Origin: a virus
Length of the DNA stretch: 45,420 nucleotides
IMG/VR virus record: IMGVR_UViG_3300027865_000001
Direction: 5' to 3' (one strand)
In this document: positions 1 to 45,420 of the stretch, in pieces
How positions within the stretch are numbered: position 1 is the first letter of the stretch
How the letters are laid out: each line of letters starts with the position of its first letter
Position numbers and translations under genes: made by a program
Notes under the pieces: model-generated
The model's input: the letters and a program-made list of their open reading frames with translations, nothing else
Database searches by the model: none
What the model was told of the DNA's origin: nothing

Positions 1-127
1 TTGCCATGCATTTATTTCTTTACATGATGTGACCATAGTATTAGTATCCTACATCCGAAAGGCCAGTGATTTTAAGTAAGGCGTATTCTTCACCTACTAA
101 CGTATTGTATTGAGCGGACTGTTCATC
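1..127. repeat. Terminal direct repeat, left copy (identical to 45294..45420); circular-contig overlap
   Basis: Direct reading shows bases 1-127 equal 45294-45420 base for base. Bases 1-36 duplicate the first 12 codons of the 313-aa gene that starts at 45329. A 127-nt overlap matches a common assembler k-mer, so the simplest reading is a closed circular contig. Confidence 0.9.
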
Positions 128-655
128 ATATCCGATCATCTTAAAGATTACCCTAGCAGCTTCATTAACGATAGCTCCGGGGTGTATATTAGCTACCCAG
201 CTAGCATAACTTCCGCTAGGTGTTACTATTGGGTTTACATAGAATCCAAAAATAGCTGTATCAAAATCTACATTAGCTTTTATCTCTAGCATTCTACCCG
301 CTACGTAACATACGTTCACACGGTTTCTACCATATGAATCTAGTATTTCATCAGGCGTAATCATTTCTATGAATGAGCCAACAATATCATCGGTATTAGT
401 GCAATCACCTTCACCATCGCTTAAGCGTAAATACTTAGCTGCACGATAATTATTAGCTAATGAGTACAAGTCAATAGACTGCTTGTATTTCTTCTCATTA
501 AATGTAATTACTTTTTCAGTCATATCGCGAGAATAGAAATCTAAGTGATGTGCTTTTAGTGTAGCTAAACGGATTGCGCTAGAAGTCTCAGCTTCTAACT
601 CAGGTCTATTAGTTATAATATACACATCGTCTAACAATGATTCAAAGGTTTTCAC
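41..655 (-). CDS. Virion structural protein, function unassigned (occupies the adaptor / tail-tubular-A slot after the capsid genes)
   Basis: 204-aa ORF on the structural strand. Its stop at 41-43 lies 4 nt before the ATG of the next gene (36 = 45329 after the wrap). The position downstream of the MCP resembles the T7-like gene order. No motif was recognised. Confidence 0.55.
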   Translation of the reverse strand: MKTFESLLDDVYIITNRPELEAETSSAIRLATLKAHHLDFYSRDMTEKVITFNEKKYKQSIDLYSLANNYRAAKYLRLSDGEGDCTNTDDIVGSFIEMITPDEILDSYGRNRVNVCYVAGRMLEIKANVDFDTAIFGFYVNPIVTPSGSYASWVANIHPGAIVNEAARVIFKMIGYDEQSAQYNTLVGEEYALLKITGLSDVGY

Positions 656-701
656 TTAGATCCCCTATAAGTTATCAGCTGAGACTAAAGTTAGTAGCTT
701 A

Positions 702-1190
702 TTAGTTAGCTACTTGACCAGAAGAAAGTGCAGTAGTTCTGTCTTCTACAGCCTTAGTATTACCGAACTCACGTCCTTCTTGGCTATCTTTGAACTCATC
801 AATAATCTTACGCTTCAATGCAGCTTCTGGATTAAGCTCTTCAGCTGTAAGTACCTTACCTTTAGTAAAGCCTCTTAAGCCACTTGCAATCTCTCGATCT
901 AGGTAAGCTACAATCTCAGGATCTTTAGTATAATACTGATAATTAGTAAAATTAATTCTCTTACCAGTAGGAGTAATAAGACAGGTAGAAGCACGAGAAG
1001 CAGTATATTGCTGGTATTGATCTACTACTGGAGTTGGAATTACAACTGGAGCTGCTGCTGTAGGTACTACAACTGGATCAGTTTCTACAACAGTTTCTAC
1101 AACAGGTGCTGAACCTTCTGGATTAGCTTTATTTTTAAGGTTAGCTAATAGTGCGGCTGTATCAACTTTTACTTTGTTTTCATTACTCAT
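702..1190 (-). CDS. Hypothetical structural-module protein with a Pro/Val/Thr-rich N-terminal linker
   Basis: 162-aa ORF directly downstream of the MCP and its hairpin. It has a low-complexity segment (PVVETVVETDPVVVPTAAAPVVIPTPVV) followed by a globular-looking C-terminus. Confidence 0.6.
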   Translation of the reverse strand: MSNENKVKVDTAALLANLKNKANPEGSAPVVETVVETDPVVVPTAAAPVVIPTPVVDQYQQYTASRASTCLITPTGKRINFTNYQYYTKDPEIVAYLDREIASGLRGFTKGKVLTAEELNPEAALKRKIIDEFKDSQEGREFGNTKAVEDRTTALSSGQVAN

Positions 1191-1227
1191 TTGGGTTACC
1201 TATAAGGTTTATGGGAGGAGAAAATGC

Positions 1228-1300
1228 TCTCCCTGTAGATATGTAATTACTAAAGGCGATTCAGGACTAAAGTAAAAACATACACAGGTCTACAGGGAGA
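1228..1300 (-). terminator. Long hairpin downstream of the major capsid gene (attenuator/terminator or RNA-stability element)
   Basis: Perfect 12-bp inverted repeat: tctccctgtaga (1228-1239) and tctacagggaga (1289-1300), with a 49-nt loop. On the minus-strand RNA it is followed by gcauuuucucc. It lies 28 nt after the MCP stop codon. Confidence 0.35.
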
Positions 1301-1327
1301 AGCAAGGGTTCTAACTAGCTACTAGTT

Positions 1328-2554
1328 CTAGCCAGCAGCAGCGGCAGTCAAACCATTAATGACTACGTTAGCAGGTGTGTTCTTAATGACTGTAGTAAGC
1401 TCAGTAGTAAGTGTACCACCTACTGCATCAATACCATTATCAGCAGCTGCTTTACCTGAAGTATTAAACTCCATATTCTGAGTCTTTCTACCTGCAAGAT
1501 AAGCAAGACGGAAGGTAGGCAAATCAACACCTACAGCCATAGCAGACCAGCTAGTATTCGTATTAAAGAGCGGGTGCTCAATAAGACGGAACTTACCACG
1601 AGGAGTAGTAAGAGTAGTGAACTGCAAGCCAAAGTTAGTTTGACCATCTACCAAGTGATAGGTACCATTAAGGCGACCAATCTCATTGATAACAAGCTTA
1701 GCAGCTCCACCAACAAAGAGAACTCTTTCAGCAGATCCTTTAGGATCAGTAGCTTGATTAAAAACTGGATCAAGGAAACCTAACAACTGAGTCCAGTTAG
1801 TAGTACCGCCAGCTGTAAAGCTATTAACTACACCAGCATAGATTGGCGGATAAAAGGAAGCATCCTCAATCATAGCTACAAGTCCTGCCATCGTACGGAA
1901 AGGTTGTCCGTTACGAGTACCAGAAGACTTCTGACCAAAGAACAATGCTTTCTCAATGTCAGCTGCGTGAAGTGCAGCACAATCTTGACGATTCTCAGCA
2001 TCAGTGCTATCACCTGCAATAACCTTAGTAGCTTGTGCAGAACCTGAGATAGCCCAAGTATTACGGAAAATCTGGGTCAGGTTAGTTACACGAACTGGAA
2101 TGATATTATTAGCAAGAGGTCGATCAGACGCTTCTTCAAACGCATTACCAACTTGATAGATTTCAATATTGTCAGCTATAAGGATAGCAGTAACAGTACC
2201 AACACCACGAGTTACTACTACATTAGTAGCATCAGTGATACTATCTATGATGATATTCTCACCTGTAGAATCTACTCGCATAATCATACCAGGTAGTAAG
2301 TTAGCTGTAGTATCTACTTGCCAAGCTGTGATTATACCATCTCCGATAGCACCATCAAGCTTCATCTCAGGAAAGATCATTGTCTTAGAGAAGAAGCCAT
2401 GCTCAACTTGCAGCGCAGTTTCATCTGAAAGCATAGAAGATAATGCAAACAGTGGTGCATTACCATTAGGCATCAAACGCGTAATCATAGCCGCAAAGGA
2501 TTTCGCTGCCAGATCAGTTGTAAAATTACCAGTATTAAAAATTCCGGTAGTCAT
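1328..2554 (-). CDS. Major capsid protein (HK97-fold candidate)
   Basis: 408-aa ORF placed after the portal and scaffold-like genes, with Gly/Thr/Ala/Asn-rich composition and a hairpin downstream. The call rests on size and position; no motif-level proof is possible by eye. Confidence 0.75.
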   Translation of the reverse strand: MTTGIFNTGNFTTDLAAKSFAAMITRLMPNGNAPLFALSSMLSDETALQVEHGFFSKTMIFPEMKLDGAIGDGIITAWQVDTTANLLPGMIMRVDSTGENIIIDSITDATNVVVTRGVGTVTAILIADNIEIYQVGNAFEEASDRPLANNIIPVRVTNLTQIFRNTWAISGSAQATKVIAGDSTDAENRQDCAALHAADIEKALFFGQKSSGTRNGQPFRTMAGLVAMIEDASFYPPIYAGVVNSFTAGGTTNWTQLLGFLDPVFNQATDPKGSAERVLFVGGAAKLVINEIGRLNGTYHLVDGQTNFGLQFTTLTTPRGKFRLIEHPLFNTNTSWSAMAVGVDLPTFRLAYLAGRKTQNMEFNTSGKAAADNGIDAVGGTLTTELTTVIKNTPANVVINGLTAAAAG

Positions 2555-2624
2555 AAGTTATTCTCCGCCCGCAGGCATTAGTAATAAAAAGTAATATTAA
2601 AAGGTTAGAAGATAATACTAAGGT

Positions 2625-3041
2625 CTAAAACAGATTAAAAGTTGCAGCAGCTGTTTTAACCAAAGTAAAGATTCGTGAAGATTGCGGAGGTACGGATAGA
2701 GTGTTATTAGCACCTACCTTAGTAATACCAACACCCACAGCAATAGTAACATCAAAGGCACCTACCTGAGAGTTATTAACTACAAAACTGTAAGCATCAC
2801 CTACATCCATACCTGTATATGCAGCTGCAAGTAACGCAGCAGTAGGCAGAGTATAAATAACGTCACTAGTAAGCGTAGTACCTTGATGGATTAACCCACC
2901 GGATACATGACCTACAGTAAGAGTTTGGTCTGTCTCAGCTGCACGATTGTTTATAGCGAAGTTAGCTGTTAAGCCAACTCCAGCTCGTGATAGCTGTGGC
3001 ATACGATTAGTCTTCTGTTCAATCTTGACTCTATGAAACAT
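2625..3041 (-). CDS. Hypothetical head-module protein (possible decoration or minor capsid protein)
   Basis: 138-aa ORF between the scaffold-like gene and the MCP, with beta-rich, Gly/Thr/Val-rich composition. An alternative start at the internal Met14 is possible. Confidence 0.55.
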   Translation of the reverse strand: MFHRVKIEQKTNRMPQLSRAGVGLTANFAINNRAAETDQTLTVGHVSGGLIHQGTTLTSDVIYTLPTAALLAAAYTGMDVGDAYSFVVNNSQVGAFDVTIAVGVGITKVGANNTLSVPPQSSRIFTLVKTAAATFNLF

Positions 3042-3073
3042 AATAGTATTCCCTAAAAGATTAAGTTAAAAAG

Positions 3074-3835
3074 TTATACCCCAAACCTTGTCCAATCTGT
3101 CTCACCTGGAGCTAGATCAGGAGCTTTAGGAGCGAATGCTTCACCCATAGCTAAGATAAAATCTTGTGTCATTTGGGTGATTTGTTCAGGTGTTGCAGTA
3201 GGATTTTTTGCAAGTAACTGAGCCTTAGTTTGTTCTATTATAGGCTTGACTGCAGGATTATCAAAGATGGGATTAGTGTCAGTAAGATGAGCTGTAGTAG
3301 CTTGATCTCTTAACATCTGGGGAATTTTAGCACGTTCTAATTCTAATGCTTTAGCTACAGCGTTATTGGTAAGCTTATTACCTACTAATGTAGACTGTAT
3401 CATTACTTGCTGTGCTACTACATTCATAGCTTCAGCAAAAGCTTTCTGTGCACCTTCACCTCCTTCACTTATAGCTGTCATCTGTTCAGGAGTTATAGCT
3501 TGTGTGAAGTTAGCATTAGCTACAGCTTTCTGAATGTCTTCTGCTTTAAGCTCTACAGGAACTTCAGGCGTAGGGGCATTTGGGTCTATAGCTACATCAT
3601 CCCATAGAGTCTTAAACTGATCTAGTGGGAGTTCCGGAACAACTGGTTCAGCTACTACTGGTGGTACAACTCCCAGTGGTAGAGTTGGATTATTAGGATC
3701 TGCTATTCCTGCACCCGGTGGTATATTACCCGGCTCTACAGGAGTTCCTGGAGCTGGTGCTACCACTGGTGCTGCTGGAACTGCTGCCGTTGGTTCTACT
3801 GCTGGTGGTGATGTAAATATATCGAACATGCCCAT
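3074..3835 (-). CDS. Scaffolding protein candidate
   Basis: 253 aa with a Pro/Ala/Val-rich N-terminal third and a long helical, charged C-terminal part. It sits between portal and MCP, as in T7-like and P22-like modules. Confidence 0.6.
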   Translation of the reverse strand: MGMFDIFTSPPAVEPTAAVPAAPVVAPAPGTPVEPGNIPPGAGIADPNNPTLPLGVVPPVVAEPVVPELPLDQFKTLWDDVAIDPNAPTPEVPVELKAEDIQKAVANANFTQAITPEQMTAISEGGEGAQKAFAEAMNVVAQQVMIQSTLVGNKLTNNAVAKALELERAKIPQMLRDQATTAHLTDTNPIFDNPAVKPIIEQTKAQLLAKNPTATPEQITQMTQDFILAMGEAFAPKAPDLAPGETDWTRFGV

Positions 3836-3873
3836 GGGAGTTACCTTCTAATGGTTGTGTACTGAGTATAAGC

Positions 3874-4149
3874 CTAAACTGGCTCTGGATTAGCTAATAG
3901 TTCTTCTGAAGCTTCAGATGTTGCTAAGATAAAACGGTAAGCATCTATCTGACCTTTTAAAGATGCTTCTTGCTGACAGAACCTATCATGTTCTGCAGCA
4001 GAGTATTCTAACCCGTTCTTCTCGTGAGCAGCAGCTGCTAAGTAATTCTGTATCACTTGCTTCTGAGTAATAGTTAATAATGAACCTTCCAGCTCTTCTT
4101 GTTCAGTAAGCTGGTAAGAGGAAAAATCGTTAGGTATAAGATGAGCCAT
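3874..4149 (-). CDS. Hypothetical acidic protein
   Basis: 91-aa ORF that starts 16 nt downstream of the portal stop, on the same strand. Confidence 0.6.
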   Translation of the reverse strand: MAHLIPNDFSSYQLTEQEELEGSLLTITQKQVIQNYLAAAAHEKNGLEYSAAEHDRFCQQEASLKGQIDAYRFILATSEASEELLANPEPV

Positions 4150-4165
4150 GATGGTTTCCGTAATC

Positions 4166-6187
4166 CTATGGTGAGGGTGCTAATACTTCTGAGGTGCCTG
4201 CGCTAGATTGTACGTTAGCTTCAGGTGGTCTGGGTGTGTTCTGTGCTGGTACATAACCAAACTGTTCAGGTGAAGGAGCTTCTCCTAATTCTTTTATGTC
4301 TCTATCTTTCTCTAAAGCTAAAGCTACTAAAGAATTATACTGAGCTAATGCTTGTTCATAAGCTACTTGCTCAGAAGATTTCTCAAAATCAGAAATAGCA
4401 GCTCCTTGAGTTTTCATTAAGTAAGAGAACATAGGACCTATATTATAAGATTGTCCTATCTGTGGAGATGTACCTATTACTTGTAATGCAGCAGAAAAGC
4501 TTTCACCATTTATAAGCTTAGAAGCTGGTATCAAACCATCAGAAATTCTAAACTCTAATACAGCTTTTCTAAGAGCTACAGGATCTATAGTTACATCTAC
4601 ATTCTGATCTTTATTATATATAGTAACACCAGCTTGAAACTGTAGTATGTTGATTTTAAGTATCAACTTCATAGGTACAAATACTTGAGCTTCTAGCAAG
4701 ATAGAAACTACCTGATCTCTGCTATTAGCATTATTCATTACAGACTCAAATTCGTGTAGAGTCTTATTACCCTTTACAAACTGTCCTTGAGAAGCTTGGT
4801 TTTGACCAGCTAGATTGTTAGCAAGTCCAAGTAATGCTTGTACATTTTGCATTGAAGCTGCTTGCTGATCTTCTCGGTATGGAAAAGCATATACAGCTTC
4901 TGCTAATGGCTTACCGTAAGCAGCTGGTCGAACAGGAATCTTAGCACTAGGATTAGCACTGTTAATAGCAGCACTAGTAACTCTAGAAGGATCATATAAT
5001 GCTCTATCACTAACAGCTCGTCTCCTAGAAGCCATGATAGAGTTCATATAAGCACTAGTTACGAACTGGAAGGGTTCAGCATCAGTAGCTAATGACTTAG
5101 TCTGGTAAGAAAGACCATCTTCCGCAGGTTGACCTACAAGAATAGGTAAGTAATTATGAGCATTAGTTTGACGCTCTGCATAGATAATATGCTCATGGTT
5201 TACTAACACTATCTTATATATCTGAGGAGTATTAGAATTAGGTACTCTAAGATTAAACTCAGACGGAAGCACACGACAGTATAAAGTAGTAACTTCATAA
5301 GCATCTTTGTATTCTATATCCTTTCTATAATCTGAGAATCCTGCCCACTTCATCCAGTTAATTGCTCCACGCTTATTATCTGTTTCTTGTACTACTGGAT
5401 TAATACTTGGGATATAGAAGTTCATAGCTCCTGCATTCTGAGCACCAGTAGCAGCACCTAGTCCGGATTCAAAAGCAGGTACTATATTTCCAACTATCTT
5501 ATCAGTAAGCTGTGAAATGAAAGTTTTAAGTTCTATACGAGACATAAATTCAGTAAAGCCTGCATATTCACCTCTCTTATAGACTTCAGAAGCTGGTACT
5601 TTTTTATCTATAAAAGTATTATAAGGATCAAGACGTCGTATACGATTTCCATTCCAAATTACTTCCTTAGGTACACCTTCAGATAAGTTCTTCTGTACAT
5701 CAGTTTCTACAGCAAATGTTACTTCCTGCGACCAATCTACTTCTATTGGAGCAAAGTTATACTTAAAGCCATCACGAAAGAACATAGCTAGCTCTCTTAC
5801 CCAACCACCTCTTATAGATTGATCTTCTAGTATTGTTTCCATCTGTATTGCTTGATCTATCCACTGTGGAGCAGATACTACTCCAAAGATAGGATGACCA
5901 GTAAGAAATACAGATGCTTGGTAGTCAGTAGCAGTCTCTACTTGAGTCTTAATTACAGGTATAGTAATATTCTGAATTCTATCAGAGTCTCCTCTAGCAT
6001 TAGCTTCCCGAGCATCTTGTTGTTCTTTAGTTCTATCTAGCTCTCGCATATACATACGATCAATCTTCTCTAAGCGAGAACGAGACTCATTTCGTGTTAT
6101 ATTTTCTTGCAACTGTAAGGAACGGTAATACTCTCTAAATGCATCCTGAGACTTCTTACCAAGTGCTACTGAAACGGAGGCTGCCAT
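4166..6187 (-). CDS. Portal protein
   Basis: 673-aa ORF that starts 17 nt after the terL stop. Its size and position immediately downstream of the large terminase are typical of a portal. Confidence 0.75.
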   Translation of the reverse strand: MAASVSVALGKKSQDAFREYYRSLQLQENITRNESRSRLEKIDRMYMRELDRTKEQQDAREANARGDSDRIQNITIPVIKTQVETATDYQASVFLTGHPIFGVVSAPQWIDQAIQMETILEDQSIRGGWVRELAMFFRDGFKYNFAPIEVDWSQEVTFAVETDVQKNLSEGVPKEVIWNGNRIRRLDPYNTFIDKKVPASEVYKRGEYAGFTEFMSRIELKTFISQLTDKIVGNIVPAFESGLGAATGAQNAGAMNFYIPSINPVVQETDNKRGAINWMKWAGFSDYRKDIEYKDAYEVTTLYCRVLPSEFNLRVPNSNTPQIYKIVLVNHEHIIYAERQTNAHNYLPILVGQPAEDGLSYQTKSLATDAEPFQFVTSAYMNSIMASRRRAVSDRALYDPSRVTSAAINSANPSAKIPVRPAAYGKPLAEAVYAFPYREDQQAASMQNVQALLGLANNLAGQNQASQGQFVKGNKTLHEFESVMNNANSRDQVVSILLEAQVFVPMKLILKINILQFQAGVTIYNKDQNVDVTIDPVALRKAVLEFRISDGLIPASKLINGESFSAALQVIGTSPQIGQSYNIGPMFSYLMKTQGAAISDFEKSSEQVAYEQALAQYNSLVALALEKDRDIKELGEAPSPEQFGYVPAQNTPRPPEANVQSSAGTSEVLAPSP

Positions 6188-6204
6188 CGTATTATTCCTA
6201 GATT

Positions 6205-7764
6205 CTAGAATGGGTTATTATAATCAGGTACTTCTATTGCTTCAAATTCTTGTGATTCTACTATGTTACCAGCTATTACATATTCTCCAAACTCATTTAC
6301 TACGCGCGGCGCATATGTAAGTAAATCAAGTATACCATCTACATTATCTGTTTTTAGTGGATTAAATCCAGTAATCTGTAAATGTACACTTAATTTACAT
6401 TCATCATGTACAAAAAACTCACCTGCTGCATAAGCTTTAAACATAGTAAGTATACGAGCATTTTTATTCTTAATACCTGAGTATATAGGTACTGCTTCTA
6501 TGCCTGCTATACCTAGTTGTCTACAAATAAACTCAAACCAATAGAGTAAAGAATATTGGTAAGCGTTAGATTCTACAGCTATGAGACGACAGTTATGAGT
6601 AAGAGCTAGTCTAAGAGCTTCGTGAATTGTATCCCCTGGAGAGAATCTACCCTCACGTAATTCCATTAACATAGGTAAAGCATCATGTATCTCAAAATAA
6701 CCTACAGATACAGCATCTGAACCTATCTTGTCTGTAGCTGGATCTATTACTATAAAGTTACCGCCAGATATATCACCTTCGCTATAAGGAGAATCTGGTA
6801 GCTTAGATAGATCAATTAAGTTATTAGCACTAGCATTCTCATCATTAAGAACTTCTGCATAGAATATCTCAGGCTTACCCATAGCCAGATCATTTTCAAA
6901 TTCCTTAATAAGCTGTGTTGCTGGCTGGAGTTCTTCCCAAAGAGATGTACCATCTACAAGTAAACCACCAGCTATAAACTTAATCCAAGTAGCATTCTTC
7001 TTAAATTTACGTAAGATACTATGCTTAGTAGGATACATATTAGCTACAAATAAGAACATACAACCAGTAGGAGATTTAGCTTTCATCGCTGTTCCTACTA
7101 TCCAATTCTCAAGAGAAGTAGTTTGTACTAAGCTATCAGCACATTCTCTAGATTGTACATCTTCAAAGAGCATAACATCTGGACGAGTATTCTTAATATT
7201 AAGTCCTCGTAAGCTACCTTCTGCTCCTACTGCCGCTAATGTTATATTACGTCCTCTAAATCCAAACTTCTTAATTTTCTGTGTGTCTTTCTCTACACCA
7301 AGTTTCCAGTCTCCAAAGACAGCTTTAATATTTGGCTCTTCTAACATATCTATCACATCTGCTAAAATAGCTTCCGCGAGAGGTGCAATAGCAGATATTA
7401 TTAGTATAAACTTCTTATTAGTGAAGAGTATACAATAGATTATAAAAATCTTCATTAAGGTAGTCTTACCAAAACCACGAGGTAAGCCTAATGCAAGTTG
7501 TGGAAATACTCTACTCTGCTTTACATAGCCTAACATCCAAGTCCAGACTGATTTAAATACTGGTGGGAAACAGAACGTAAAGATGGTAGGCATAATTAAA
7601 GCTGCTAAGAAATCTAGATCAGACTTAGCTAGTTTTTGTATTTCCTGCGCAGAAGCTCCCACCTGCTGTATCTCGTTGACCTCAGGTAGAGTAGTATCTT
7701 CTGCATTCTGGAAACCAATACTTGTAGGTTCGGTACCTCCTAATGATTCTAGTGTAGTAGTCAT
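6205..7764 (-). CDS. terL: Terminase large subunit
   Basis: 519 aa. It has a Walker A-like GLPRGFGKTT, a Walker B-like PDVMLFEDV, and a C-terminal nuclease-like acidic strand FIVIDPATDK. It is followed by the portal gene. Confidence 0.88.
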   Translation of the reverse strand: MTTTLESLGGTEPTSIGFQNAEDTTLPEVNEIQQVGASAQEIQKLAKSDLDFLAALIMPTIFTFCFPPVFKSVWTWMLGYVKQSRVFPQLALGLPRGFGKTTLMKIFIIYCILFTNKKFILIISAIAPLAEAILADVIDMLEEPNIKAVFGDWKLGVEKDTQKIKKFGFRGRNITLAAVGAEGSLRGLNIKNTRPDVMLFEDVQSRECADSLVQTTSLENWIVGTAMKAKSPTGCMFLFVANMYPTKHSILRKFKKNATWIKFIAGGLLVDGTSLWEELQPATQLIKEFENDLAMGKPEIFYAEVLNDENASANNLIDLSKLPDSPYSEGDISGGNFIVIDPATDKIGSDAVSVGYFEIHDALPMLMELREGRFSPGDTIHEALRLALTHNCRLIAVESNAYQYSLLYWFEFICRQLGIAGIEAVPIYSGIKNKNARILTMFKAYAAGEFFVHDECKLSVHLQITGFNPLKTDNVDGILDLLTYAPRVVNEFGEYVIAGNIVESQEFEAIEVPDYNNPF

Positions 7765-7940
7765 AATATACGAGGTGCAGAATTAACTCTAGCTGCAAGT
7801 CTCTCTAGCACCTTAGAAGCAGATACTATTTCTTGCTGGCTATATATTACTTTAGTAGTAATAGTCGTTTTACTTTGTAGGCGAGCTAATACTTGTTCCA
7901 AAGTAAGATCCTCTCCTCTAACATGGTATTTTCTACACAT
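7761..7940 (-). CDS. Small hypothetical protein (59 aa), translationally coupled to terL
   Basis: Hand-translated, below the ORF-track cutoff: MCRKYHVRGEDLTLEQVLARLQSKTTITTKVIYSQQEIVSASKVLERLAARVNSAPRIL. A GAGGA Shine-Dalgarno lies 7 nt upstream. Its TGA overlaps the terL ATG (ATGA). Confidence 0.6.
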   Translation of the reverse strand: MCRKYHVRGEDLTLEQVLARLQSKTTITTKVIYSQQEIVSASKVLERLAARVNSAPRIL

Positions 7941-7963
7941 GATATTCCTCGCTTTCTCTTATA

Positions 7964-8638
7964 CTACAACGCCTCTATTCGAGTATCCTCCTCAGTAAGT
8001 GGCGCTTCTAAAAGAGAAAGTGCTTTTTGTCGTACTAAGCTAGCATCCTCTACATTCTTTAGTAAAGTAGATGCTGGCAATGTGTGGAGTTCTTGTTCCC
8101 CTGCACGGGTTACTTGGTTATCTATATTAACTGTAAATTTTTCTGCAATAATTGTGGGTAATATTAAGTTTACAATATTCTGTTGGTTTACTACTTGATC
8201 TGGACTAGACTGACCACGACGCTTAGCACTATTAATAGTACTAATAGCCCTTAACAGATCAGCAGGTTTTAGTATAAATCCAAGACTTTGTTCTAGTTTA
8301 GCTAATAACTTATCTTCTATGGTATCATAAGAAGCATCTCTGTTATTATGTTTCTGGAGATTCTCATAGCGGAGAGTACTTACAGCATCAGAGAATGTTT
8401 GCTCAGATAGTAACTGACTAATTCTAGCAGGAGTTACACCTAATGCATTAGCTACTGCTTCTCCTCCAATACCAGCACCTAGTAATACTAATGCACGATC
8501 TTCGATACTAGTAGTTGTGCCGCGCGCAAGTTTACCATTTACGGCAGATACTTCTGTAGGAGCAGCAGAAACTGGTATCTTCTTACCATCTTGGAAACCC
8601 AAGTCTGCAAGTGTTATATTATTCATATCATGCAACAT
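7964..8638 (-). CDS. Terminase small subunit candidate (HTH DNA-binding protein)
   Basis: 224 aa, located upstream of terL. It has a helix-turn-helix-like segment GEAVANALGVTPARISQLLS. The repeat array at 8859-9010 lies just upstream. Confidence 0.55.
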   Translation of the reverse strand: MLHDMNNITLADLGFQDGKKIPVSAAPTEVSAVNGKLARGTTTSIEDRALVLLGAGIGGEAVANALGVTPARISQLLSEQTFSDAVSTLRYENLQKHNNRDASYDTIEDKLLAKLEQSLGFILKPADLLRAISTINSAKRRGQSSPDQVVNQQNIVNLILPTIIAEKFTVNIDNQVTRAGEQELHTLPASTLLKNVEDASLVRQKALSLLEAPLTEEDTRIEAL

Positions 8639-8858
8639 GTTTCCTCCTTCTGGTAAGAACTGATCGCGGCTATCTTGATATACTACTATAACAGTTAGCT
8701 ATAGGATGCATAGGTAGTAATCGTAAATAGACTTCTTAGATAGCAATATGTATAAAAAGTTTAGGAAAAATAGGGATGTTCCTTAGGATAGCGCGTCTCG
8801 GATAGTCTAAAAAAGCTTCCTACCCCACCCTTCTGGATAGATTGTGTCGTGTGTGGTG

Positions 8859-9010
8859 TAATAAAACTACTGAATGGTACGCAGTACTCATTAGGAATAA
8901 GACTACTTAAGGGTAGCTTGCTACTCATTAGGCTTGTAATAAGACTACTTAAGGATAGCTTGCTATTCATTGATGCTTTTAATAAGATTACTTAATAGTC
9001 AGCTTGCTGA
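8859..9010. repeat. Four phased direct repeats (about 36-43 bp period); candidate pac / TerS-binding or late-regulator sites
   Basis: The core aataaGActacttaaGGnTAGCTTGCTa starts at about 8860 (degenerate copy), 8896, 8938 and 8981. Copies 2 and 3 are nearly identical. The array is intergenic, between the 247-aa gene and the TerS candidate. Confidence 0.8.
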
Positions 9011-9116
9011 CACCTTAACCGAGCGAAGCGAGAAAATTTAGATAGTCCTACGTTACTAGTCCAGTAAGTAGCAGCGAGCTAAGTCCTATTACCTAGCCCG
9101 CGCTACTTGTTACTTG

Positions 9117-9860
9117 CTACAGTTCCAAGTCTCCCAAGCTTGCCAGTGCTTCGGTTTCTTTCTTTTCCATCTTAGCGAAACGACTGGTAAACCTGATACC
9201 CATCGGTGAAGTATCAGCGTCGGTAAGCTTCAAACACTTAGCTAGTGCTACTCGTTGCGCTACTGGGAGCATCGTTTTGCCAGATGCCAGACTAATGAAC
9301 TGTGCAAGGTAAGACTCAATCACCTGCTTGACCTTAGCGCCTTGTTCCTCGGTAAGTTCTGCCGGATCATCAGTTCCCAGTTTGTTAGCCAGTATGACCA
9401 GTAACTTAGATGCGCAAGCTTCGGTAAACCACTCCGTGATCTGCTCACCGTTGATACTGCTGTGCGACTCTTCGATAGTTTCGAGTATCTTCGCCAATGT
9501 TAGCGTCTCCGTGAATACCTGAGTGCCACCATCCTTATGATAGGCGCGGATAGTAGAGTCTTCAACGCTAGACAAGTAAGCGCTAACAAACGGAGCCAGC
9601 GTTTCTATGTTCTCAATCACCTGAGCGATAGATACGTGGTCATTAGGTACAGTGACATAGACGTTAGGTTTTGCTTCCGTACCTTTCGCTTTCATAGCTG
9701 CGGTCTGCTTGTAGTTACAAGTAACTTGCCTGTAACCAGTCGGCGCTGCTGGTGTTCCTTCTACGCTGTTATAAGGAAAGAATTGGCCAGCGGTTTCTGC
9801 TCCCTTGTCAGTAGGCCGGGGTGTTGCTGCTGGTACGTTGTTATCAGTTGATGTGGTCAT
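9117..9860 (-). CDS. Hypothetical protein (247 aa), possible distant paralog of the 278-aa protein at 16141..16977
   Basis: The ORF sits in a locally GC-richer stretch (about 45-47% on two hand-counted lines). By-eye similarity: VTCNYKQT..KPNVYVTVP versus IQFNFKKN..RNSVQIPIP, plus similar helical C-terminal halves. Confidence 0.7.
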   Translation of the reverse strand: MTTSTDNNVPAATPRPTDKGAETAGQFFPYNSVEGTPAAPTGYRQVTCNYKQTAAMKAKGTEAKPNVYVTVPNDHVSIAQVIENIETLAPFVSAYLSSVEDSTIRAYHKDGGTQVFTETLTLAKILETIEESHSSINGEQITEWFTEACASKLLVILANKLGTDDPAELTEEQGAKVKQVIESYLAQFISLASGKTMLPVAQRVALAKCLKLTDADTSPMGIRFTSRFAKMEKKETEALASLGDLEL

Positions 9861-9888
9861 GATAATTTACTCTCTTTTGTTGGTGGTT

Positions 9889-10278
9889 CTAGTGAATGCC
9901 ATTATTGGCGGTTTGTACTGCTTGGTACTTTTCAGGCTGGTAGTCACAATCCATTGATTCAATGATTCCATTCGGTCTGGCTATTGCTACTGTCCAACAC
10001 TGTACTTCTACACCTCTAAGTCTCCATCCATTAAGGTGCGGTTGATGTTCTGATTCAAGGTAGATGTACGTTTGCTTAGCTTGCTTCTGCCAATCAGTAA
10101 TAATGAATCGTCCGAGATTCAAAGCTTGCAAGATATAAACGATGTCATTCAGTTTTGGTCGCATGGTCTGGGTCCCTGTGCTTGATTCGGCATTGTTGCC
10201 GGGTATGTATGAATAATGGACTCTTCTATATAGGGATGCAAGCTTTTTAGCTTTTATAATCCCTGTAAAATCAAACAC
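9889..10278 (-). CDS. Hypothetical protein, first gene of the leftward arm (GTG start at 10278; the ATG at 10164 with an AGGGA SD is a more conventional start)
   Basis: The 129-aa track ORF begins with GTG and has no SD. The internal start MRPKLNDIVY... (9889..10164, 91 aa) has AGGGA 8 nt upstream. Confidence 0.6.
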   Translation of the reverse strand: MFDFTGIIKAKKLASLYRRVHYSYIPGNNAESSTGTQTMRPKLNDIVYILQALNLGRFIITDWQKQAKQTYIYLESEHQPHLNGWRLRGVEVQCWTVAIARPNGIIESMDCDYQPEKYQAVQTANNGIH

Positions 10279-10296
10279 TTACAACTCATTTACTTT

Positions 10297-10412
10297 TAGC
10301 TAAGAGCGTAACCGTTTATATATACTTCACTCGTAAGCGCAGTTATGGTACTGGTAGCTAAGCATAGTACGCATTAGTATAACTTCAATCGTATGCACAG
10401 TTACTAGATTAA
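10297..10412. repeat. Two tandem 58-bp units in the divergent control region
   Basis: Both units begin with tagctaag (10297 and 10355). They share acttcaNtcgtaNgcNcagtta at 10324-10346 and 10382-10404, about 19/22 identical. Confidence 0.7.
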
Positions 10413-10443
10413 GGATTAGGTAAATTGTCAATATGGTCAGCTT

Positions 10444-10464
10444 TGACAAAATGACATTTTGACA
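10444..10464. promoter_or_regulatory. TGACA x3 array at 8-bp phasing (left operator-like array)
   Basis: TGACA occurs at 10444, 10452 and 10460. Read on the minus strand this is TGTCAnnnTGTCAnnnTGTCA, pointing toward the leftward genes. Confidence 0.6.
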
Positions 10465-10473
10465 CTAGCCTGA

Positions 10474-10559
10474 GGTATCGGTATCTAGGGGTATGTTCCT
10501 ATCTCTTGCTGTATCTAATAGGTATGTATAGTAGTAGTATCTAAGTATAGGTATGTACT
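10474..10559. repeat. GTAT(C/G)-rich iteron-like cluster (origin or regulator-binding candidate)
   Basis: At least 7 copies of GGTATC/GGTATG/GTATCTA occur within 86 bp. The 11-mer ataggtatgta occurs twice (10518 and 10547), and gtatcta occurs at 10481, 10511 and 10537. Confidence 0.55.
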
Positions 10560-10680
10560 TATGAATTAGTAATGTTTAAATACACTCCTCTATACAGAGG
10601 CGAATCAGGTACTGTTAGATAGCTAGATATATACCTGTTACCTATAACATAGCCACGGATACGTACCCCTAAATAGGGGC

Positions 10681-10709
10681 TTGACACATCGTTGTCATTC
10701 TGTCAAAAT
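10681..10709 (+). promoter_or_regulatory. Sigma70-like early rightward promoter candidate
   Basis: TTGACA (10681-10686), a 17-nt spacer, then CAAAAT (10704-10709) preceded by TGT (extended -10-like). It lies about 90 nt upstream of the first + strand ORF. Confidence 0.4.
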
Positions 10710-10713
10710 GTCA
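10693..10713. promoter_or_regulatory. TGTCA x3 array at 8-bp phasing (right operator-like array), mirror image of 10444..10464
   Basis: TGTCA occurs at 10693, 10701 and 10709, overlapping the spacer and -10 of the candidate promoter. It is the reverse complement of the left array. Confidence 0.6.
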
Positions 10714-10798
10714 AATAGGGCCACTTTGCCAAAATTCCGATTTACTTCTTAGGTAAGGACTGGTCATACACTGTAAGTTAATAAAGGGAATAGATAAG

Positions 10799-10990
10799 AT
10801 GAGTAATAAAGATAAAGTAGTAGAGGGAGCTATGAAAGTATTACCCGTAGATACTAGCAAGTATAGCTCACGGACTTATTACAGGACAGGACAACCATAT
10901 ACTGGCTTAGGTCAGTGGTTGTTATATCAAGAACGTAAACTAAAAGGAAAAAGTTATGAAAGATACAATAGGTTTAATACATCCTGCTAG
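10799..10990 (+). CDS. Hypothetical early protein (63 aa)
   Basis: First ORF of the rightward arm, with AAGGGA upstream. It overlaps the next ORF by 35 nt, so the true extent is uncertain. Confidence 0.45.
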   Translation: MSNKDKVVEGAMKVLPVDTSKYSSRTYYRTGQPYTGLGQWLLYQERKLKGKSYERYNRFNTSC

Positions 10991-11189
10991 TTGCTGGCAT
11001 AGTGACAGTGCTGAGTTACGAGGTATGGAAATAGAAGTGGTAAATATTACCGACAGTTTATATATAAATGGTGTCAGAGTTAAAGGTTGGTACAATGCTT
11101 CAGTTAGAATTGTTAATCCACCAGCTAGTTGGAAGTGTGTTGCTGATCGCTTACATCTGAATGGCTTCCGTCCTCGGAGGGTAGCATGA
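10956..11189 (+). CDS. Small early protein, paralog A of the MKxxIGLI...GFRPRR family
   Basis: 77 aa with an AAGGAAA SD. The N-terminus MKDTIGLIHPAS and the C-terminus NGFRPRRVA match the 73-aa ORF at 15572. The 13-mer atggcttccgtcc is shared at 11161 and 15762. Confidence 0.8.
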   Translation: MKDTIGLIHPASCWHSDSAELRGMEIEVVNITDSLYINGVRVKGWYNASVRIVNPPASWKCVADRLHLNGFRPRRVA

Positions 11190-11398
11190 ACTGGACTAGC
11201 AACGTTAACAAACGTAAGAAGTGGGACCGTAGCGTTAGACGTATTGATCGCATTACTCGTACGCCTAATATTGATACTATCAAACGTAACCGTAAGCGTT
11301 GGAAGCTTATTTATAAACGAGCAGTGGATGTTCTCTACTGGGTTGCTATCATAGGTATCGGACTTGGTGCTATAGCTGTAGTAACTACCACAGGCTAA
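11186..11398 (+). CDS. Small tail-anchored membrane protein (basic N-terminus, C-terminal TM)
   Basis: 70 aa with an ATGA overlap to the upstream gene. It has a Lys/Arg-rich N-terminus and a C-terminal hydrophobic stretch VLYWVAIIGIGLGAIAVVTT. Confidence 0.7.
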   Translation: MNWTSNVNKRKKWDRSVRRIDRITRTPNIDTIKRNRKRWKLIYKRAVDVLYWVAIIGIGLGAIAVVTTTG

Positions 11399-11421
11399 GA
11401 GTCTTTATCAGACCCATAGTT

Positions 11422-11649
11422 ATGCTAATACAGATAGCTATGGTTCTTATTAAAGGTTTGTTAGATAAGAAAAGGAAGCTAGTAATGAAAGATAGATTAA
11501 CTGGTATTAAGATACGTAGTGCTGAACAAAGGCTAATACAATGCTTTGCTTTAGCTGAAAGCACTTCTAACCCTAAGCTACAAAAAGAGTGGCTTGATAA
11601 AGCTGTTGAACAGGAAGAAATTATTAAACAACTAAAAGGAAAGGAATAA
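11422..11649 (+). CDS. Hypothetical early protein (75 aa; alternative start at 11485 with an AAGGAAG SD)
   Basis: Track ORF. The internal Met22 is preceded by a better SD. Confidence 0.55.
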   Translation: MLIQIAMVLIKGLLDKKRKLVMKDRLTGIKIRSAEQRLIQCFALAESTSNPKLQKEWLDKAVEQEEIIKQLKGKE

Positions 11650-11653
11650 GATT

Positions 11654-12346
11654 ATGGGTACACAATCATGGACACCTAAGCATAAGCTAGGTATTGCTAT
11701 GCATCATATGTTACAAGCAGGTAAGAACCCTTGCTTTCGCATAGAAGGCTTACGTATTAGTGCTGCTAGTGATGTCAGTACTAATCCCGGATACCTTTAT
11801 ATTAAGGATGATAACTGGTCTTACATAGGTAAGATCTCACCAGCAGGATTGCTTAAGGTAAGGCACCCTAGCTTGATTACAGCTAAGCAGAAGCAACTAG
11901 TAATAGAAGCTATTAGTGAACCTGAGCGTATAGCTATGAACGATGGTAAGATTACTGGCACTTGCTGCTGCTGCGGTAGAACTCTTACTAATGCACTTAG
12001 TATAGAACTAGGTATCGGTCCGATATGCAGAGGTTTCTGGTTCCCTGATAGTGATAGCATGACTACTAGCCCTGAACAAGTACTTGTTAATCAAGAGAGG
12101 TTACTGGAAGAACTAGGTGCTAGTGGGCATGTAAAGGCAGCATCAGGTAGCTTTGCTATAGATGAAGATGGTAATGCTATCATACCAGAGCCTACTGAGT
12201 GCTTAGGTGAAATGCCTACTACTACAGTATTCTCTAAAGAGCCTGTACTTGAGATGTTTAGAGAGTTTAAGCTTCTTAATGATACTCAACAAGGCATACT
12301 TTACCATATGCTATCTACGGAGATGAAAGATAATGGCAACCTCTAA
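11654..12346 (+). CDS. DUF6011-like zinc-motif protein
   Basis: 230 aa containing TGTCCCCGRTLTNALSIELGIGPICRGF. This matches the CxxCGR-x-LT...S...GIGP-x-C signature I recall for phage DUF6011 domains. Confidence 0.6.
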   Translation: MGTQSWTPKHKLGIAMHHMLQAGKNPCFRIEGLRISAASDVSTNPGYLYIKDDNWSYIGKISPAGLLKVRHPSLITAKQKQLVIEAISEPERIAMNDGKITGTCCCCGRTLTNALSIELGIGPICRGFWFPDSDSMTTSPEQVLVNQERLLEELGASGHVKAASGSFAIDEDGNAIIPEPTECLGEMPTTTVFSKEPVLEMFREFKLLNDTQQGILYHMLSTEMKDNGNL

Positions 12347-12821
12347 ACACCGCTATCGTCCTGCTTTCTCTAAGGAAGAAGTAGAAGCACTAGATAGGAT
12401 ACTCAAGGTAGCTTACATAGATGACTTAGTGAAGCCACCTTACCATCCTGACAATCCACTTGATACTGCTAGATCATTCCCACCTACTGTAGAGGTAACA
12501 TTCCTTCAGCTTATGGGTAAGATAAGTACTCTCGTATCTAAAATAGCTAATGATGCTATAGTTCCTGCTTATACTATAATTAAGCATAGTGATCCTAAGA
12601 TAGCTATAATGGAGACTCTTGGAGCACATACAGATGAGATAGCTAAGCTTGATGGTACTGAAACTAAAGAACAGTATTGGGAAAGGTGTTACTTGAAGTA
12701 TCTAAAAGAGCCTATGTCTTGTACAGTACCTGAGATAGAAGCATTTCAAGAGTATAGATACTTACATGATCTTATGGCTGCTGATGAAGCTAGAGAATTT
12801 GAAGCTAAGGCAGGAGTCTAA
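12333..12821 (+). CDS. Hypothetical early protein (162 aa)
   Basis: Track ORF that overlaps the upstream gene by 14 nt and the downstream gene by 1 nt (TAATG). Confidence 0.7.
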   Translation: MATSKHRYRPAFSKEEVEALDRILKVAYIDDLVKPPYHPDNPLDTARSFPPTVEVTFLQLMGKISTLVSKIANDAIVPAYTIIKHSDPKIAIMETLGAHTDEIAKLDGTETKEQYWERCYLKYLKEPMSCTVPEIEAFQEYRYLHDLMAADEAREFEAKAGV

Positions 12822-13852
12822 TGGCTAATGTAACATGCGCCATTAGTGGCTTACGTTTTAAGATAGCAGGACTAGAAGGTACTGAGATACCAGCTAGTAT
12901 TGGCTACTATCATCCTATATTTACTCTCTCGCATAAGAAACTGTATACACTATATTATCAGCATACAAGAAACAAACTAACTCAGGTAGATAGCTACCTC
13001 TTGTTCTGTGCTTTCTTACAAGCTACAGGTCAAGTAGAATGGAATTCACCCGCCACCTGTAATCCTAGTGAAACTCATACTACTAAGTTAGTGCAGAACA
13101 ATTTAGCACAGCTTATTAGTGTCTATCAGAAAACATCTATAATTCAACATCCTTCTTTTAGACAACCCAGTTTCGTAGTAAACTATGATAATGGGCGTCT
13201 CGATCAGGTACATAACTGGATTGCAGCATGGCAACAGAACTTAGTAGATTTTAATGTCTCAAGAGCTACCTATGCACAGCAGCGGAGCTTACTTAAGATA
13301 GAAGCTTTACTAGATGAGAAGCTAGCTATAGGAATACCTGCTGAACAGTTACCGGGTATAGTAGCTAGCTGGGCTTCACAAGCAGCGGAGTTTCCTTATG
13401 AAAAGAACGAAGTTTACCAGCAGGTAATACGCTCTTGCTTTAACTCTGCTAAGATGTTTAAGACTCCACTAAATCTAATACGAGAAGTACAGCAGTATTG
13501 CTATGCTAATATAGAGCCAGAGTCTATACACTTCTTTACTTTAGCTGAAACTCTTAAGAAAGGAGTTGCATTACATCTAGATTACTTAGGTGGTTCCAAT
13601 TTAGCGTTAGGGTATACTATGCTAGATATAGATTCACTTAAGCTTACAACAGATCAGAAAGAAGGTGAGCTTAAGACTGCGGCAGCATTGACTAGCATAG
13701 TAAACAATGCGCCAACAGAACCACCGGTATTAATAGATTATCCTGATAAGCTGTCTTTCCTTAAAGCTAAGCTTGCTTACAAGGTAGCTGTTACACTTAC
13801 TACACCAGATACTAAACCTCCAATAAAAAATAATCCAGAGGATGCGCTATAA
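12821..13852 (+). CDS. Hypothetical protein (343 aa)
   Basis: Track ORF with TAATG coupling at both ends. No motif was recognised. Confidence 0.75.
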   Translation: MANVTCAISGLRFKIAGLEGTEIPASIGYYHPIFTLSHKKLYTLYYQHTRNKLTQVDSYLLFCAFLQATGQVEWNSPATCNPSETHTTKLVQNNLAQLISVYQKTSIIQHPSFRQPSFVVNYDNGRLDQVHNWIAAWQQNLVDFNVSRATYAQQRSLLKIEALLDEKLAIGIPAEQLPGIVASWASQAAEFPYEKNEVYQQVIRSCFNSAKMFKTPLNLIREVQQYCYANIEPESIHFFTLAETLKKGVALHLDYLGGSNLALGYTMLDIDSLKLTTDQKEGELKTAAALTSIVNNAPTEPPVLIDYPDKLSFLKAKLAYKVAVTLTTPDTKPPIKNNPEDAL

Positions 13853-15561
13853 TGACTAAGCATAAAATAGACTTTGCTGCCTTACTAGCTAAGGTAAAAG
13901 AGAACGCAGAAGCACCTCCCTCAGACACTACAACATTAGATGCTGTTGCTGAAGTATTGTCTACTAATGATACCATAACAGGTATGCACGGGGAGCTTAT
14001 CACCTATAACTCTAAGCAACAAGAGTTCATAGACTTAGCAGCAGCAGGTAAGTCATGTGTACTTATAGGTGCAGCAGGTACAGGTAAAACTACTTGCAGT
14101 CAAGGTGCGCTTAAAGCTATCCTAGCATCTACTGACTTAGCTATACCTCCGCTAATGTCTGATGGTCATAAGCACCTACGAGATAATACGCCCGGTGTAG
14201 TTATATGTTCTTACACTCGCCGCGCTGTTAATAACATTCGTAAGGTACAGACTGAGGATCTTAAGAATAACTGTATTACAGTGCATAAGCTACTAGAGTA
14301 TGCTCCTGTATACTATGAAGTATTAGATCCTGAGACTAATGAACTTAAGAATACCATGCGCTTTGAACCTTCCCGTAATGCACATAGGCCATTGCCTAGT
14401 TCTATCCATACTATCGTGATAGAAGAAGCATCTATGCTAGGTGGTTTACCTAAAGAGATGGGCGAAGGTAGAGGTGAGTTGTATAACCAACTACTAGCTG
14501 CTCTTGATCATGAGGTACAGTTCATATTCATAGGTGACATACAGCAGTTACCGCCAGTGTTTGGACCTGCTATCTTAGGCTTTAAGCTTAATGAATTACC
14601 TACTATAGAGCTTACGCAAGTGTACAGACAAGCTTTAGAATCACCTATCATTAAGCTAGCTCACCAGATACTTAGTGGTGTACCTATACCTTTAGAAGAA
14701 TACAAGGACTGGCATGTACCGGGTAAATTAACTATTCACCCGTGGAAAAAGAAACTACACCCAGACCACGCTATAATGACGTTAGCTGCATTCTTTAAGA
14801 AAAGTATAGATACCAAACTCTATAATCCTAATGAGGATATGATTCTTATACCTTACAATAAAGCTTGCGGTACATTAGAACTTAATCGCCACATAGCTAA
14901 CCACCTTGCAAGAAAGCGAGATGCTGTTACGCATGAAGTTATAGCTGGTTTTGTTAAAGTATACCTATCTGAAGGTGATAGGGTACTATATGATCGCGAA
15001 GATGCAGAAGTTGTAAGTATCGAGCTTAACCCCTCTTATACAGGTGCTAAGTACCAGTCATGTAGCATGAACCTAGACTACTGGGGACATAATCCTAAAG
15101 CAGTAGAAGAACGCGATGGACATAGAGCAAGCTATCATGAAGACGATGTAGACTTCTTATTAGAGCAAGTAGCTAGCTCAGATGATCGCGTTAACCAATC
15201 CTCGCATAAGATAGTAGTACGCTTACTAGATAGCGAGACTGAAGTAACATTATCAAGCAGTGCTGAAATTAATAGCTTACTACATGCTTATGCTCTTACA
15301 GTACATAAGTCACAGGGTAGTGAATGGCGTAAGGTGTTCTTAGGCTTTCACCAAAGTCATGCTGTAATGATGCAGCGAGAACTACTGTATACAGCAGTAA
15401 CCAGAGCAAGAGAAGAACTTTATGTAATCTGTGAGCCTGAGACCTTTACTAAAGGTATCATATCACAACGTATTAAAGGCGATACCTTAGCAGAGAAAGC
15501 AGAGTACTTTAAAGGTAAGTTACCTAAAGAAGTATTAAACCCAACACCAACTGAGTCATAG
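13852..15561 (+). CDS. SF1B DNA helicase (RecD/Dda-like)
   Basis: 569 aa. It has Walker A GAAGTGKTT, Walker B IVIEEASML, FIGDIQQLPPV, TVHKSQGSEW and LYTAVTRAREEL, which are the classical RecD-family motifs. Confidence 0.88.
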   Translation: MTKHKIDFAALLAKVKENAEAPPSDTTTLDAVAEVLSTNDTITGMHGELITYNSKQQEFIDLAAAGKSCVLIGAAGTGKTTCSQGALKAILASTDLAIPPLMSDGHKHLRDNTPGVVICSYTRRAVNNIRKVQTEDLKNNCITVHKLLEYAPVYYEVLDPETNELKNTMRFEPSRNAHRPLPSSIHTIVIEEASMLGGLPKEMGEGRGELYNQLLAALDHEVQFIFIGDIQQLPPVFGPAILGFKLNELPTIELTQVYRQALESPIIKLAHQILSGVPIPLEEYKDWHVPGKLTIHPWKKKLHPDHAIMTLAAFFKKSIDTKLYNPNEDMILIPYNKACGTLELNRHIANHLARKRDAVTHEVIAGFVKVYLSEGDRVLYDREDAEVVSIELNPSYTGAKYQSCSMNLDYWGHNPKAVEERDGHRASYHEDDVDFLLEQVASSDDRVNQSSHKIVVRLLDSETEVTLSSSAEINSLLHAYALTVHKSQGSEWRKVFLGFHQSHAVMMQRELLYTAVTRAREELYVICEPETFTKGIISQRIKGDTLAEKAEYFKGKLPKEVLNPTPTES

Positions 15562-15571
15562 GAGTAGTAAA

Positions 15572-15793
15572 ATGAAAAATGTAATTGGTTTAATTGGTCC
15601 AATGTCAGCTAGACACCATAGAAGTAAAGTACTTCGCAACAATCCAGATATAATTATAACTGAAATATGTAAATTATATAATGGATCAGATTGGTATTGT
15701 GGAAGGTTTACTCCACGTAAAAACATTGATGTATTTAAAGCTGGTAAATCTTATCCTATCTATGGCTTCCGTCCACGTCGTATAGCAGGGTAA
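15572..15793 (+). CDS. Small early protein, paralog B of the MKxxIGLI...GFRPRR family
   Basis: 73 aa. MKNVIGLIGPMS...YGFRPRRIAG aligns with the 77-aa ORF at 10956. AGGAG lies upstream. Confidence 0.8.
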   Translation: MKNVIGLIGPMSARHHRSKVLRNNPDIIITEICKLYNGSDWYCGRFTPRKNIDVFKAGKSYPIYGFRPRRIAG

Positions 15794-15796
15794 GTT

Positions 15797-15967
15797 ATGA
15801 TAGCGCCGACATGGTTCTTAGCTATAGTAATCATACTGACACTAGGTTTTATGGTATTAAATATATTATCTAGCCTAGTGTCAGCAGATACTCTTAAGTT
15901 TCTATTCGAAGAGGTATTATTCCCTGCCGTTATTCTCGGCATATTGGCTATACTCGTATCAATGTAA
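15797..15967 (+). CDS. Small two-TM membrane protein (56 aa)
   Basis: Hand-translated, below the track cutoff: MIAPTWFLAIVIILTLGFMVLNILSSLVSADTLKFLFEEVLFPAVILGILAILVSM. It starts 3 nt after the paralog B stop. Confidence 0.6.
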   Translation: MIAPTWFLAIVIILTLGFMVLNILSSLVSADTLKFLFEEVLFPAVILGILAILVSM

Positions 15968-15977
15968 GTCTAATAGC

Positions 15978-16000
15978 TATAGCTCGATGGCGTAGCTATA
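15978..16000 (+). promoter_or_regulatory. Conserved 14-mer atagctcgatggcg (copy 1) inside a 7-bp inverted repeat
   Basis: The 14-mer at 15979-15992 recurs at 17390-17403. Here it is flanked by tatagct/agctata arms. It lies upstream of the 278-aa gene. Confidence 0.5.
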
Positions 16001-16034
16001 AGCCATGCTATCTTGGATATGAGCAAATTCCCTA

Positions 16035-16063
16035 TTGACGGATTCTCGTATCCATGAGATCAT
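16035..16063 (+). promoter_or_regulatory. Sigma70-like promoter candidate for the 278-aa gene
   Basis: TTGACG (16035-16040), a 17-nt spacer, then GATCAT (16058-16063). It lies about 78 nt upstream of the ATG at 16141. Confidence 0.35.
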
Positions 16064-16140
16064 GGTTGTTCTGTTGAGAGACAACTCTCTTTTACCTTTT
16101 ACCCACTAACTAATTTACACACAAACAGGAAACAATTCTC

Positions 16141-16977
16141 ATGGACAACTTAGATCAACTTAAAGCAGGACAAGATGCAGGACAAGAAACGCCTGTAGAA
16201 GATAGCACCCAAGAAGCTGTAACACAAGAAGATGAGCTTACAGCAGCAGACATTACTACTACTGAAGTAATTGTAGAAGCAGGCAAGGAAGATATAACGC
16301 GGCATACGATTGCTGCACCTAACCCTTCTAAGGAAGAGATGGCAGAGTTGCTTAAAAACATCCAAGTTAACTACGACTCTAAAGTAGACGTTAAGCCGAT
16401 ACAGTTTAACTTTAAGAAGAACACTGACAAAGAGACTGGTATTGAAACTGTCCGTAACTCAGTACAGATTCCTATCCCTTTCCCATCAGTCGAAGGCGTA
16501 GTAGGTATCTTAGAAGCAGGTGGCTTGCAGATGGAACTGCTGTTTGAAGCTATCTATAAGATTGTTACTGACGCAGCAAGAGAGTACTTGTATGAAGATG
16601 TTACATTTACTGCTGCTACCTTCCCGATAGATCTAGTAACTTGGGATGCTATTAGCAAGCAACCTAAAGCACAGCGTCGTGGTGGTGGTATTGCTAAAGA
16701 AGTTTGGGAAGGCTTCGCTCAGGACTATGTTAACGTCATGCCATCTGTTACTGGTAAGACTGTTGAACAGATTGCTAATGCTGCTAAGATCCTTCTTGGT
16801 AAGCTGGCACAGGTTAAGACCAATGAACCTGTACTGAACCTTTTGGTAGGTCAGTTAGCTATCTACGCGGATAACTCTGAGAACATACAAGAGTATCAAG
16901 AGTGTGTTGAGTTCTTGCTTACCAAAGCAAACACATTCCTTAACGTTACAGATGAGCAGCTTCTGGCTAACCTGTAA
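16141..16977 (+). CDS. Hypothetical acidic-N-terminus protein (278 aa) in an apparently monocistronic unit
   Basis: Track ORF with an AGGAAA SD and a very acidic first 60 residues. It is followed by a strong intrinsic terminator. Possible paralog of the 247-aa ORF at 9117. Confidence 0.8.
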   Translation: MDNLDQLKAGQDAGQETPVEDSTQEAVTQEDELTAADITTTEVIVEAGKEDITRHTIAAPNPSKEEMAELLKNIQVNYDSKVDVKPIQFNFKKNTDKETGIETVRNSVQIPIPFPSVEGVVGILEAGGLQMELLFEAIYKIVTDAAREYLYEDVTFTAATFPIDLVTWDAISKQPKAQRRGGGIAKEVWEGFAQDYVNVMPSVTGKTVEQIANAAKILLGKLAQVKTNEPVLNLLVGQLAIYADNSENIQEYQECVEFLLTKANTFLNVTDEQLLANL

Positions 16978-17029
16978 TCTAAAAGATAGTTACGGTCCAT
17001 AGTTTTCCAGCTATCCGTAACAAGTATCT

Positions 17030-17076
17030 CCCGCTAGCAGGTTTAATTTCCTTTTCTTGCTAGCGGGTTTTTTTTT
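17030..17076 (+). terminator. Rho-independent terminator
   Basis: Perfect 10-bp stem cccgctagca (17030-17039) / tgctagcggg (17058-17067), followed by T9 (17068-17076). Confidence 0.85.
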
Positions 17077-17217
17077 ACCATAGACTATTTTGAAGGTGGC
17101 GGGTATTTATATCTCTCACCCCAATCTAGAACTAAGCTACGCAACAGTACTAAGCTGTGTCTTGAGGCTCTCTGTAAAGTGATCAACGTATTTTGCAAGC
17201 CTGATAGAATATCAAGA

Positions 17218-17363
17218 GCGTAGGCCATCTTCAAAGTAGTTTACTATTCCGAAGTAACTAATGAGGTAACTCCCATGAGGTAACCGTAATCATCTTATGA
17301 TGAAACTATATTTCTAAACCTCTAGAGAGGCAGCCCAGAATAAGTATCGCTGCCTCTCTTTTT
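17218..17363 (+). ncRNA. Candidate small RNA between two terminators (speculative)
   Basis: An extended -10-like TGATAGAAT sits at 17202-17210. There is no ORF longer than 6 codons with a start. The segment contains the direct repeat atgaggtaac twice (17261 and 17275) and ends at the terminator 17324-17363. Confidence 0.25.
17324..17363 (+). terminator. Rho-independent terminator
   Basis: Perfect 11-bp stem agagaggcagc (17324-17334) / gctgcctctct (17349-17359), followed by TTTT. Confidence 0.8.
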
Positions 17364-17383
17364 ATATATACTATTTAGCGTTA

Positions 17384-17413
17384 CTATCCATAGCTCGATG
17401 GCGCAATAGATAG
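17384..17413 (+). promoter_or_regulatory. Conserved 14-mer atagctcgatggcg (copy 2), upstream of the AT-rich TATATAAAA
   Basis: The 14-mer lies at 17390-17403, flanked by ctatc/gatag. The same acacacaa..aggaa RBS context seen upstream of 16141 follows it. Confidence 0.5.
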
Positions 17414-17444
17414 CATATATAAAAACACACAAGGAATACTTATC

Positions 17445-17618
17445 ATGGCAGTAGCCACAAGTAGACACGATATTATTATCACTCTAGTTTTAGATGAAGC
17501 TGAGGCTAGACTTATAAGAGACCTCACATTCGTCTGTATAGACGCTGAATCTTTAGAAAATCAGATGGTTAGGCAGAGCATCTATACAGCTTTAAACAAG
17601 CAACTACCTAGCGAGTAA
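17445..17618 (+). CDS. Small hypothetical protein (57 aa) ending at a TAA that is in frame with a start-less downstream ORF
   Basis: Hand-translated: MAVATSRHDIIITLVLDEAEARLIRDLTFVCIDAESLENQMVRQSIYTALNKQLPSE. An AAGGA SD lies 9 nt upstream. Confidence 0.6.
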   Translation: MAVATSRHDIIITLVLDEAEARLIRDLTFVCIDAESLENQMVRQSIYTALNKQLPSE

Positions 17619-17885
17619 AGTATTAGAAAGTATGAGCCAATCTGGTTAGCTCTAAAAACTAAGAACACCGCCTCTTGCGCCGCACCTATTGAGCAGCATA
17701 GAAAGATAGTACTAGGCGTAAGGAAGGAAAAGACTAAGGATATAGGCTGGAAATTAGAATGCCTAGAGCAAAGTACCCGCTTTAAATTATATGATGAATC
17801 AGATAACACCTTACTTACGTTTACTCTTAGGAAAGCCGAGTTACTATCGTACGCTACACTAACAGCCCGTGATTTAGGTGGATAA
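17619..17885 (+). CDS. Start-less 88-codon ORF continuing the 17445 frame (readthrough extension, non-AUG start, or nonsense-split gene)
   Basis: Codon-by-codon reading finds no ATG, GTG, TTG or CTG in 88 sense codons. The translation is SIRKYEPIWLALKTKNTASCAAPIEQHRKIVLGVRKEKTKDIGWKLECLEQSTRFKLYDESDNTLLTFTLRKAELLSYATLTARDLGG, followed by TAA at 17883-17885. An open frame this long is unlikely by chance in AT-rich DNA. Confidence 0.45.
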   Translation, partial: SIRKYEPIWLALKTKNTASCAAPIEQHRKIVLGVRKEKTKDIGWKLECLEQSTRFKLYDESDNTLLTFTLRKAELLSYATLTARDLGG

Positions 17886-17902
17886 ACTAAAGGAATCTAG
17901 TT

Positions 17903-18118
17903 ATGACACTTTCTCCAACAACGTTAGGATTAATGGCTACTGCATTAACAGAACTTCCGCTTGAGCTTAAGTTTATGCGCATACCGAAGTCTCGTAGATT
18001 AAATGCTAAAGGCTGTAATAGTAATGGTCTAAGGTATGATCAGATAGAGCGACGTAGGAAGTACTTACGTAGGAAGAACAGATTAATTCATGTACGCTAT
18101 CGGAGGGCAATAGCATGA
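17903..18118 (+). CDS. Hypothetical protein with a basic C-terminus (71 aa)
   Basis: Track ORF with an AAGGA SD. It has an ATGA overlap with the next gene. Confidence 0.65.
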   Translation: MTLSPTTLGLMATALTELPLELKFMRIPKSRRLNAKGCNSNGLRYDQIERRRKYLRRKNRLIHVRYRRAIA

Positions 18119-18387
18119 CAGCAACAACCCAAGCTTTTGAGATTAAAGAGAAGCTAGCACAGCTACAGAATGCACTGCTAGAATCTCTACCTACCATGCC
18201 TACACTACTGCGAGACATACATCGCTCACTTAAGAATGATCCTGATACAGTTACTCTGCTTAGCGAAGAAGAGTGTGCTATACTGGTAACAGGTCTTAAG
18301 AAACAGACACAAACAGAAATAGCTACTAAGGTTATTAAAGCTAAGCCACGCAAAGCTCTTAGCAAGCTGACTGTCGATGACCTGTAA
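18115..18387 (+). CDS. Hypothetical protein (90 aa)
   Basis: Track ORF, translationally coupled on both sides. Confidence 0.7.
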   Translation: MTATTQAFEIKEKLAQLQNALLESLPTMPTLLRDIHRSLKNDPDTVTLLSEEECAILVTGLKKQTQTEIATKVIKAKPRKALSKLTVDDL

Positions 18388-18557
18388 TGACCCAGCTTAC
18401 TAAACGAGAACAAAAGTATTTTAATGCATACACTACAAGAATCAATGTTCTTGAGAATGCAATCATACAAGCGTTGCTTTGCCTACAGCAAGAACCTAAA
18501 TTAGTTGTAACAGCAGTTAAGATACTTGATGAAGCGGTAGAGAGTGATGGCTCTTAG
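18387..18557 (+). CDS. Small hypothetical protein (56 aa)
   Basis: Hand-translated, below the track cutoff: MTQLTKREQKYFNAYTTRINVLENAIIQALLCLQQEPKLVVTAVKILDEAVESDGS. It has a TAATG overlap with the upstream gene. Confidence 0.55.
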   Translation: MTQLTKREQKYFNAYTTRINVLENAIIQALLCLQQEPKLVVTAVKILDEAVESDGS

Positions 18558-18876
18558 TAGCCATTCGGGTATCATACTAGAGCGTTTTAAGCAATCCCGT
18601 ATAGCTGATACTGTACCCACACCTCTAGCTACCTATCTATATATCTATACCAATTGTGATTATGAAGCATACCTGAATTACATGGAAGGAGCCATAGCAT
18701 TAGCTAAGTACCTCGCTCCGATAGATATACAGATAGTTACTGCTATTGTACCTGATATGCTCGCATCATATGAACTAACAGAGCTAGCTAGAGTACTAAA
18801 ACCACACATAACTATACCCCTCAGTACAATTCAAATCGAGAATGCAATCTATGAATACCTTACCAAATCTAGATAA
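18544..18876 (+). CDS. Hypothetical protein (110 aa from GTG at 18544; ATG at 18547)
   Basis: Track ORF that overlaps the 56-aa ORF by about 11 nt. Confidence 0.65.
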   Translation: MMALSSHSGIILERFKQSRIADTVPTPLATYLYIYTNCDYEAYLNYMEGAIALAKYLAPIDIQIVTAIVPDMLASYELTELARVLKPHITIPLSTIQIENAIYEYLTKSR

Positions 18877-19930
18877 GTTCTTATCCACTAATAATCCTAT
18901 CTCTATGGCATCTGATCCATTAGCTGTATCTATAGCTAACGAAGGAGAGAAGCTAGAAAATATACCAGTAATAGTAGAGCTAGCAGAAAGCGAGATAGAT
19001 CCTAGGCTACAACTCTTATCTCATTCCTCTCGTACTCTCTTACATACTTGCCCTCGTAAGTACCAGTTATACAGGCTATCAGCTACAGAGACAGCACTAG
19101 CTGATGAGAAAGAAGCAGAGCAAGAAGTTACCTTTGCTTATGGTCATGCTGTAGGCACAGGCGTAGCATCTACATTAGAAGGTAAAACAGAAGAACAAGT
19201 AATAATAGATACCTTTTTAGCGTGGAATACAGAGCTACTAGATACTAACCCTAGACAGAATAAATCTTACTGGTTAGCGCAATTTGCTGTACAAAAATTT
19301 TTAGACATGCGTACTCAAGGATTCTTAGTAGACTACGAATTAGTATGGTATGAAGGTAAGCCCGCCACTGAGTTAGGATTTCAAATACTATTACCTGATG
19401 GATTCCGCTATCGTGGCTTCGTAGACGCAGTATTGCAGCATAAGATTAATAAAGATATTATGGTACTAGAATGTAAGACTACTAGTATGACTGCACAACC
19501 AGCTTTATATAAAAACTCAGGTCAAGCTGTAGGTTACAGCGTAGTACTAGATATAATGTTTCCTGAACTTAGCTCATACACCGTACTGTATCTCGTGTAT
19601 GAAAGTAAATCCTATTCCTATAAGCAGCTACCATTCCAGAAGTCGCTCCTCCAGCGTGCTCTGTGGCTGCAAGAACTCCTAATAGATACCCAAATTGTTT
19701 CACTATATGAAAGCTATGAAACCTATCCTTTACATGGGGAGTCTTGCTATGACTTTTTCCGTGACTGTGAGTATCTGAGTCTGTGTACGCTAGCTACTAA
19801 GAATCTTACTAAGCCTCTTACTGATAAGCTAGTAGAGAAGATAGCAGTAGAGCAGGAAGGGTATGAATTTACTGTGTCATTTGAAGAGCTAATCGCAGCA
19901 CAGATAGCTAAGGCAACTTCTAATGAATGA
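18842..19930 (+). CDS. PD-(D/E)XK exonuclease, Cas4/RecB-like, with a probable Fe-S cluster
   Basis: 362 aa. It has the D...ExK motif (FVDAVLQ...MVLECKTT), the QxxxY motif (GQAVGY), an N-terminal Cys (HTCPRKY) and a C-terminal Cys triad (CYDFFRDCEYLSLC). The exact start is uncertain (18842, 18851 or 18905). Confidence 0.8.
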   Translation: MQSMNTLPNLDKFLSTNNPISMASDPLAVSIANEGEKLENIPVIVELAESEIDPRLQLLSHSSRTLLHTCPRKYQLYRLSATETALADEKEAEQEVTFAYGHAVGTGVASTLEGKTEEQVIIDTFLAWNTELLDTNPRQNKSYWLAQFAVQKFLDMRTQGFLVDYELVWYEGKPATELGFQILLPDGFRYRGFVDAVLQHKINKDIMVLECKTTSMTAQPALYKNSGQAVGYSVVLDIMFPELSSYTVLYLVYESKSYSYKQLPFQKSLLQRALWLQELLIDTQIVSLYESYETYPLHGESCYDFFRDCEYLSLCTLATKNLTKPLTDKLVEKIAVEQEGYEFTVSFEELIAAQIAKATSNE

Positions 19931-20126
19931 GATAACAGAAGATCCTATGAAAACTCTCATACGTGAAGTTATAGCAGAAGGTAGAGAGCTACGAGAATTT
20001 AAGCAGTCTGTAAGGAAGCACCTTATTAAGACTGGTACAGGTAGTAGAGAAGTTATCAGTATGCGTATTAAAGAATCTCATAAAAGAATAAATGCATACT
20101 GGAAAGAGATAGAAGCTGAGTCATGA
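19923..20126 (+). CDS. Hypothetical protein (67 aa)
   Basis: Track ORF that overlaps the nuclease gene by 8 nt. Confidence 0.6.
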   Translation: MNEITEDPMKTLIREVIAEGRELREFKQSVRKHLIKTGTGSREVISMRIKESHKRINAYWKEIEAES

Positions 20127-20217
20127 AAGTTTCTAGTAACCATAGATATGCTAGAGACATAGCTAATCTAATAGCTTGGCTCGAATATCAAATCCTAATG
20201 AAAGAGGAGATAGGACA

Positions 20218-21126
20218 TTGGCTAAACTAAACACACTAGAATCAACAAAGGTACATAGGTGTTTGCTATTTGGGCCACCTAAAACAGGTAAGACTTTACT
20301 AGCAGGTAAACTGGCAGAATTCTATAACCTAATCTGGGTAGATTTTGAGAACGGATATGAAACACTATTTCAATTACCTACAGCCTATCAAGAGCGGATA
20401 GAATTAATTACCATACCAGACACTCGCTCTTATCCTATGGCTATAGAGACAGGTCTTAAAATGGTTAAGCAACCCTGTGTCATATGCGAGGCTCATGGTA
20501 AGGTAGGTTGTATGATCTGTCAAAGGGAGAATACACCAGTAATTAATACTGATCTTCCTAACTTAAGAGATCTAGATACTGTAGTAGTATTTGATTCTAT
20601 GACACAGCTTACTAACAGTGCTATAGCTAATATAACTAAAGCTGAAGCTGATGATTACAAACTAGACTATGATGACTGGGGTAATCTTGGTAAACTATTA
20701 GATATATTCTTATCTCATATCCAACAATCAGGCTATCATGTGATTGTAATCAGTCATGAGATTGAAGCTAAAACTGAAGGTAAGAAAGCTAGACTAGTAC
20801 CAGTAGCAGGTACTCGTAACTTCAGTCGTAACTGCGCTAAGTATTTCGATCACATAGTATATTGTGAAGTAAAGAATAGAAAGCATACCTTTACTTCTTC
20901 TACTACAGCTAGTACTAACATACTAACTGGCTCTCGTACAGGTATAGCAATAGAGAATGCAACGGCTGAAGCTAGCTTGTTACAAATCTTCAAACCAGAC
21001 TTATACCCTACTCCAGATGCACCAGTAGTAACATTAAGTACTAAGAAAGTTAAACCAAAACCAAAATCTACAGGAGGTGTCTCAGCTCTATCCGTTCTAG
21101 CTAAACTAAAAGAAAAACAGAAATAA
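20218..21126 (+). CDS. Sak4-like (AAA_24/RecA-fold) recombination ATPase with an inserted CxxC...CxxC zinc ribbon
   Basis: Walker A FGPPKTGKT, Walker B VVVFDSMTQL, and the insertion CVICEAHGKVGCMIC. I prefer the TTG at 20218, preceded by AAGAGGAGA, over the track's TTG at 20176, which has no SD. Confidence 0.75.
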   Translation: MAKLNTLESTKVHRCLLFGPPKTGKTLLAGKLAEFYNLIWVDFENGYETLFQLPTAYQERIELITIPDTRSYPMAIETGLKMVKQPCVICEAHGKVGCMICQRENTPVINTDLPNLRDLDTVVVFDSMTQLTNSAIANITKAEADDYKLDYDDWGNLGKLLDIFLSHIQQSGYHVIVISHEIEAKTEGKKARLVPVAGTRNFSRNCAKYFDHIVYCEVKNRKHTFTSSTTASTNILTGSRTGIAIENATAEASLLQIFKPDLYPTPDAPVVTLSTKKVKPKPKSTGGVSALSVLAKLKEKQK

Positions 21127-21180
21127 GATATACATACTATATCTATTCAATTTATTCATTCATTCATAGGAACTATTACC

Positions 21181-21639
21181 ATGGAAACACCTACACCAGA
21201 AGTACCTTCGCAGCTTGATGGTCTTGATAACCTTCTTGATGCTACGCTAGATGATCTTGAAGATCTGCCAGAGTTTACACCTTTCAAACCGGGTGCTCAC
21301 AAAGTTACTGCTTCTTTTGAAGAGAAAGAGATTAACGATAAGCAGTCAGTAGAACTTAGCTTTGTGCTTATTGAAACTCTAGAACTTGCTGATCCTCAGG
21401 AAGAGAAAGATCAGCCCGGACATACTAGCAGTATAGCATTCATGTTAGAGAATGAGTTTGCACGCGGTAATCTTAAGAAGTGTGCAAAACCTTTCGGTGA
21501 AGCATTGGGACTTAGTACTGTCCGACAGATAGTAGAAGGAGTTAAGGATGTAGAGTGCCTTATTCTTACTACTACTCGAAAGGACAAGCAAGATCCTGAC
21601 CGCTTGTACTTGCAGATTAAAGAGATACAAGTCACATAG
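21181..21639 (+). CDS. DUF669-like ssDNA-binding protein candidate
   Basis: 152 aa with an acidic N-terminus followed by FKPGAHKVTASFEEKEINDKQSVELSFVLIE. It sits immediately after the Sak4-like ATPase, which is the usual AAA_24 + DUF669 pairing. A terminator follows. Confidence 0.55.
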   Translation: METPTPEVPSQLDGLDNLLDATLDDLEDLPEFTPFKPGAHKVTASFEEKEINDKQSVELSFVLIETLELADPQEEKDQPGHTSSIAFMLENEFARGNLKKCAKPFGEALGLSTVRQIVEGVKDVECLILTTTRKDKQDPDRLYLQIKEIQVT

Positions 21640-21661
21640 TATCTTACAGAGCACGGAGATG

Positions 21662-21695
21662 GCCCTGCTACCGATCGTTGGTAGTGGGGCTTTTT
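21662..21695 (+). terminator. Rho-independent terminator
   Basis: 11-bp stem gccctgctacc / ggtagtggggc (including two G-U pairs), loop gatcgtt, then TTTTT (21691-21695). Confidence 0.65.
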
Positions 21696-21719
21696 AGGTA
21701 TAAGAACTAGGAGAATATC

Positions 21720-21896
21720 ATGGGATATAGTATTAGGGAGCATCTTAGATTTAAACTGTTTGATGCTCGTAAGCATGATCTACCAATGCCAGATGATGAA
21801 ACTTCGTATCCTAAGAAGCTTGAAGATCACTTAAATCAAGAGATGGATAAGTTAAGTGAGTGGCTAGTGAACCAGTATTGGAATGAACACACATGA
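21720..21896 (+). CDS. Small hypothetical protein (58 aa)
   Basis: Hand-translated, below the track cutoff: MGYSIREHLRFKLFDARKHDLPMPDDETSYPKKLEDHLNQEMDKLSEWLVNQYWNEHT. A strong AGGAG SD lies 7 nt upstream. Confidence 0.65.
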   Translation: MGYSIREHLRFKLFDARKHDLPMPDDETSYPKKLEDHLNQEMDKLSEWLVNQYWNEHT

Positions 21897-21930
21897 GTAG
21901 CTCTTATAGATTTAGGTTGGATACCTCCAA

Positions 21931-24219
21931 ATGAATAGCAAGGTATCACTAGCTAATCATATAGCTAACTTAAAGAAAGCGCAGCCTACTAAAATCATAG
22001 CAGATGATGCTATGCTATTCTTAGGCACTCATATGGATAAGTCATACCTACGTATGCTTAAGTCCTGTACCGCTGGAACCTCTTGCTTTCTGTATCTCGA
22101 ACCTGTTACTACACTCATGCAGGTAGAGATGTATTGTGCTAAAAAAGGTATCACTAAGATACTAAGTACAAGCGTACCACTGCTACGGAAGCTACTGAAT
22201 TGGGACAAGAAACGCGCGCCTTCATTATCAGATTATGCTGGTAGCCACTTCTGGCATAAGGATCTTGAGATAGTATTCTTACCACCGCTGAAGTCTCTGG
22301 CTACAGTGACGTATGGTAAGTTTCTTACTACTCGGTTCGTAGATAAACTTATTAAGCAGGACACTTGGTATAAAGAGACAGAGTTTACTGGCTGGAACTT
22401 ACTTAATCCTAGCAATGAAACTTATTGGTATAAAGAATTTTCATCAGATGCTTGTTTCCTTATAGCTGTAGATATAGAAACATTTAAAGAAAATGCTACT
22501 ATAAGATGTCTCTCATATACAGGATTCTTCTATGCTGATACTGGAGATATATATAGCGACTCTCTAGTACTCCCTATGGACTCTACCTACAACCTATCAA
22601 TCATGCGTAAGTGGAATAACTTACCAGCACCAAAGGTATTACAAAATGGAAAATATGATGTTAGCTACCTTAGCCGTTACAACGCTCCTTTGTTCAATTA
22701 CCTTTATGATACTGCTCATTTGTTTCATTCATGGTACAGCGAGTTACCAAAGGACCTTGGATTTCTCAATTCGTTTTTCATTCGTGAGGCAACGTATTGG
22801 AAAGACCTTGCAGAAACTAACGATCTTTATGAATATTATAGGTATAATGCTCTTGACACTTGGGGTACTGGTAATGCTTTCCTCGCTATGTTACTTGAAG
22901 CTCCTGCTTGGGCTTTAGATAACTATGCACTAGAGTTTCCTTTAGTATTCCCTTGTCACTTAAGCGAGATGACAGGTATAGCTAGAGACATGGAACGGAT
23001 GACTGATGCTAGGAAGGCAGTAGTAGAGAAACAAAAGATACTACAAGACCAGCTTAATACTATCTTAGGTATACCTGAAGGTCATGACTTTAATGTAAAC
23101 GGACGTTATAATATGCGGTCGTTGTTAGATCTCTTAGGCTGTAAGGATATAAAGAAGGCAGATAAGCTTGCTCTTAAGAAGGTAAAGTTCAGACACCCTT
23201 TCAATGCAAAAGTTATTAATCTAGTAATTAAAATAAGAAAGTATAGGAAGCTGGTATCCACTTATATTACTGCGGGTAAGGAGTTCTCTAGACTAGATGG
23301 TATTGGTTCTCGTATTCTCTATGCTCTCAATCCTCACGGTACTGATACCAGTAGACTTGCTAGTAGAGAACATCACTTTTGGTGTGGCTTACAGATACAG
23401 AATATAAATAGAGGGCCAGCAGTTAAACAAACTTTTATTAGTGATCCCGGCTTCTTATGGGGAGAAGCTGATTACGCTCAGGCTGAGTCAAGAGATACAG
23501 CTTATATTAGCGGTGACGCTACATTGATAGATACAGTAGAGAATGCTCCTGACTTTCATAAGCGTAACGCTGCCTTATTCTTTGGTATGGTGGAGGAGAA
23601 AGTTACATATGCTATACGAGTAATAGCTAAGAATGTAAACCATGGTGCTAACTATAACATGGGTTGGTCAGTTCTTATAGATACTATGGGTGAGGAAAAT
23701 GTAGCTATAGCTAGGAAGCTACTAGGACTACCATCATACTGGTCGCTAAGACAGGTAGCAGAGTACTTACTTGAAACATTCCATAAAACCTATCCTGATA
23801 TAGAAGGTGTAATGTATCCGGGTGTCATAGAGGAAGTGCTTACTACTGGTATGTTAGAAAGTGGTGGTTGGATGAGAAGATGCTTCGGTAATCCTGCTAA
23901 AAGTAAGTCAGTTCTGAATTCGTATATAGCACACAAGCCACAGTGTCTTAATGCACAGACATTGAATAAAGCTTACTTGCAAGTGTTTAAACTTATCTGC
24001 CTTAACCCTAAGCACGCTCCTAACTTTAAGCTCATAGCTCAGATACATGATAGTATACTCTTTCAGTACCGAGAAGGGCATGCGTACCTATGTAGTATGG
24101 TTAAAAGTATCATGGAAATGGGTGTAACTGTCACTGGATATGATAAGGTAGAGCGTACCTTTGTAGTACCTGTAGATTTAAACCATGGAGTTAAGTACTG
24201 GAGTGAGCTTAAGCAATGA
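21931..24219 (+). CDS. Family A DNA polymerase with a 3'-5' exonuclease domain
   Basis: 762 aa. Exo I is AVDIETF, motif A is ADYAQAESRDTAYISGD, motif B is RVIAKNVNHGANYNMG and motif C is IAQIHDSILF. Confidence 0.9.
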   Translation: MNSKVSLANHIANLKKAQPTKIIADDAMLFLGTHMDKSYLRMLKSCTAGTSCFLYLEPVTTLMQVEMYCAKKGITKILSTSVPLLRKLLNWDKKRAPSLSDYAGSHFWHKDLEIVFLPPLKSLATVTYGKFLTTRFVDKLIKQDTWYKETEFTGWNLLNPSNETYWYKEFSSDACFLIAVDIETFKENATIRCLSYTGFFYADTGDIYSDSLVLPMDSTYNLSIMRKWNNLPAPKVLQNGKYDVSYLSRYNAPLFNYLYDTAHLFHSWYSELPKDLGFLNSFFIREATYWKDLAETNDLYEYYRYNALDTWGTGNAFLAMLLEAPAWALDNYALEFPLVFPCHLSEMTGIARDMERMTDARKAVVEKQKILQDQLNTILGIPEGHDFNVNGRYNMRSLLDLLGCKDIKKADKLALKKVKFRHPFNAKVINLVIKIRKYRKLVSTYITAGKEFSRLDGIGSRILYALNPHGTDTSRLASREHHFWCGLQIQNINRGPAVKQTFISDPGFLWGEADYAQAESRDTAYISGDATLIDTVENAPDFHKRNAALFFGMVEEKVTYAIRVIAKNVNHGANYNMGWSVLIDTMGEENVAIARKLLGLPSYWSLRQVAEYLLETFHKTYPDIEGVMYPGVIEEVLTTGMLESGGWMRRCFGNPAKSKSVLNSYIAHKPQCLNAQTLNKAYLQVFKLICLNPKHAPNFKLIAQIHDSILFQYREGHAYLCSMVKSIMEMGVTVTGYDKVERTFVVPVDLNHGVKYWSELKQ

Positions 24220-25565
24220 GTACTAACTTCTTAGATACTCCTCTAAAATTAGTACCTGGATCTATACCTCGCGAACCAGATTTCATAGATTTATACCTAG
24301 ACTATACAGATCAGACAGAGTGTCCTACTTTCTTTCATCGTTGGACTGCTATTACTTGTCTCTCTGCATATCTTGGTAGAAGCTTATACTTCCAGCATGG
24401 ACACTTTACTATACATCCTAATTTATATACTATGCTTATAGGTTCGCCGGGCACTAAGAAATCTAGTGCGATTAAGATAGGTGCTAAGCTAATATCGAAA
24501 GCGGGATATACTACATTCGCTGCTAAGAAAACCAGACAAGAAAAGTTCCTGTTAGATATGGCTGAACAGGCTGATAGATTTCTAGGTACAGACTCAGAAG
24601 GATTAGATTTAATGGAAGCTAATCTCTTTGGTGATGAAGGTGGTAGAGATGAGAACCACTTAGTGAGTACTGCACGCTATCTTGACTGCCCGCCATGTGA
24701 AACATTTGTAGCAGCGGATGAATTTAATAACTTTATTGGTATAGGTAATACTGATTTTATATCTATACTAGGAGAACTTTGGGACTATGATGGAATCTAT
24801 GACTATAGACTTAAGAACAGTAAATCTGTATATATCCCTAACCCTACTATTAGTATTCTTGGCGGCAATACTCCTACTGGGTTCTCTCAAGCATTTCCGA
24901 CTGACACTCTTGGGCAAGGTTTCTTCAGTAGGTTGTTACTTGTGTATGGTGAGCCTTCTGGTGTTAAACATACTTTTCCTCCTGCGCCTAATCTAATAGC
25001 ACAGCAGAAATTAATAGATTGGCTGCATAAAATAAAACAAGAAGTATCAGGAGAAGTTACACTAACACCAGAGGCTAGACAATTAATGGAAGAGATATAC
25101 CATACATGGGGAGGCATAGAGGATCTCAGATTTGAGCACTATGCTAATAGAAGACTTACACATTTAATTAAACTTACTATAGTATTGGTAGCTTCTAGAG
25201 TATCTACAGTAATAGAACCTATAGATATAGTCTATGCCAATACTTTACTATCCTTCACAGAACAACTAATGCCTAAAGCATTAGGAGAGTTTGGTAAAGC
25301 TAGAAACTCAGATATTACGCATAAGCTAATGCTAGCTTTAGATGGAACAACTTTACCTCTCACCTTACAAAACTTATGGAAAGTATCACATCAGGATTTA
25401 GATAATAGAACTCAGCTAATAGATATTATAAATAATCTCTTACAAGCTGAAAAGATACAGTGTGTAGTGGGTGGATATTTACCTATTAAGAAAGTATTAG
25501 CACAAGGAACAGAAGGTCTTATAGATTGGGACTTACTTACTCAAACTGAAAGGGGATTATTATGA
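24216..25565 (+). CDS. P-loop NTPase, DUF3987/SF3-like replicative helicase candidate (deviant Walker A)
   Basis: 449 aa with GSPGTKKSS (Lys in place of the second Gly), Walker B FVAADEF, ISILGGNTPTGF and GFFSRLLLVYG. It has an ATGA overlap with the polymerase gene. Confidence 0.55.
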   Translation: MSTNFLDTPLKLVPGSIPREPDFIDLYLDYTDQTECPTFFHRWTAITCLSAYLGRSLYFQHGHFTIHPNLYTMLIGSPGTKKSSAIKIGAKLISKAGYTTFAAKKTRQEKFLLDMAEQADRFLGTDSEGLDLMEANLFGDEGGRDENHLVSTARYLDCPPCETFVAADEFNNFIGIGNTDFISILGELWDYDGIYDYRLKNSKSVYIPNPTISILGGNTPTGFSQAFPTDTLGQGFFSRLLLVYGEPSGVKHTFPPAPNLIAQQKLIDWLHKIKQEVSGEVTLTPEARQLMEEIYHTWGGIEDLRFEHYANRRLTHLIKLTIVLVASRVSTVIEPIDIVYANTLLSFTEQLMPKALGEFGKARNSDITHKLMLALDGTTLPLTLQNLWKVSHQDLDNRTQLIDIINNLLQAEKIQCVVGGYLPIKKVLAQGTEGLIDWDLLTQTERGLL

Positions 25566-26515
25566 AAATACTAGTAGTATACCATGGGGAGTCTTGCACC
25601 GATGGATTCACTAGTGCATGGCTAGCAACTGTAGCAGCTAAACGAGCAGGATATGAAGCACCTGAGTTATATCCTTTAACTTATGCAGACGGACAAGAAC
25701 AAGAATTACAGCATCATATAGTAGATCAATTCATAATACGGGATCACTATGATATAATCTACATACTAGATATTTCTCTTACTGAACAGTGCTTAGCAGT
25801 TATAGTAAAGACTAGTAAAGCTAACATCGTAATGCTAGACCATCATAAGACAGCTTTCGATAGGTATCTACCAGATGTGCCGCGTACCAAATATGAGAAA
25901 GCAACTGTATCTCTATTTGATAAGCAGGTTTACATAGGTCTAAATAATGGTATGTCTGGTGCTGGTATGACTCATATGTATTTCTTTCCAAAAGAAGAAG
26001 AAGCACCATTGCTAGTACAGCATGTACAAGATAGAGATAACTGGTCATATGATATGAAGCATACTAAAGCAGTAGATAGGTACTTAAAGAATCAAGAGCA
26101 AACTATAGAAAACTGGACTGATATTAATGCTATGATGTGTCATGCTACTGGGTATTGTAAAGTAGTACAGGAAGGACAGGAGATATTAGATCTCTATGAG
26201 GCTAAGATAGAAGAGATATGTGGATACGCAGAGTGGATAACTATCCTTGGATCTACAGGACTTATGGTAAGATGTAACTATGAATATGCTTCAGATGTAG
26301 GTCATCTTTTATGTAAGACCTCTGGTACTTTTGGTTTAACTTACTCTGCAATGAAGAGAGAGATAGGTATGCCAAGTGTATTTAGAGTCTCGCTACGATC
26401 GGAAGGAGACTTTGACGTAGAAGATATAGCTAAGGAGTTAGGAGGAGGCGGTCATAAGAATGCAGCTGGTTTCATTATAGCACAGGATAGGCTATTTTCA
26501 GGAGATCTAGCATGA
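25562..26515 (+). CDS. DHH/DHHA1-family phosphoesterase (NrnA/RecJ-like)
   Basis: 317 aa with an N-terminal YHGESCTDGF, the DHH motif VMLDHHKT, and the DHHA1 motif GGGGHKNAAGF. Confidence 0.8.
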   Translation: MKILVVYHGESCTDGFTSAWLATVAAKRAGYEAPELYPLTYADGQEQELQHHIVDQFIIRDHYDIIYILDISLTEQCLAVIVKTSKANIVMLDHHKTAFDRYLPDVPRTKYEKATVSLFDKQVYIGLNNGMSGAGMTHMYFFPKEEEAPLLVQHVQDRDNWSYDMKHTKAVDRYLKNQEQTIENWTDINAMMCHATGYCKVVQEGQEILDLYEAKIEEICGYAEWITILGSTGLMVRCNYEYASDVGHLLCKTSGTFGLTYSAMKREIGMPSVFRVSLRSEGDFDVEDIAKELGGGGHKNAAGFIIAQDRLFSGDLA

Positions 26516-26838
26516 CTGAAGAATACAATCATGGAAGAAGGATAGTAATGTTCTCTGAAGCAAGGATAGCTTTTGAGAAAGAGATAAGAGATAACCATCC
26601 TAAGTTAGCTATGAAAATACTTATAGCTACTAAGGAGGCTGGTATACTTAATGATCCTAATGAATTCGATGAAGGTATAGCGGTAGGAATAGTAGCCGCT
26701 GAGTTTAATATAGGTATGCATGGACTGTATCTACCTGAGCAAATAGAGCATATGTATGATCAGTTATGGCAGAAGCTACGAGCTAGTGCTGCACCAATAA
26801 CAGATATAATACTACCACCGGGAAGTAGAATGCAATGA
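26512..26838 (+). CDS. Hypothetical protein (108 aa)
   Basis: Track ORF with ATGA coupling at both ends. Confidence 0.7.
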   Translation: MTEEYNHGRRIVMFSEARIAFEKEIRDNHPKLAMKILIATKEAGILNDPNEFDEGIAVGIVAAEFNIGMHGLYLPEQIEHMYDQLWQKLRASAAPITDIILPPGSRMQ

Positions 26839-27056
26839 GACAACCAGATGAGTATACAGACCATGAAGGTGGTAATTGGATAACTTGGCCAAAAGGTTTA
26901 GATGTTAATACCTTAAGACTAACTGGTTATCCCAAAGGTATTAACCACATAACAGTTGGCACTAAACCTAATATAATTCAACTCCACTCTATACGTTGGC
27001 GTCTTAGTCTAGGTCTTTACGCAAGGTGGGATACTGTTAATCACTGGACAGAGTAG
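26835..27056 (+). CDS. Hypothetical protein (73 aa), last gene of the rightward arm
   Basis: Track ORF. Its stop at 27054-27056 lies 6 nt from the convergent holin stop. Confidence 0.6.
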   Translation: MRQPDEYTDHEGGNWITWPKGLDVNTLRLTGYPKGINHITVGTKPNIIQLHSIRWRLSLGLYARWDTVNHWTE

Positions 27057-27062
27057 CTAGTA

Positions 27063-27473
27063 CTACTTAGTTTTACCTCGTAATTTCTCAACTGTACGCA
27101 TAGTACCTAGTAGGCCGAGCATACCAAGAGTAAGCTGCATGATTATATCAAAAGGTAACTCAGGTCCCGGCTTATCAGTAAACCACTGTATCCAAGGATT
27201 AATAATAAAGAAGTTAAATAGCCCTAAAGCACAGACCCATCCTATTGCTGGACGCCAGTTAGCTGCAAACCCAAACCTAGATCCAGCTTCTAACTTATTA
27301 ATCTCAGTTTGTACCATGTGCGGCTGTTGAGCAATTCGCAGTCTTATCTCTTCATGAGTTAGCTTCTCATCTTTAGATGTAAAGAGATTATCAATTACAG
27401 TGCCTACTGCGGTAACTCCTGCTACTGCATCACCACCTCCGAAAAATCCTTTAATAGCATTACCAATTCCCAT
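27063..27473 (-). CDS. Holin, 3-TM GTA-type family candidate
   Basis: 136 aa. The segment KLEAGSRFGFAANWRPAIGWVCALGLFNFFIINP resembles the conserved core I recall for the 'holin of 3TMs, for gene-transfer release' family. It is the last gene of the lysis cassette. Confidence 0.6.
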   Translation of the reverse strand: MGIGNAIKGFFGGGDAVAGVTAVGTVIDNLFTSKDEKLTHEEIRLRIAQQPHMVQTEINKLEAGSRFGFAANWRPAIGWVCALGLFNFFIINPWIQWFTDKPGPELPFDIIMQLTLGMLGLLGTMRTVEKLRGKTK

Positions 27474-27476
27474 CTT

Positions 27477-27770
27477 CTAATCCTTCTCTAGTTTACGAAT
27501 TTCTTTCAATAACTCTTTCACATCTCTTTTAGTTTCTGCTACATCTTTTTTAATTGTAGCCACATCTTGCTTTAAGAGAGCATCAGAGATAGCATCTAAT
27601 TGTTCTCGTTTATCATCCTCAGCAAGTTTAACTGTATGTGTTGCAATAATTCTATCTTGCGCAGCATTAATAGTATCATTAGTAGCAAAAGATATACCTG
27701 CAATAAACACAATGCTTACAAGACAGCAAATCAATTGCCAATTTTTAATTATTGATTCCAGTGACATCAC
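27477..27770 (-). CDS. N-terminally anchored coiled-coil protein (i-spanin-like or lysis regulator)
   Basis: 97 aa (GTG at 27770; ATG at 27767 overlaps the endolysin TGA). It has one N-terminal TM (LICCLVSIVFIAGISF) followed by a charged helical region. I found no lipobox partner ORF in the other frames. Confidence 0.55.
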   Translation of the reverse strand: MMSLESIIKNWQLICCLVSIVFIAGISFATNDTINAAQDRIIATHTVKLAEDDKREQLDAISDALLKQDVATIKKDVAETKRDVKELLKEIRKLEKD

Positions 27771-28108
27771 ATGCCCCCGTTATGTATTAAGCTATAATGA
27801 TTACCATCATCTTCGCCAGCTTCTCCGGGATGACTATCTTTATCCCAGTTACCTCCCCAACGGCATAACTCATGCCTAGACTCCCACTTAGTACCAGAAA
27901 TCTTATGGCCTTCAGTAGTAGATATATACTCACCTGCAAGGAATAAGTTAATATCAGCAGCTAACTTCTTGTAATGGTTAGATCCAGTTCTATGACCAGT
28001 AGTAGCAAACACATCACCTAGACGAGTCTTATATCCTAGCGCATGTAGCCAGATAAGATGTTCAGCATATAGCTCAGCAAACAGTTCTTGCTTTTCTCCA
28101 AGTCTCAT
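27767..28108 (-). CDS. Endolysin, M15-family zinc peptidase (VanY / L-Ala-D-Glu peptidase-like)
   Basis: 113 aa with HRTGSNHYKKLAADI and DGNHYS, which correspond to the H-x6-D ... H metal-ligand pattern of small M15 phage peptidases. Confidence 0.7.
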   Translation of the reverse strand: MRLGEKQELFAELYAEHLIWLHALGYKTRLGDVFATTGHRTGSNHYKKLAADINLFLAGEYISTTEGHKISGTKWESRHELCRWGGNWDKDSHPGEAGEDDGNHYSLIHNGGM

Positions 28109-28133
28109 ACTAATATCCTCTAATCACTAACTC

Positions 28134-28532
28134 TTATCCGATGATAAATACAGTTGGTGGCATTGCCTGAATATTATCAACAGTATGTATTGTTTGCTCA
28201 GATAGGTTTGACCAAAGTCCACCAGTAGTGCTGACTCTCGCACGGAAGTAATAGACTCCGGGTGCTAAATCTACTACCACAGTAGTTTCACCAGCAGGAA
28301 CTATAACAGGTGTAAATCCTACTGGTGCTGGTTCTGCTGGATTAGAGCAAGATTCTCCTATACTTGGAATAGGAGAATCACTCATGTATATCTCTACTGA
28401 TCCTAGGTCTGATGGACTAAGCGGGTTGTTTTCACAATCAATAATCGGTAATGTATAAGATAATGTAACTTCAGTGGCATTGACAGATACAGACAACATT
28501 AACATTGGTAATATAAAAGATAGTATTTTCAT
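28134..28532 (-). CDS. Secreted beta-sandwich (Ig/FN3-like) protein
   Basis: 132 aa with the signal peptide MKILSFILPMLMLSVSVNA|TEV. The mature part is rich in beta strands and prolines. Confidence 0.55.
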   Translation of the reverse strand: MKILSFILPMLMLSVSVNATEVTLSYTLPIIDCENNPLSPSDLGSVEIYMSDSPIPSIGESCSNPAEPAPVGFTPVIVPAGETTVVVDLAPGVYYFRARVSTTGGLWSNLSEQTIHTVDNIQAMPPTVFIIG

Positions 28533-28557
28533 TTGCTATTTTCCTTGTGAGTATTTT

Positions 28558-31500
28558 CTAGTTACCAGAGAAATCTCTGATTGGTTCGCCACCCATGATC
28601 TCTTGCATAGCTTGATTGTATGGACTGTTAAGGTTTCTTAATATCTCATTAGCTTGAGAACTATTAGCTTCTTTATATAGTTGAGTAAACCATCCTGCGA
28701 ATTCTTCTTGCCTACCACCAGCAGCAGCATAGTCAGTAGCAAAATTATTAATCTGTTCACCAGTAGGATTATTACCAGCAAGCACTGTGGATTTAATAGC
28801 TGCTCCTAAGATGTGTCTTTTCCTAGCATCCTTCAATCCATAAGTCTGGAAGCGGTAAGTAGCATCTAATGCTATAGCCTCATCCAGTGGCTTACCTCCT
28901 GAAATACGAGCAAGGTTAGCTAGACTAAGTAAGTCATTAGCAGCTACTACATTCCCACGTTTACTAGTACTGAAGCTCGCACGGTTAGGATTATTAAACG
29001 CTTGTAGTGTAGCACCTAAGCCTGCTAATGGTCTGCTTATACCATTATGCTCAAGTCCCTTAAGTAAGACAGTAGCTACATCGCCACCTTTTCCTATTAT
29101 AGGGATAGGAAGTTGCTTAGTAGTATTAATTATATTAGCTGCAAACTTACCAAAGGCTTGTATGATAGGTACTTTAGCAGGGTTGACAGGTAGTACAGTA
29201 ACTTGTCTAGGGTTAAGATCACCACGAGTATATAGATTCACTTTCAAATCTGGATGTAGTAGGCCCAGTGCAGTACTAGCCATACCATACATTAAGAAGT
29301 CTCCAGCTTCTTTACCTGCTATTCCATAGGTAGCATCATACGCATCTCTATGTTGAGCATTACCTGATGCACTTCCTACAATATGAGTATTAACTGCATT
29401 AAATGCTGGCAGTCCATTCATACCATGGATAGTACCTTGTAGTCCTATAAGGGTAAGAGCATCTTTAGCATGCCCTTCTCCTACGTGACGGAATAGCTGT
29501 TGTAAGAGGTTGAATTGGTAAGTCTGAAAGAGTCCTACAGCTTGTCCTATTGGTCCTTGAAATGCCATAGGTCTTTGAGATGCTAAGTAGTTACCCTGTG
29601 TTCTATTTACGAAGGTATTAATATAAGCTTTCTGCTCAGCAGCAGAGATAAGACCTCGCTTAACTCCTACATCTGAGATCTGCTTCATTACATCAGCAGC
29701 AATAAACCTATTAAATTCTTCTGCTAATCTATTACCAGTCCACCTCTCACCAGCATCTCCTATATCTCGCATATTCTTTCTAAGACCATTCATCCTAGAG
29801 TTCCAAGCATCTACTGATTCTCGACCAGTAAAAGTAAGAGTCTCAATAGCATCTCGGTACTGATCAGTGATAGAAGTAAGGTAGCCATTGTCTCTGTAGA
29901 ACTGCATGGTAGGGCCTTGCAATCCCTCATTGTGAAGCTTGTTAAGAGAGTTAGCTATAAGCTTAGTAGGTGCTTGCATTAAGCCACCATCAGTACCGGG
30001 TACTGCTATCTTAGTAAGCTTTGCTAACTCTCCTATCGCGTCACTATCACCTCTATTTATAGCTCGCTGAACTGCTTTCACCTCTGCGCCAAGTAATACA
30101 TTAGCAGAGACTGCGTTATTGATAGCGTTAAGAAAATCCCATCGCAATACTATAGTAGCCATTGTGCTATTAGCTTTTTGTACTATAGCACTAAGAGTAC
30201 CTTTAGCAGGTCGTGCATTTGCAAATATATTCATCTCTGCATCATACTGCACTCCTTTATAACCTGCTCGTTCTAGCATCTTATTAATCTGACCTACATC
30301 AGCATCAGTCTTAACAGCATAGAAAGCATCACTTGCAGATTTTTGTACCTGCGATATTACATTATCTGCATACTTATTAAGAGATGTCCAGATAGGATAG
30401 CTAGCATGATCCTTAACAGCTAGTGCAGTCTTAATATAAGAGCCAAAAGGATTCTTAACTGACTCATCCGCGAATGTTAACAAGCTTTGATCAGAGAACT
30501 TAGATGTTTGAATGTTAGTAGCATCATCACCTAATCTTCTAAGCTCTTCAAATTGTACTTCATACTTAGCACTTATAGCTTCTCGTACTATACCTGTCTC
30601 TCGTTGGAGATGCCAGCTTAATACATCATCTATTATTTTCTTAGGATCAGTAGATACAATGAAGGGAGCACTAGTACCTGCTCGCTGCATCTCAGTGTTA
30701 AGATAAGTACTGTTCATAGTTTTCTCATAATCCCACTGACCGATGTTAGCGAATGCTTCTTCAGCTTCACCTTTAGTACGTACTTCTAAATGGGGATTAC
30801 CTTGCTCAATCTTAGCCTTCATCTTCTTAAGTTCATCAGCACTACTGGCAAAGAGAGTACGATTAGCACCACCTCCAGTAGCAGAGCGATCTATTACTAT
30901 AGCAAAGTGCTTATAGTCTTGTGGATTTATTGGAATAGCATAGAAAGCATCAGCTGATCTAGAGATCTCTACTCCTTGCGCTGCTTTAATAGCTGCAAGT
31001 CCTTCAGTGCGTATACCATTAACTTGTATATGCGCTGCAACCATATCTCGTACTTCTTGTGAGAGTAATGGAATCTCTAGTGGCATATTAGGATCAGGAA
31101 GTACAAAGTTTTCAGGCATCTCAGTCTTGTTCTTTGTAGCTGCTGCCACTTGTGCCTCGTAGCGTTTCATTACTGAAGGTATTAATGCATCACCAGTATC
31201 ATTAAGTGCATACTCTCCTTTAATGTTTCTCACACGAGAATTAAGAGTAGCCCACTCTATAGCTGCTTCTTGATTCTGACCAAGAGCATATAGGTGTGGT
31301 TCTAATGTATCTCTTGCTCTAGTCTTAAAAGCTCCAATAGCTCTAGATGTAACTGAGCCTATATACTCTACTGCAGCTGCAAGAGAACCATAGTTAGAAG
31401 ACGCAGCTGTAAATCTACCCGGTCCTGCACCAGTACTTACAGCTCCAGCTCGTACTCTGGGAGTAGTAATCAAAGGTAGCGCTGCCATGATATCAGCGCC

Positions 31501-33609
31501 AAGCACATAGCCAGCAGCAATATCAGCACTAGCTTGGTATGCTACTTGATGCTCTTTAATAACTACCATGTTCTCAGTTACGAAATTATCTATATCACGT
31601 GCTCCAACAGTTCTTTTCCTGCGAGTACTGCCATAGATAGATCTTACCGTCTGTGGAATTTCCCAAAGTTCCTTACCGCCCTGCTTAGAAGGTCCTATTT
31701 GAATCTTATTACCTATTACTTCTACACCAAGATTCTCTGCAGTTTCTGCTGTATAAGCATCTAGCGCCAGCATATCATCCTGATGATAGTCACCTGTAGG
31801 AGTAGTTCTTTGCTCTCCACTAAGGACTCTATTTCTTATGTTTACATTTTTAGCTATTTGCTCTTGAGTTAGTATTACCTTACCCGCAGCAATATTCCCA
31901 GCATCCATCTGATGAGCTAGATTTATCTTTTGCTTAAATATGTACTCTTGCAATCCCATTACTCTAGGATCACCAACAGCATTTTCAGGTAATATGAACT
32001 TAACCTCGGAATCAACACGATCTACAAGACCGCTTATTGGTCCCGGTCTTTCACGTAAGAGCTTCTCTAACATAGGAATATCATTACCATGAATAACTAT
32101 AGGACCATTCCTGAAACTTTCTAGTTGCTCACTTCTACTCCAGATATATCTAGCTTCTATTTCTCTAGGTGACATAGCTCTGGTTCCATCAGGCTTCAAT
32201 CTCATAATATCACCCGAAGTAACTGTATCTGCATTAGCATGCTTACCTGTGTTATTAGCTTGAGAGAAAGTATATTTATGTTCGCTTCCTACTCTCACAA
32301 AACGCTTAGTTACTTCTATAATCTCATCACGACCTATACTATCAGCTAGCGATCGTACTGCTGGAACATCTTCGTAAACTTTTCCTACATCATCTCCGTA
32401 CATGCGTACATAAGATACATGCTTTTCATCATTAATAAAAGCTTTCATCTCAGGATCATCTAAATCTACTTGACCTCTAAGTACTTTCTTAGATAGACGA
32501 TCTATATCCCCGATCTCTTTAGTAGGTTGACCTAAACGAGAGATATCAAGTAAGTCTACGTAATTATATTGTCGGTTAGTTATATCAGTTTGATTCAAGA
32601 CTCCATGATAGATATTAGCTATATCTTGATCGCCATGAGCTAGCTCTCCTACCTGCTTCCTTATTCTTCCTGATAGCTTTCGTATTGTAGTATCACGAGC
32701 AGAAGCTAAATTACCTAACAATTCTGCATCACTTGTCTTAGGAAGCTCCGGCATATTCTTAAGCTGCTCTAGATCTAATGAAATACTTTCATGTGTTGCA
32801 GACTTAGCAGCACTCTCTTCTATGAAAGTAAAAGGTCTTGCTGCACTATCCCACTCAGTTGATGCTTTCTTTAAGGCACTGTTTACTTTAGCTGCATGAA
32901 TAGCTGTTCCGAATGCACCAAAGACTGCACCACCTATGACTATGTTAGCTACAAAATCTCCAAAGTCATGGTTACTTAATATAGGGCTAGAAGACATAGT
33001 AGCAGTTACCGCTACTTCAAATGCAGTAGCTTCTAGTATATTCTGACCAAAACCAGCACCTATAGATCGTAGTGCATTAGTGTTAGATAATTTAGCAGGT
33101 GCAGTACCATTAGCTACTTCTTTTATAGCAGCAGCTAGCTTAGTCTGTTTGCCGGGTACGAGTAGTCCTAAGCCTTGAGACATATTCTTACCATACTTAC
33201 CAGCAGCTATAGCTCCCTTAAGAGATCTTTGCATTGCACTTAAGATCTTAATCGAGCCAATTCCGGGTACTAGAGAAGATGCCATGAAACCTACTAAATC
33301 AGCGCCGCCTTTATGATCCTCATAGAATGCAGAAAGATTGCTATCTAAGCTAGCTACTACATCTTCAGTTTTAGAGATCGCATTATCAGCACCAAATATA
33401 TTTCCTATACTAGCAGGGATATTATAGATCTCATTAGCACCAGAGATTAGAGATACACCTATGAACTTTGGTATACTATCTGCTGCATGGTTTATAGACT
33501 GTACAAAGGTAGGATTACGATTAGCTATACTAAGAGTATCTGCTGCTTGGTAAAAGCTAGGAACTACACCAGTCTCTAATGCTTCCTGAAAAGCTGTTTT
33601 GCCAGCCAT
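28558..33609 (-). CDS. Giant internal virion / ejection protein (T7 gp16 positional analog)
   Basis: 1683 aa, the largest ORF. It follows the 219-aa and 857-aa proteins in a gp14-15-16-like order. No enzymatic motif was recognised by eye. Confidence 0.6.
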   Translation of the reverse strand: MAGKTAFQEALETGVVPSFYQAADTLSIANRNPTFVQSINHAADSIPKFIGVSLISGANEIYNIPASIGNIFGADNAISKTEDVVASLDSNLSAFYEDHKGGADLVGFMASSLVPGIGSIKILSAMQRSLKGAIAAGKYGKNMSQGLGLLVPGKQTKLAAAIKEVANGTAPAKLSNTNALRSIGAGFGQNILEATAFEVAVTATMSSSPILSNHDFGDFVANIVIGGAVFGAFGTAIHAAKVNSALKKASTEWDSAARPFTFIEESAAKSATHESISLDLEQLKNMPELPKTSDAELLGNLASARDTTIRKLSGRIRKQVGELAHGDQDIANIYHGVLNQTDITNRQYNYVDLLDISRLGQPTKEIGDIDRLSKKVLRGQVDLDDPEMKAFINDEKHVSYVRMYGDDVGKVYEDVPAVRSLADSIGRDEIIEVTKRFVRVGSEHKYTFSQANNTGKHANADTVTSGDIMRLKPDGTRAMSPREIEARYIWSRSEQLESFRNGPIVIHGNDIPMLEKLLRERPGPISGLVDRVDSEVKFILPENAVGDPRVMGLQEYIFKQKINLAHQMDAGNIAAGKVILTQEQIAKNVNIRNRVLSGEQRTTPTGDYHQDDMLALDAYTAETAENLGVEVIGNKIQIGPSKQGGKELWEIPQTVRSIYGSTRRKRTVGARDIDNFVTENMVVIKEHQVAYQASADIAAGYVLGADIMAALPLITTPRVRAGAVSTGAGPGRFTAASSNYGSLAAAVEYIGSVTSRAIGAFKTRARDTLEPHLYALGQNQEAAIEWATLNSRVRNIKGEYALNDTGDALIPSVMKRYEAQVAAATKNKTEMPENFVLPDPNMPLEIPLLSQEVRDMVAAHIQVNGIRTEGLAAIKAAQGVEISRSADAFYAIPINPQDYKHFAIVIDRSATGGGANRTLFASSADELKKMKAKIEQGNPHLEVRTKGEAEEAFANIGQWDYEKTMNSTYLNTEMQRAGTSAPFIVSTDPKKIIDDVLSWHLQRETGIVREAISAKYEVQFEELRRLGDDATNIQTSKFSDQSLLTFADESVKNPFGSYIKTALAVKDHASYPIWTSLNKYADNVISQVQKSASDAFYAVKTDADVGQINKMLERAGYKGVQYDAEMNIFANARPAKGTLSAIVQKANSTMATIVLRWDFLNAINNAVSANVLLGAEVKAVQRAINRGDSDAIGELAKLTKIAVPGTDGGLMQAPTKLIANSLNKLHNEGLQGPTMQFYRDNGYLTSITDQYRDAIETLTFTGRESVDAWNSRMNGLRKNMRDIGDAGERWTGNRLAEEFNRFIAADVMKQISDVGVKRGLISAAEQKAYINTFVNRTQGNYLASQRPMAFQGPIGQAVGLFQTYQFNLLQQLFRHVGEGHAKDALTLIGLQGTIHGMNGLPAFNAVNTHIVGSASGNAQHRDAYDATYGIAGKEAGDFLMYGMASTALGLLHPDLKVNLYTRGDLNPRQVTVLPVNPAKVPIIQAFGKFAANIINTTKQLPIPIIGKGGDVATVLLKGLEHNGISRPLAGLGATLQAFNNPNRASFSTSKRGNVVAANDLLSLANLARISGGKPLDEAIALDATYRFQTYGLKDARKRHILGAAIKSTVLAGNNPTGEQINNFATDYAAAGGRQEEFAGWFTQLYKEANSSQANEILRNLNSPYNQAMQEIMGGEPIRDFSGN

Positions 33610-33611
33610 TA

Positions 33612-36185
33612 CTATTCCCCTCCTGCTTCATCTAAAACATCCTCAGTATCCTCTCCACCTAAAGTAGAAGAAGAAAGTATAGCTATCATATGCTGTCTTA
33701 CTGCTACAGGGTCAACTAAGTTGAGTGTAATAAAGTCTGAACTTCCTAGTGCGGCAGTACCTGCTGCGGCAGTACCAGCAACGGCAGTACCTGTTATAGC
33801 TGCTGGATAAAGGCTAGTACCAAGTGAGATAGGGGAGGCTGCAACTAATCCTGCAGTAATAATTCCTAAGCCTACAGGAGCTGCTACTCTAGCAGCTGTA
33901 GAACCTGAGATAGTATCTAAAAGGCTAGCACCAAATCCTCTTGGCCGCATTACTCTCATATTAACCGTAGTTACATAAGGCAAACCAATAGTTTGCATAC
34001 CATGATGATTAACATTATTATTAAGTCCTATAGTATTACCGAGAGCTACCACACCTTCTACTGCTTCTTCCTGTGAGATAATATCAGTTGACATAGCTTG
34101 TAATGCTTTAGCAAAGATTGTATCTATATTCGTATCTACATTACCAGAAGGAGTAAGCACATCAGAAAATAAAGGTTGCTTTGCAAGAGTAGGAGATAGT
34201 TCTACTAGTTGAGGAATAGTAGGTGGCTGTAATGGATTGGTAGTATCACCAAAGACTATCTCAGCTTCCTGTTCTTGCATATACTTTGTAGTAGCAGCAT
34301 TGAATCTACTAGCTCTAGAAATCTCATCTTGCGGGAGTGCAGGGTTCTCTTCATCCTGCTTCTGTATGATAGCACGTATTTCTCGTATGATCCTTACGCC
34401 GGGAATTTTATTACTTATTACTCCAGCCCCTTCCATAAGAGTAAGGTTTGCCTCAGACCTAGCAGGAGTAACTCCTATCATGAATTCTCCATTAGGCCCA
34501 CGTGCTGAACCTAGTTGGCGCATTAGCGTATATAAAGCATTATCATTATCAAGCTGTGAGTTAATAACTTCAAGAGATTCTACTGCATGAGCACCAAAGA
34601 TAAAGCTTTGATAAGCTGCTACATTCTCTGCATGAGATGCTTTTACTGTAGCAAGATCTGCTCTCTCATTCATAGCATCTTCTAATACTGCTAATGCTTC
34701 TTCTCCTTTACCTTCTGCCACTAGCTCTGTATATTCAGCAACTGCTCTTTGTATTCTATTATTAAGATCTTGTGATTCTAATGCTCCTTCCTTCTGTGCT
34801 AGCCTAATAGCAGCAGAGGCTTCAAATTCTTCAGCTTCAAGTATAGTTCTCGCAGCAGTTACTTTATCAGCTTCTAATTGGAGTCGTAATACTGCTAGCT
34901 TATCTGCATCTACCGCAGCAGTTTCTGCTTGTTCAAATGCTAGAAGCGATGTATCTAAATTTGTTTCTGCCTGCGCTCGTGCAATCTTAGATGCAGCAAG
35001 CCTATCATTTAGAGTTTCATCATCTACAGTAAGAGCTATAATCTCCCGCTCTAAGTTTACTTCAGCTTGGTTTATTGCTAATTCCTGAATTCTTGCTTTA
35101 TTGGGAGCTAGTCCTTGCTCTACCTTTAAACTTAATGTCTCTCTTCGCAATGCTATCTTATTTCTCTGAGCAGTTACTTCATCCATAACTTTTTGGCGTT
35201 CAAACTTCTGCACATCTAATGCATGTCGCTCTCTTTGAATCTGCTGACCCTCTATGCTATTTACTAGCTGGTAGCCTTTCATTATAAGATCCATCTCTCT
35301 AGATGAGACAGAGAGTAAAGTTCTTAATGTTTCAGCATTAGAGCGATTCTGTTCTAGAGTTACTTTATATAGTTCTACCTGACCAGTAGCAGCTATCTTC
35401 CTTGTATCAGCAGCAATAGTACCTTCAGTTACTAGTTCTCTAGTAGCAGCATTCTGTAGCTGGAAGCTTTCAGTAGCAGCAGTTACTCCCTGTATCTCAG
35501 CAAGAGTAGACTGGTACTGCTTAAGTCCTGCATTGATTTCTATATCTTTAGCGCCACCAGGAGTACCGTAGATTTCTTTATTCAATGCAGACTTGATAAG
35601 GAAACCAAAGCCTCCTTCAGCTGCATCTTGCTCCCTCTCTTCTAAGAGTTCTTGTACATCTTGTGCCTGCTCATGTAATTGATCCATAAGTCTGGTTTGA
35701 TTTTCTGAACTAGTACTTTCTCGTACTACTTTGATTAACTGATTCTGAGCTTTCATATCCTCAGTATTTGTTTGTAAAGCTATAATTTGATCTGCACCAA
35801 TACGTTCAGCAATAGCGTCAGCCATAGCATCAGCATTACTAGCAGATGCTCCTAGATTTTTTTGTAACTGATTAGCTATAGCACCAGTAAGCTCTCTGCT
35901 ACGAGCTAGTGCAGCAGCAGCAGCTGGTGGTAATCCATTTACTAAGGAGCCAGCTACAACTGTGCCTGTCGCTGGAGAGATAGCTGGCTGAGAAGCTCCT
36001 GCTACTCCAGGCGCAGGTAATCTAGGTATAGAGTGGATAACAGCTTGTTGCTCTGCTTCTATAACTGCAGGTAGATTAGGTGTAGTAGCTAAATCTAACT
36101 CAGTTGCTATCTGATTAGCTATCACATTTGTTTCACTTGCCATACCTATATCTAGTTCTTTTAAAGCTGGGAGTGTCTCTGCCAT
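33612..36185 (-). CDS. Internal virion / ejection protein (coiled-coil rich, hydrophobic Ala/Gly-rich C-terminus)
   Basis: 857 aa with long heptad-like helical regions. The C-terminal segment AAPVGLGIITAGLVAASPISLGTSLYPAAITGTAVAGTAAAGTAALG looks membrane-active. Confidence 0.6.
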   Translation of the reverse strand: MAETLPALKELDIGMASETNVIANQIATELDLATTPNLPAVIEAEQQAVIHSIPRLPAPGVAGASQPAISPATGTVVAGSLVNGLPPAAAAALARSRELTGAIANQLQKNLGASASNADAMADAIAERIGADQIIALQTNTEDMKAQNQLIKVVRESTSSENQTRLMDQLHEQAQDVQELLEEREQDAAEGGFGFLIKSALNKEIYGTPGGAKDIEINAGLKQYQSTLAEIQGVTAATESFQLQNAATRELVTEGTIAADTRKIAATGQVELYKVTLEQNRSNAETLRTLLSVSSREMDLIMKGYQLVNSIEGQQIQRERHALDVQKFERQKVMDEVTAQRNKIALRRETLSLKVEQGLAPNKARIQELAINQAEVNLEREIIALTVDDETLNDRLAASKIARAQAETNLDTSLLAFEQAETAAVDADKLAVLRLQLEADKVTAARTILEAEEFEASAAIRLAQKEGALESQDLNNRIQRAVAEYTELVAEGKGEEALAVLEDAMNERADLATVKASHAENVAAYQSFIFGAHAVESLEVINSQLDNDNALYTLMRQLGSARGPNGEFMIGVTPARSEANLTLMEGAGVISNKIPGVRIIREIRAIIQKQDEENPALPQDEISRASRFNAATTKYMQEQEAEIVFGDTTNPLQPPTIPQLVELSPTLAKQPLFSDVLTPSGNVDTNIDTIFAKALQAMSTDIISQEEAVEGVVALGNTIGLNNNVNHHGMQTIGLPYVTTVNMRVMRPRGFGASLLDTISGSTAARVAAPVGLGIITAGLVAASPISLGTSLYPAAITGTAVAGTAAAGTAALGSSDFITLNLVDPVAVRQHMIAILSSSTLGGEDTEDVLDEAGGE

Positions 36186-36189
36186 GATA

Positions 36190-36849
36190 CTATCCTCCTG
36201 CCATAGCGCTAATTACAATATCAGTAATAGCTGCTGCCATTTCATCTGATTTAGCAGTATTCTCATCTACTATATTTCCAGAATCTTCATCACCCGCATC
36301 TTTATCTTCACCAAGAACAGCTTCTTTATTAGCATCAACCTGTTCAGCGAAGGGAGTATCAGGAGGTCTCAAGGACTCAAATCCACCAAAGCCAATTGTG
36401 TTATCTACTGAAGCAGAGAACTTCTCTACACCTGATTCCTTTAGTAATCCGCTGTTGCTTACTAGTGAATTACTACGTCTTTCTTCCTCAGTAAGACTAC
36501 TCTGCTGTTGACTTTGATCCTCAGTAACAACTTCCTTACCAGTAATCTTAGCAAGTTCACCTACAATATTAGAGACTAAATCCCCTGCAGCTTGCTGTGC
36601 TACTGAGCTATCAAAGATACCTGCTTGATTCTCAGCATTAAAGATACTGGCTAATCCATTATCTGCGCCAAGTATATCTTTGATTATTTGTTGTATAGCA
36701 GCAGGATCAAGTTGTAATTGCTTAGTACCCACACCAGATACATCTGCCCTAGCAGAAGTTGCCTGTGTTCCAAACTCAGCTGTACTAGTTGTTTCCTCCT
36801 TACCAAACAAGGATTCACCTAAAGAACCTATGTCTGCGATAAAGCCCAT
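36190..36849 (-). CDS. Internal virion protein candidate (acidic, 219 aa)
   Basis: Track ORF with an AGGAGA SD, the first gene of the three-gene ejection block. Confidence 0.55.
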   Translation of the reverse strand: MGFIADIGSLGESLFGKEETTSTAEFGTQATSARADVSGVGTKQLQLDPAAIQQIIKDILGADNGLASIFNAENQAGIFDSSVAQQAAGDLVSNIVGELAKITGKEVVTEDQSQQQSSLTEEERRSNSLVSNSGLLKESGVEKFSASVDNTIGFGGFESLRPPDTPFAEQVDANKEAVLGEDKDAGDEDSGNIVDENTAKSDEMAAAITDIVISAMAGG

Positions 36850-36928
36850 AATGTTTCTCCTGCAATATTATTGCTAGTATCTTATATAATATACGGTAAT
36901 ACGATGTATCTGGATATAGGGTATTCTA

Positions 36929-39538
36929 TTATCCTATAAACTCAGATATATGTGTTGCACTAAACTGGTATGCCACTAAAACAACTGAGGTAACAGTATC
37001 ACCATTACCTATTCTTAGTTGTATCAAATCACCTTCAATAGATGTTGCTGGTATTTCTACTATAAGATTAAGAGATATAAGAGTTCCCGGCTGGTTACGT
37101 CCTATAGGAACTGGAATAACCCCAAGCTCAACAGCATCAGTACTATTATATATCTGTATATCAAAAGTTCTGCCAGCATTACTCTCATTATGAGTAAGAG
37201 ATATAAGAATACCTACATTCCATATTCCCTTACTATCAAGTGCTATGGCATCATTAGCATGATCTTGAGTAACGCCAGCGGGTGTAGTAATTAATATAGC
37301 ATCCGCTGGTACAACTTGCCAACCAGCTCCTAGATCAGATAAGCTTGGACCACTTGTATTCTCTATACCTCCGTAGCCTCTAGAGACAAAGACATTCTTA
37401 GCTTCAAACTTACTATTTCCACCCTCAGCCTGTGCTATATAAGTAAGTACACTACCTGTTTCTAACTCTTCAGTGGTACTTACATCTTCGTGATCCTCTC
37501 CATATAAACCATGTACTTGATTGTGATGCTGGTTAGGAGTTATATCATTAAGATTATCATGAGCAGTTGGTACATCTTGAGCTAATTTCTCTACTGCATC
37601 ATGTAAGAAATCTATAGCCCTATCAGTAGCAGGATCTTCAATATCTCCGGGCCTAGCTAAATCTAGATCTATTCCACCTTCGTACCTAGTAGTAGGAGTA
37701 GTAGAGGGGATAACATTTAATGCTGAGACACCTGAAGCTTTTATCGCTACAATAGATGGCGTGCCACTAGCAGGATTAACCGCAGAAACTATAGTAGATA
37801 CACCAGAAGCAATTATCTCTTCAACTGATAAAGCACCAGAAAGTTTCTGAGTCTGTATAACTGTACCAGCAGCAGTGATTTCTTCTATAGAAGGATTACC
37901 AGAAGATGATAAAGTTCCAGCTAACCCAGCTAACCCAGAAGCTTCTATTTCAGCTAGTGTTACCGCACCAGTAGCTTTCTTAATTATCTTAGAAACGCCT
38001 GAAGCAGAAACTACCTCAATGCTAGGTGCACCACTAGGCTTTTGTATTTGATCAACTACACCTAAAGCTGTTATCTCTTCTATTACTAAAGCGCCACTAC
38101 CTTTCTTAAATATAGTAGCTATACCAGAAGCTATAATCTCACTGATGTTTGGTGTACCAGAACTATCTTGAGCAAAGCTAGCAACGCCAGCAGCAATTAT
38201 CTCAGCTAATGTTACTGTACCGTCAGACTTCTTGATTATCTTAGATACACCAGTAGCAGTTATTTCCTCAATATTAGGTGTACCGTCAGAGGTTAAATTA
38301 CCTAGACCAGAAACACCAGATGCTACTACCGCTGCTACTACAACTGTACCGGTAGCTTTCTTAATTATTGTAGATATACCGCTTGCTGTGGGACTAGCTA
38401 TTGAGGGTCCACCACTTGCTACTTGAGTTTGAATAACTGTACCAACAGCTGTTATTTCTGCTAGTATTGGCGTACCTGATGCTGTTAATGTACCAACACT
38501 AATATGTTGAAAACAGCCCATGTCCCGATCACCGGAACCATACGTAGGTCGTGAGTTGCCAGCTATATCTAACGTGGTATCGGCGCGCGAATCACGAACG
38601 CCTCCCGTTTGTGCTGTACCTATAGCTACATGTGTACCTGTTACACCATCTTTTAGTTGATAATCTGGTGTTGATAGAGATTCAACCAGTACAGTATCAC
38701 CTGCCGTATCACTATCTTTCAGCGTTACGCTATTATGATTATAAGTACCTGTTCCAAACTCACCTGTAGCAGAAGTATCACTAGCAATTATTCCGCGATC
38801 ACCATTAACAAAGTTCGCACCATTGGCCCAGTAGTCAGTGCCATTATTGAGGCTGATACAGTTCCAAGCATCCATTGTAACATCACGGGTTGGAGCGTCT
38901 GCTTGTCCTGCTAACCCATTATCACCGCCGCTCTGTCCTATAAACGTATTGTGTTCAATTTGCCATGTTTGATCATTTGAACCGCTGTAATTCTGTGCAT
39001 TAATCAACGAACGGCAGGTCGAATTGCCCTCTAATAAACAATCAAACACATTAACATTAGTAACAGCGACATTACCGGTATAGATCCCATCTTGAGAAGA
39101 ACCGCTACCACTAACTTTTATAATGCATTTTTCAATCAGACAGCTATTTGCACCAGAGAAAACTTCGATACATTCATCACTAGTTCCACTACCTGTTACT
39201 TCTATTTGTAAACCCTTAACTTGAACAAAGTCCTCGTTAATCTCAAGCATTGCTGATTGGCTACCAGGACTACCAGTAAGGCGTTGTTTTGATGTACTCC
39301 ATATCCCTTCATGCCCTGCACCTGAAGTTGGTGTTATTAATGGATGGTTATCTATATCAGGTGACCCGCCTGCTGATGAGTCAAGTTTTGCATCATCTGT
39401 ATCAGCAGTTGTTATACTGATATTAAACAACGCCATATTATCGCCGGTTGCATAATTATGATTAGCTTCATAATCAACAAATGCTAGATCAAGTGTTGTG
39501 AAACTAATGCCATCAATATCATAATTTTGGTCAGCCAT
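36929..39538 (-). CDS. Tail fibre/spike: N-terminal right-handed beta-helix domain, 12 x 21-aa tandem repeats, C-terminal receptor-binding-like domain
   Basis: 869 aa. PbH1-like rungs include IEKCIIKVSG, NVNVFDCLLEGN, QIEHNTFIGQ and AWNCISLNNG, ending with DRDMGCFQH. The SGxPxIxEIxAxGVxxIxKK repeats span aa 350-610. Confidence 0.75.
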   Translation of the reverse strand: MADQNYDIDGISFTTLDLAFVDYEANHNYATGDNMALFNISITTADTDDAKLDSSAGGSPDIDNHPLITPTSGAGHEGIWSTSKQRLTGSPGSQSAMLEINEDFVQVKGLQIEVTGSGTSDECIEVFSGANSCLIEKCIIKVSGSGSSQDGIYTGNVAVTNVNVFDCLLEGNSTCRSLINAQNYSGSNDQTWQIEHNTFIGQSGGDNGLAGQADAPTRDVTMDAWNCISLNNGTDYWANGANFVNGDRGIIASDTSATGEFGTGTYNHNSVTLKDSDTAGDTVLVESLSTPDYQLKDGVTGTHVAIGTAQTGGVRDSRADTTLDIAGNSRPTYGSGDRDMGCFQHISVGTLTASGTPILAEITAVGTVIQTQVASGGPSIASPTASGISTIIKKATGTVVVAAVVASGVSGLGNLTSDGTPNIEEITATGVSKIIKKSDGTVTLAEIIAAGVASFAQDSSGTPNISEIIASGIATIFKKGSGALVIEEITALGVVDQIQKPSGAPSIEVVSASGVSKIIKKATGAVTLAEIEASGLAGLAGTLSSSGNPSIEEITAAGTVIQTQKLSGALSVEEIIASGVSTIVSAVNPASGTPSIVAIKASGVSALNVIPSTTPTTRYEGGIDLDLARPGDIEDPATDRAIDFLHDAVEKLAQDVPTAHDNLNDITPNQHHNQVHGLYGEDHEDVSTTEELETGSVLTYIAQAEGGNSKFEAKNVFVSRGYGGIENTSGPSLSDLGAGWQVVPADAILITTPAGVTQDHANDAIALDSKGIWNVGILISLTHNESNAGRTFDIQIYNSTDAVELGVIPVPIGRNQPGTLISLNLIVEIPATSIEGDLIQLRIGNGDTVTSVVLVAYQFSATHISEFIG
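37709..38491 (-). repeat. Twelve tandem 63-bp (21-aa) coding repeats within the tail-fibre gene
   Basis: Repeat units start at aa 354, 375, 396, 418, 439, 460, 481, 502, 523, 546, 567 and 591. An example unit is SGTPNISEIIASGIATIFKKG. Confidence 0.8.
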
Positions 39539-40008
39539 TAGGGATCAATCTCGTTATTTTCATTATCATGAATCAGCACATCAAGATTTGCCTTGTCGAT
39601 AATAACGTTATTTAATACAGCCTTATCATAGATTAATGTAATAACACCGTTCTCACGCAACTCTCTACGCTTCGGGATGGGTAGATTATTTAGCCTAAAT
39701 CTCCAGCGATTACGTCCAATACGAACAAATCTATCATCAGCATCTGGTGCTTGAAATTCAGGATCGAGAACATGTGCACGTCTACGGTGGGGTTGTTTAA
39801 ATCTACGAGCAGAACGCCACCCTATACCTAAGACAGTAACAATCAAGAATGTACCTGGCCAGTCATTAGGATCGTTACCATTAGCTATCCAAACAGATTT
39901 ATCTTCACGTTCACCAAAGACATAGTTATTAGGAAAGACACCACAAGAGTCTCCCTCAACCCGTCCTGATTGACCAGTAGCTTTAGCAAGAAGTATAAAA
40001 CGGGCCAT
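39538..40008 (-). CDS. Hypothetical Arg-rich protein (156 aa) between the sulfotransferase and the tail fibre
   Basis: Track ORF with TAATG overlaps at both ends (40008 and 39538). No motif was recognised. Confidence 0.7.
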   Translation of the reverse strand: MARFILLAKATGQSGRVEGDSCGVFPNNYVFGEREDKSVWIANGNDPNDWPGTFLIVTVLGIGWRSARRFKQPHRRRAHVLDPEFQAPDADDRFVRIGRNRWRFRLNNLPIPKRRELRENGVITLIYDKAVLNNVIIDKANLDVLIHDNENNEIDP

Positions 40009-40871
40009 TAGTTCACCACCAATGAAATAGAAGTAGGCTCTGAATCTAAATAACCTAGAGCTTTCATAACTGGTCCATGAGCTTCTTCAATTCTTTTAAT
40101 CCACTTAGGTCCTAACTCATCTTGCCAGCGAATTCCACCTTCATTAAAGAACTTACCTCCTTGACTTCTGTTTTCTTGAAAGCCCTCAGTATCTTCTACT
40201 TGCTTAAGCTGTGCCATACTTGTAACTTTAACAGCAGCTTTAACTATTTCAGTATTAACTTCCTCCCCAAGAAACTCTAGTATTTCAGTTAGTTCTTTCT
40301 CTGTATCCTTAATCATATCTTCATAGCGTACAATATGAACAGGAAATTTATTTTCACTAGTCCAAGAAGCTGCATGATTAGTCCAGCTAGAAACTAGTTG
40401 ACTAGAGAAGTTTATATTATCCCCAATAGTAAAATCCTTAAATCCCATCGTATCAACTGCAGCGTCAATCGAGAACTGAAAGAACTTAGCCATAGACAAA
40501 ACTACAGATCTAGGATCACGAACTATATAAACAGCCTTCCTAGTAAACTCTTTAGGAATACAATGAGGTAAACCATCAGGTTGAAAATTAGCAAAGTGAG
40601 TTTTAATCCATAGAGGGGAGTTTAACCTACAGAAGAGATTAAGCAAGGCAGCAGGACGCAACAATAGCTGTGCGTTTAATCCTAAGTCTCCCAATGGTAT
40701 AGGGGATATAGCACGCAAGAGAGTAGCACCACCGTCGGCACTACTAATCCTGATATCATTCAGATCTAGCTTACCATTACGTCTATAAGCTTCTAGCAAA
40801 CAACGCAACCATGTATTACCAGATCTAGGATATGACGCTAACCATATCGCCCCTTCCTTATTCTCTTCCAT
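40008..40871 (-). CDS. PAPS-dependent sulfotransferase
   Basis: 287 aa. It has the 5'-PSB loop SYPRSGNTWL, KTH, the 3'-PB motif VYIVRDPRSVVLS, RYEDM, and a C-terminal GG..W..EL segment. This is the classical Sulfotransfer_1-type layout. Confidence 0.8.
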   Translation of the reverse strand: MEENKEGAIWLASYPRSGNTWLRCLLEAYRRNGKLDLNDIRISSADGGATLLRAISPIPLGDLGLNAQLLLRPAALLNLFCRLNSPLWIKTHFANFQPDGLPHCIPKEFTRKAVYIVRDPRSVVLSMAKFFQFSIDAAVDTMGFKDFTIGDNINFSSQLVSSWTNHAASWTSENKFPVHIVRYEDMIKDTEKELTEILEFLGEEVNTEIVKAAVKVTSMAQLKQVEDTEGFQENRSQGGKFFNEGGIRWQDELGPKWIKRIEEAHGPVMKALGYLDSEPTSISLVVN

Positions 40872-40874
40872 GAC

Positions 40875-41276
40875 TTATGTTACGTCAGGTGTTCCAGCAG
40901 GAACTGTAATGCTAAGGCTAGAGAGCTGAACAGTATCAGTTGTTGCGATAACATTGTTAGCCATTGTAATATCTGGTGAACCACTAGTAGCTACACCTAA
41001 CTGTAAACGCCACAAGCCAGATGCCGCTGTACTATTCAGATGGAATGTTAGACGTACACAAGTACCTGCTGCTGCGGGTGATGTATCCTCAACTGCTGGC
41101 GTAACATCAAGGTCCGTAACTCCTGCAGCACCTGCAATGAATGCTGGATTGCTACAAGCAGCACTAGCTAATAGCGTAGTCAAACCAGTTGTGTACCATC
41201 TCGCGAATGCCGTTGCTCCTAGATCAGTAACAATAGCGGCAGCCAAGGTAGTTCTTAACGCATCTACTAATTGCAT
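40875..41276 (-). CDS. Hypothetical Ala/Thr-rich protein (133 aa from ATG 41276; the track ORF extends to 41333)
   Basis: The internal start MQLVDALRTT is preceded by a GGAGA SD and avoids overlap with the upstream 64-aa ORF. The gene is locally GC-rich (about 47-52% on two hand-counted lines). Confidence 0.6.
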   Translation of the reverse strand: MQLVDALRTTLAAAIVTDLGATAFARWYTTGLTTLLASAACSNPAFIAGAAGVTDLDVTPAVEDTSPAAAGTCVRLTFHLNSTAASGLWRLQLGVATSGSPDITMANNVIATTDTVQLSSLSITVPAGTPDVT

Positions 41277-41298
41277 CTTTAATTCTCCGGTGTTAGTG

Positions 41299-41493
41299 TT
41301 ATGATGCTGCGGCTGCAGCTTCGGCTTCTTCAACAGAACAAATTTTCATCTGTCCTTTGACGCTACCATCTTTTCTAAATATAGTACAGATACCTTCAAC
41401 TTGAATATCTGCTACATTTACATTTCCAGCTCGCTGTAATTTTGCAAGCTCTTCTAAACTAACTTCTTTTCGTCCTTCTGGAACTTCACTCAT
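41299..41493 (-). CDS. Hypothetical protein (64 aa)
   Basis: Track ORF that starts 5 nt after the 518-aa gene stop. Confidence 0.55.
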   Translation of the reverse strand: MSEVPEGRKEVSLEELAKLQRAGNVNVADIQVEGICTIFRKDGSVKGQMKICSVEEAEAAAAAS

Positions 41494-41498
41494 TTTCT

Positions 41499-43055
41499 CT
41501 ACCTTCTACCATTAATAGTATATGTAATTAATGCAGTAGTAAGCCTAAACTTACCTTGAATTAATATGTTATGGCTATCAGCTGTCTGTCTCCAATGGTA
41601 CTCTCTTAAGTTACCTGTGGACTTTGCTAAGGTGCCAGAAACTGGAGAAGCTGTGCTAGCATTCAATCCATCTAATGTAGGTAAATCGAAACAAAAGAAT
41701 GGAGTATCAGTTTGATTAGATCCTATTAGCGTAAGCAATACACCTAGAAGAGTCATTTGTCTAGTATGGGAAGCCTTAATACGAGCTAGCATTACTATGC
41801 CTGGATTATTAGGAGAGGGAGGAGCATCTGGATTAAAGAAAGATACAGTACAAGATCCATCTCTATGCAAGTATGTAACTGATTGTTTAGCTATCTCAGT
41901 TTGATCACCTACATATTCAAATACATCAGTATGATCTAAGACTATTTTACCCATACGAGACAGACTGGTATCATATACTATACTATGAGTATACTCATCG
42001 ATACCATAAGATATGAGGATATAGCGAGAATTAATATACTTTACCTTCTTAAACATAACCTCGTTTGCAGTAAGGTTACGCTCTACTAACGCTACATTAG
42101 TTTTATCAAATGTCTCTATACGCCTACCAGTAAGAAAATCAGTCACTTCTGGTAATACTGTCTCTGCAACACGAGTATTAATAGTTTGAAATCCAGCTTT
42201 AGTATATACATACTGTGGATCGCTATTAGCTTCATACGCAATTTGATCTAGAGAGATTCCACCTTTAGAATTCTCTACCTCTCTAAACTTGAAAGGGTAA
42301 CGTATGTTACCAGTATAGGAAGCACCAATTACATTAGCCTGAGTATAGAAATTCATTCCTAAAGGAGTAGGAGTAGCAAAAAGAATTGCTCCTGCTATAC
42401 CATCTACATTACCGCCTCCAGCTCCTGTTATTCTATCAGGTACAAAGTCGGTAGGGAGTATAGTGCTACTCCAAGCTACTGCAGTTTTAGTATAAGCTAC
42501 TAAGTATCCAGAGGTAGCAGTGAATCCTAGTACATCAGCCATAGCTAAGCCAGTAGGTACTGTATTCACAAACGCTTCAGTAGTTTCATCATAGGTAGAG
42601 ACAAACGTATTACCTCTATAATATAGATAGCTTACACCATTCACTGTACCAATAGTAAGCAGCTCTGAATTAAAAGATCCTGTTATTACTAATGATGGTA
42701 TAGCTTCTTCAACCCAGAAAGGATTCTCTATATCGCTTTCATCCAGTACCCAAAATGTACCCAATGAGGTTAATCCTAGATAGAATCTATTAAGAGCTGA
42801 TCCATATATCACTCTTACATCTGTAAAGAAATCTCCAGTGGATAAGCCAACAGCTGCTGGTATCACTGATTGGAACTGTACAGACTCTACACCTTCTAAA
42901 GTAGGAAATACATTCTCACAATAAGCTATCTGAGGAGCTTCATCTCCAGAATTCTTACCTACTGAGTTGAAGCTTATAATAGTCTGTGTCTGTAATTCAG
43001 ACAAGAGTGGGAACTTAGCTCTCTTTAAATCTACTGAATAGTATTGTTGTGCCAC
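41499..43055 (-). CDS. Large tail/virion protein, function unassigned (518 aa, GTG start)
   Basis: Track ORF with GAGGGA upstream of the GTG, located in the tail module. Confidence 0.6.
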   Translation of the reverse strand: MAQQYYSVDLKRAKFPLLSELQTQTIISFNSVGKNSGDEAPQIAYCENVFPTLEGVESVQFQSVIPAAVGLSTGDFFTDVRVIYGSALNRFYLGLTSLGTFWVLDESDIENPFWVEEAIPSLVITGSFNSELLTIGTVNGVSYLYYRGNTFVSTYDETTEAFVNTVPTGLAMADVLGFTATSGYLVAYTKTAVAWSSTILPTDFVPDRITGAGGGNVDGIAGAILFATPTPLGMNFYTQANVIGASYTGNIRYPFKFREVENSKGGISLDQIAYEANSDPQYVYTKAGFQTINTRVAETVLPEVTDFLTGRRIETFDKTNVALVERNLTANEVMFKKVKYINSRYILISYGIDEYTHSIVYDTSLSRMGKIVLDHTDVFEYVGDQTEIAKQSVTYLHRDGSCTVSFFNPDAPPSPNNPGIVMLARIKASHTRQMTLLGVLLTLIGSNQTDTPFFCFDLPTLDGLNASTASPVSGTLAKSTGNLREYHWRQTADSHNILIQGKFRLTTALITYTINGRR

Positions 43056-43076
43056 AATAATATAATCCCTCTGCTA

Positions 43077-43544
43077 CTAAACTACATTATCAATATGAAA
43101 TACCCATTGTGACGATCCAGTAACTGGCGGTGGACCAGCAGTCTTTCTTACTTCAAAATCAACTGTAAATTTACGCTCCCCAGCAGCAGTCTTATTTGAT
43201 GTCCAAACACGTTGTGCGCTGAGTGCAATCCAAGTATCATCAGCAGCAGCTTCAGCAGACCAATCTCCAACACCAAGATCCTGAACTTTATTTGTAAAAC
43301 GAACACTATATGTACCATCAGCTGCGCTAATAGGATTAATCCAAGTACCCGCAGGAGACCAAGTAATTGCAGCGCCATCTAATGACTTACCAGTTTCGAT
43401 AGTACCATCAGTATTAAATCGAATACCAACCGTACTGTCATATGTTGATGAAGGATCAGTTTGTAATACAGTACCTCCACTACCTCCTGATAGAGTGATA
43501 CCTCCACTTAGTATACCCATAAGTATCTGTAATAAATTACTCAT
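43077..43544 (-). CDS. Hypothetical tail-module protein (155 aa)
   Basis: Track ORF with a 1-nt overlap to the upstream gene and a Gly-rich N-terminus. Confidence 0.6.
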   Translation of the reverse strand: MSNLLQILMGILSGGITLSGGSGGTVLQTDPSSTYDSTVGIRFNTDGTIETGKSLDGAAITWSPAGTWINPISAADGTYSVRFTNKVQDLGVGDWSAEAAADDTWIALSAQRVWTSNKTAAGERKFTVDFEVRKTAGPPPVTGSSQWVFHIDNVV

Positions 43545-44344
43545 TACAGATCACTCGCAGCATACTTCCATGTTGTAGCTGTTAGTTTCTGAATAACTGC
43601 TATATGATTATCACCAAGTGTTCTTGTACCAGTTACACCATCAGTTCCAGTCAATGTATCTGTTGTGATAGCAATACTTAAATCACCTCCACCATCATTC
43701 TGGATACAGATTAACGTACCATTAGAAAACGCAACAGCTGTATTAGCAGGAATGGTATATGTTTCTCCAGCGCCCCCAGCTTGCTTATGAATCGTCTTTC
43801 CAGCATCACCTAAAACAAGCGTATAATTACCATCCTGTACATTAGGTGTAGAAGGAATTCCCCAATGACCACTAATCGCTTCATTTGAAGCTATACGAGC
43901 AAGAATAGAACCATCTGTAATTTGACTCTCAAGTACGACTAAAAGATTAAAGATTGTATTTACAGTACCAGTTACTATAGTAACTGCACCAAAGGAGTAA
44001 AAACTTCCTGTTACTGTTCCCGGTATTTCATAAGAAGCTACTGGAACAAGTACAAATGCAGGATTTGAGGCTGTCCAAGCACTATTAAATGCTATCGTAT
44101 CATCAGTAGTTCCATCTCCTTTAGCGCCAAATTGTTTTACATTTGCAGATTCAATGGATTGTAAGACAGCTACAGTAGTACCTGCAAGATCATGGTTACC
44201 TACATTATCTACAGCTTCACTAGCTTTTATTAAATATCTAGCTTGTCCACCATCTCCTGGAGCATAGTATCCTGAAGTTTCTACCAGTTGACCAGCAGTA
44301 AGATATGCTAGTTTCATCTGCGCTACGCTAATAAAGGTTTTCAT
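43544..44344 (-). CDS. Tail fibre/spike-like protein with a pectate-lyase-superfamily N-terminal signature
   Basis: 266 aa. GYYAPGDGGQARY and NVKQFGAKGDGTTDDTIAFNSA match the hallmark motifs of Pectate_lyase_3-type tailspikes. Confidence 0.65.
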   Translation of the reverse strand: MKTFISVAQMKLAYLTAGQLVETSGYYAPGDGGQARYLIKASEAVDNVGNHDLAGTTVAVLQSIESANVKQFGAKGDGTTDDTIAFNSAWTASNPAFVLVPVASYEIPGTVTGSFYSFGAVTIVTGTVNTIFNLLVVLESQITDGSILARIASNEAISGHWGIPSTPNVQDGNYTLVLGDAGKTIHKQAGGAGETYTIPANTAVAFSNGTLICIQNDGGGDLSIAITTDTLTGTDGVTGTRTLGDNHIAVIQKLTATTWKYAASDL

Positions 44345-44387
44345 TAGTTCTATACTCTCCTGAGCTACCGAGGGCTCCTAGGTTATT

Positions 44388-45329
44388 CTATTCGCTAGTT
44401 ACGTATTCATACCAAACACGAATCTTGCCAGCTGTAAGACCAGCAGTTGCAATTGTTACAACCAACTGTGAAGCGAACGTGGTTTTAGTGGTGAAAAGTG
44501 CTGCACTACCATCAGGTAAAAAATCATGATAGCCAACAGCAAACGCTGCATTATCATAAGCAGTCGCTGCTAAGAGACCATCAATGTCAGCTGCAAGGAT
44601 ACCCCAAGTAAGAACAGAAGCGCCTGCACTTGTAAGCGCTGTTATTACTTCATAATATGCCCGGATGATTGTAGAGTTATCAGGGATTGGTGCACTAAAA
44701 GCTGCTACACCCGGCTCTCCTCCGAGACCATGTAAGGCAACATCAAATAATGCTGTAACAAAATGTGATGCAGTAGGTCCAACATCGCTATAAGCGAGAA
44801 GGAGTATAGTACCTGCTGGATAAGAATCTGTAAGAGTTATAATGTTATTAACAGTATCAGCAGAATAGTCTGTACCTAATACTAACCGACCATTATCTAC
44901 ACCTGGACCGCTGATATAAAGTGCACCGTTAGCTACAGGTACAGCTGCTCCGAAGTTCACTATTAGCTGTCCAGCAATAAGTACTACTTCAGTAGTGGCG
45001 AGATCAGTTACAAGTACACTTACTTCAGCAGTAATACCAGGACATGCATTAGCTACTACTACATCACCTGCGAGTACTGTTTCATTCTGAAGGAAGAATG
45101 TAGTAGTAGAAAGTTCTATTACATTAGCTGGATCTACAAGTAAACCATTCCTATGTACCCGAAGACTATTAGTACCTGGAGCATAAGAGAAAGCTGTTAA
45201 TGTGAAAAGTGTCTGAGCAGCTGTAGCTATAAAACGCTGTTCACCATTAGCTGAATCACAAGGATCACAAACTACTGCATCAGAACAACCTTCTTGCCAT
45301 GCATTTATTTCTTTACATGATGTGACCAT
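44388..45329 (-). CDS. Structural / receptor-binding-like protein (313 aa)
   Basis: Track ORF with a Cys-rich N-terminus (CKEINAWQEGCSDAVVCDPC) followed by beta-rich segments. Its first 12 codons are duplicated at 1-36 by the assembly overlap. Confidence 0.6.
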   Translation of the reverse strand: MVTSCKEINAWQEGCSDAVVCDPCDSANGEQRFIATAAQTLFTLTAFSYAPGTNSLRVHRNGLLVDPANVIELSTTTFFLQNETVLAGDVVVANACPGITAEVSVLVTDLATTEVVLIAGQLIVNFGAAVPVANGALYISGPGVDNGRLVLGTDYSADTVNNIITLTDSYPAGTILLLAYSDVGPTASHFVTALFDVALHGLGGEPGVAAFSAPIPDNSTIIRAYYEVITALTSAGASVLTWGILAADIDGLLAATAYDNAAFAVGYHDFLPDGSAALFTTKTTFASQLVVTIATAGLTAGKIRVWYEYVTSE

Positions 45330-45420
45330 AGTATTAGTATCCTACATCCGAAAGGCCAGTGATTTTAAGTAAGGCGTATTCTTCACCTACTAACGTATTG
45401 TATTGAGCGGACTGTTCATC
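45294..45420. repeat. Terminal direct repeat, right copy (identical to 1..127)
   Basis: See the left copy at 1..127. Confidence 0.9.

Follow-up and report, generated by a model that had tools for sequence, protein, structure and literature searches.

A conserved non-coding module in an uncultivated podovirus

The window, by which we mean the whole stretch of 45,420 nucleotides analysed here, is a complete circular assembly of a podovirus of ~45.3 kb that is distant kin of Pseudomonas phages LUZ24 and PaMx41 and of Polaromonas phage Tiera. No DNA similarity to known phages was found, and the TerL proteins of LUZ24 and the window are only ~33% identical. Because the circular assembly rests on a k-mer overlap of only 127 bp, the ends of the window are not visible. 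Positions 10279–10798 contain no open reading frame of ≥50 aa, in line with the earlier note that had called the region ORF-free, and searches returned neither an Rfam match (E ≤ 1) nor a tRNA. This non-coding interval is conserved as a module across a family of uncultivated podoviruses of ~43–46 kb. The features of the locus are as follows.

9117–9860, minus strand: gp247, a leftward gene that borders the module in the window's clade
9889–10278, minus strand: gp129, a leftward ORFan
10297–10412, minus strand: two degenerate 58-bp units with cores GCGCTTACGAGTGAAG (10325–10340) and GTGCATACGATTGAAG (10383–10398)
10425–10464, plus strand: left arm, with outer box TGTCA (10426–10430) and TGACA at 10444, 10452 and 10460 (8-bp phasing)
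10475–10555, plus strand: GTAT(C/G)/GGTAT cluster, seven words in the left half of the centre
10482–10581, no strand: window of low duplex stability
10557–10622, no strand: conserved core (~65 bp), ACTTATGAATTAGTAATGTTTAAATACACTCC...AGGCGAATCAGGTACTGTTAGATAG, an AT-rich tract followed by ACAC(T/A)CC
10666–10679, no strand: palindrome CCCCTAAATAGGGG, directly upstream of the -35
10681–10709, plus strand: predicted early promoter, with -35 TTGACA (10681–10686), a 17-nt spacer and extended -10 TGT-CAAAAT (10701–10709)
10693–10731, plus strand: right arm, with TGTCA at 10693, 10701 and 10709 (8-bp phasing) and outer box TGCCA (10727–10731)
10799–13852, plus strand: first genes behind the promoter, comprising small ORFans, a DUF6011 protein, gp162 and gp343
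11654–12346, plus strand: DUF6011 protein, in the downstream arm
12333–12821, plus strand: gp162, a conserved family downstream of the module
12821–13852, plus strand: gp343, a conserved family downstream of the module

All four repeat systems described in the earlier note (the 58-bp units, the TGACA and TGTCA arrays and the GTAT(C/G) cluster) lie where it had placed them and exceed chance; the core and the palindrome it had overlooked.

On the right, the gp162 and gp343 families precede a Dda-like helicase in relatives, an order seen directly in L081 and L088. On the left, no relatives of gp129 were found, and a leftward gene adjoins the left array only in the window's clade. In most relatives gp247 is inverted and lies between TerS and the module, and the gene next to the left array runs towards the array and presents its 3' end to it. 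The gp247 homologue of the larger TGGCA clade is transcribed towards the left array, and a terminator-like hairpin follows the homologue in L035. Comparison with LUZ24 revealed no homology between gp247 and gp2, and neither homology nor similarity between the TerS-like gp224 and the LUZ24 TerS.

Two mirrored arrays of short boxes

The left arm lies ~250 bp to the left of the right arm and is its mirror image. Both triples, TGACA and TGTCA at exact 8-bp phasing, were confirmed, and no other pentamer triple with this phasing exists in the 45 kb. The spacers within the 3+3 arrays are aaa, ttt and ttc. Allowing up to two mismatches, TGACAnnnTGACAnnnTGACA matches the whole genome only at the two array sites, on opposite strands, a result with a chance expectation of 0.11 that was reached in 0 of 100 shuffles. 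The right arm was also recovered in the repeat listing, as repeat D1 and inverted repeats I3 and I5. Additional boxes were detected beyond the six already noted, namely TGTCA at 10426, TGCCA at 10727 and a TGACA within the -35. Two hallmarks of a tandem-array operator of the ribbon-helix-helix type, namely two or more short boxes, direct or inverted, at 7–9 bp phasing with AT-rich spacers and overlap with a promoter, are both present. The 8-bp period, which the earlier note had considered unusual for classical dimeric repressors, is not unusual and is that of the MetJ metboxes. It is also the phasing of ParG arrays (PMC3130281).

The predicted early promoter and its overlap with the right array

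The predicted main host sigma-70-type early promoter lies in the module and faces the replication arm. Its TTGACA-17-CAAAAT, already proposed as a candidate overlapping the TGTCA array, is the best sigma-70-like site within 8400–11200; it matches 10 of 12 positions, and the CAAAAT hexamer (10704–10709) is preceded by TG. Transcription would start near 10716. The spacer and the -10 are covered by the TGTCA boxes of the right array. This register (-35, 16 or 17 nt, then CAnnnT after TGn) is kept in 12 relatives (L001, L014, L016, L019, L035, L070, L077, L079, L081, L086, L087 and L088), and a TTGACA -35 occupies the early-gene side in all 14 modules with a scored rightward promoter in the right arm. 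A C-run or G-run beside the TTGACA is likewise kept in relatives. Box 2 of L029 and L034 now reads TGGTATAAT, which points to selection on promoter function at that spot. With the arrays of L059 and L063 (GTCTAG clade), the position is just downstream of a TTGACA-17-TA(C/T)CCT. Judged by sequence, both placements of the right array, on the spacer and -10 or just downstream of the promoter in the GTCTAG clade, are positions of the repressor type.

The left arm was examined in both directions. Read rightwards, it contains a promoter-like TTGTCA-16-CAAAAT with TG; read leftwards, it has no -35, and an A/T run stands where the right arm carries its -35.

An easily unwound centre with an oriented repeated word

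The centre between the arms is distinguished by its word content and by its low duplex stability. Seven GTAT(C/G) words lie on the plus strand of the cluster, against ~0.25 expected from the genome density (267 sites, both strands), bearing out the count of at least seven given in the earlier note; the repeated 11-mer ATAGGTATGTA (10518–10528 and 10547–10557) was confirmed too. The most enriched pentamers of the centre are GGTAT, CCTAT and GTATC, and every relative inspected has its centre filled with the GGTAT/GTATC word family. The two halves of the centre have inverted 6-mers in common beyond shuffles in 12 of 16 modules (P ≤ 0.01). The low-stability window at 10482–10581 ranks second of 45193 100-bp windows, and the 200-bp window from 10476 holds 41 TA steps (genome mean 22, sd 4.3), the highest density in the genome. 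Next to the cluster, the core at 10557–10622 is near-invariant and is the best conserved block in alignment A5, which comprises six modules of the TGACA clade; its AT-rich tract and ACACACCC recur in the centre of TGGCA-clade modules. The centre presents two of the features looked for in an iteron origin, a repeated oriented word kept in relatives and an adjacent easily unwound element. The GC-skew check suggested for an origin decides neither way, since skew along the genome tracks gene orientation and is confounded by it. The LUZ24 nick consensus TACTRTGMC was found at one site, which is chance level.

The two 58-bp units to the left of the arms are real though degenerate. They agree at 34 of 58 positions, which was equalled at 1 of 6412 sampled genome positions; Tandem Repeats Finder did not report them. 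They sit in the would-be leader of the leftward genes, and both GCATACGA elements are kept in L001, L081, L084, L086 and L087 (alignment A2). We considered GCATACGA as a repeated phage promoter and rejected this, as it does not recur above chance elsewhere in the genome.

Conservation of the module and joint switching of box type

Relatives that span the interval carry, on inspection by eye, the same dyad-symmetric module: a centre of 200–420 bp rich in TA steps is flanked on either side by 8-bp arrays whose outer boxes stand at 10 bp, and the right side carries TTGACA-16/17-CAnnnT with a TGn extension. An exact array test, which asked for two copies of a word at 8-bp phasing and two reverse-complement copies within 120–650 bp, was passed by 19 of 89 loci (the window and 18 relatives), many of the 89 being without coverage of the interval, and by 1 of 445 block-shuffles. 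The alignment of relatives that had been proposed as a check came out in favour of the arrays, which are conserved and mirror each other.

Box type differs between clades, the pairs being TGACA/TGTCA, TGCCA/TGGCA, CGACA/TGTCG, TGCCT/AGGCA, RRCCA/TGGYT and CTAGAC/GTCTAG. The switch always involves both arms and keeps the mirror orientation, while 8-bp phasing and AT-rich spacers of 3 nt persist in every box type. Such joint switching speaks for a single reader that is sensitive to orientation. Reading of the centre base is not uniform, however, as outer boxes in the TGACA clade remain TGCCA/TGGCA. The earlier suggestion that one factor controls both early operons stands in part: joint switching fits a single reader, but only in the window's clade does a leftward gene stand next to the left array.

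Search for a possible reader of the boxes

No box reader was found among the early proteins, almost all of them ORFans without matches in Pfam, PHROGs, NCBIfam or PDB sequences, and no Pfam ribbon-helix-helix family matched even at E ≤ 5. Neither gp162 nor gp343 has a recognisable fold or family. The N-terminus of gp162 resembled a strand-helix-helix, yet Foldseek and a PDB profile search were empty, and hhalign against ten classic ribbon-helix-helix cores gave a probability of 0.24%. For gp247, the AlphaFold model (pLDDT 78.7) had no Foldseek match below E 0.1, and no PDB sequence matched. The TerS-like gp224 was rejected as box reader because its helix-turn-helix, ALGVTPARISQLL, hardly varies from one box type to the next. 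Two readings of the boxes as sites for known host systems were also discarded. Sigma-54 would require a GG-to-GC distance of 11 in the TGGCA boxes, and the 10-bp arrays give 10; a PhoB box would require a phasing of 11 bp for TGTCA, not 8 bp, and most relatives use TGGCA.

A probable operator pair flanking a candidate origin

Most probably the module consists of two operators on either side of a candidate origin of replication. The proposal as a whole, in which one dyad module combines the early promoter, two arms for a single reader that loads every 8 bp and a candidate origin, has in our judgement a somewhat better than even chance of being right. Both arrays would be sites for one sequence-specific, orientation-sensitive protein, most likely phage-encoded, whose copies would line up next to one another at intervals of 8 bp, or of 10 bp at the outer boxes. 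Binding to the right arm would occlude or block the early promoter, and early transcription would be shut off or autoregulated. Binding to both arms would bracket the centre, probably looping or clamping it. The centre is the best candidate for a replication origin, and an origin there is plausible from its words and its low duplex stability. In the window's clade only, the left arm also lies upstream of the leftward genes gp129 and gp247.

A different function for the centre was considered. It may be a concatemer junction that holds genome ends, a terminal repeat or a pac site, the arrays serving end recognition or packaging as in P1 pac, with inward-facing promoters beside each end as in LUZ24; we regard this as unlikely, though worth serious attention. 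LUZ24 (Bruynoghevirus) uses host sigma-70 promoters (PMC10914365), and it shares with the window the order of TerS side, non-coding stretch and early genes. Its 184-bp terminal repeat lies within that stretch, between annotated divergent sigma-70 promoters and with TerS and the early genes as its two neighbours, and the most enriched pentamers of the 843-bp stretch include GGTAT, CCTAT and TATAG, which also top the window's centre. Contigs of close relatives often end within or beside the module, and the putative TerS helix-turn-helix is as invariant as the GGTAT word family. However, phased 8-bp arrays are absent from LUZ24, Tiera and Aeromonas phage P5; the Tiera paper gives no genome ends for that phage (PMC9959647). 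The contig ends are scattered rather than at one position, and they cluster at least equally in the gap upstream of gp224. Moreover, gp247 separates TerS from the module in most relatives, the diversification of the boxes is not matched in the TerS recognition helix, and the window itself, as a circular assembly with its short k-mer overlap, displays no ends.

The boxes also resemble promoter elements, TGnCAnnnT being an extended -10 and xTGNCA a -35, so part of the pattern could be the work of host RNA polymerase alone. That the polymerase explains all of it, with tandem overlapping extended -10s, -35-like outer boxes and no dedicated factor, seems to us improbable. The repeat unit does fit TGn plus CAnnnT with the key A-11 and T-7, T-7 of one site being T-15 of the next, and the geometry of box, 5 nt, box, 3 nt and TGn yields a 16-nt spacer. 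Consistent with this, 14 right arms carry a rightward TG-extended promoter-like site and inward ones occur in 8 left and 7 right arms, T is enriched 4 nt after isolated boxes (35 of 74), and the drift of box 2 in L029 and L034 fits as well. Against it, the GTCTAGnn arrays of L059 and L063 do not resemble a -10, and a separate TTGACA-17-TAnCCT promoter stands upstream of them, which indicates that the 8-bp period belongs to the reader and not to overlapping -10s. A C is kept at -12, although T is preferred at that promoter position. The centre base would be the n of TGn, a position free to vary; in most modules, however, a single base fills it throughout an 8-bp array and the complement of that base fills it in the opposite arm. 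The left arm, moreover, retains its boxes without a -35 for outward reading.

Two further alternatives are very improbable. An invertible promoter switch, with the arrays as recombination sites and a flip of the centre moving the -35 from right arm to left, would suit the inverted arms around a 200–420 bp segment, the -35 just inside the right arm with an A/T run at the same place in the left, and the breaking of assemblies at the module, but no serine or tyrosine recombinase was present among the proteins scanned, and the -35 stays on the early-gene side in every scored module. A structured non-coding RNA in the centre, transcribed from the promoter-like site of the left arm, would accord with the inward sites in 8 left arms and with the conserved core, but Rfam was empty, and RNAalifold gave a weak consensus, at -18 kcal/mol across 346 columns, whose covariation term is positive (a penalty) and whose long helices are just the inverted arms.

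Returning to the operator pair, a bolder form of it is tentative at best, and we think it rather doubtful. Here the reader would be a previously unrecognised tandem binder, not ribbon-helix-helix by sequence or predicted fold, that clamps the sides of the origin and gates early transcription and replication initiation together. The gp162 or gp343 families would be possible candidates, and the specificity of the binder would have diversified into at least six box types within one phage family. If so, this diversification would sort strictly lytic phages that infect the same hosts together into something like immunity or incompatibility groups.

Whatever its reader, the module is a precise and conserved cis-element, defined by boxes, phasing, promoter register and core, in a widespread family of uncultivated podoviruses. 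As almost every early protein is an ORFan, this element gives a direct handle on the regulator or initiator by DNA pull-down, and the coordinated change of boxes in both arms is a natural experiment in the co-evolution of a protein with its DNA site. If the centre is the origin, a lytic phage would couple shut-off of a host-type early promoter to replication; if it holds genome ends, the family's arrangement of ends and entry promoters would become visible.

Comparison with known systems

The closest parallels to the arrays come from tandem-binding repressors. The E. coli MetJ metboxes are 8-bp units and the pSM19035 omega-protein sites are 7-bp heptads; in both systems 2–5 tandem units, in direct or inverted orientation, are bound cooperatively and overlap a promoter. 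The module shares with them the tandem units of 7–8 bp overlapping a promoter. Metboxes are, however, contiguous palindromic 8-mers, and neither MetJ nor omega brackets an AT-rich centre as the module does. The ribbon-helix-helix protein ParG binds ACTC boxes with 4-bp AT-rich spacers, direct and inverted, with one dimer per box, and its operator OF and centromere parH on plasmid TP228 have in common with the module short boxes, 8-bp phasing, AT-rich spacers, both orientations and promoter overlap, which in ParG serves repression (PMC3130281). Unlike those sites, the module has a 5-bp box with a 3-bp spacer and two mirrored arms 200–420 bp apart, and neither a ParA/ParF partner nor a ribbon-helix-helix protein was detected.

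The arrangement of two box clusters around a centre is also that of P1 pac, in which cleavage occurs in a central region between clusters of four and three TGATCA/G boxes. Those boxes are Dam sites within the pacA gene, whereas the module is intergenic and lies ~1.8 kb from the putative TerS gene.

In E. coli oriC (DnaA boxes) and in SV40 (GAGGC pentamers), initiator boxes stand in arrays of opposite orientation, and the origins of phages T7 and T4 consist of a promoter and an unwinding element. Like these origins, the module combines mirror-oriented short boxes with an AT-rich unwinding element, next to which lie a promoter and replication genes. Its box spacing differs from the 11 bp of oriC and the 6 bp of SV40, and, unlike in those origins, the arrays enclose the easily melted DNA, and the strong predicted promoter would fire away from it.

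Genome setting of the module

The first 127 bases of the window are an exact match to the last 127 (1-127, 45294-45420). This terminal overlap is a signature of circular k-mer assembly; the window is therefore a complete circular assembly of ~45.3 kb and its contig start is arbitrary. The following features are referred to below:

27063-45420 plus 1-10278 (-), structural arm: major head protein, portal, TerL
6205-7764 (-), TerL, within the structural arm
10799-26838 (+), replication arm: Dda-like helicase, PD-(D/E)XK nuclease, Sak4-like ATPase, family A polymerase, DUF3987 primase, DHH phosphoesterase
10557-10622, conserved core
10666-10679, palindrome

Among the proteins scanned there was no sign of a phage RNA polymerase. 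TerL shares just 31-36% identity with cultured phages (Aeromonas P5, EBPR podovirus 3, Pseudomonas PaMx41/119X/PaP2, Polaromonas Tiera), and no known phage matched the window at the DNA level. A Tad2-like gene (PF11195, anti-Thoeris) lies between TerL and the portal gene in three relatives (L082, 3641-3859; L083, 3849-4115; L085, 4222-4485); in the window TerL abuts the portal gene, leaving no space for one there.

Mirrored box arrays in the window and its relatives

All elements listed in the earlier note are present in the ORF-free module (10279-10798), and both triplet arrays, TGACA in the left arm and TGTCA in the right, are exact. Allowing up to two mismatches, these two arrays are the sole matches to the array pattern in the genome (0.11 expected by chance; two matches in 0 of 100 shuffles), and no other pentamer triples at 8-bp phasing occur in the whole 45 kb. 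The GTAT(C/G) cluster consists of seven words on one strand within 81 bp, compared with ~0.25 expected from the genome-wide density. The 58-bp units are real though degenerate, being identical at 34 of 58 positions, a level equalled at 1 of 6412 genome positions. The earlier note had missed the conserved core, the palindrome and an inverted TGACA contained in the -35 element itself; additional boxes, TGTCA at 10426 and TGCCA at 10727, also extend its list. Two GCATACGA-containing elements (10325-10340 and 10383-10398, -), 58 bp apart where the leftward genes would have their leader, are kept throughout the TGACA clade; elsewhere in the genome they showed no above-chance recurrence.

Relatives comprised 79 loci from a TerL-based scan of viral contigs (54-90% identity) and nine further loci added by look-ups via gp247 and gp162 homologues. 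Exact TGACA/TGTCA arrays were limited to the window's own clade (L001, L081, L084-L088), while more distant relatives have the same architecture with different boxes.

Box types in more distant relatives (left arm, right arm, loci)
TGCCA x3-4, TGGCA x3: L014, L016, L019, L035, L036, L070, L077, L079 and others
CGACA, TGTCG: L031
CGACA x3, right arm not read: L089
TGCCT, AGGCA: L058
RRCCA, TGGYT: L065
C(C/T)AGAC, GTCTAG: L059, L063

In every box type the boxes of the two arms are reverse complements of each other, with AT-rich spacers and inner boxes recurring every 8 bp; more boxes, at 10-bp phasing, extend the arms outwards. An exact test required that a word and its reverse complement each occur in two phased copies within 120-650 bp. 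Of the 89 loci, many not reaching across the interval, 19 passed (the window and 18 relatives), compared with 1 of 445 block-shuffled loci. The arrays are real and conserved, with box types mirrored between the arms. L019 (163-310) and L050 (5095-5460) also carry long 9-bp tandem arrays (TACAAnnAT-like) in their early regions, downstream of the module.

The right arm coincides with a predicted early promoter

Within 8400-11200 no other sigma-70-like site scores as well as the promoter candidate of the earlier note, and the call is well supported. In 12 relatives, a -35 element (TTGACA or TTGACC) lies 5-6 nt ahead of box 1, box 2 supplies the TGn and CA of the -10 element, and the spacer together with the T of box 3 completes CAnnnT, giving a spacer length of 16 or 17 nt. 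Box 2 of L029 and L034 has turned into TGGTATAAT, which matches the extended -10 perfectly. L059 and L063 have a separate promoter (TTGACA-17-TAnCCT), with the array downstream of it. These GTCTAG arrays do not resemble -10 elements, so a period of 8 bp cannot be explained merely as a by-product of overlapping -10 elements. From its sequence, the right arm is a predicted early promoter, and both placements of the array relative to the promoter are of the type expected for repressor sites, not activator sites.

The left arm and the divergent junction

The left arm mirrors the right, C/G run included, with an A/T run in place of the -35. When a promoter scan required both a -35 and a TG, none of the left arms gave an outward (leftward) promoter. 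Promoter-like sites facing inward were returned for 8 left arms and 7 right arms; they arise because the outer box lies 16-18 nt from the inner box.

In the window's clade gp247 (9117-9860, -) is on the TerL strand (at least 48% identity) and is transcribed leftwards from the left-arm side; the window alone also has gp129 transcribed this way. gp247 lies on the other strand in relatives further removed (27-37% identity; L008, L014, L029, L031 and others compared); its transcription thus runs towards the left arm in the larger TGGCA clade, and in L035 a terminator-like hairpin follows the gp247 homologue. This difference between clades indicates that gp247 was inverted beside the module during the family's history, and that the module is conserved with or without a divergent junction. 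The earlier proposal that one factor acts on both arrays remains reasonable; its extension to two divergent operons is clade-specific and is weakened as a general account.

gp129 (9889-10278, -) starts with GTG, lacks a clear ribosome-binding site, scores weakly for coding (0.027 per codon) and has no counterpart in the relatives. Either it was recently inserted or it is not a gene; in the latter case the non-coding stretch would be ~940 bp.

Candidate readers of the boxes

No early protein matched any family. The putative TerS (gp224) is an unlikely reader, because its helix-turn-helix is invariant across box types. gp247 was modelled with sufficient confidence, yet without a fold match. The N-terminus of gp162 (12333-12821, +) has a strand-helix-helix look, with strand residues that vary between clades. 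As a ribbon-helix-helix protein, however, gp162 was rejected: its model (pLDDT 87.7) had no PDB neighbour, set against ten classic ribbon-helix-helix cores its profile scored a probability of 0.24%, and a PDB profile search found nothing. In the window's clade the early protein at 11654-12346 (+) is conserved beside gp162. With its DUF6011 cysteine-rich motif (residues 97-127), it may bind DNA through a zinc ribbon.

The centre: replication origin or genome terminus

TA-step density reaches its genome maximum in the centre (41 per 200 bp versus a mean of 22, sd 4.3), and the genome's second least stable 100-bp window falls there. GGTAT/GTATC/TATCTA words in the left half are answered in the right half mostly by their complements, and inverted 6-mers shared by the two halves exceeded shuffles in 12 of 16 modules (P<=0.01). 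A block of ~65 bp (an AT-rich tract, then ACAC(T/A)CC) is almost invariant in the TGACA clade and recognisable in other clades. There was no support for structured RNA in the centre. Just downstream of the module, the gp162 and gp343 (12821-13852, +) families and the helicase are conserved. Together these features fit a replication origin, which is a plausible reading of the centre.

It is also possible, however, that the centre is a concatemer junction, that is, a genome terminus or packaging site. This is a live rival, as the same central features fit it too. LUZ24 has a 184-bp terminal repeat at the equivalent relative position, flanked by divergent sigma-70 promoters, and the same GGTAT/CCTAT/TATAG words are enriched in that stretch. 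Among relatives, contig ends cluster at the module and also in the other non-coding gap, 8639-9116. A 42-bp tandem repeat (x3.5, 8855-8995) lies in this second gap, which precedes gp224, the putative small terminase gene; in many relatives contigs end 240-600 bp upstream of gp224, where other tandem arrays are carried. The gap could be a terminus or pac site, or merely contain assembly-breaking repeats.

Comparison with known systems

The earlier note regarded 8-bp phasing as unusual, which is wrong: MetJ metboxes are also 8 bp. The ParG operator is comparable: its ACTC boxes, some direct and some inverted, are set apart by 4-bp AT-rich spacers, and one dimer binds each box (PMC3130281). Such tandem-array operators of ribbon-helix-helix proteins are mechanistically nearest, although no such protein was found here. 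No description of the module was found in the literature searched.

LUZ24 uses host sigma-70 promoters (PMC10914365) and is without arrays of the module type. In its genome (L080), GGGGAATATC occurs at 45432-45441, directly before the right-end copy of the terminal repeat, and at 175-184, the final 10 bases of the repeat, which suggests a terminase cut signal. Polaromonas phage Tiera (L091) shares gene order with the window; its ORF-free gap of 780 bp at the equivalent place (43391-44172) lacks 8-bp arrays and contains an 81-bp direct repeat.

The module gives a well-defined entry point to a phage family rich in ORFans, as a site that has co-diversified with its putative reader across clades. 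It is a variant on tandem-array operator, promoter and candidate origin elements: its mirrored arrays around an unwinding element resemble the oriC and SV40 origins, and its two box clusters flanking a central site resemble P1 pac.

What the first reader, a model, noticed from the sequence alone, without database searches (positions are those of the whole stretch)
10956..11398. Duplicated early two-gene cassette, copy A: MKxxIGLI...GFRPRR protein plus a small membrane protein
The 77-aa ORF (10956-11189) and the 73-aa ORF at 15572-15793 are clear paralogs. About 14 of the first 36 residues are identical (MK..IGLI.P.S..H..S..LR....LY), and the C-terminal GFRPRR(V/I)A is identical. The 13-mer atggcttccgtcc is conserved at DNA level (11161 and 15762). 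Each paralog is immediately followed by a tiny membrane protein. Here it is a 70-aa protein with a basic N-terminus and a C-terminal TM anchor, joined by an ATGA overlap. Keeping two copies of a small soluble + membrane pair in the early arm of a 45-kb genome suggests a host-takeover, exclusion or anti-defence function with two specificities. I do not recognise the family.
Basis: seen in the sequence. Interest (0 to 1): 0.7.

Follow-up and report, generated by a model that had tools for sequence, protein, structure and literature searches.

The report
Duplicated orphan small phage protein
An uncultured 45-kb phage carries two diverged copies of a very rare, uncharacterised ~75-residue protein in its replication-gene operon, but the small membrane proteins next to them are unrelated neighbours, so only one gene was duplicated, not a two-gene cassette.

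Summary
The two small ORFs (10956-11189 and 15572-15793) are true paralogs: BLASTP E=3e-7, shuffle z=9.9 (0 of 20,000), subfamily profile comparison 99.5% (E=1e-22). They belong to a very rare family with no Pfam, PHROG, NCBIfam or PADLOC match. It has 17 clusters among 5.8 billion proteins, all from metagenomic contigs with phage-like gene content. AlphaFold gives a confident compact beta-rich fold (pLDDT 92.7 for B) with no Foldseek match.

The "duplicated two-gene cassette" reading fails. The two membrane ORFs are not similar (1068 of 5000 shuffles score as high) and have different topologies. Family members in other contigs (L013, L014, L018, L027, L029, L032) have soluble downstream neighbours.

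What is real:
- Copy A plus its membrane ORF forms a block of roughly 530-545 nt that is absent from a close relative (L001/L020) and is bracketed by a short direct repeat.
- Copy B plus a 2-TM micro-ORF is a conserved pair within one phage group.
- B evolves much faster than the adjacent helicase (56% vs 91% identity; dN/dS 0.5 vs 0.1).
- A second, tandem paralog pair sits upstream of a helicase-like gene in L029.

I read this as a dispensable, fast-evolving early binding protein. Its function is untested.

The parts
10956..11189 (+). Paralog A, 77 aa. A-type member of the orphan small-protein family (MKDTIGLIHPxSxWHxDSxxLRG ... GWY ... GFRPRRV).
   Evidence: ORF. Homologs P0002, P0008, P0009, P0010, P0012 and P0015. 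AF2 pLDDT 81.9. Net charge +3.
15572..15793 (+). Paralog B, 73 aa. B-type member (MKNVIGLIxPxSARHHRSKxLxNNP ... GFRPRRI). The true start is at 15572; the public gene call (63 aa, P0003) is truncated.
   Evidence: AGGAG lies 7 nt upstream of the ATG and overlaps the helicase stop codon. AF2 pLDDT 92.7, pTM 0.78. Net charge +10.
11186..11398 (+). Neighbour of A: 70-aa ORF with a highly basic N-terminal 44 residues and one C-terminal TM (45-70). Shares an ATGA overlap with A. It is not related to the neighbour of B.
   Evidence: No homolog in any fetched locus or in phage records. It forms a singleton cluster at 90% identity.
15797..15967 (+). Neighbour of B: 56-aa micro-protein with two TMs, starting 3 nt after the stop codon of B. 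It is conserved in related phages, yet its exact sequence is not in the public protein collection and no gene is called at this position in the other assemblies of this genome.
   Evidence: Orthologs at L001 6895-7071, L017 672-851 and L031 694-870. dN/dS 0.26-0.30.
10940..11484 (+). Block (ribosome-binding site of A, gene A, membrane ORF, spacer) that is absent from the close relative L001/L020. There, the homolog of ORF 10799-10990 abuts the homolog of ORF 11485-11649 directly.
10952..10970 (+). Left copy of a short direct repeat (AGTTATGAAAGATACAATA) at the start of gene A. Possible microhomology at the boundary of the indel.
   Evidence: family D10. The right copy is at 11481-11499 (84% identity, spacing 529 nt). 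L001 has a single ATGAAAGATA at the junction.
11481..11499 (+). Right copy of the direct repeat (AGTAATGAAAGATAGATTA), at the probable true start (11485, MKDRLTG) of the next gene.
   Evidence: family D10. The L001 56-aa homolog starts MKDNLTG.
10799..10990 (+). First gene of the rightward operon (63 aa). It overlaps the start of A by 35 nt. Its homology to the L001 49-aa ORF ends after YQERK (about 10939), at the left edge of the indel block.
10681..10709 (+). Sigma-70-like promoter candidate (TTGACA-17-TGnCAAAAT) upstream of the operon that carries A. The region is conserved in L001.
   Evidence: 10 of 12 matches. blastn 10665-10731 against L001 2197-2262, 82% identity. This is a consensus match only.
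13852..15561 (+). Dda/RecD-like SF1 helicase. B starts 10 nt after its stop codon, so the two are probably co-transcribed.
   Evidence: The same helicase-then-B order is seen in L016 and L017, and in L001 with one extra ORF between them.
16052..16089 (+). Two terminator-like hairpins followed by T-rich tracts, after the B + 2-TM pair. Probable end of the transcription unit.
   Evidence: Consensus match only.

Best explanation
The feature is a single small gene present in two diverged copies, not a duplicated two-gene cassette.

What is shown:
- A and B belong to a very rare family of 65-83-aa proteins, found only on metagenomic contigs with phage-like gene content.
- The protein folds into a compact beta-rich domain: strand 1, a loop, a short helix, a long beta-hairpin, and a C-terminal strand.
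- The N-terminal segment (IGLIHPxSxxHxxSKxLRG) and the C-terminal strand (GFRPRR) are conserved across the family. The middle hairpin evolves fast.
- Both copies sit in the rightward early/replication operon. A is the second gene, upstream of the DUF6011 gene. B lies directly after the SF1 helicase, in a slot that holds different small genes in more distant relatives.
- Copy A is dispensable: a close relative lacks it.

What is inferred:
- The protein acts as a small soluble binder that does not depend on the membrane ORFs.
- It docks through its conserved face on a conserved partner, and the variable hairpin adapts to a lineage-specific target.
- Because the B clade is strongly basic (+7 to +10), and because family members abut an SF1 helicase or helicase-like gene in two separate gene contexts, the most likely partner is DNA or the DNA replication/repair machinery. 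In that case the protein would modulate or protect phage replication early in infection.
- The membrane ORF after A is an unrelated passenger of the same indel block. The 2-TM ORF after B is a lineage-specific neighbour.
For: Paralogy.

Rarity and phage restriction:
- The exhaustive profile search listed 19 proteins at E<=0.001, of which 13 are small (65-83 aa), among 1.84 billion representatives.
- 17 clusters among 5.8 billion proteins.
- Nothing in INPHARED phage records, IMG/VR or GTDB genomes.
- No Pfam, PHROG, NCBIfam or PADLOC family.

Fold: AF2 pLDDT 81.9 for A and 92.7 for B, with the same order of secondary-structure elements.

Only the soluble gene is duplicated.

Family members whose immediately downstream gene is soluble: L013 (directly upstream of the DUF6011 gene), L014, L018, L027, L029, L032.

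Dispensability: block 10940-11484 is absent in L001 and L020, and the profile finds no A copy there.

Variable slot after the helicase: L021-L025.

Fast evolution: window against L001, B is 56% identical with dN/dS 0.50, while the adjacent helicase is 91% identical with dN/dS 0.10 at similar dS. By region, the middle has dN/dS 0.4-1.2 and the N-terminus 0.09-0.8.

Charge.

Helicase adjacency: window, L001, L016 and L017. Separately, in L029 a tandem pair overlaps the start of a gene fragment with a P-loop (GSGKTT) whose only Pfam match above threshold is ResIII, with sub-threshold UvrD and AAA_30 matches.
Against: - No experiment and no homology to any characterised protein ties the family to DNA or to helicases.
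- The helicase adjacency rests on only two separate gene contexts. Four other contexts are on contigs too short to judge.
- A-type members are only mildly basic (+1 to +8).
- The fast-evolving hairpin and patchy distribution fit a counter-defence or host-takeover inhibitor equally well.
- The tight spacing of A and B with their membrane ORFs (ATGA overlap; 3-nt gap), and the conservation of the B + 2-TM pair in four related phages, leave room for a lineage-specific functional link.
- The dN/dS estimates come from 73 codons and are noisy.
Confidence: 0.5

Rival explanations
1. Counter-defence or host-takeover inhibitor. A and B are small early proteins that each block a different host target (a defence system or a host enzyme). 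They were duplicated and diverged under an arms race, and they act without the membrane ORFs.
For: - Small, early, and located in variable slots.
- Sporadic distribution: absent from phages with 55-64% identical helicases.
- Copy A is missing in a close relative.
- B evolves about five times faster at non-synonymous sites than the neighbouring helicase, and dN/dS in the middle region reaches about 1 in some pairs.
- Paralog pairs recur: the window and L029.
Against: - No similarity to any known anti-defence protein or family.
- No regulator gene typical of anti-defence loci was noticed next to either copy; this was not searched for systematically.
- High dN/dS can also reflect relaxed constraint on a short accessory protein.
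- No host is known.
Confidence: 0.28
2. Each soluble protein works with the membrane protein encoded just downstream, as a two-component module for superinfection exclusion, lysis timing or membrane-targeted takeover. The phage keeps two such modules with different specificities.
For: - ATGA overlap between A and the 70-aa ORF, and a 3-nt gap between B and the 2-TM ORF.
- A and its membrane ORF are present or absent together relative to L001.
- The B + 2-TM pair is conserved in the window, L001/L002, L017 and L031, and the 2-TM ORF is under purifying selection.
Against: - The two membrane proteins are unrelated in sequence and topology.
- Six other family contexts have a soluble downstream gene, including an A-type member fused directly to the DUF6011 gene (L013) and a B-type member (P0006, L032).
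- The four phages that keep B + 2-TM are syntenic relatives, so they amount to one observation.
- From general knowledge, small membrane ORFs are common in phage early regions.
Confidence: 0.12
3. The paralogs act together as a hetero-oligomer, A with B. The family therefore tends to occur as two diverged copies per genome.
For: - Two separate two-copy arrangements use different subclade pairs: A + B in the window, and the P0021-like + P0017 tandem pair with overlapping genes in L029.
- The conserved N- and C-terminal strands could form a shared interface.
Against: - L001 covers both slots and has only B.
- L027 has a single copy with unrelated genes on both sides.
- The copies in the window are 4.6 kb apart and not adjacent.
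Confidence: 0.08
4. Chance similarity, or non-coding ORFs.
For: None beyond the short length of the ORFs.
Against: Shuffle z=9.9. hhalign E=1e-22. Orthologs are conserved in many contigs. AF2 models are confident.
Confidence: 0.01

Closest known systems
Tudor / Agenet / SH3-like small beta-barrel domains
   Same: Similar size and beta-rich character. The motif 'hydrophobic strand ... GWY.G.V' resembles Agenet/Tudor strands. There are weak, sub-threshold matches: PDB 6ie4 Agenet domain E=0.043; Pfam Agenet E=0.012 for one member and SH3_TNRC18 E=0.2.
   Different: - No match reaches significance.
- Foldseek with the pLDDT 92.7 model finds nothing in the PDB (best E=1.9, TM<=0.38).
- The A model aligns only loosely to SH3, chromo and ribosomal-protein barrels (TM<=0.44, E>1).
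- The conserved N-terminal IGLIHPxSxxH segment and the short helix have no counterpart in those domains.
I do not file the family under them.
Phage accessory early genes in variable slots ('morons', early ORFans, anti-defence genes such as anti-CRISPRs); a class known from the literature, not a sequence family
   Same: Small and early-transcribed. Inserted between conserved replication genes. Present or absent between close relatives. Fast-evolving and prone to duplication.
   Different: No sequence or structural link to any characterised member. No activity is known.
Small phage membrane proteins for superinfection exclusion (e.g. T4 Imm and Sp; from my own knowledge)
   Same: The two neighbouring ORFs are tiny, membrane-anchored and expressed from an early operon.
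   Different: No homology to any PHROG or Pfam family. This concerns the neighbours, not the duplicated gene. Function is untested.
BFVD A0A8S5N7D9 (uncharacterised protein of an uncultured siphovirus)
   Same: Best structural neighbour of the A model (Foldseek probability 0.99, TMq 0.60).
   Different: E=0.11, 13% identity, 114 aa, and itself uncharacterised. It gives no information about function.

Membership tests
   BLASTP E=3e-7; shuffle z=9.9; hhalign 99.5%.
   Score 25 against a shuffle mean of 21.8, with 1068 of 5000 shuffles as high. One TM against two TMs.
   L013, L014, L018, L027, L029 and L032 have a soluble immediately downstream gene. The adjacency is kept only in the syntenic B-type group: window, L001, L017, L031.
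Tudor/Agenet/SH3-like beta-barrels | Significant profile match to a family model | tested here: not met
   Best results are Pfam Agenet E=0.012 in 1 of 17 members and PDB Agenet E=0.043. Neither is a significant match.
Tudor/Agenet/SH3-like beta-barrels | Structural superposition on a solved barrel | tested here: not met
   Foldseek against the PDB: E>1, TM<=0.44 for A and <=0.38 for B.
Known anti-phage defence or anti-defence families (PADLOC, PHROGs) | Profile match | tested here: not met
   No hit for A or B. The only hit is a weak RmrT match (E=0.0077, 13.6 bits) to the basic segment of the neighbour of A.
Accessory fast-evolving phage early gene (a class, not a sequence family) | Presence/absence between close relatives, location in a variable slot, and a higher non-synonymous rate than core neighbours | tested here: met
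Accessory fast-evolving phage early gene (a class, not a sequence family) | Early transcription | not testable with these tools
   Only position in the rightward replication operon and a consensus promoter match. No expression data.

The most novel reading that the evidence does not exclude
The family is an undescribed fold that works as a pair of diverged paralogs to modulate an SF1 helicase, either the phage's own Dda/RecD-like enzyme or a host helicase/nuclease involved in defence. The fast-evolving hairpin would track the target. This would explain three things: two unrelated paralog pairs (window A + B; the L029 tandem pair), the genes lying directly beside a helicase or helicase-like gene in both contexts, and the strong positive charge of the B clade.
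Probability: 0.1. Interest if true: 0.6.

Novelty: new member of a known kind. Interest (0 to 1): 0.3.

Why it matters
If the family is shown to bind a defined target, it would add a new small fold to the set of phage early effectors. Such proteins have been a source of tools and of insight into host defences and replication control. As it stands, the result is mainly a correction and a catalogue entry: one undescribed orphan family, its boundaries and subclades, a corrected start for copy B, and a conserved 2-TM micro-gene absent from the public protein collection. The duplicated-cassette idea that made the finding attractive does not hold.

Tried and rejected
- Megablast of 10500-16200 against 50,697 phage records: no match.
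- tblastn of A, B and both membrane ORFs against phage records: only noise.
- Pfam, PHROGs, NCBIfam and PADLOC, on single proteins and on all 17 members: nothing significant.
- PDB sequence profile search: only sub-threshold Agenet and SH2-type hits.
- Foldseek against the PDB (twice) and BFVD: no hit with E<0.1.
- Pattern scans for the family in IMG/VR and in GTDB genomes: none confirmed. The JGI metagenome scan returned only the same phage and one known relative.
- Literature: no paper mentions DUF6011, and nothing relevant turned up for small early membrane proteins.
- The contig of the closest A-type relative (P0002, Logan SRR23867505, 21 kb) could not be read. I therefore could not check whether its 77-aa downstream ORF is a homolog of the 70-aa membrane ORF, or whether B is present after its helicase.
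- Metal-binding site: rejected, because none of the His/Ser positions in HPxSxxH is invariant.
- Holin or spanin role for the membrane ORFs: considered, but there is no evidence and they lie in the replication operon.

Full report
**The object.** The window is a complete, uncultured phage genome of about 45.4 kb. The same sequence is assembled as contigs of about 45.3-45.7 kb in JGI, ENA and Logan data. It has an SU10-type major capsid protein that is 35-40% identical to those of Aeromonas phage P5 and Pseudomonas phages 119X and PaP2. Its replication block contains a DUF6011 protein, a Dda/RecD-like SF1 helicase, a PD-(D/E)XK nuclease, AAA_24, a family A DNA polymerase, DUF3987 and a DHH protein. 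No phage record shares nucleotide similarity with the region. Genes from 10799 to about 26838 run rightward from a divergent intergenic region with sigma-70-like promoter matches.

**Checking the observation.** Both ORFs exist as described. The residue counts, the shared GFRPRR, the 13-mer at 11161 and 15762 (2 matches against 0.01 expected) and the ATGA overlap are all correct. The paralogy is solid:
- BLASTP gives 34% identity over the full length, E=3e-7.
- The local alignment score is 67 against 23.1 ± 4.4 for 20,000 shuffles, none of which reaches it.
- Each copy is the other's top hit among all 330 stop-to-stop segments of the window.
- Profiles of the A-type and B-type subfamilies align end to end with 99.5% probability, E=1.3e-22.

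Both downstream ORFs are predicted membrane proteins.

**The family.** Word-indexed searches found two or three relatives per copy. An exhaustive profile search of 1.84 billion representatives listed 19 proteins at E<=0.001. Of these, 13 are small proteins of 65-83 aa; the rest are long repetitive proteins matched in short stretches. A profile search of 5.8 billion clusters gave 17 clusters, all without Pfam domains or names. Nothing was found in cultured phage records, IMG/VR or GTDB genomes. Pfam, PHROGs, NCBIfam and PADLOC give nothing significant.

The alignment shows a conserved N-terminal IGLIHPxSxxHxxSKxLRG, a central GW(Y/F), and a C-terminal G(F/I)R(P/F)(R/L)R. G6, L7, P10, W45 and R72 are invariant. 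There are at least four subclades: A-type, B-type (with NNP), P0014/P0017, and P0021/L029a.

AlphaFold2 gives the same order of secondary-structure elements for both copies: strand, loop, short helix, long hairpin, C-terminal strand. pLDDT is 81.9 for A and 92.7 for B, with pTM 0.78 for B. Foldseek finds no significant neighbour in the PDB or BFVD. The only hints are sub-threshold Agenet/Tudor/SH3-like sequence matches. I therefore treat it as an undescribed small domain, perhaps distantly barrel-like.

**Is it a two-gene cassette?** No, for three reasons:
- The two membrane ORFs are unrelated. 1068 of 5000 shuffles score as high, and their topologies differ: a basic N-terminus plus one C-terminal TM, against two TMs.
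- Downstream neighbours elsewhere are soluble. In L013 the A-type member overlaps the start of the DUF6011 gene directly. In L014, L018, L027 and L029 the next gene is soluble. In L032 a B-type member is followed by a soluble 59-aa protein.
- The 70-aa neighbour of A has no homolog in any fetched locus.

Two narrower points remain true:
- The B + 2-TM pair is conserved in the syntenic phage group (window, L001/L002, L017, L031). The 2-TM ORF is under purifying selection (dN/dS about 0.3), although its exact sequence is not in the public protein collection and no gene is called at this position in the other assemblies of this genome.
- A and its membrane ORF lie together in a block that is missing from the close relative L001/L020. 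By homology edges the block is 10940-11484 (about 545 nt). There the flanking genes abut with an ATGA overlap. The block is bracketed by the direct repeat AGT(T/A)ATGAAAGATA at 10952 and 11481, spaced 529 nt apart. This is compatible with a microhomology-mediated deletion or insertion. A short two-copy repeat can be chance, so I report it as a lead.

**Evolutionary behaviour.** Phages whose helicase is 55-64% identical (L021-L025) lack the family. They fill the slot between the helicase and the conserved 230-278-aa gene with other small genes, some themselves duplicated.

Between the window and L001, B is 56% identical (dN 0.41, dN/dS 0.50). The helicase immediately upstream is 91% identical (dN 0.077, dN/dS 0.10) at similar dS. 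The excess change sits in residues 24-62, where dN/dS is 0.4-1.2, against 0.09-0.8 for residues 1-23. These values come from 73 codons and are noisy.

B-type proteins carry a net charge of +7 to +10. A-type proteins carry +1 to +8.

A second two-copy arrangement exists in L029. Two members from different subclades lie in tandem with overlapping genes, directly upstream of a gene fragment with a P-loop (GSGKTT). Its only Pfam match above threshold is ResIII (23.9 bits against a cut-off of 22.5); the UvrD-helicase and AAA_30 matches are below threshold.

**Most likely mechanism.**
- Shown: the family encodes a dispensable, fast-evolving, soluble small domain in early/replication operons. It is duplicated here as a single gene.
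- Inferred: it acts as a stoichiometric binder. The conserved N- and C-terminal face contacts a conserved partner, and the hairpin adapts to a variable one.
- Preferred partner: given the charge of the B clade and the repeated position beside a helicase or helicase-like gene, I favour DNA or the replication/repair machinery. A counter-defence or host-takeover inhibitor is nearly as likely on this evidence.

**Novelty and verdict.** The family is undescribed and very rare, and its predicted fold has no detectable neighbour. But nothing here points to a new kind of system. It is one more orphan accessory gene family of phages, with a duplication. Interest is modest (0.3).

Noticed in passing
window 15797-15967 (+): A 56-aa two-TM micro-gene whose exact sequence is not in the public protein collection, and no gene is called at this position in the other assemblies of this genome. 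It is nevertheless conserved in L001, L017 and L031 with dN/dS about 0.3, so it is very probably a real gene.
   Followed up: yes
window 15572-15793 (+): Public gene calls start copy B at an internal Met (63 aa, P0003). Family-wide conservation of MKxxIGLI, and an AGGAG 7 nt upstream, place the start at 15572.
   Followed up: yes
window 10952-10970 and 11481-11499: The direct repeat AGT(T/A)ATGAAAGATA brackets the block (gene A + membrane ORF) that is missing in L001/L020; the two copies are 529 nt apart. Possible microhomology for the indel. It also suggests that ORF 11422-11649 really starts at 11485 (MKDRLTG).
   Followed up: partly
L029 584-787 and 784-1011 (also L030): Two family members from different subclades lie in tandem with overlapping genes, directly upstream of a P-loop (GSGKTT) gene fragment that matches Pfam ResIII. 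This is a second, separate two-copy arrangement.
   Followed up: partly
L021 4983-5569; L022 5895-6444; L024 and L025 downstream of the helicase: The slot between the helicase and the conserved 230-278-aa gene is hypervariable in related phages. It often holds locally duplicated small genes: two 81-86-aa paralogs in L021, and 71-aa and 106-aa paralogs in L022.
   Followed up: partly
L014 2549-2731, L018 897-1067, L032 864-1043: A conserved ~57-aa soluble protein (THNALHIKKKIRPLDYKPD...GARVNIPS.LVVALREG.VEL) lies within a few genes of the family member in three contigs of a different phage group.
   Followed up: no
window 11161-11173 and 15762-15774: The shared 13-mer uses identical codons for GFRP in both copies, while the orthologs in L001 and L013 differ at synonymous sites. 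This may be chance or a small gene-conversion tract.
   Followed up: no
window 10300-10798: The divergent intergenic region holds two similar promoter-like elements (TTGTCA-16-CAAAAT at 10425 and TTGACA-17-CAAAAT at 10681) and a 25-nt repeat at 10345 and 10528. Parts of it are conserved in L001. It is probably the early control region.
   Followed up: no
window 11654-12346 (+): A 230-aa protein with a DUF6011 CCCCGR...GIGP.C motif (Pfam E=2e-13; PHROG 4046). It is conserved next to the family in L013 and in the relatives. No paper in the library mentions DUF6011.
   Followed up: no
window 10799-10990 (+): The first gene of the operon overlaps the start of A by 35 nt. Its C-terminal 16 residues have no counterpart in the L001 homolog, as if the 3' end had been remodelled by the indel.
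   Followed up: partly

Follow-up and report, generated by a model that had tools for sequence, protein, structure and literature searches.

In mycobacteriophages, glycosylation of the virion has been shown experimentally; the glycosyltransferase genes lie beside capsid and tail genes, and the modifying enzyme acts on virion proteins before assembly. To our knowledge, O-sulfation of phage virion proteins is without precedent. Phage sulfotransferases (STs) have been regarded as auxiliary metabolic genes whose function in phage genomes is unclear, and they include Sulfotransfer_3 proteins in OM43-phage-like genomes and in Synechococcus phage S-SRM01 (PMC10580990).

Outside phages, StaL, Teg12 and Teg14 (PDB 2ov8, 3mg9, 3nib) act on peptide scaffolds, namely cross-linked non-ribosomal heptapeptides, and their genes belong to antibiotic clusters of actinomycetes or environmental DNA. 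Putative, uncharacterised STs have also been noted in lasso-peptide gene clusters (PMC8498205, citing Zhu et al. 2016), with a ribosomal peptide as their presumed substrate. On the side of the fibres, several fibre-I dimers of phage GP4 attach along a rope protein (PMC12609058).

Here we analyse the window, a stretch of 45,420 nucleotides of viral DNA (IMG/VR record IMGVR_UViG_3300027865_000001) in which an ST gene lies inside a virion operon. A sequence-only reading had proposed that this gene encodes a PAPS-type ST forming a functional unit with two orphan proteins and a beta-helix fibre, and that it sulfates a host surface structure, sulfates a virion component or acts together with the fibre. 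The features concerned are the following.

36941..37378, minus strand: C-terminal domain of the 869-aa fibre protein, aa 721-866 (matches to phage proteins)
37694..38482, minus strand: repeat region of the 869-aa protein, aa 353-615, 12 units of 21 aa (listing of units)
38489..39538, minus strand: N-terminal domain of the 869-aa fibre protein, aa 1-350 (a separate gene elsewhere)
39538..40008, minus strand: 156-aa protein, putative partner of the fibre N-terminal domain (locus comparison)
40008..40871, minus strand: PAPS-type sulfotransferase (Sulfotransfer_1), 287 aa (Pfam, PDB relatives and motifs)
40875..41276, minus strand: 133-aa "mid" protein, predicted structural protein of a small virion appendage, fibre or whisker associated (predicted fold and homologues)
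41299..41493, minus strand: 64-aa "small" protein, gene 1 of the cassette (directly upstream of the 133-aa gene)

The arrangement follows the same logic as the mycobacteriophage system, a cytoplasmic modifying enzyme inside a structural operon. However, the two differ in the group transferred (glycosyl versus sulfuryl), in enzyme families and in hosts, and sulfation is something that we only infer.

The window encodes a PAPS-type sulfotransferase

The 287-aa ORF matches PF00685 (Sulfotransfer_1) in Pfam with an E-value of 3.9e-26 and 92.4 bits against a cut-off of 22. Residues 9-272 align to model positions 4-254 of 255, covering the whole fold, and a second Pfam match is to PF13469 (E 3.4e-11). 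A sequence search of the PDB returned Teg14, Teg12 and StaL (E 2.5e-18 to 6e-12), followed by cytosolic SULTs, and the earlier assignment to the PAPS-type STs is therefore well founded. Read from the translation, the 5'-PSB loop is S13-YPRSGNTW-L22, the 3'-PB is Y115-IVRDPRSVVL-S126 and a further motif is R182-YEDM186, while K90-T91-H92 aligns with the same segment in Teg12 and Teg14. Among 37 aligned STs of the phage clade, which are 47-100% identical to the window enzyme, P15, S17, G18, N19, T20, K90, T91, H92, R118, D119, P120, R121, S126, Y183 and E184 are invariant. KTH is found in 119 of 120 ST relatives and RDPR in all 120. As judged by these alignments, the PAPS-sulfotransferase fold signature of the window enzyme is complete, apart from the loop residue taken up next, and strongly conserved.

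A check of the catalytic Lys, His and Ser, on which the sequence-only reading had made its assignment depend, gave a mixed result: His92 and the Arg and Ser of the 3'-PB are present, but residue 16 of the PSB loop, Lys in canonical enzymes, is Arg16. This position is Lys in 107 of 111 scorable relatives and Arg in the other 4, which form the sub-clade of the window phage itself (the window protein and three close relatives). The replacement could mean that the fold now serves the fibre as a subunit with a structural or ligand-binding function, for example a lectin binding nucleotides or sulfate esters, and the extra conserved C-terminal tail of about 10 aa in about half of the clade would fit such a use. 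However, Arg for Lys is a conservative replacement, the clade shows no variation in the remaining catalytic and PAPS-binding residues, and the retention of Lys in the other 107 relatives points to selection for catalysis. The tail seemed to resemble the fibre repeat, but this likeness failed against decoys. We consider a non-catalytic role very improbable, and the window ST is apparently an active sulfate-transferring enzyme.

No hydrophobic segment, at the N-terminus or otherwise, is obvious by eye in the translation, and the enzyme appears to be cytoplasmic. Pfam revealed no PAPS-synthesis gene among the window ORFs scanned, so ST activity would depend on a host that makes PAPS.

The phage ST shares with StaL, Teg12 and Teg14 the Sulfotransfer_1 fold, a size of about 285 aa, a nearly identical N-terminal PSB segment, WxASYPK(A/S)GNTWxRCxL, and the KTH and RxPR..S motifs. 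Outside these motifs the similarity is distant and the likeness is at family level. In contrast to the antibiotic-cluster genes, the phage gene lies in a virion operon, and Pfam scans of the ORFs detected no NRPS or P450 genes in the 45-kb window. The closest cellular homologues are 30-38% identical over the full length. In 22 cellular ST loci the neighbours were of lasso type (lasso cyclase, Asn_synthase/GATase_7, 9 times; B2 protease, Transglut_core3, 8 times) and also included PqqD, HPr-kinase-like (HPr_kinase_C) and nucleotidyltransferase (NTP_transf_5) genes. In contrast, neither the window nor any phage cassette locus has lasso machinery (cyclase, B1/B2 genes), and none of 80 bacterial ST loci has the 64-aa, 133-aa or repeat proteins. 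Identity to cellular STs does not exceed 38%, compared to at least 46% within the phage clade. A tblastn search of a cultured-phage collection yielded no homologue of the window enzyme. The STs of OM43-phage-like genomes and S-SRM01 are marine viral PAPS-type enzymes too, but they match PF13469 only and conserved partner genes are undescribed.

A small-mid-ST cassette shared by unrelated podoviruses

We define the cassette as co-directional, adjacent genes for a small protein of 52-76 aa, a mid protein of 128-139 aa and an ST of 271-306 aa, with gaps of at most about 25 nt. In the window these are the 64-aa, 133-aa and ST genes, with gaps of 22 and 3 nt, and the other carriers examined have the same order. 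The order was found in the window and in loci L001, L003, L006, L008, L011, L098 and L099, on backbones with P22-type or SU10-type portals or lambda-like nin regions, as well as in 18 of 18 metagenome contigs with room downstream and in all 10 IMG/VR contigs with an ST of 46% identity or more. Wherever a cassette contig has room for it, the 64-aa gene immediately precedes the 133-aa gene. By this synteny search, the embedding of the ST gene in a virion operon, pointed out in the sequence-only reading, is conserved rather than accidental.

The gene junctions described there were also borne out when the DNA was read. The 133-aa ORF begins with the ATG at 41276, preceded by GGAG 9 nt upstream, and its TAA stop is followed by GTC and then by the ATG of the ST. 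The ST and 156-aa ORFs overlap in TAATG at 40008, and the 156-aa and 869-aa ORFs do so at 39538. Promoter-like or terminator-like sites inside the gene block did not rise above chance. Taken together, the sequences indicate that the three cassette genes are adjacent, conserved in order and translationally coupled. The proposed membership of the unit needs correction, however. The 133-aa protein is strictly linked to the ST, but the 156-aa protein has no homologue in other ST-cassette loci, and the 64-aa partner, a fourth conserved gene (41299-41493, minus strand) upstream of the region then considered, had been missed.

The cassette is spread over at least eight unrelated podovirus backbones. 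Across them the mid proteins are 45-93% and the STs 47-67% identical, whereas portal and MCP share no more than 28% identity or are undetectable; portals of backbones that carry mid proteins 45-93% identical are themselves at most 24% identical. One sample holds two different carrier phages. By these sequence comparisons, the cassette has moved between unrelated phage backbones, and one ST clade is locked to two small virion-module proteins that travel with it. Two relatives without an ST (L017 and L122) keep a mid-like protein and the repeat fibre, which shows the ST to be an add-on to a fibre module. In both, the 64-aa gene is missing together with the ST.

The 64-aa family (28 distinct sequences aligned) has a conserved, beta-hairpin-like core, V.V.G...I.DKDGNVK..L.I.S, preceded by an optional E(I/V)(S/T)LEE segment at the N-terminus and followed by a variable C-terminal tail that is acidic and contains Ser/Thr. 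Only an Asp and a Gly are invariant in the alignment, and no Ser, Thr or Tyr is. Searches of Pfam, PHROG and the PDB gave nothing beyond a sub-threshold match to PF16934, a lantibiotic-type leader family (E 0.014). This match, the acidic tail with its Ser/Thr residues and the joint absence of small protein and ST from L017 and L122 would suit an enzyme that sulfates a soluble target (the 64-aa protein, a host peptide or a metabolite) and so makes or inactivates a diffusible product, its place beside the fibre being a matter of hitch-hiking. It could also be argued that the ST relatives are tailoring enzymes of RiPPs and antibiotics, and that phage STs usually appear among the auxiliary metabolic genes (PMC10580990). 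Nevertheless, the leader-like N-terminus is missing from several small proteins of this poorly constrained family, no protease, cyclase or exporter was found with the cassette, and L141 and L177 have mid-like and ST pairs in which the small protein is undetectable. Chance also explains poorly why independent lineages show the same position in a structural operon. A soluble product therefore seems improbable.

The mid protein has a predicted fibre-type fold

The 133-aa protein had been called an orphan, but it has 356 homologues of 128-139 aa and a confidently predicted, fibre-associated fold. It belongs to no Pfam family; its AF2 model has a pLDDT of 92.7 and a pTM of 0.84. The top Foldseek match in the PDB is 9rkv_A (E 6.7e-5, TM 0.62), a chain of the tail-fibre complex of Agrobacterium phage 7-7-1, followed by A511 gp105, the phi812 arm segment and GP4 fibre I/adaptor. 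Matches in BFVD reach E 1e-8 and TM 0.78, and PHROG 3758, "virion structural protein", is matched at E 1.2e-3. The modelled fold is of the virion-fibre type, like that of small fibre-associated virion proteins. The likeness to the 7-7-1 chain, the A511 and phi812 arm proteins and GP4 fibre I is in fold and size; by sequence, the 133-aa protein is not related to such small fibre or whisker proteins. As a by-product, a structural role can be proposed from the model for an abundant, previously unannotated family.

We rejected a direct identification with GP4 fibre I (Gp80, PF23140). There was no Pfam match, the hhalign probability was 6.6%, and the model showed only a weak fold resemblance to the GP4 chain (Foldseek E 0.85, TM 0.48), so the 133-aa protein is not a Gp80 member and is analogous in size and position only. 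In addition, the cultured phages with Gp80 (57 records) carry no ST.

The 156-aa protein and the large fibre protein

The 156-aa protein has 71 representative homologues at E<=1e-3. Its AF2 model (pLDDT 96.2) gave no fold match in the PDB at E<1, and PHROG gave no match either. In three of three other loci (L128, L129, L130) a gene of this family is directly upstream of a 364-379-aa homologue of the fibre N-terminus. These loci indicate that the 156-aa protein is not part of the ST cassette, where the sequence-only reading had placed it, and that it travels with the fibre N-terminal domain.

In the same three loci, aa 1-350 of the 869-aa protein are a stand-alone gene, 25-35% identical. The 21-aa repeats that follow have the cross-locus consensus A-S-G-T-P-S-I-D-E-I-T-A-S-G-V-A (181 units). 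Of 16 loci that extend far enough, 13 have a large protein matched by a repeat HMM downstream of the cassette. The HMM also matches large proteins in the ST-less L017 and L122. The repeat region has no match in cultured phages. The C-terminal aa 721-866, the probable distal or receptor-binding part, resemble hypothetical proteins encoded by Thalassomonas phage BA3 and by two phages of Vibrio breoganii (33-36% identity). The beta-helix, depolymerase-like fibre of the earlier proposal found no support, since neither the 869-aa protein nor the profile of its N-terminal domain has a Pfam or PDB sequence match.

Genes for receptor recognition are sometimes adjoined by seroconversion genes, and the ST gene adjoins such receptor-recognition genes. 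It has polysaccharide-lyase-like neighbours in L006 (Pel9A/chondroitinase B) and L099 (a pectate-lyase-type depolymerase), and the window has a 266-aa ORF with an N-terminal PF12708 match. The ST might then, as had been put forward before, act in the cytoplasm during infection on a precursor of a host surface glycan or lipid (LPS, capsule or EPS). The receptor would be altered, and progeny would not be lost on infected cells and debris, or competing phages would be excluded. We find this unlikely. The nearest ST relatives modify peptides, not glycans, and no glycosyltransferase, flippase or membrane partner was found among the scanned window ORFs. The phage looks lytic, as the scan, which covered most ORFs of 100 aa or more, gave no integrase match. 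Moreover, the cassette is 47-93% conserved across phages with very different fibres, which a conserved phage-encoded acceptor fits more easily than host-specific glycans, and modification of the host envelope would not explain why the ST is so strictly linked to two small phage proteins. A phage seroconversion or O-antigen module was also rejected: the scanned window ORFs include no Gtr, acyltransferase or integrase family, and by eye the ST lacks the hydrophobic segment of a membrane-embedded modifying enzyme.

A possible role in sulfation of the virion

Of the three roles first suggested, sulfation of a virion component is favoured, judging from the peptide-modifying relatives and the recurrence of STs in podovirus structural operons. 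At only 25-38% identity, the lasso and glycopeptide relatives may not share their acceptor class with the phage enzyme. We give a probability of about 40% to the reading that the ST, with PAPS supplied by the host, sulfates one of the proteins of the fibre complex ahead of assembly. It would be the enzyme of a mobile module for a virion appendage, found in uncultured marine podoviruses and made up of the 64-aa protein, the putative fibre-associated 133-aa structural protein and the ST, and usually followed by the large 21-aa-repeat fibre. Late in infection, the cytoplasmic enzyme would O-sulfate an appendage protein with host PAPS, before or during assembly, and the fibre or whisker would thereby become sulfated and anionic.

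The acceptor could be the 133-aa protein, the 64-aa protein or the repeat shaft. Several observations speak against this reading. The 64-aa family has no invariant Ser, Thr or Tyr, and the "GTP" motif of the repeats also occurs in the ST-less L122. In the 133-aa family, the ST-linked C-terminal extension PAGTPDVT ends in Thr in only 89 of 120 sequences, and some variants have no hydroxyl residue at all. By analogy, the fibre-I dimers on the GP4 rope suggest a possible role for the 21-aa repeats that accompany the cassette: they may be decorated by the 133-aa protein as the rope is by fibre I, a guess based on co-occurrence.

That this is the first virion protein-sulfation system, a mobile cassette with which podoviruses O-sulfate a fibre or whisker protein into a polyanionic appendage, is a possibility that we regard as rather doubtful. 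If true, it would add a new post-translational modification to those of phage virions, with a bearing on adsorption, host range and phage-surface engineering. The polyanionic appendage might mimic sulfated glycans bound by marine bacteria, or its sulfation might tune adsorption or particle stability. A vague annotation has in any case become a testable proposal, that phages may modify their own particles by sulfation, and the cassette offers a defined three-gene construct for heterologous testing, though no host is cultured.

More distant viral ST loci

A second viral set comprises 48 further loci, whose STs are 27-39% identical. In 18 of the 48, the ST has a P22-type coat gene at -1/-2, and 21 have one no more than four genes away; 15 loci have an SU10 adaptor at +1, and 12 have a scaffold gene between -2 and -4. 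In some of these loci the gene just upstream of the ST encodes GP4 fibre-I (Gp80, PF23140, E 3e-32). If sulfation of virion proteins does occur, STs between coat and adaptor genes would imply that it is widespread in uncultured phages. Part of the wider ST family thus sits inside podovirus structural operons with catalytic motifs intact: among the distant viral STs, the PSB Lys is present in 59 of 59 loci and xTH in 58 of 59.

Conservation of the Sulfotransferase

The following minus-strand genes of the late operon are considered here, in order of transcription:

41299-41493, minus strand: 64-aa protein (small protein)
40875-41276, minus strand: 133-aa protein
40008-40871, minus strand: 287-aa PAPS-type sulfotransferase (ST)
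39538-40008, minus strand: 156-aa protein
36929-39538, minus strand: 869-aa fibre protein

The sequence-only reading had called the product of 40008-40871 a sulfotransferase, and this identification is borne out by a match to Sulfotransfer_1 far above the curated threshold (E 3.9e-26). All motifs quoted for it lie at the expected positions of the translation, and the gene junctions read in the DNA are as claimed, with TAA-GTC-ATG between the 133-aa and ST genes and two TAATG overlaps. ST relatives show essentially no variation in the KTH His, the RDPR motif or Ser126. The canonical Lys of the 5'-phosphosulfate-binding (PSB) loop is Arg16 here. Of 120 ST relatives, 107 have Lys at this position, 4 have Arg and the remaining 9 are N-terminally truncated; the four Arg-bearing enzymes constitute the window phage's own sub-clade, down to 70% identity. 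The near-invariance of the three other elements, together with this Lys/Arg distribution, indicates selection for catalysis at the sequence level. With Arg16 on one side and this conservation on the other, we regard a non-catalytic use of the ST fold as highly improbable. By every sequence criterion tested, bar the Lys-to-Arg change in the PSB loop, the protein is a Sulfotransfer_1 member, and it appears to be cytoplasmic.

About half of the phage-clade STs end with an extra tail of ~10 aa (window 40008-40046) of the pattern (P/V)xELxAV(S/E), as in the homologues P0004, P0020, P0074, P0097 and P0099, and the others stop at GYL. No match was found in cultured phages when ST and a distant viral ST were used as tblastn queries against 50,697 phage records, and NCBIfam offered no name for any of six proteins.

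A Mobile Cassette of Three Genes

ST has 2,903 matches in metagenomes, the best of them 47-100% identical to it. Genomic context was compared for seven relatives over this same 47-100% range which, with the window, represent eight different phage backbones, including a P22-type portal, an SU10-type portal and MCP, a 55-kb type and a lambda-like nin region. All eight encode a 52-76-aa protein, a 128-135-aa protein and ST, co-directionally and in the same order. A scan seeded with the 133-aa protein found ST in 18/18 metagenome contigs with room downstream, and the small protein in every contig with room upstream. IMG/VR contigs with an ST of 46% identity or more have both partners beside it in 10/10 cases. 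Locus L121, a candidate cassette without ST, proved to be a truncated or chimeric contig instead. These context data all come from metagenome assemblies, with gene calls in the compared loci partly our own ORF calls, and neighbours were clustered by BLAST at E 1e-5.

Identity to the window proteins across the cassette loci is 45-93% for the 133-aa protein and 47-67% for ST; for portal and coat proteins it does not exceed 28%, where they can be detected at all. Because identity is high in the former where the latter have diverged this far, the three genes are, on sequence comparison, a horizontally mobile cassette. The sample that contains the window also contains another carrier phage, unrelated to it. 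No description of this architecture was found in the literature; new here are the conserved, mobile cassette attached to a repeat fibre and an ST family embedded in podovirus structural operons.

The sequence-only reading had treated ST and two orphan proteins as a unit and had suggested a search for four-gene synteny with the fibre. The 133-aa gene is indeed linked to ST in every cassette locus, and the order small protein, 133-aa protein, ST is what recurs on the eight backbones; the 156-aa gene, however, is no part of it. That ORF was rejected as an ST partner, being absent from every other cassette locus and linked to the N-terminal domain of the fibre.

In other cassette carriers the module encodes additional candidates for modifying enzymes:

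L001, 7510-8955: MptE-like (Maf-type) plus methyltransferase protein, 481 aa
L098, 13888-14337: GNAT acetyltransferase
L008, 11218-11910: 230-aa ORF, methyltransferase-like by eye only

The Repeat Fibre and the 156-aa Protein

The 869-aa protein is a three-part mosaic, and each part has different evolutionary partners:

aa 1-350: N-terminal domain, which travels with the 156-aa gene
aa 353-615: twelve 21-aa repeats, which travel with the ST cassette
aa 721-866 (146 aa): C-terminal domain, common to Thalassomonas phage BA3 and Vibrio breoganii phages

The relatives of the C-terminal domain hint that the host is a marine gammaproteobacterium. A beta-helix or depolymerase fold, proposed earlier for this fibre, found no Pfam or PDB sequence support in the N-terminus. 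The 156-aa family is real, with 71 representative homologues and a confident model (pLDDT 96.2), for which no PDB structure neighbour and no PHROG match were found. In 3/3 other contexts the 156-aa gene is followed directly by a 364-379-aa homologue of aa 1-350. Given this adjacency and its absence from other cassettes, the 156-aa protein is, judging by gene order, to be grouped with the fibre N-terminal domain and not with ST.

With a repeat HMM, large proteins of 418-1,809 aa, bearing as many as 36 units, were detected downstream in 13/16 cassette loci with enough downstream sequence; over 181 units, the repeats follow the consensus ASGTPSIDEITASGVA. L017 and L122, both distant relatives, have a protein similar to the 133-aa protein beside repeat-bearing fibres, without ST and without the small protein. 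This suggests that the 133-aa protein and the repeat fibre were paired before ST and the small protein were added. A 'GTP' motif was discarded as the acceptor, since the repeats of the ST-less L122 have it too. The ST tail (..ELTAVS) was likewise considered as a mimic of the fibre repeat core (EITASG) and rejected, since shuffled and reversed decoys outscore the tails.

The Two Small Partner Proteins

The 133-aa protein had been described as an orphan, a label that 356 homologues of very uniform length remove. It has no Pfam family and no PDB sequence match, and tblastn against 50,697 phage records found none in cultured phages. Its AlphaFold model (pLDDT 92.7) best matches, in the PDB, 9rkv_A, a 139-residue chain of the phage 7-7-1 tail-fibre complex (E 6.7e-5, TM 0.62), followed by A511 gp105, the phi812 baseplate arm and a GP4 fibre-I/adaptor entry. 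Several uncharacterised phage proteins in BFVD have the same fold. Because of these matches to fibre and baseplate-arm proteins, we read the modelled 133-aa protein as a small virion-appendage protein. Membership of the GP4 Gp80 family was rejected (hhalign probability 6.6%, no PDB sequence match). Phage GP4 carries its small fibre-I dimers along a 'rope' protein (PMC12609058); by analogy, and from its co-occurrence with the repeats, the 133-aa protein may decorate the 21-aa repeat segment.

The 133-aa family has a TPDVT C-terminal extension that is missing in ST-less relatives. The C-terminal Thr was rejected as the acceptor, since only 89/120 members end in Thr and some variants have no hydroxyl residue. 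As a possible acceptor site the small protein offers only a semi-conserved Ser/Thr with acidic residues after it. Its N-terminal EVSLEELAKLQRAG segment (protein at 41299-41493, minus strand) resembles the lantibiotic-type leader family PF16934 at a sub-threshold E of 0.014, and several members of the small-protein family lack the leader-like EVSLEELAKLQRAG segment. The idea that the small protein duplicates a single fibre repeat was also rejected (repeat HMM E about 1, not significant).

Distant Viral Sulfotransferases

IMG/VR holds 59 viral contigs with an ST 27-39% identical to that of the window, and the enzymes keep the motifs (PSB Lys in 59/59, xTH in 58/59). In the 48 non-redundant loci of this set, the ST gene is part of a long structural operon transcribed in one direction. 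A P22-type coat gene is found at -1/-2 of ST in 18/48 and within four genes in 21/48, an SU10-type head-tail adaptor at +1 in 15/48 and within three genes in 17/48, a scaffold gene within -2 to -4 in 12/48, and a ~490-aa virion protein at +2 in 7/48. Loci L138-L199 comprise uncultured podoviruses with the distant ST between the P22-type coat and SU10-type adaptor genes. The earlier placement of ST within a virion operon thus extends to its homologues, in the cassette loci and in these 48.

Directly upstream of ST, several of the 48 loci encode a homologue of PF23140, 'GP4 fibre I protein gp80' (E 3e-32), and L141 and L177 encode a divergent relative of the 133-aa protein. From this gene order, the pairing of a small appendage protein with ST is one that recurs in independent lineages, so far only in uncultured phages. 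Cultured podophages commonly encode Gp80-type proteins (57 records), and no such ST was found in any of those phages.

Relatives of the Enzyme and Possible Acceptors

The closest solved relatives of ST by sequence are Teg14, Teg12 and StaL, which sulfate glycopeptide antibiotics. In 185,579 species genomes, the best cellular matches are only 30-38% identical. Bacterial homologues (L018-L097) come from Roseovarius, Pirellulaceae, Acidobacteriota, Bacteroidota and other groups, and the phage partner genes are not found near any of them. When 88 neighbours of 22 of these genes were surveyed with Pfam, lasso-peptide machinery was recognised: Asn_synthase/GATase_7 (9 members), Transglut_core3 (8 members), PqqD, HPr_kinase_C and NTP_transf_5. 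The literature mentions uncharacterised sulfotransferase genes within lasso clusters (PMC8498205), and the function of phage sulfotransferases has been stated to remain unclear (PMC10580990). Because the solved relatives act on glycopeptides and the bacterial ones sit in lasso clusters, sequence relationships point to peptide acceptors rather than glycans for the lineage as a whole. In the bacterial loci the ST gene is also often directly preceded, on the same strand, by a conserved ~300-aa gene with no Pfam match.

Unlike these relatives, the window ST is not a member of a glycopeptide or a lasso tailoring system, as the defining cluster context of each is absent. A soluble peptide or small-molecule product of ST, with the lasso clusters and the leader-like segment of the small protein on its side and this missing context against it, seems to us a rather poor candidate. 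Sulfation of the host envelope is slightly less doubtful, if still unlikely; the window ST is not part of a seroconversion module, and its lineage points away from glycans.

The reading we favour, at a probability of about 40%, is sulfation of a virion protein. ST would draw on host PAPS late in infection, and its acceptor for O-sulfation, prior to assembly, would be a protein of the appendage complex. This model rests on the conserved catalytic signature, the linkage to two small proteins, mobility, the peptide-directed lineage and the recurrence in structural operons. Mycobacteriophage virion glycosylation offers an analogy for an enzyme modifying virion proteins. Virion sulfation, if demonstrated, would add a new class to the modifications of phage particles.

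The Phage Genome and Its Late Operon

The window is a complete phage genome of ~45.3 kb, closed circular (nt 1-127 are identical to 45294-45420), and matches JGI 3300024518 contig Ga0255048_10000186; the window phage was assembled at 20-50 kb in 19/24 ST-bearing contigs read. It is podovirus-like, with ~39% GC, and has TerL, portal and major head protein genes all on the minus strand, as well as genes for a DNA polymerase, a primase, a Dda-like helicase, a holin and an endolysin-like product. The portal shares only ~32% identity with its counterparts in EBPR podovirus 3, Polaromonas phage Tiera and the Pseudomonas PaP2/119X group, and megablast against 50,697 phage records found no DNA-level cultured relative of the region.

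The minus-strand late operon crosses the assembly junction, where the 204-aa ORF (41-655, minus strand) precedes the 313-aa ORF (44388-45329, minus strand), an order also seen in the relative L013. Up to the junction it runs TerL, portal, 253-aa, 138-aa, MCP, 162-aa and 204-aa ORFs; past it, 313-aa, 266-aa, 155-aa and 518-aa ORFs, then 64-aa, 133-aa, ST, 156-aa and 869-aa ORFs, ending with 219-aa, 857-aa and 1683-aa ORFs. No promoter-like or terminator-like sites above chance were found inside the block. Three further features are of interest:

28558-36185, minus strand: 1,683-aa and 857-aa ORFs, after the fibre genes
25562-26515, plus strand: stand-alone DHH/DHHA1 phosphoesterase, 317 aa, of NrnA size (PHROG 4771, E 2e-56)
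43544-44344, minus strand: 266-aa ORF, whose match to the pectate-lyase-like model PF12708 is confined to the first ~50 model positions

The 1,683-aa and 857-aa proteins may be internal or ejection proteins. The C-terminal 300 aa of the former match PHROG 16165 (unknown function), and giant ORFs of similar size (1,655-3,044 aa) come after the cassette in other carriers. The phosphoesterase has weak PDB sequence matches that include a 'bifunctional oligoribonuclease and PAP phosphatase NrnA', and one may speculate that it could clear PAP, the inhibitory by-product of ST; the link is speculative because the gene lies in the replication module and PHROG 4771 carries no ST-specific annotation. Several tail-fibre and tail-spike PHROGs also match the 266-aa ORF, through their N-terminal parts. 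The L013 relative of this ORF has 318 aa, and similarity between the two is confined to 133 residues, which suggests that the distal part has been swapped.
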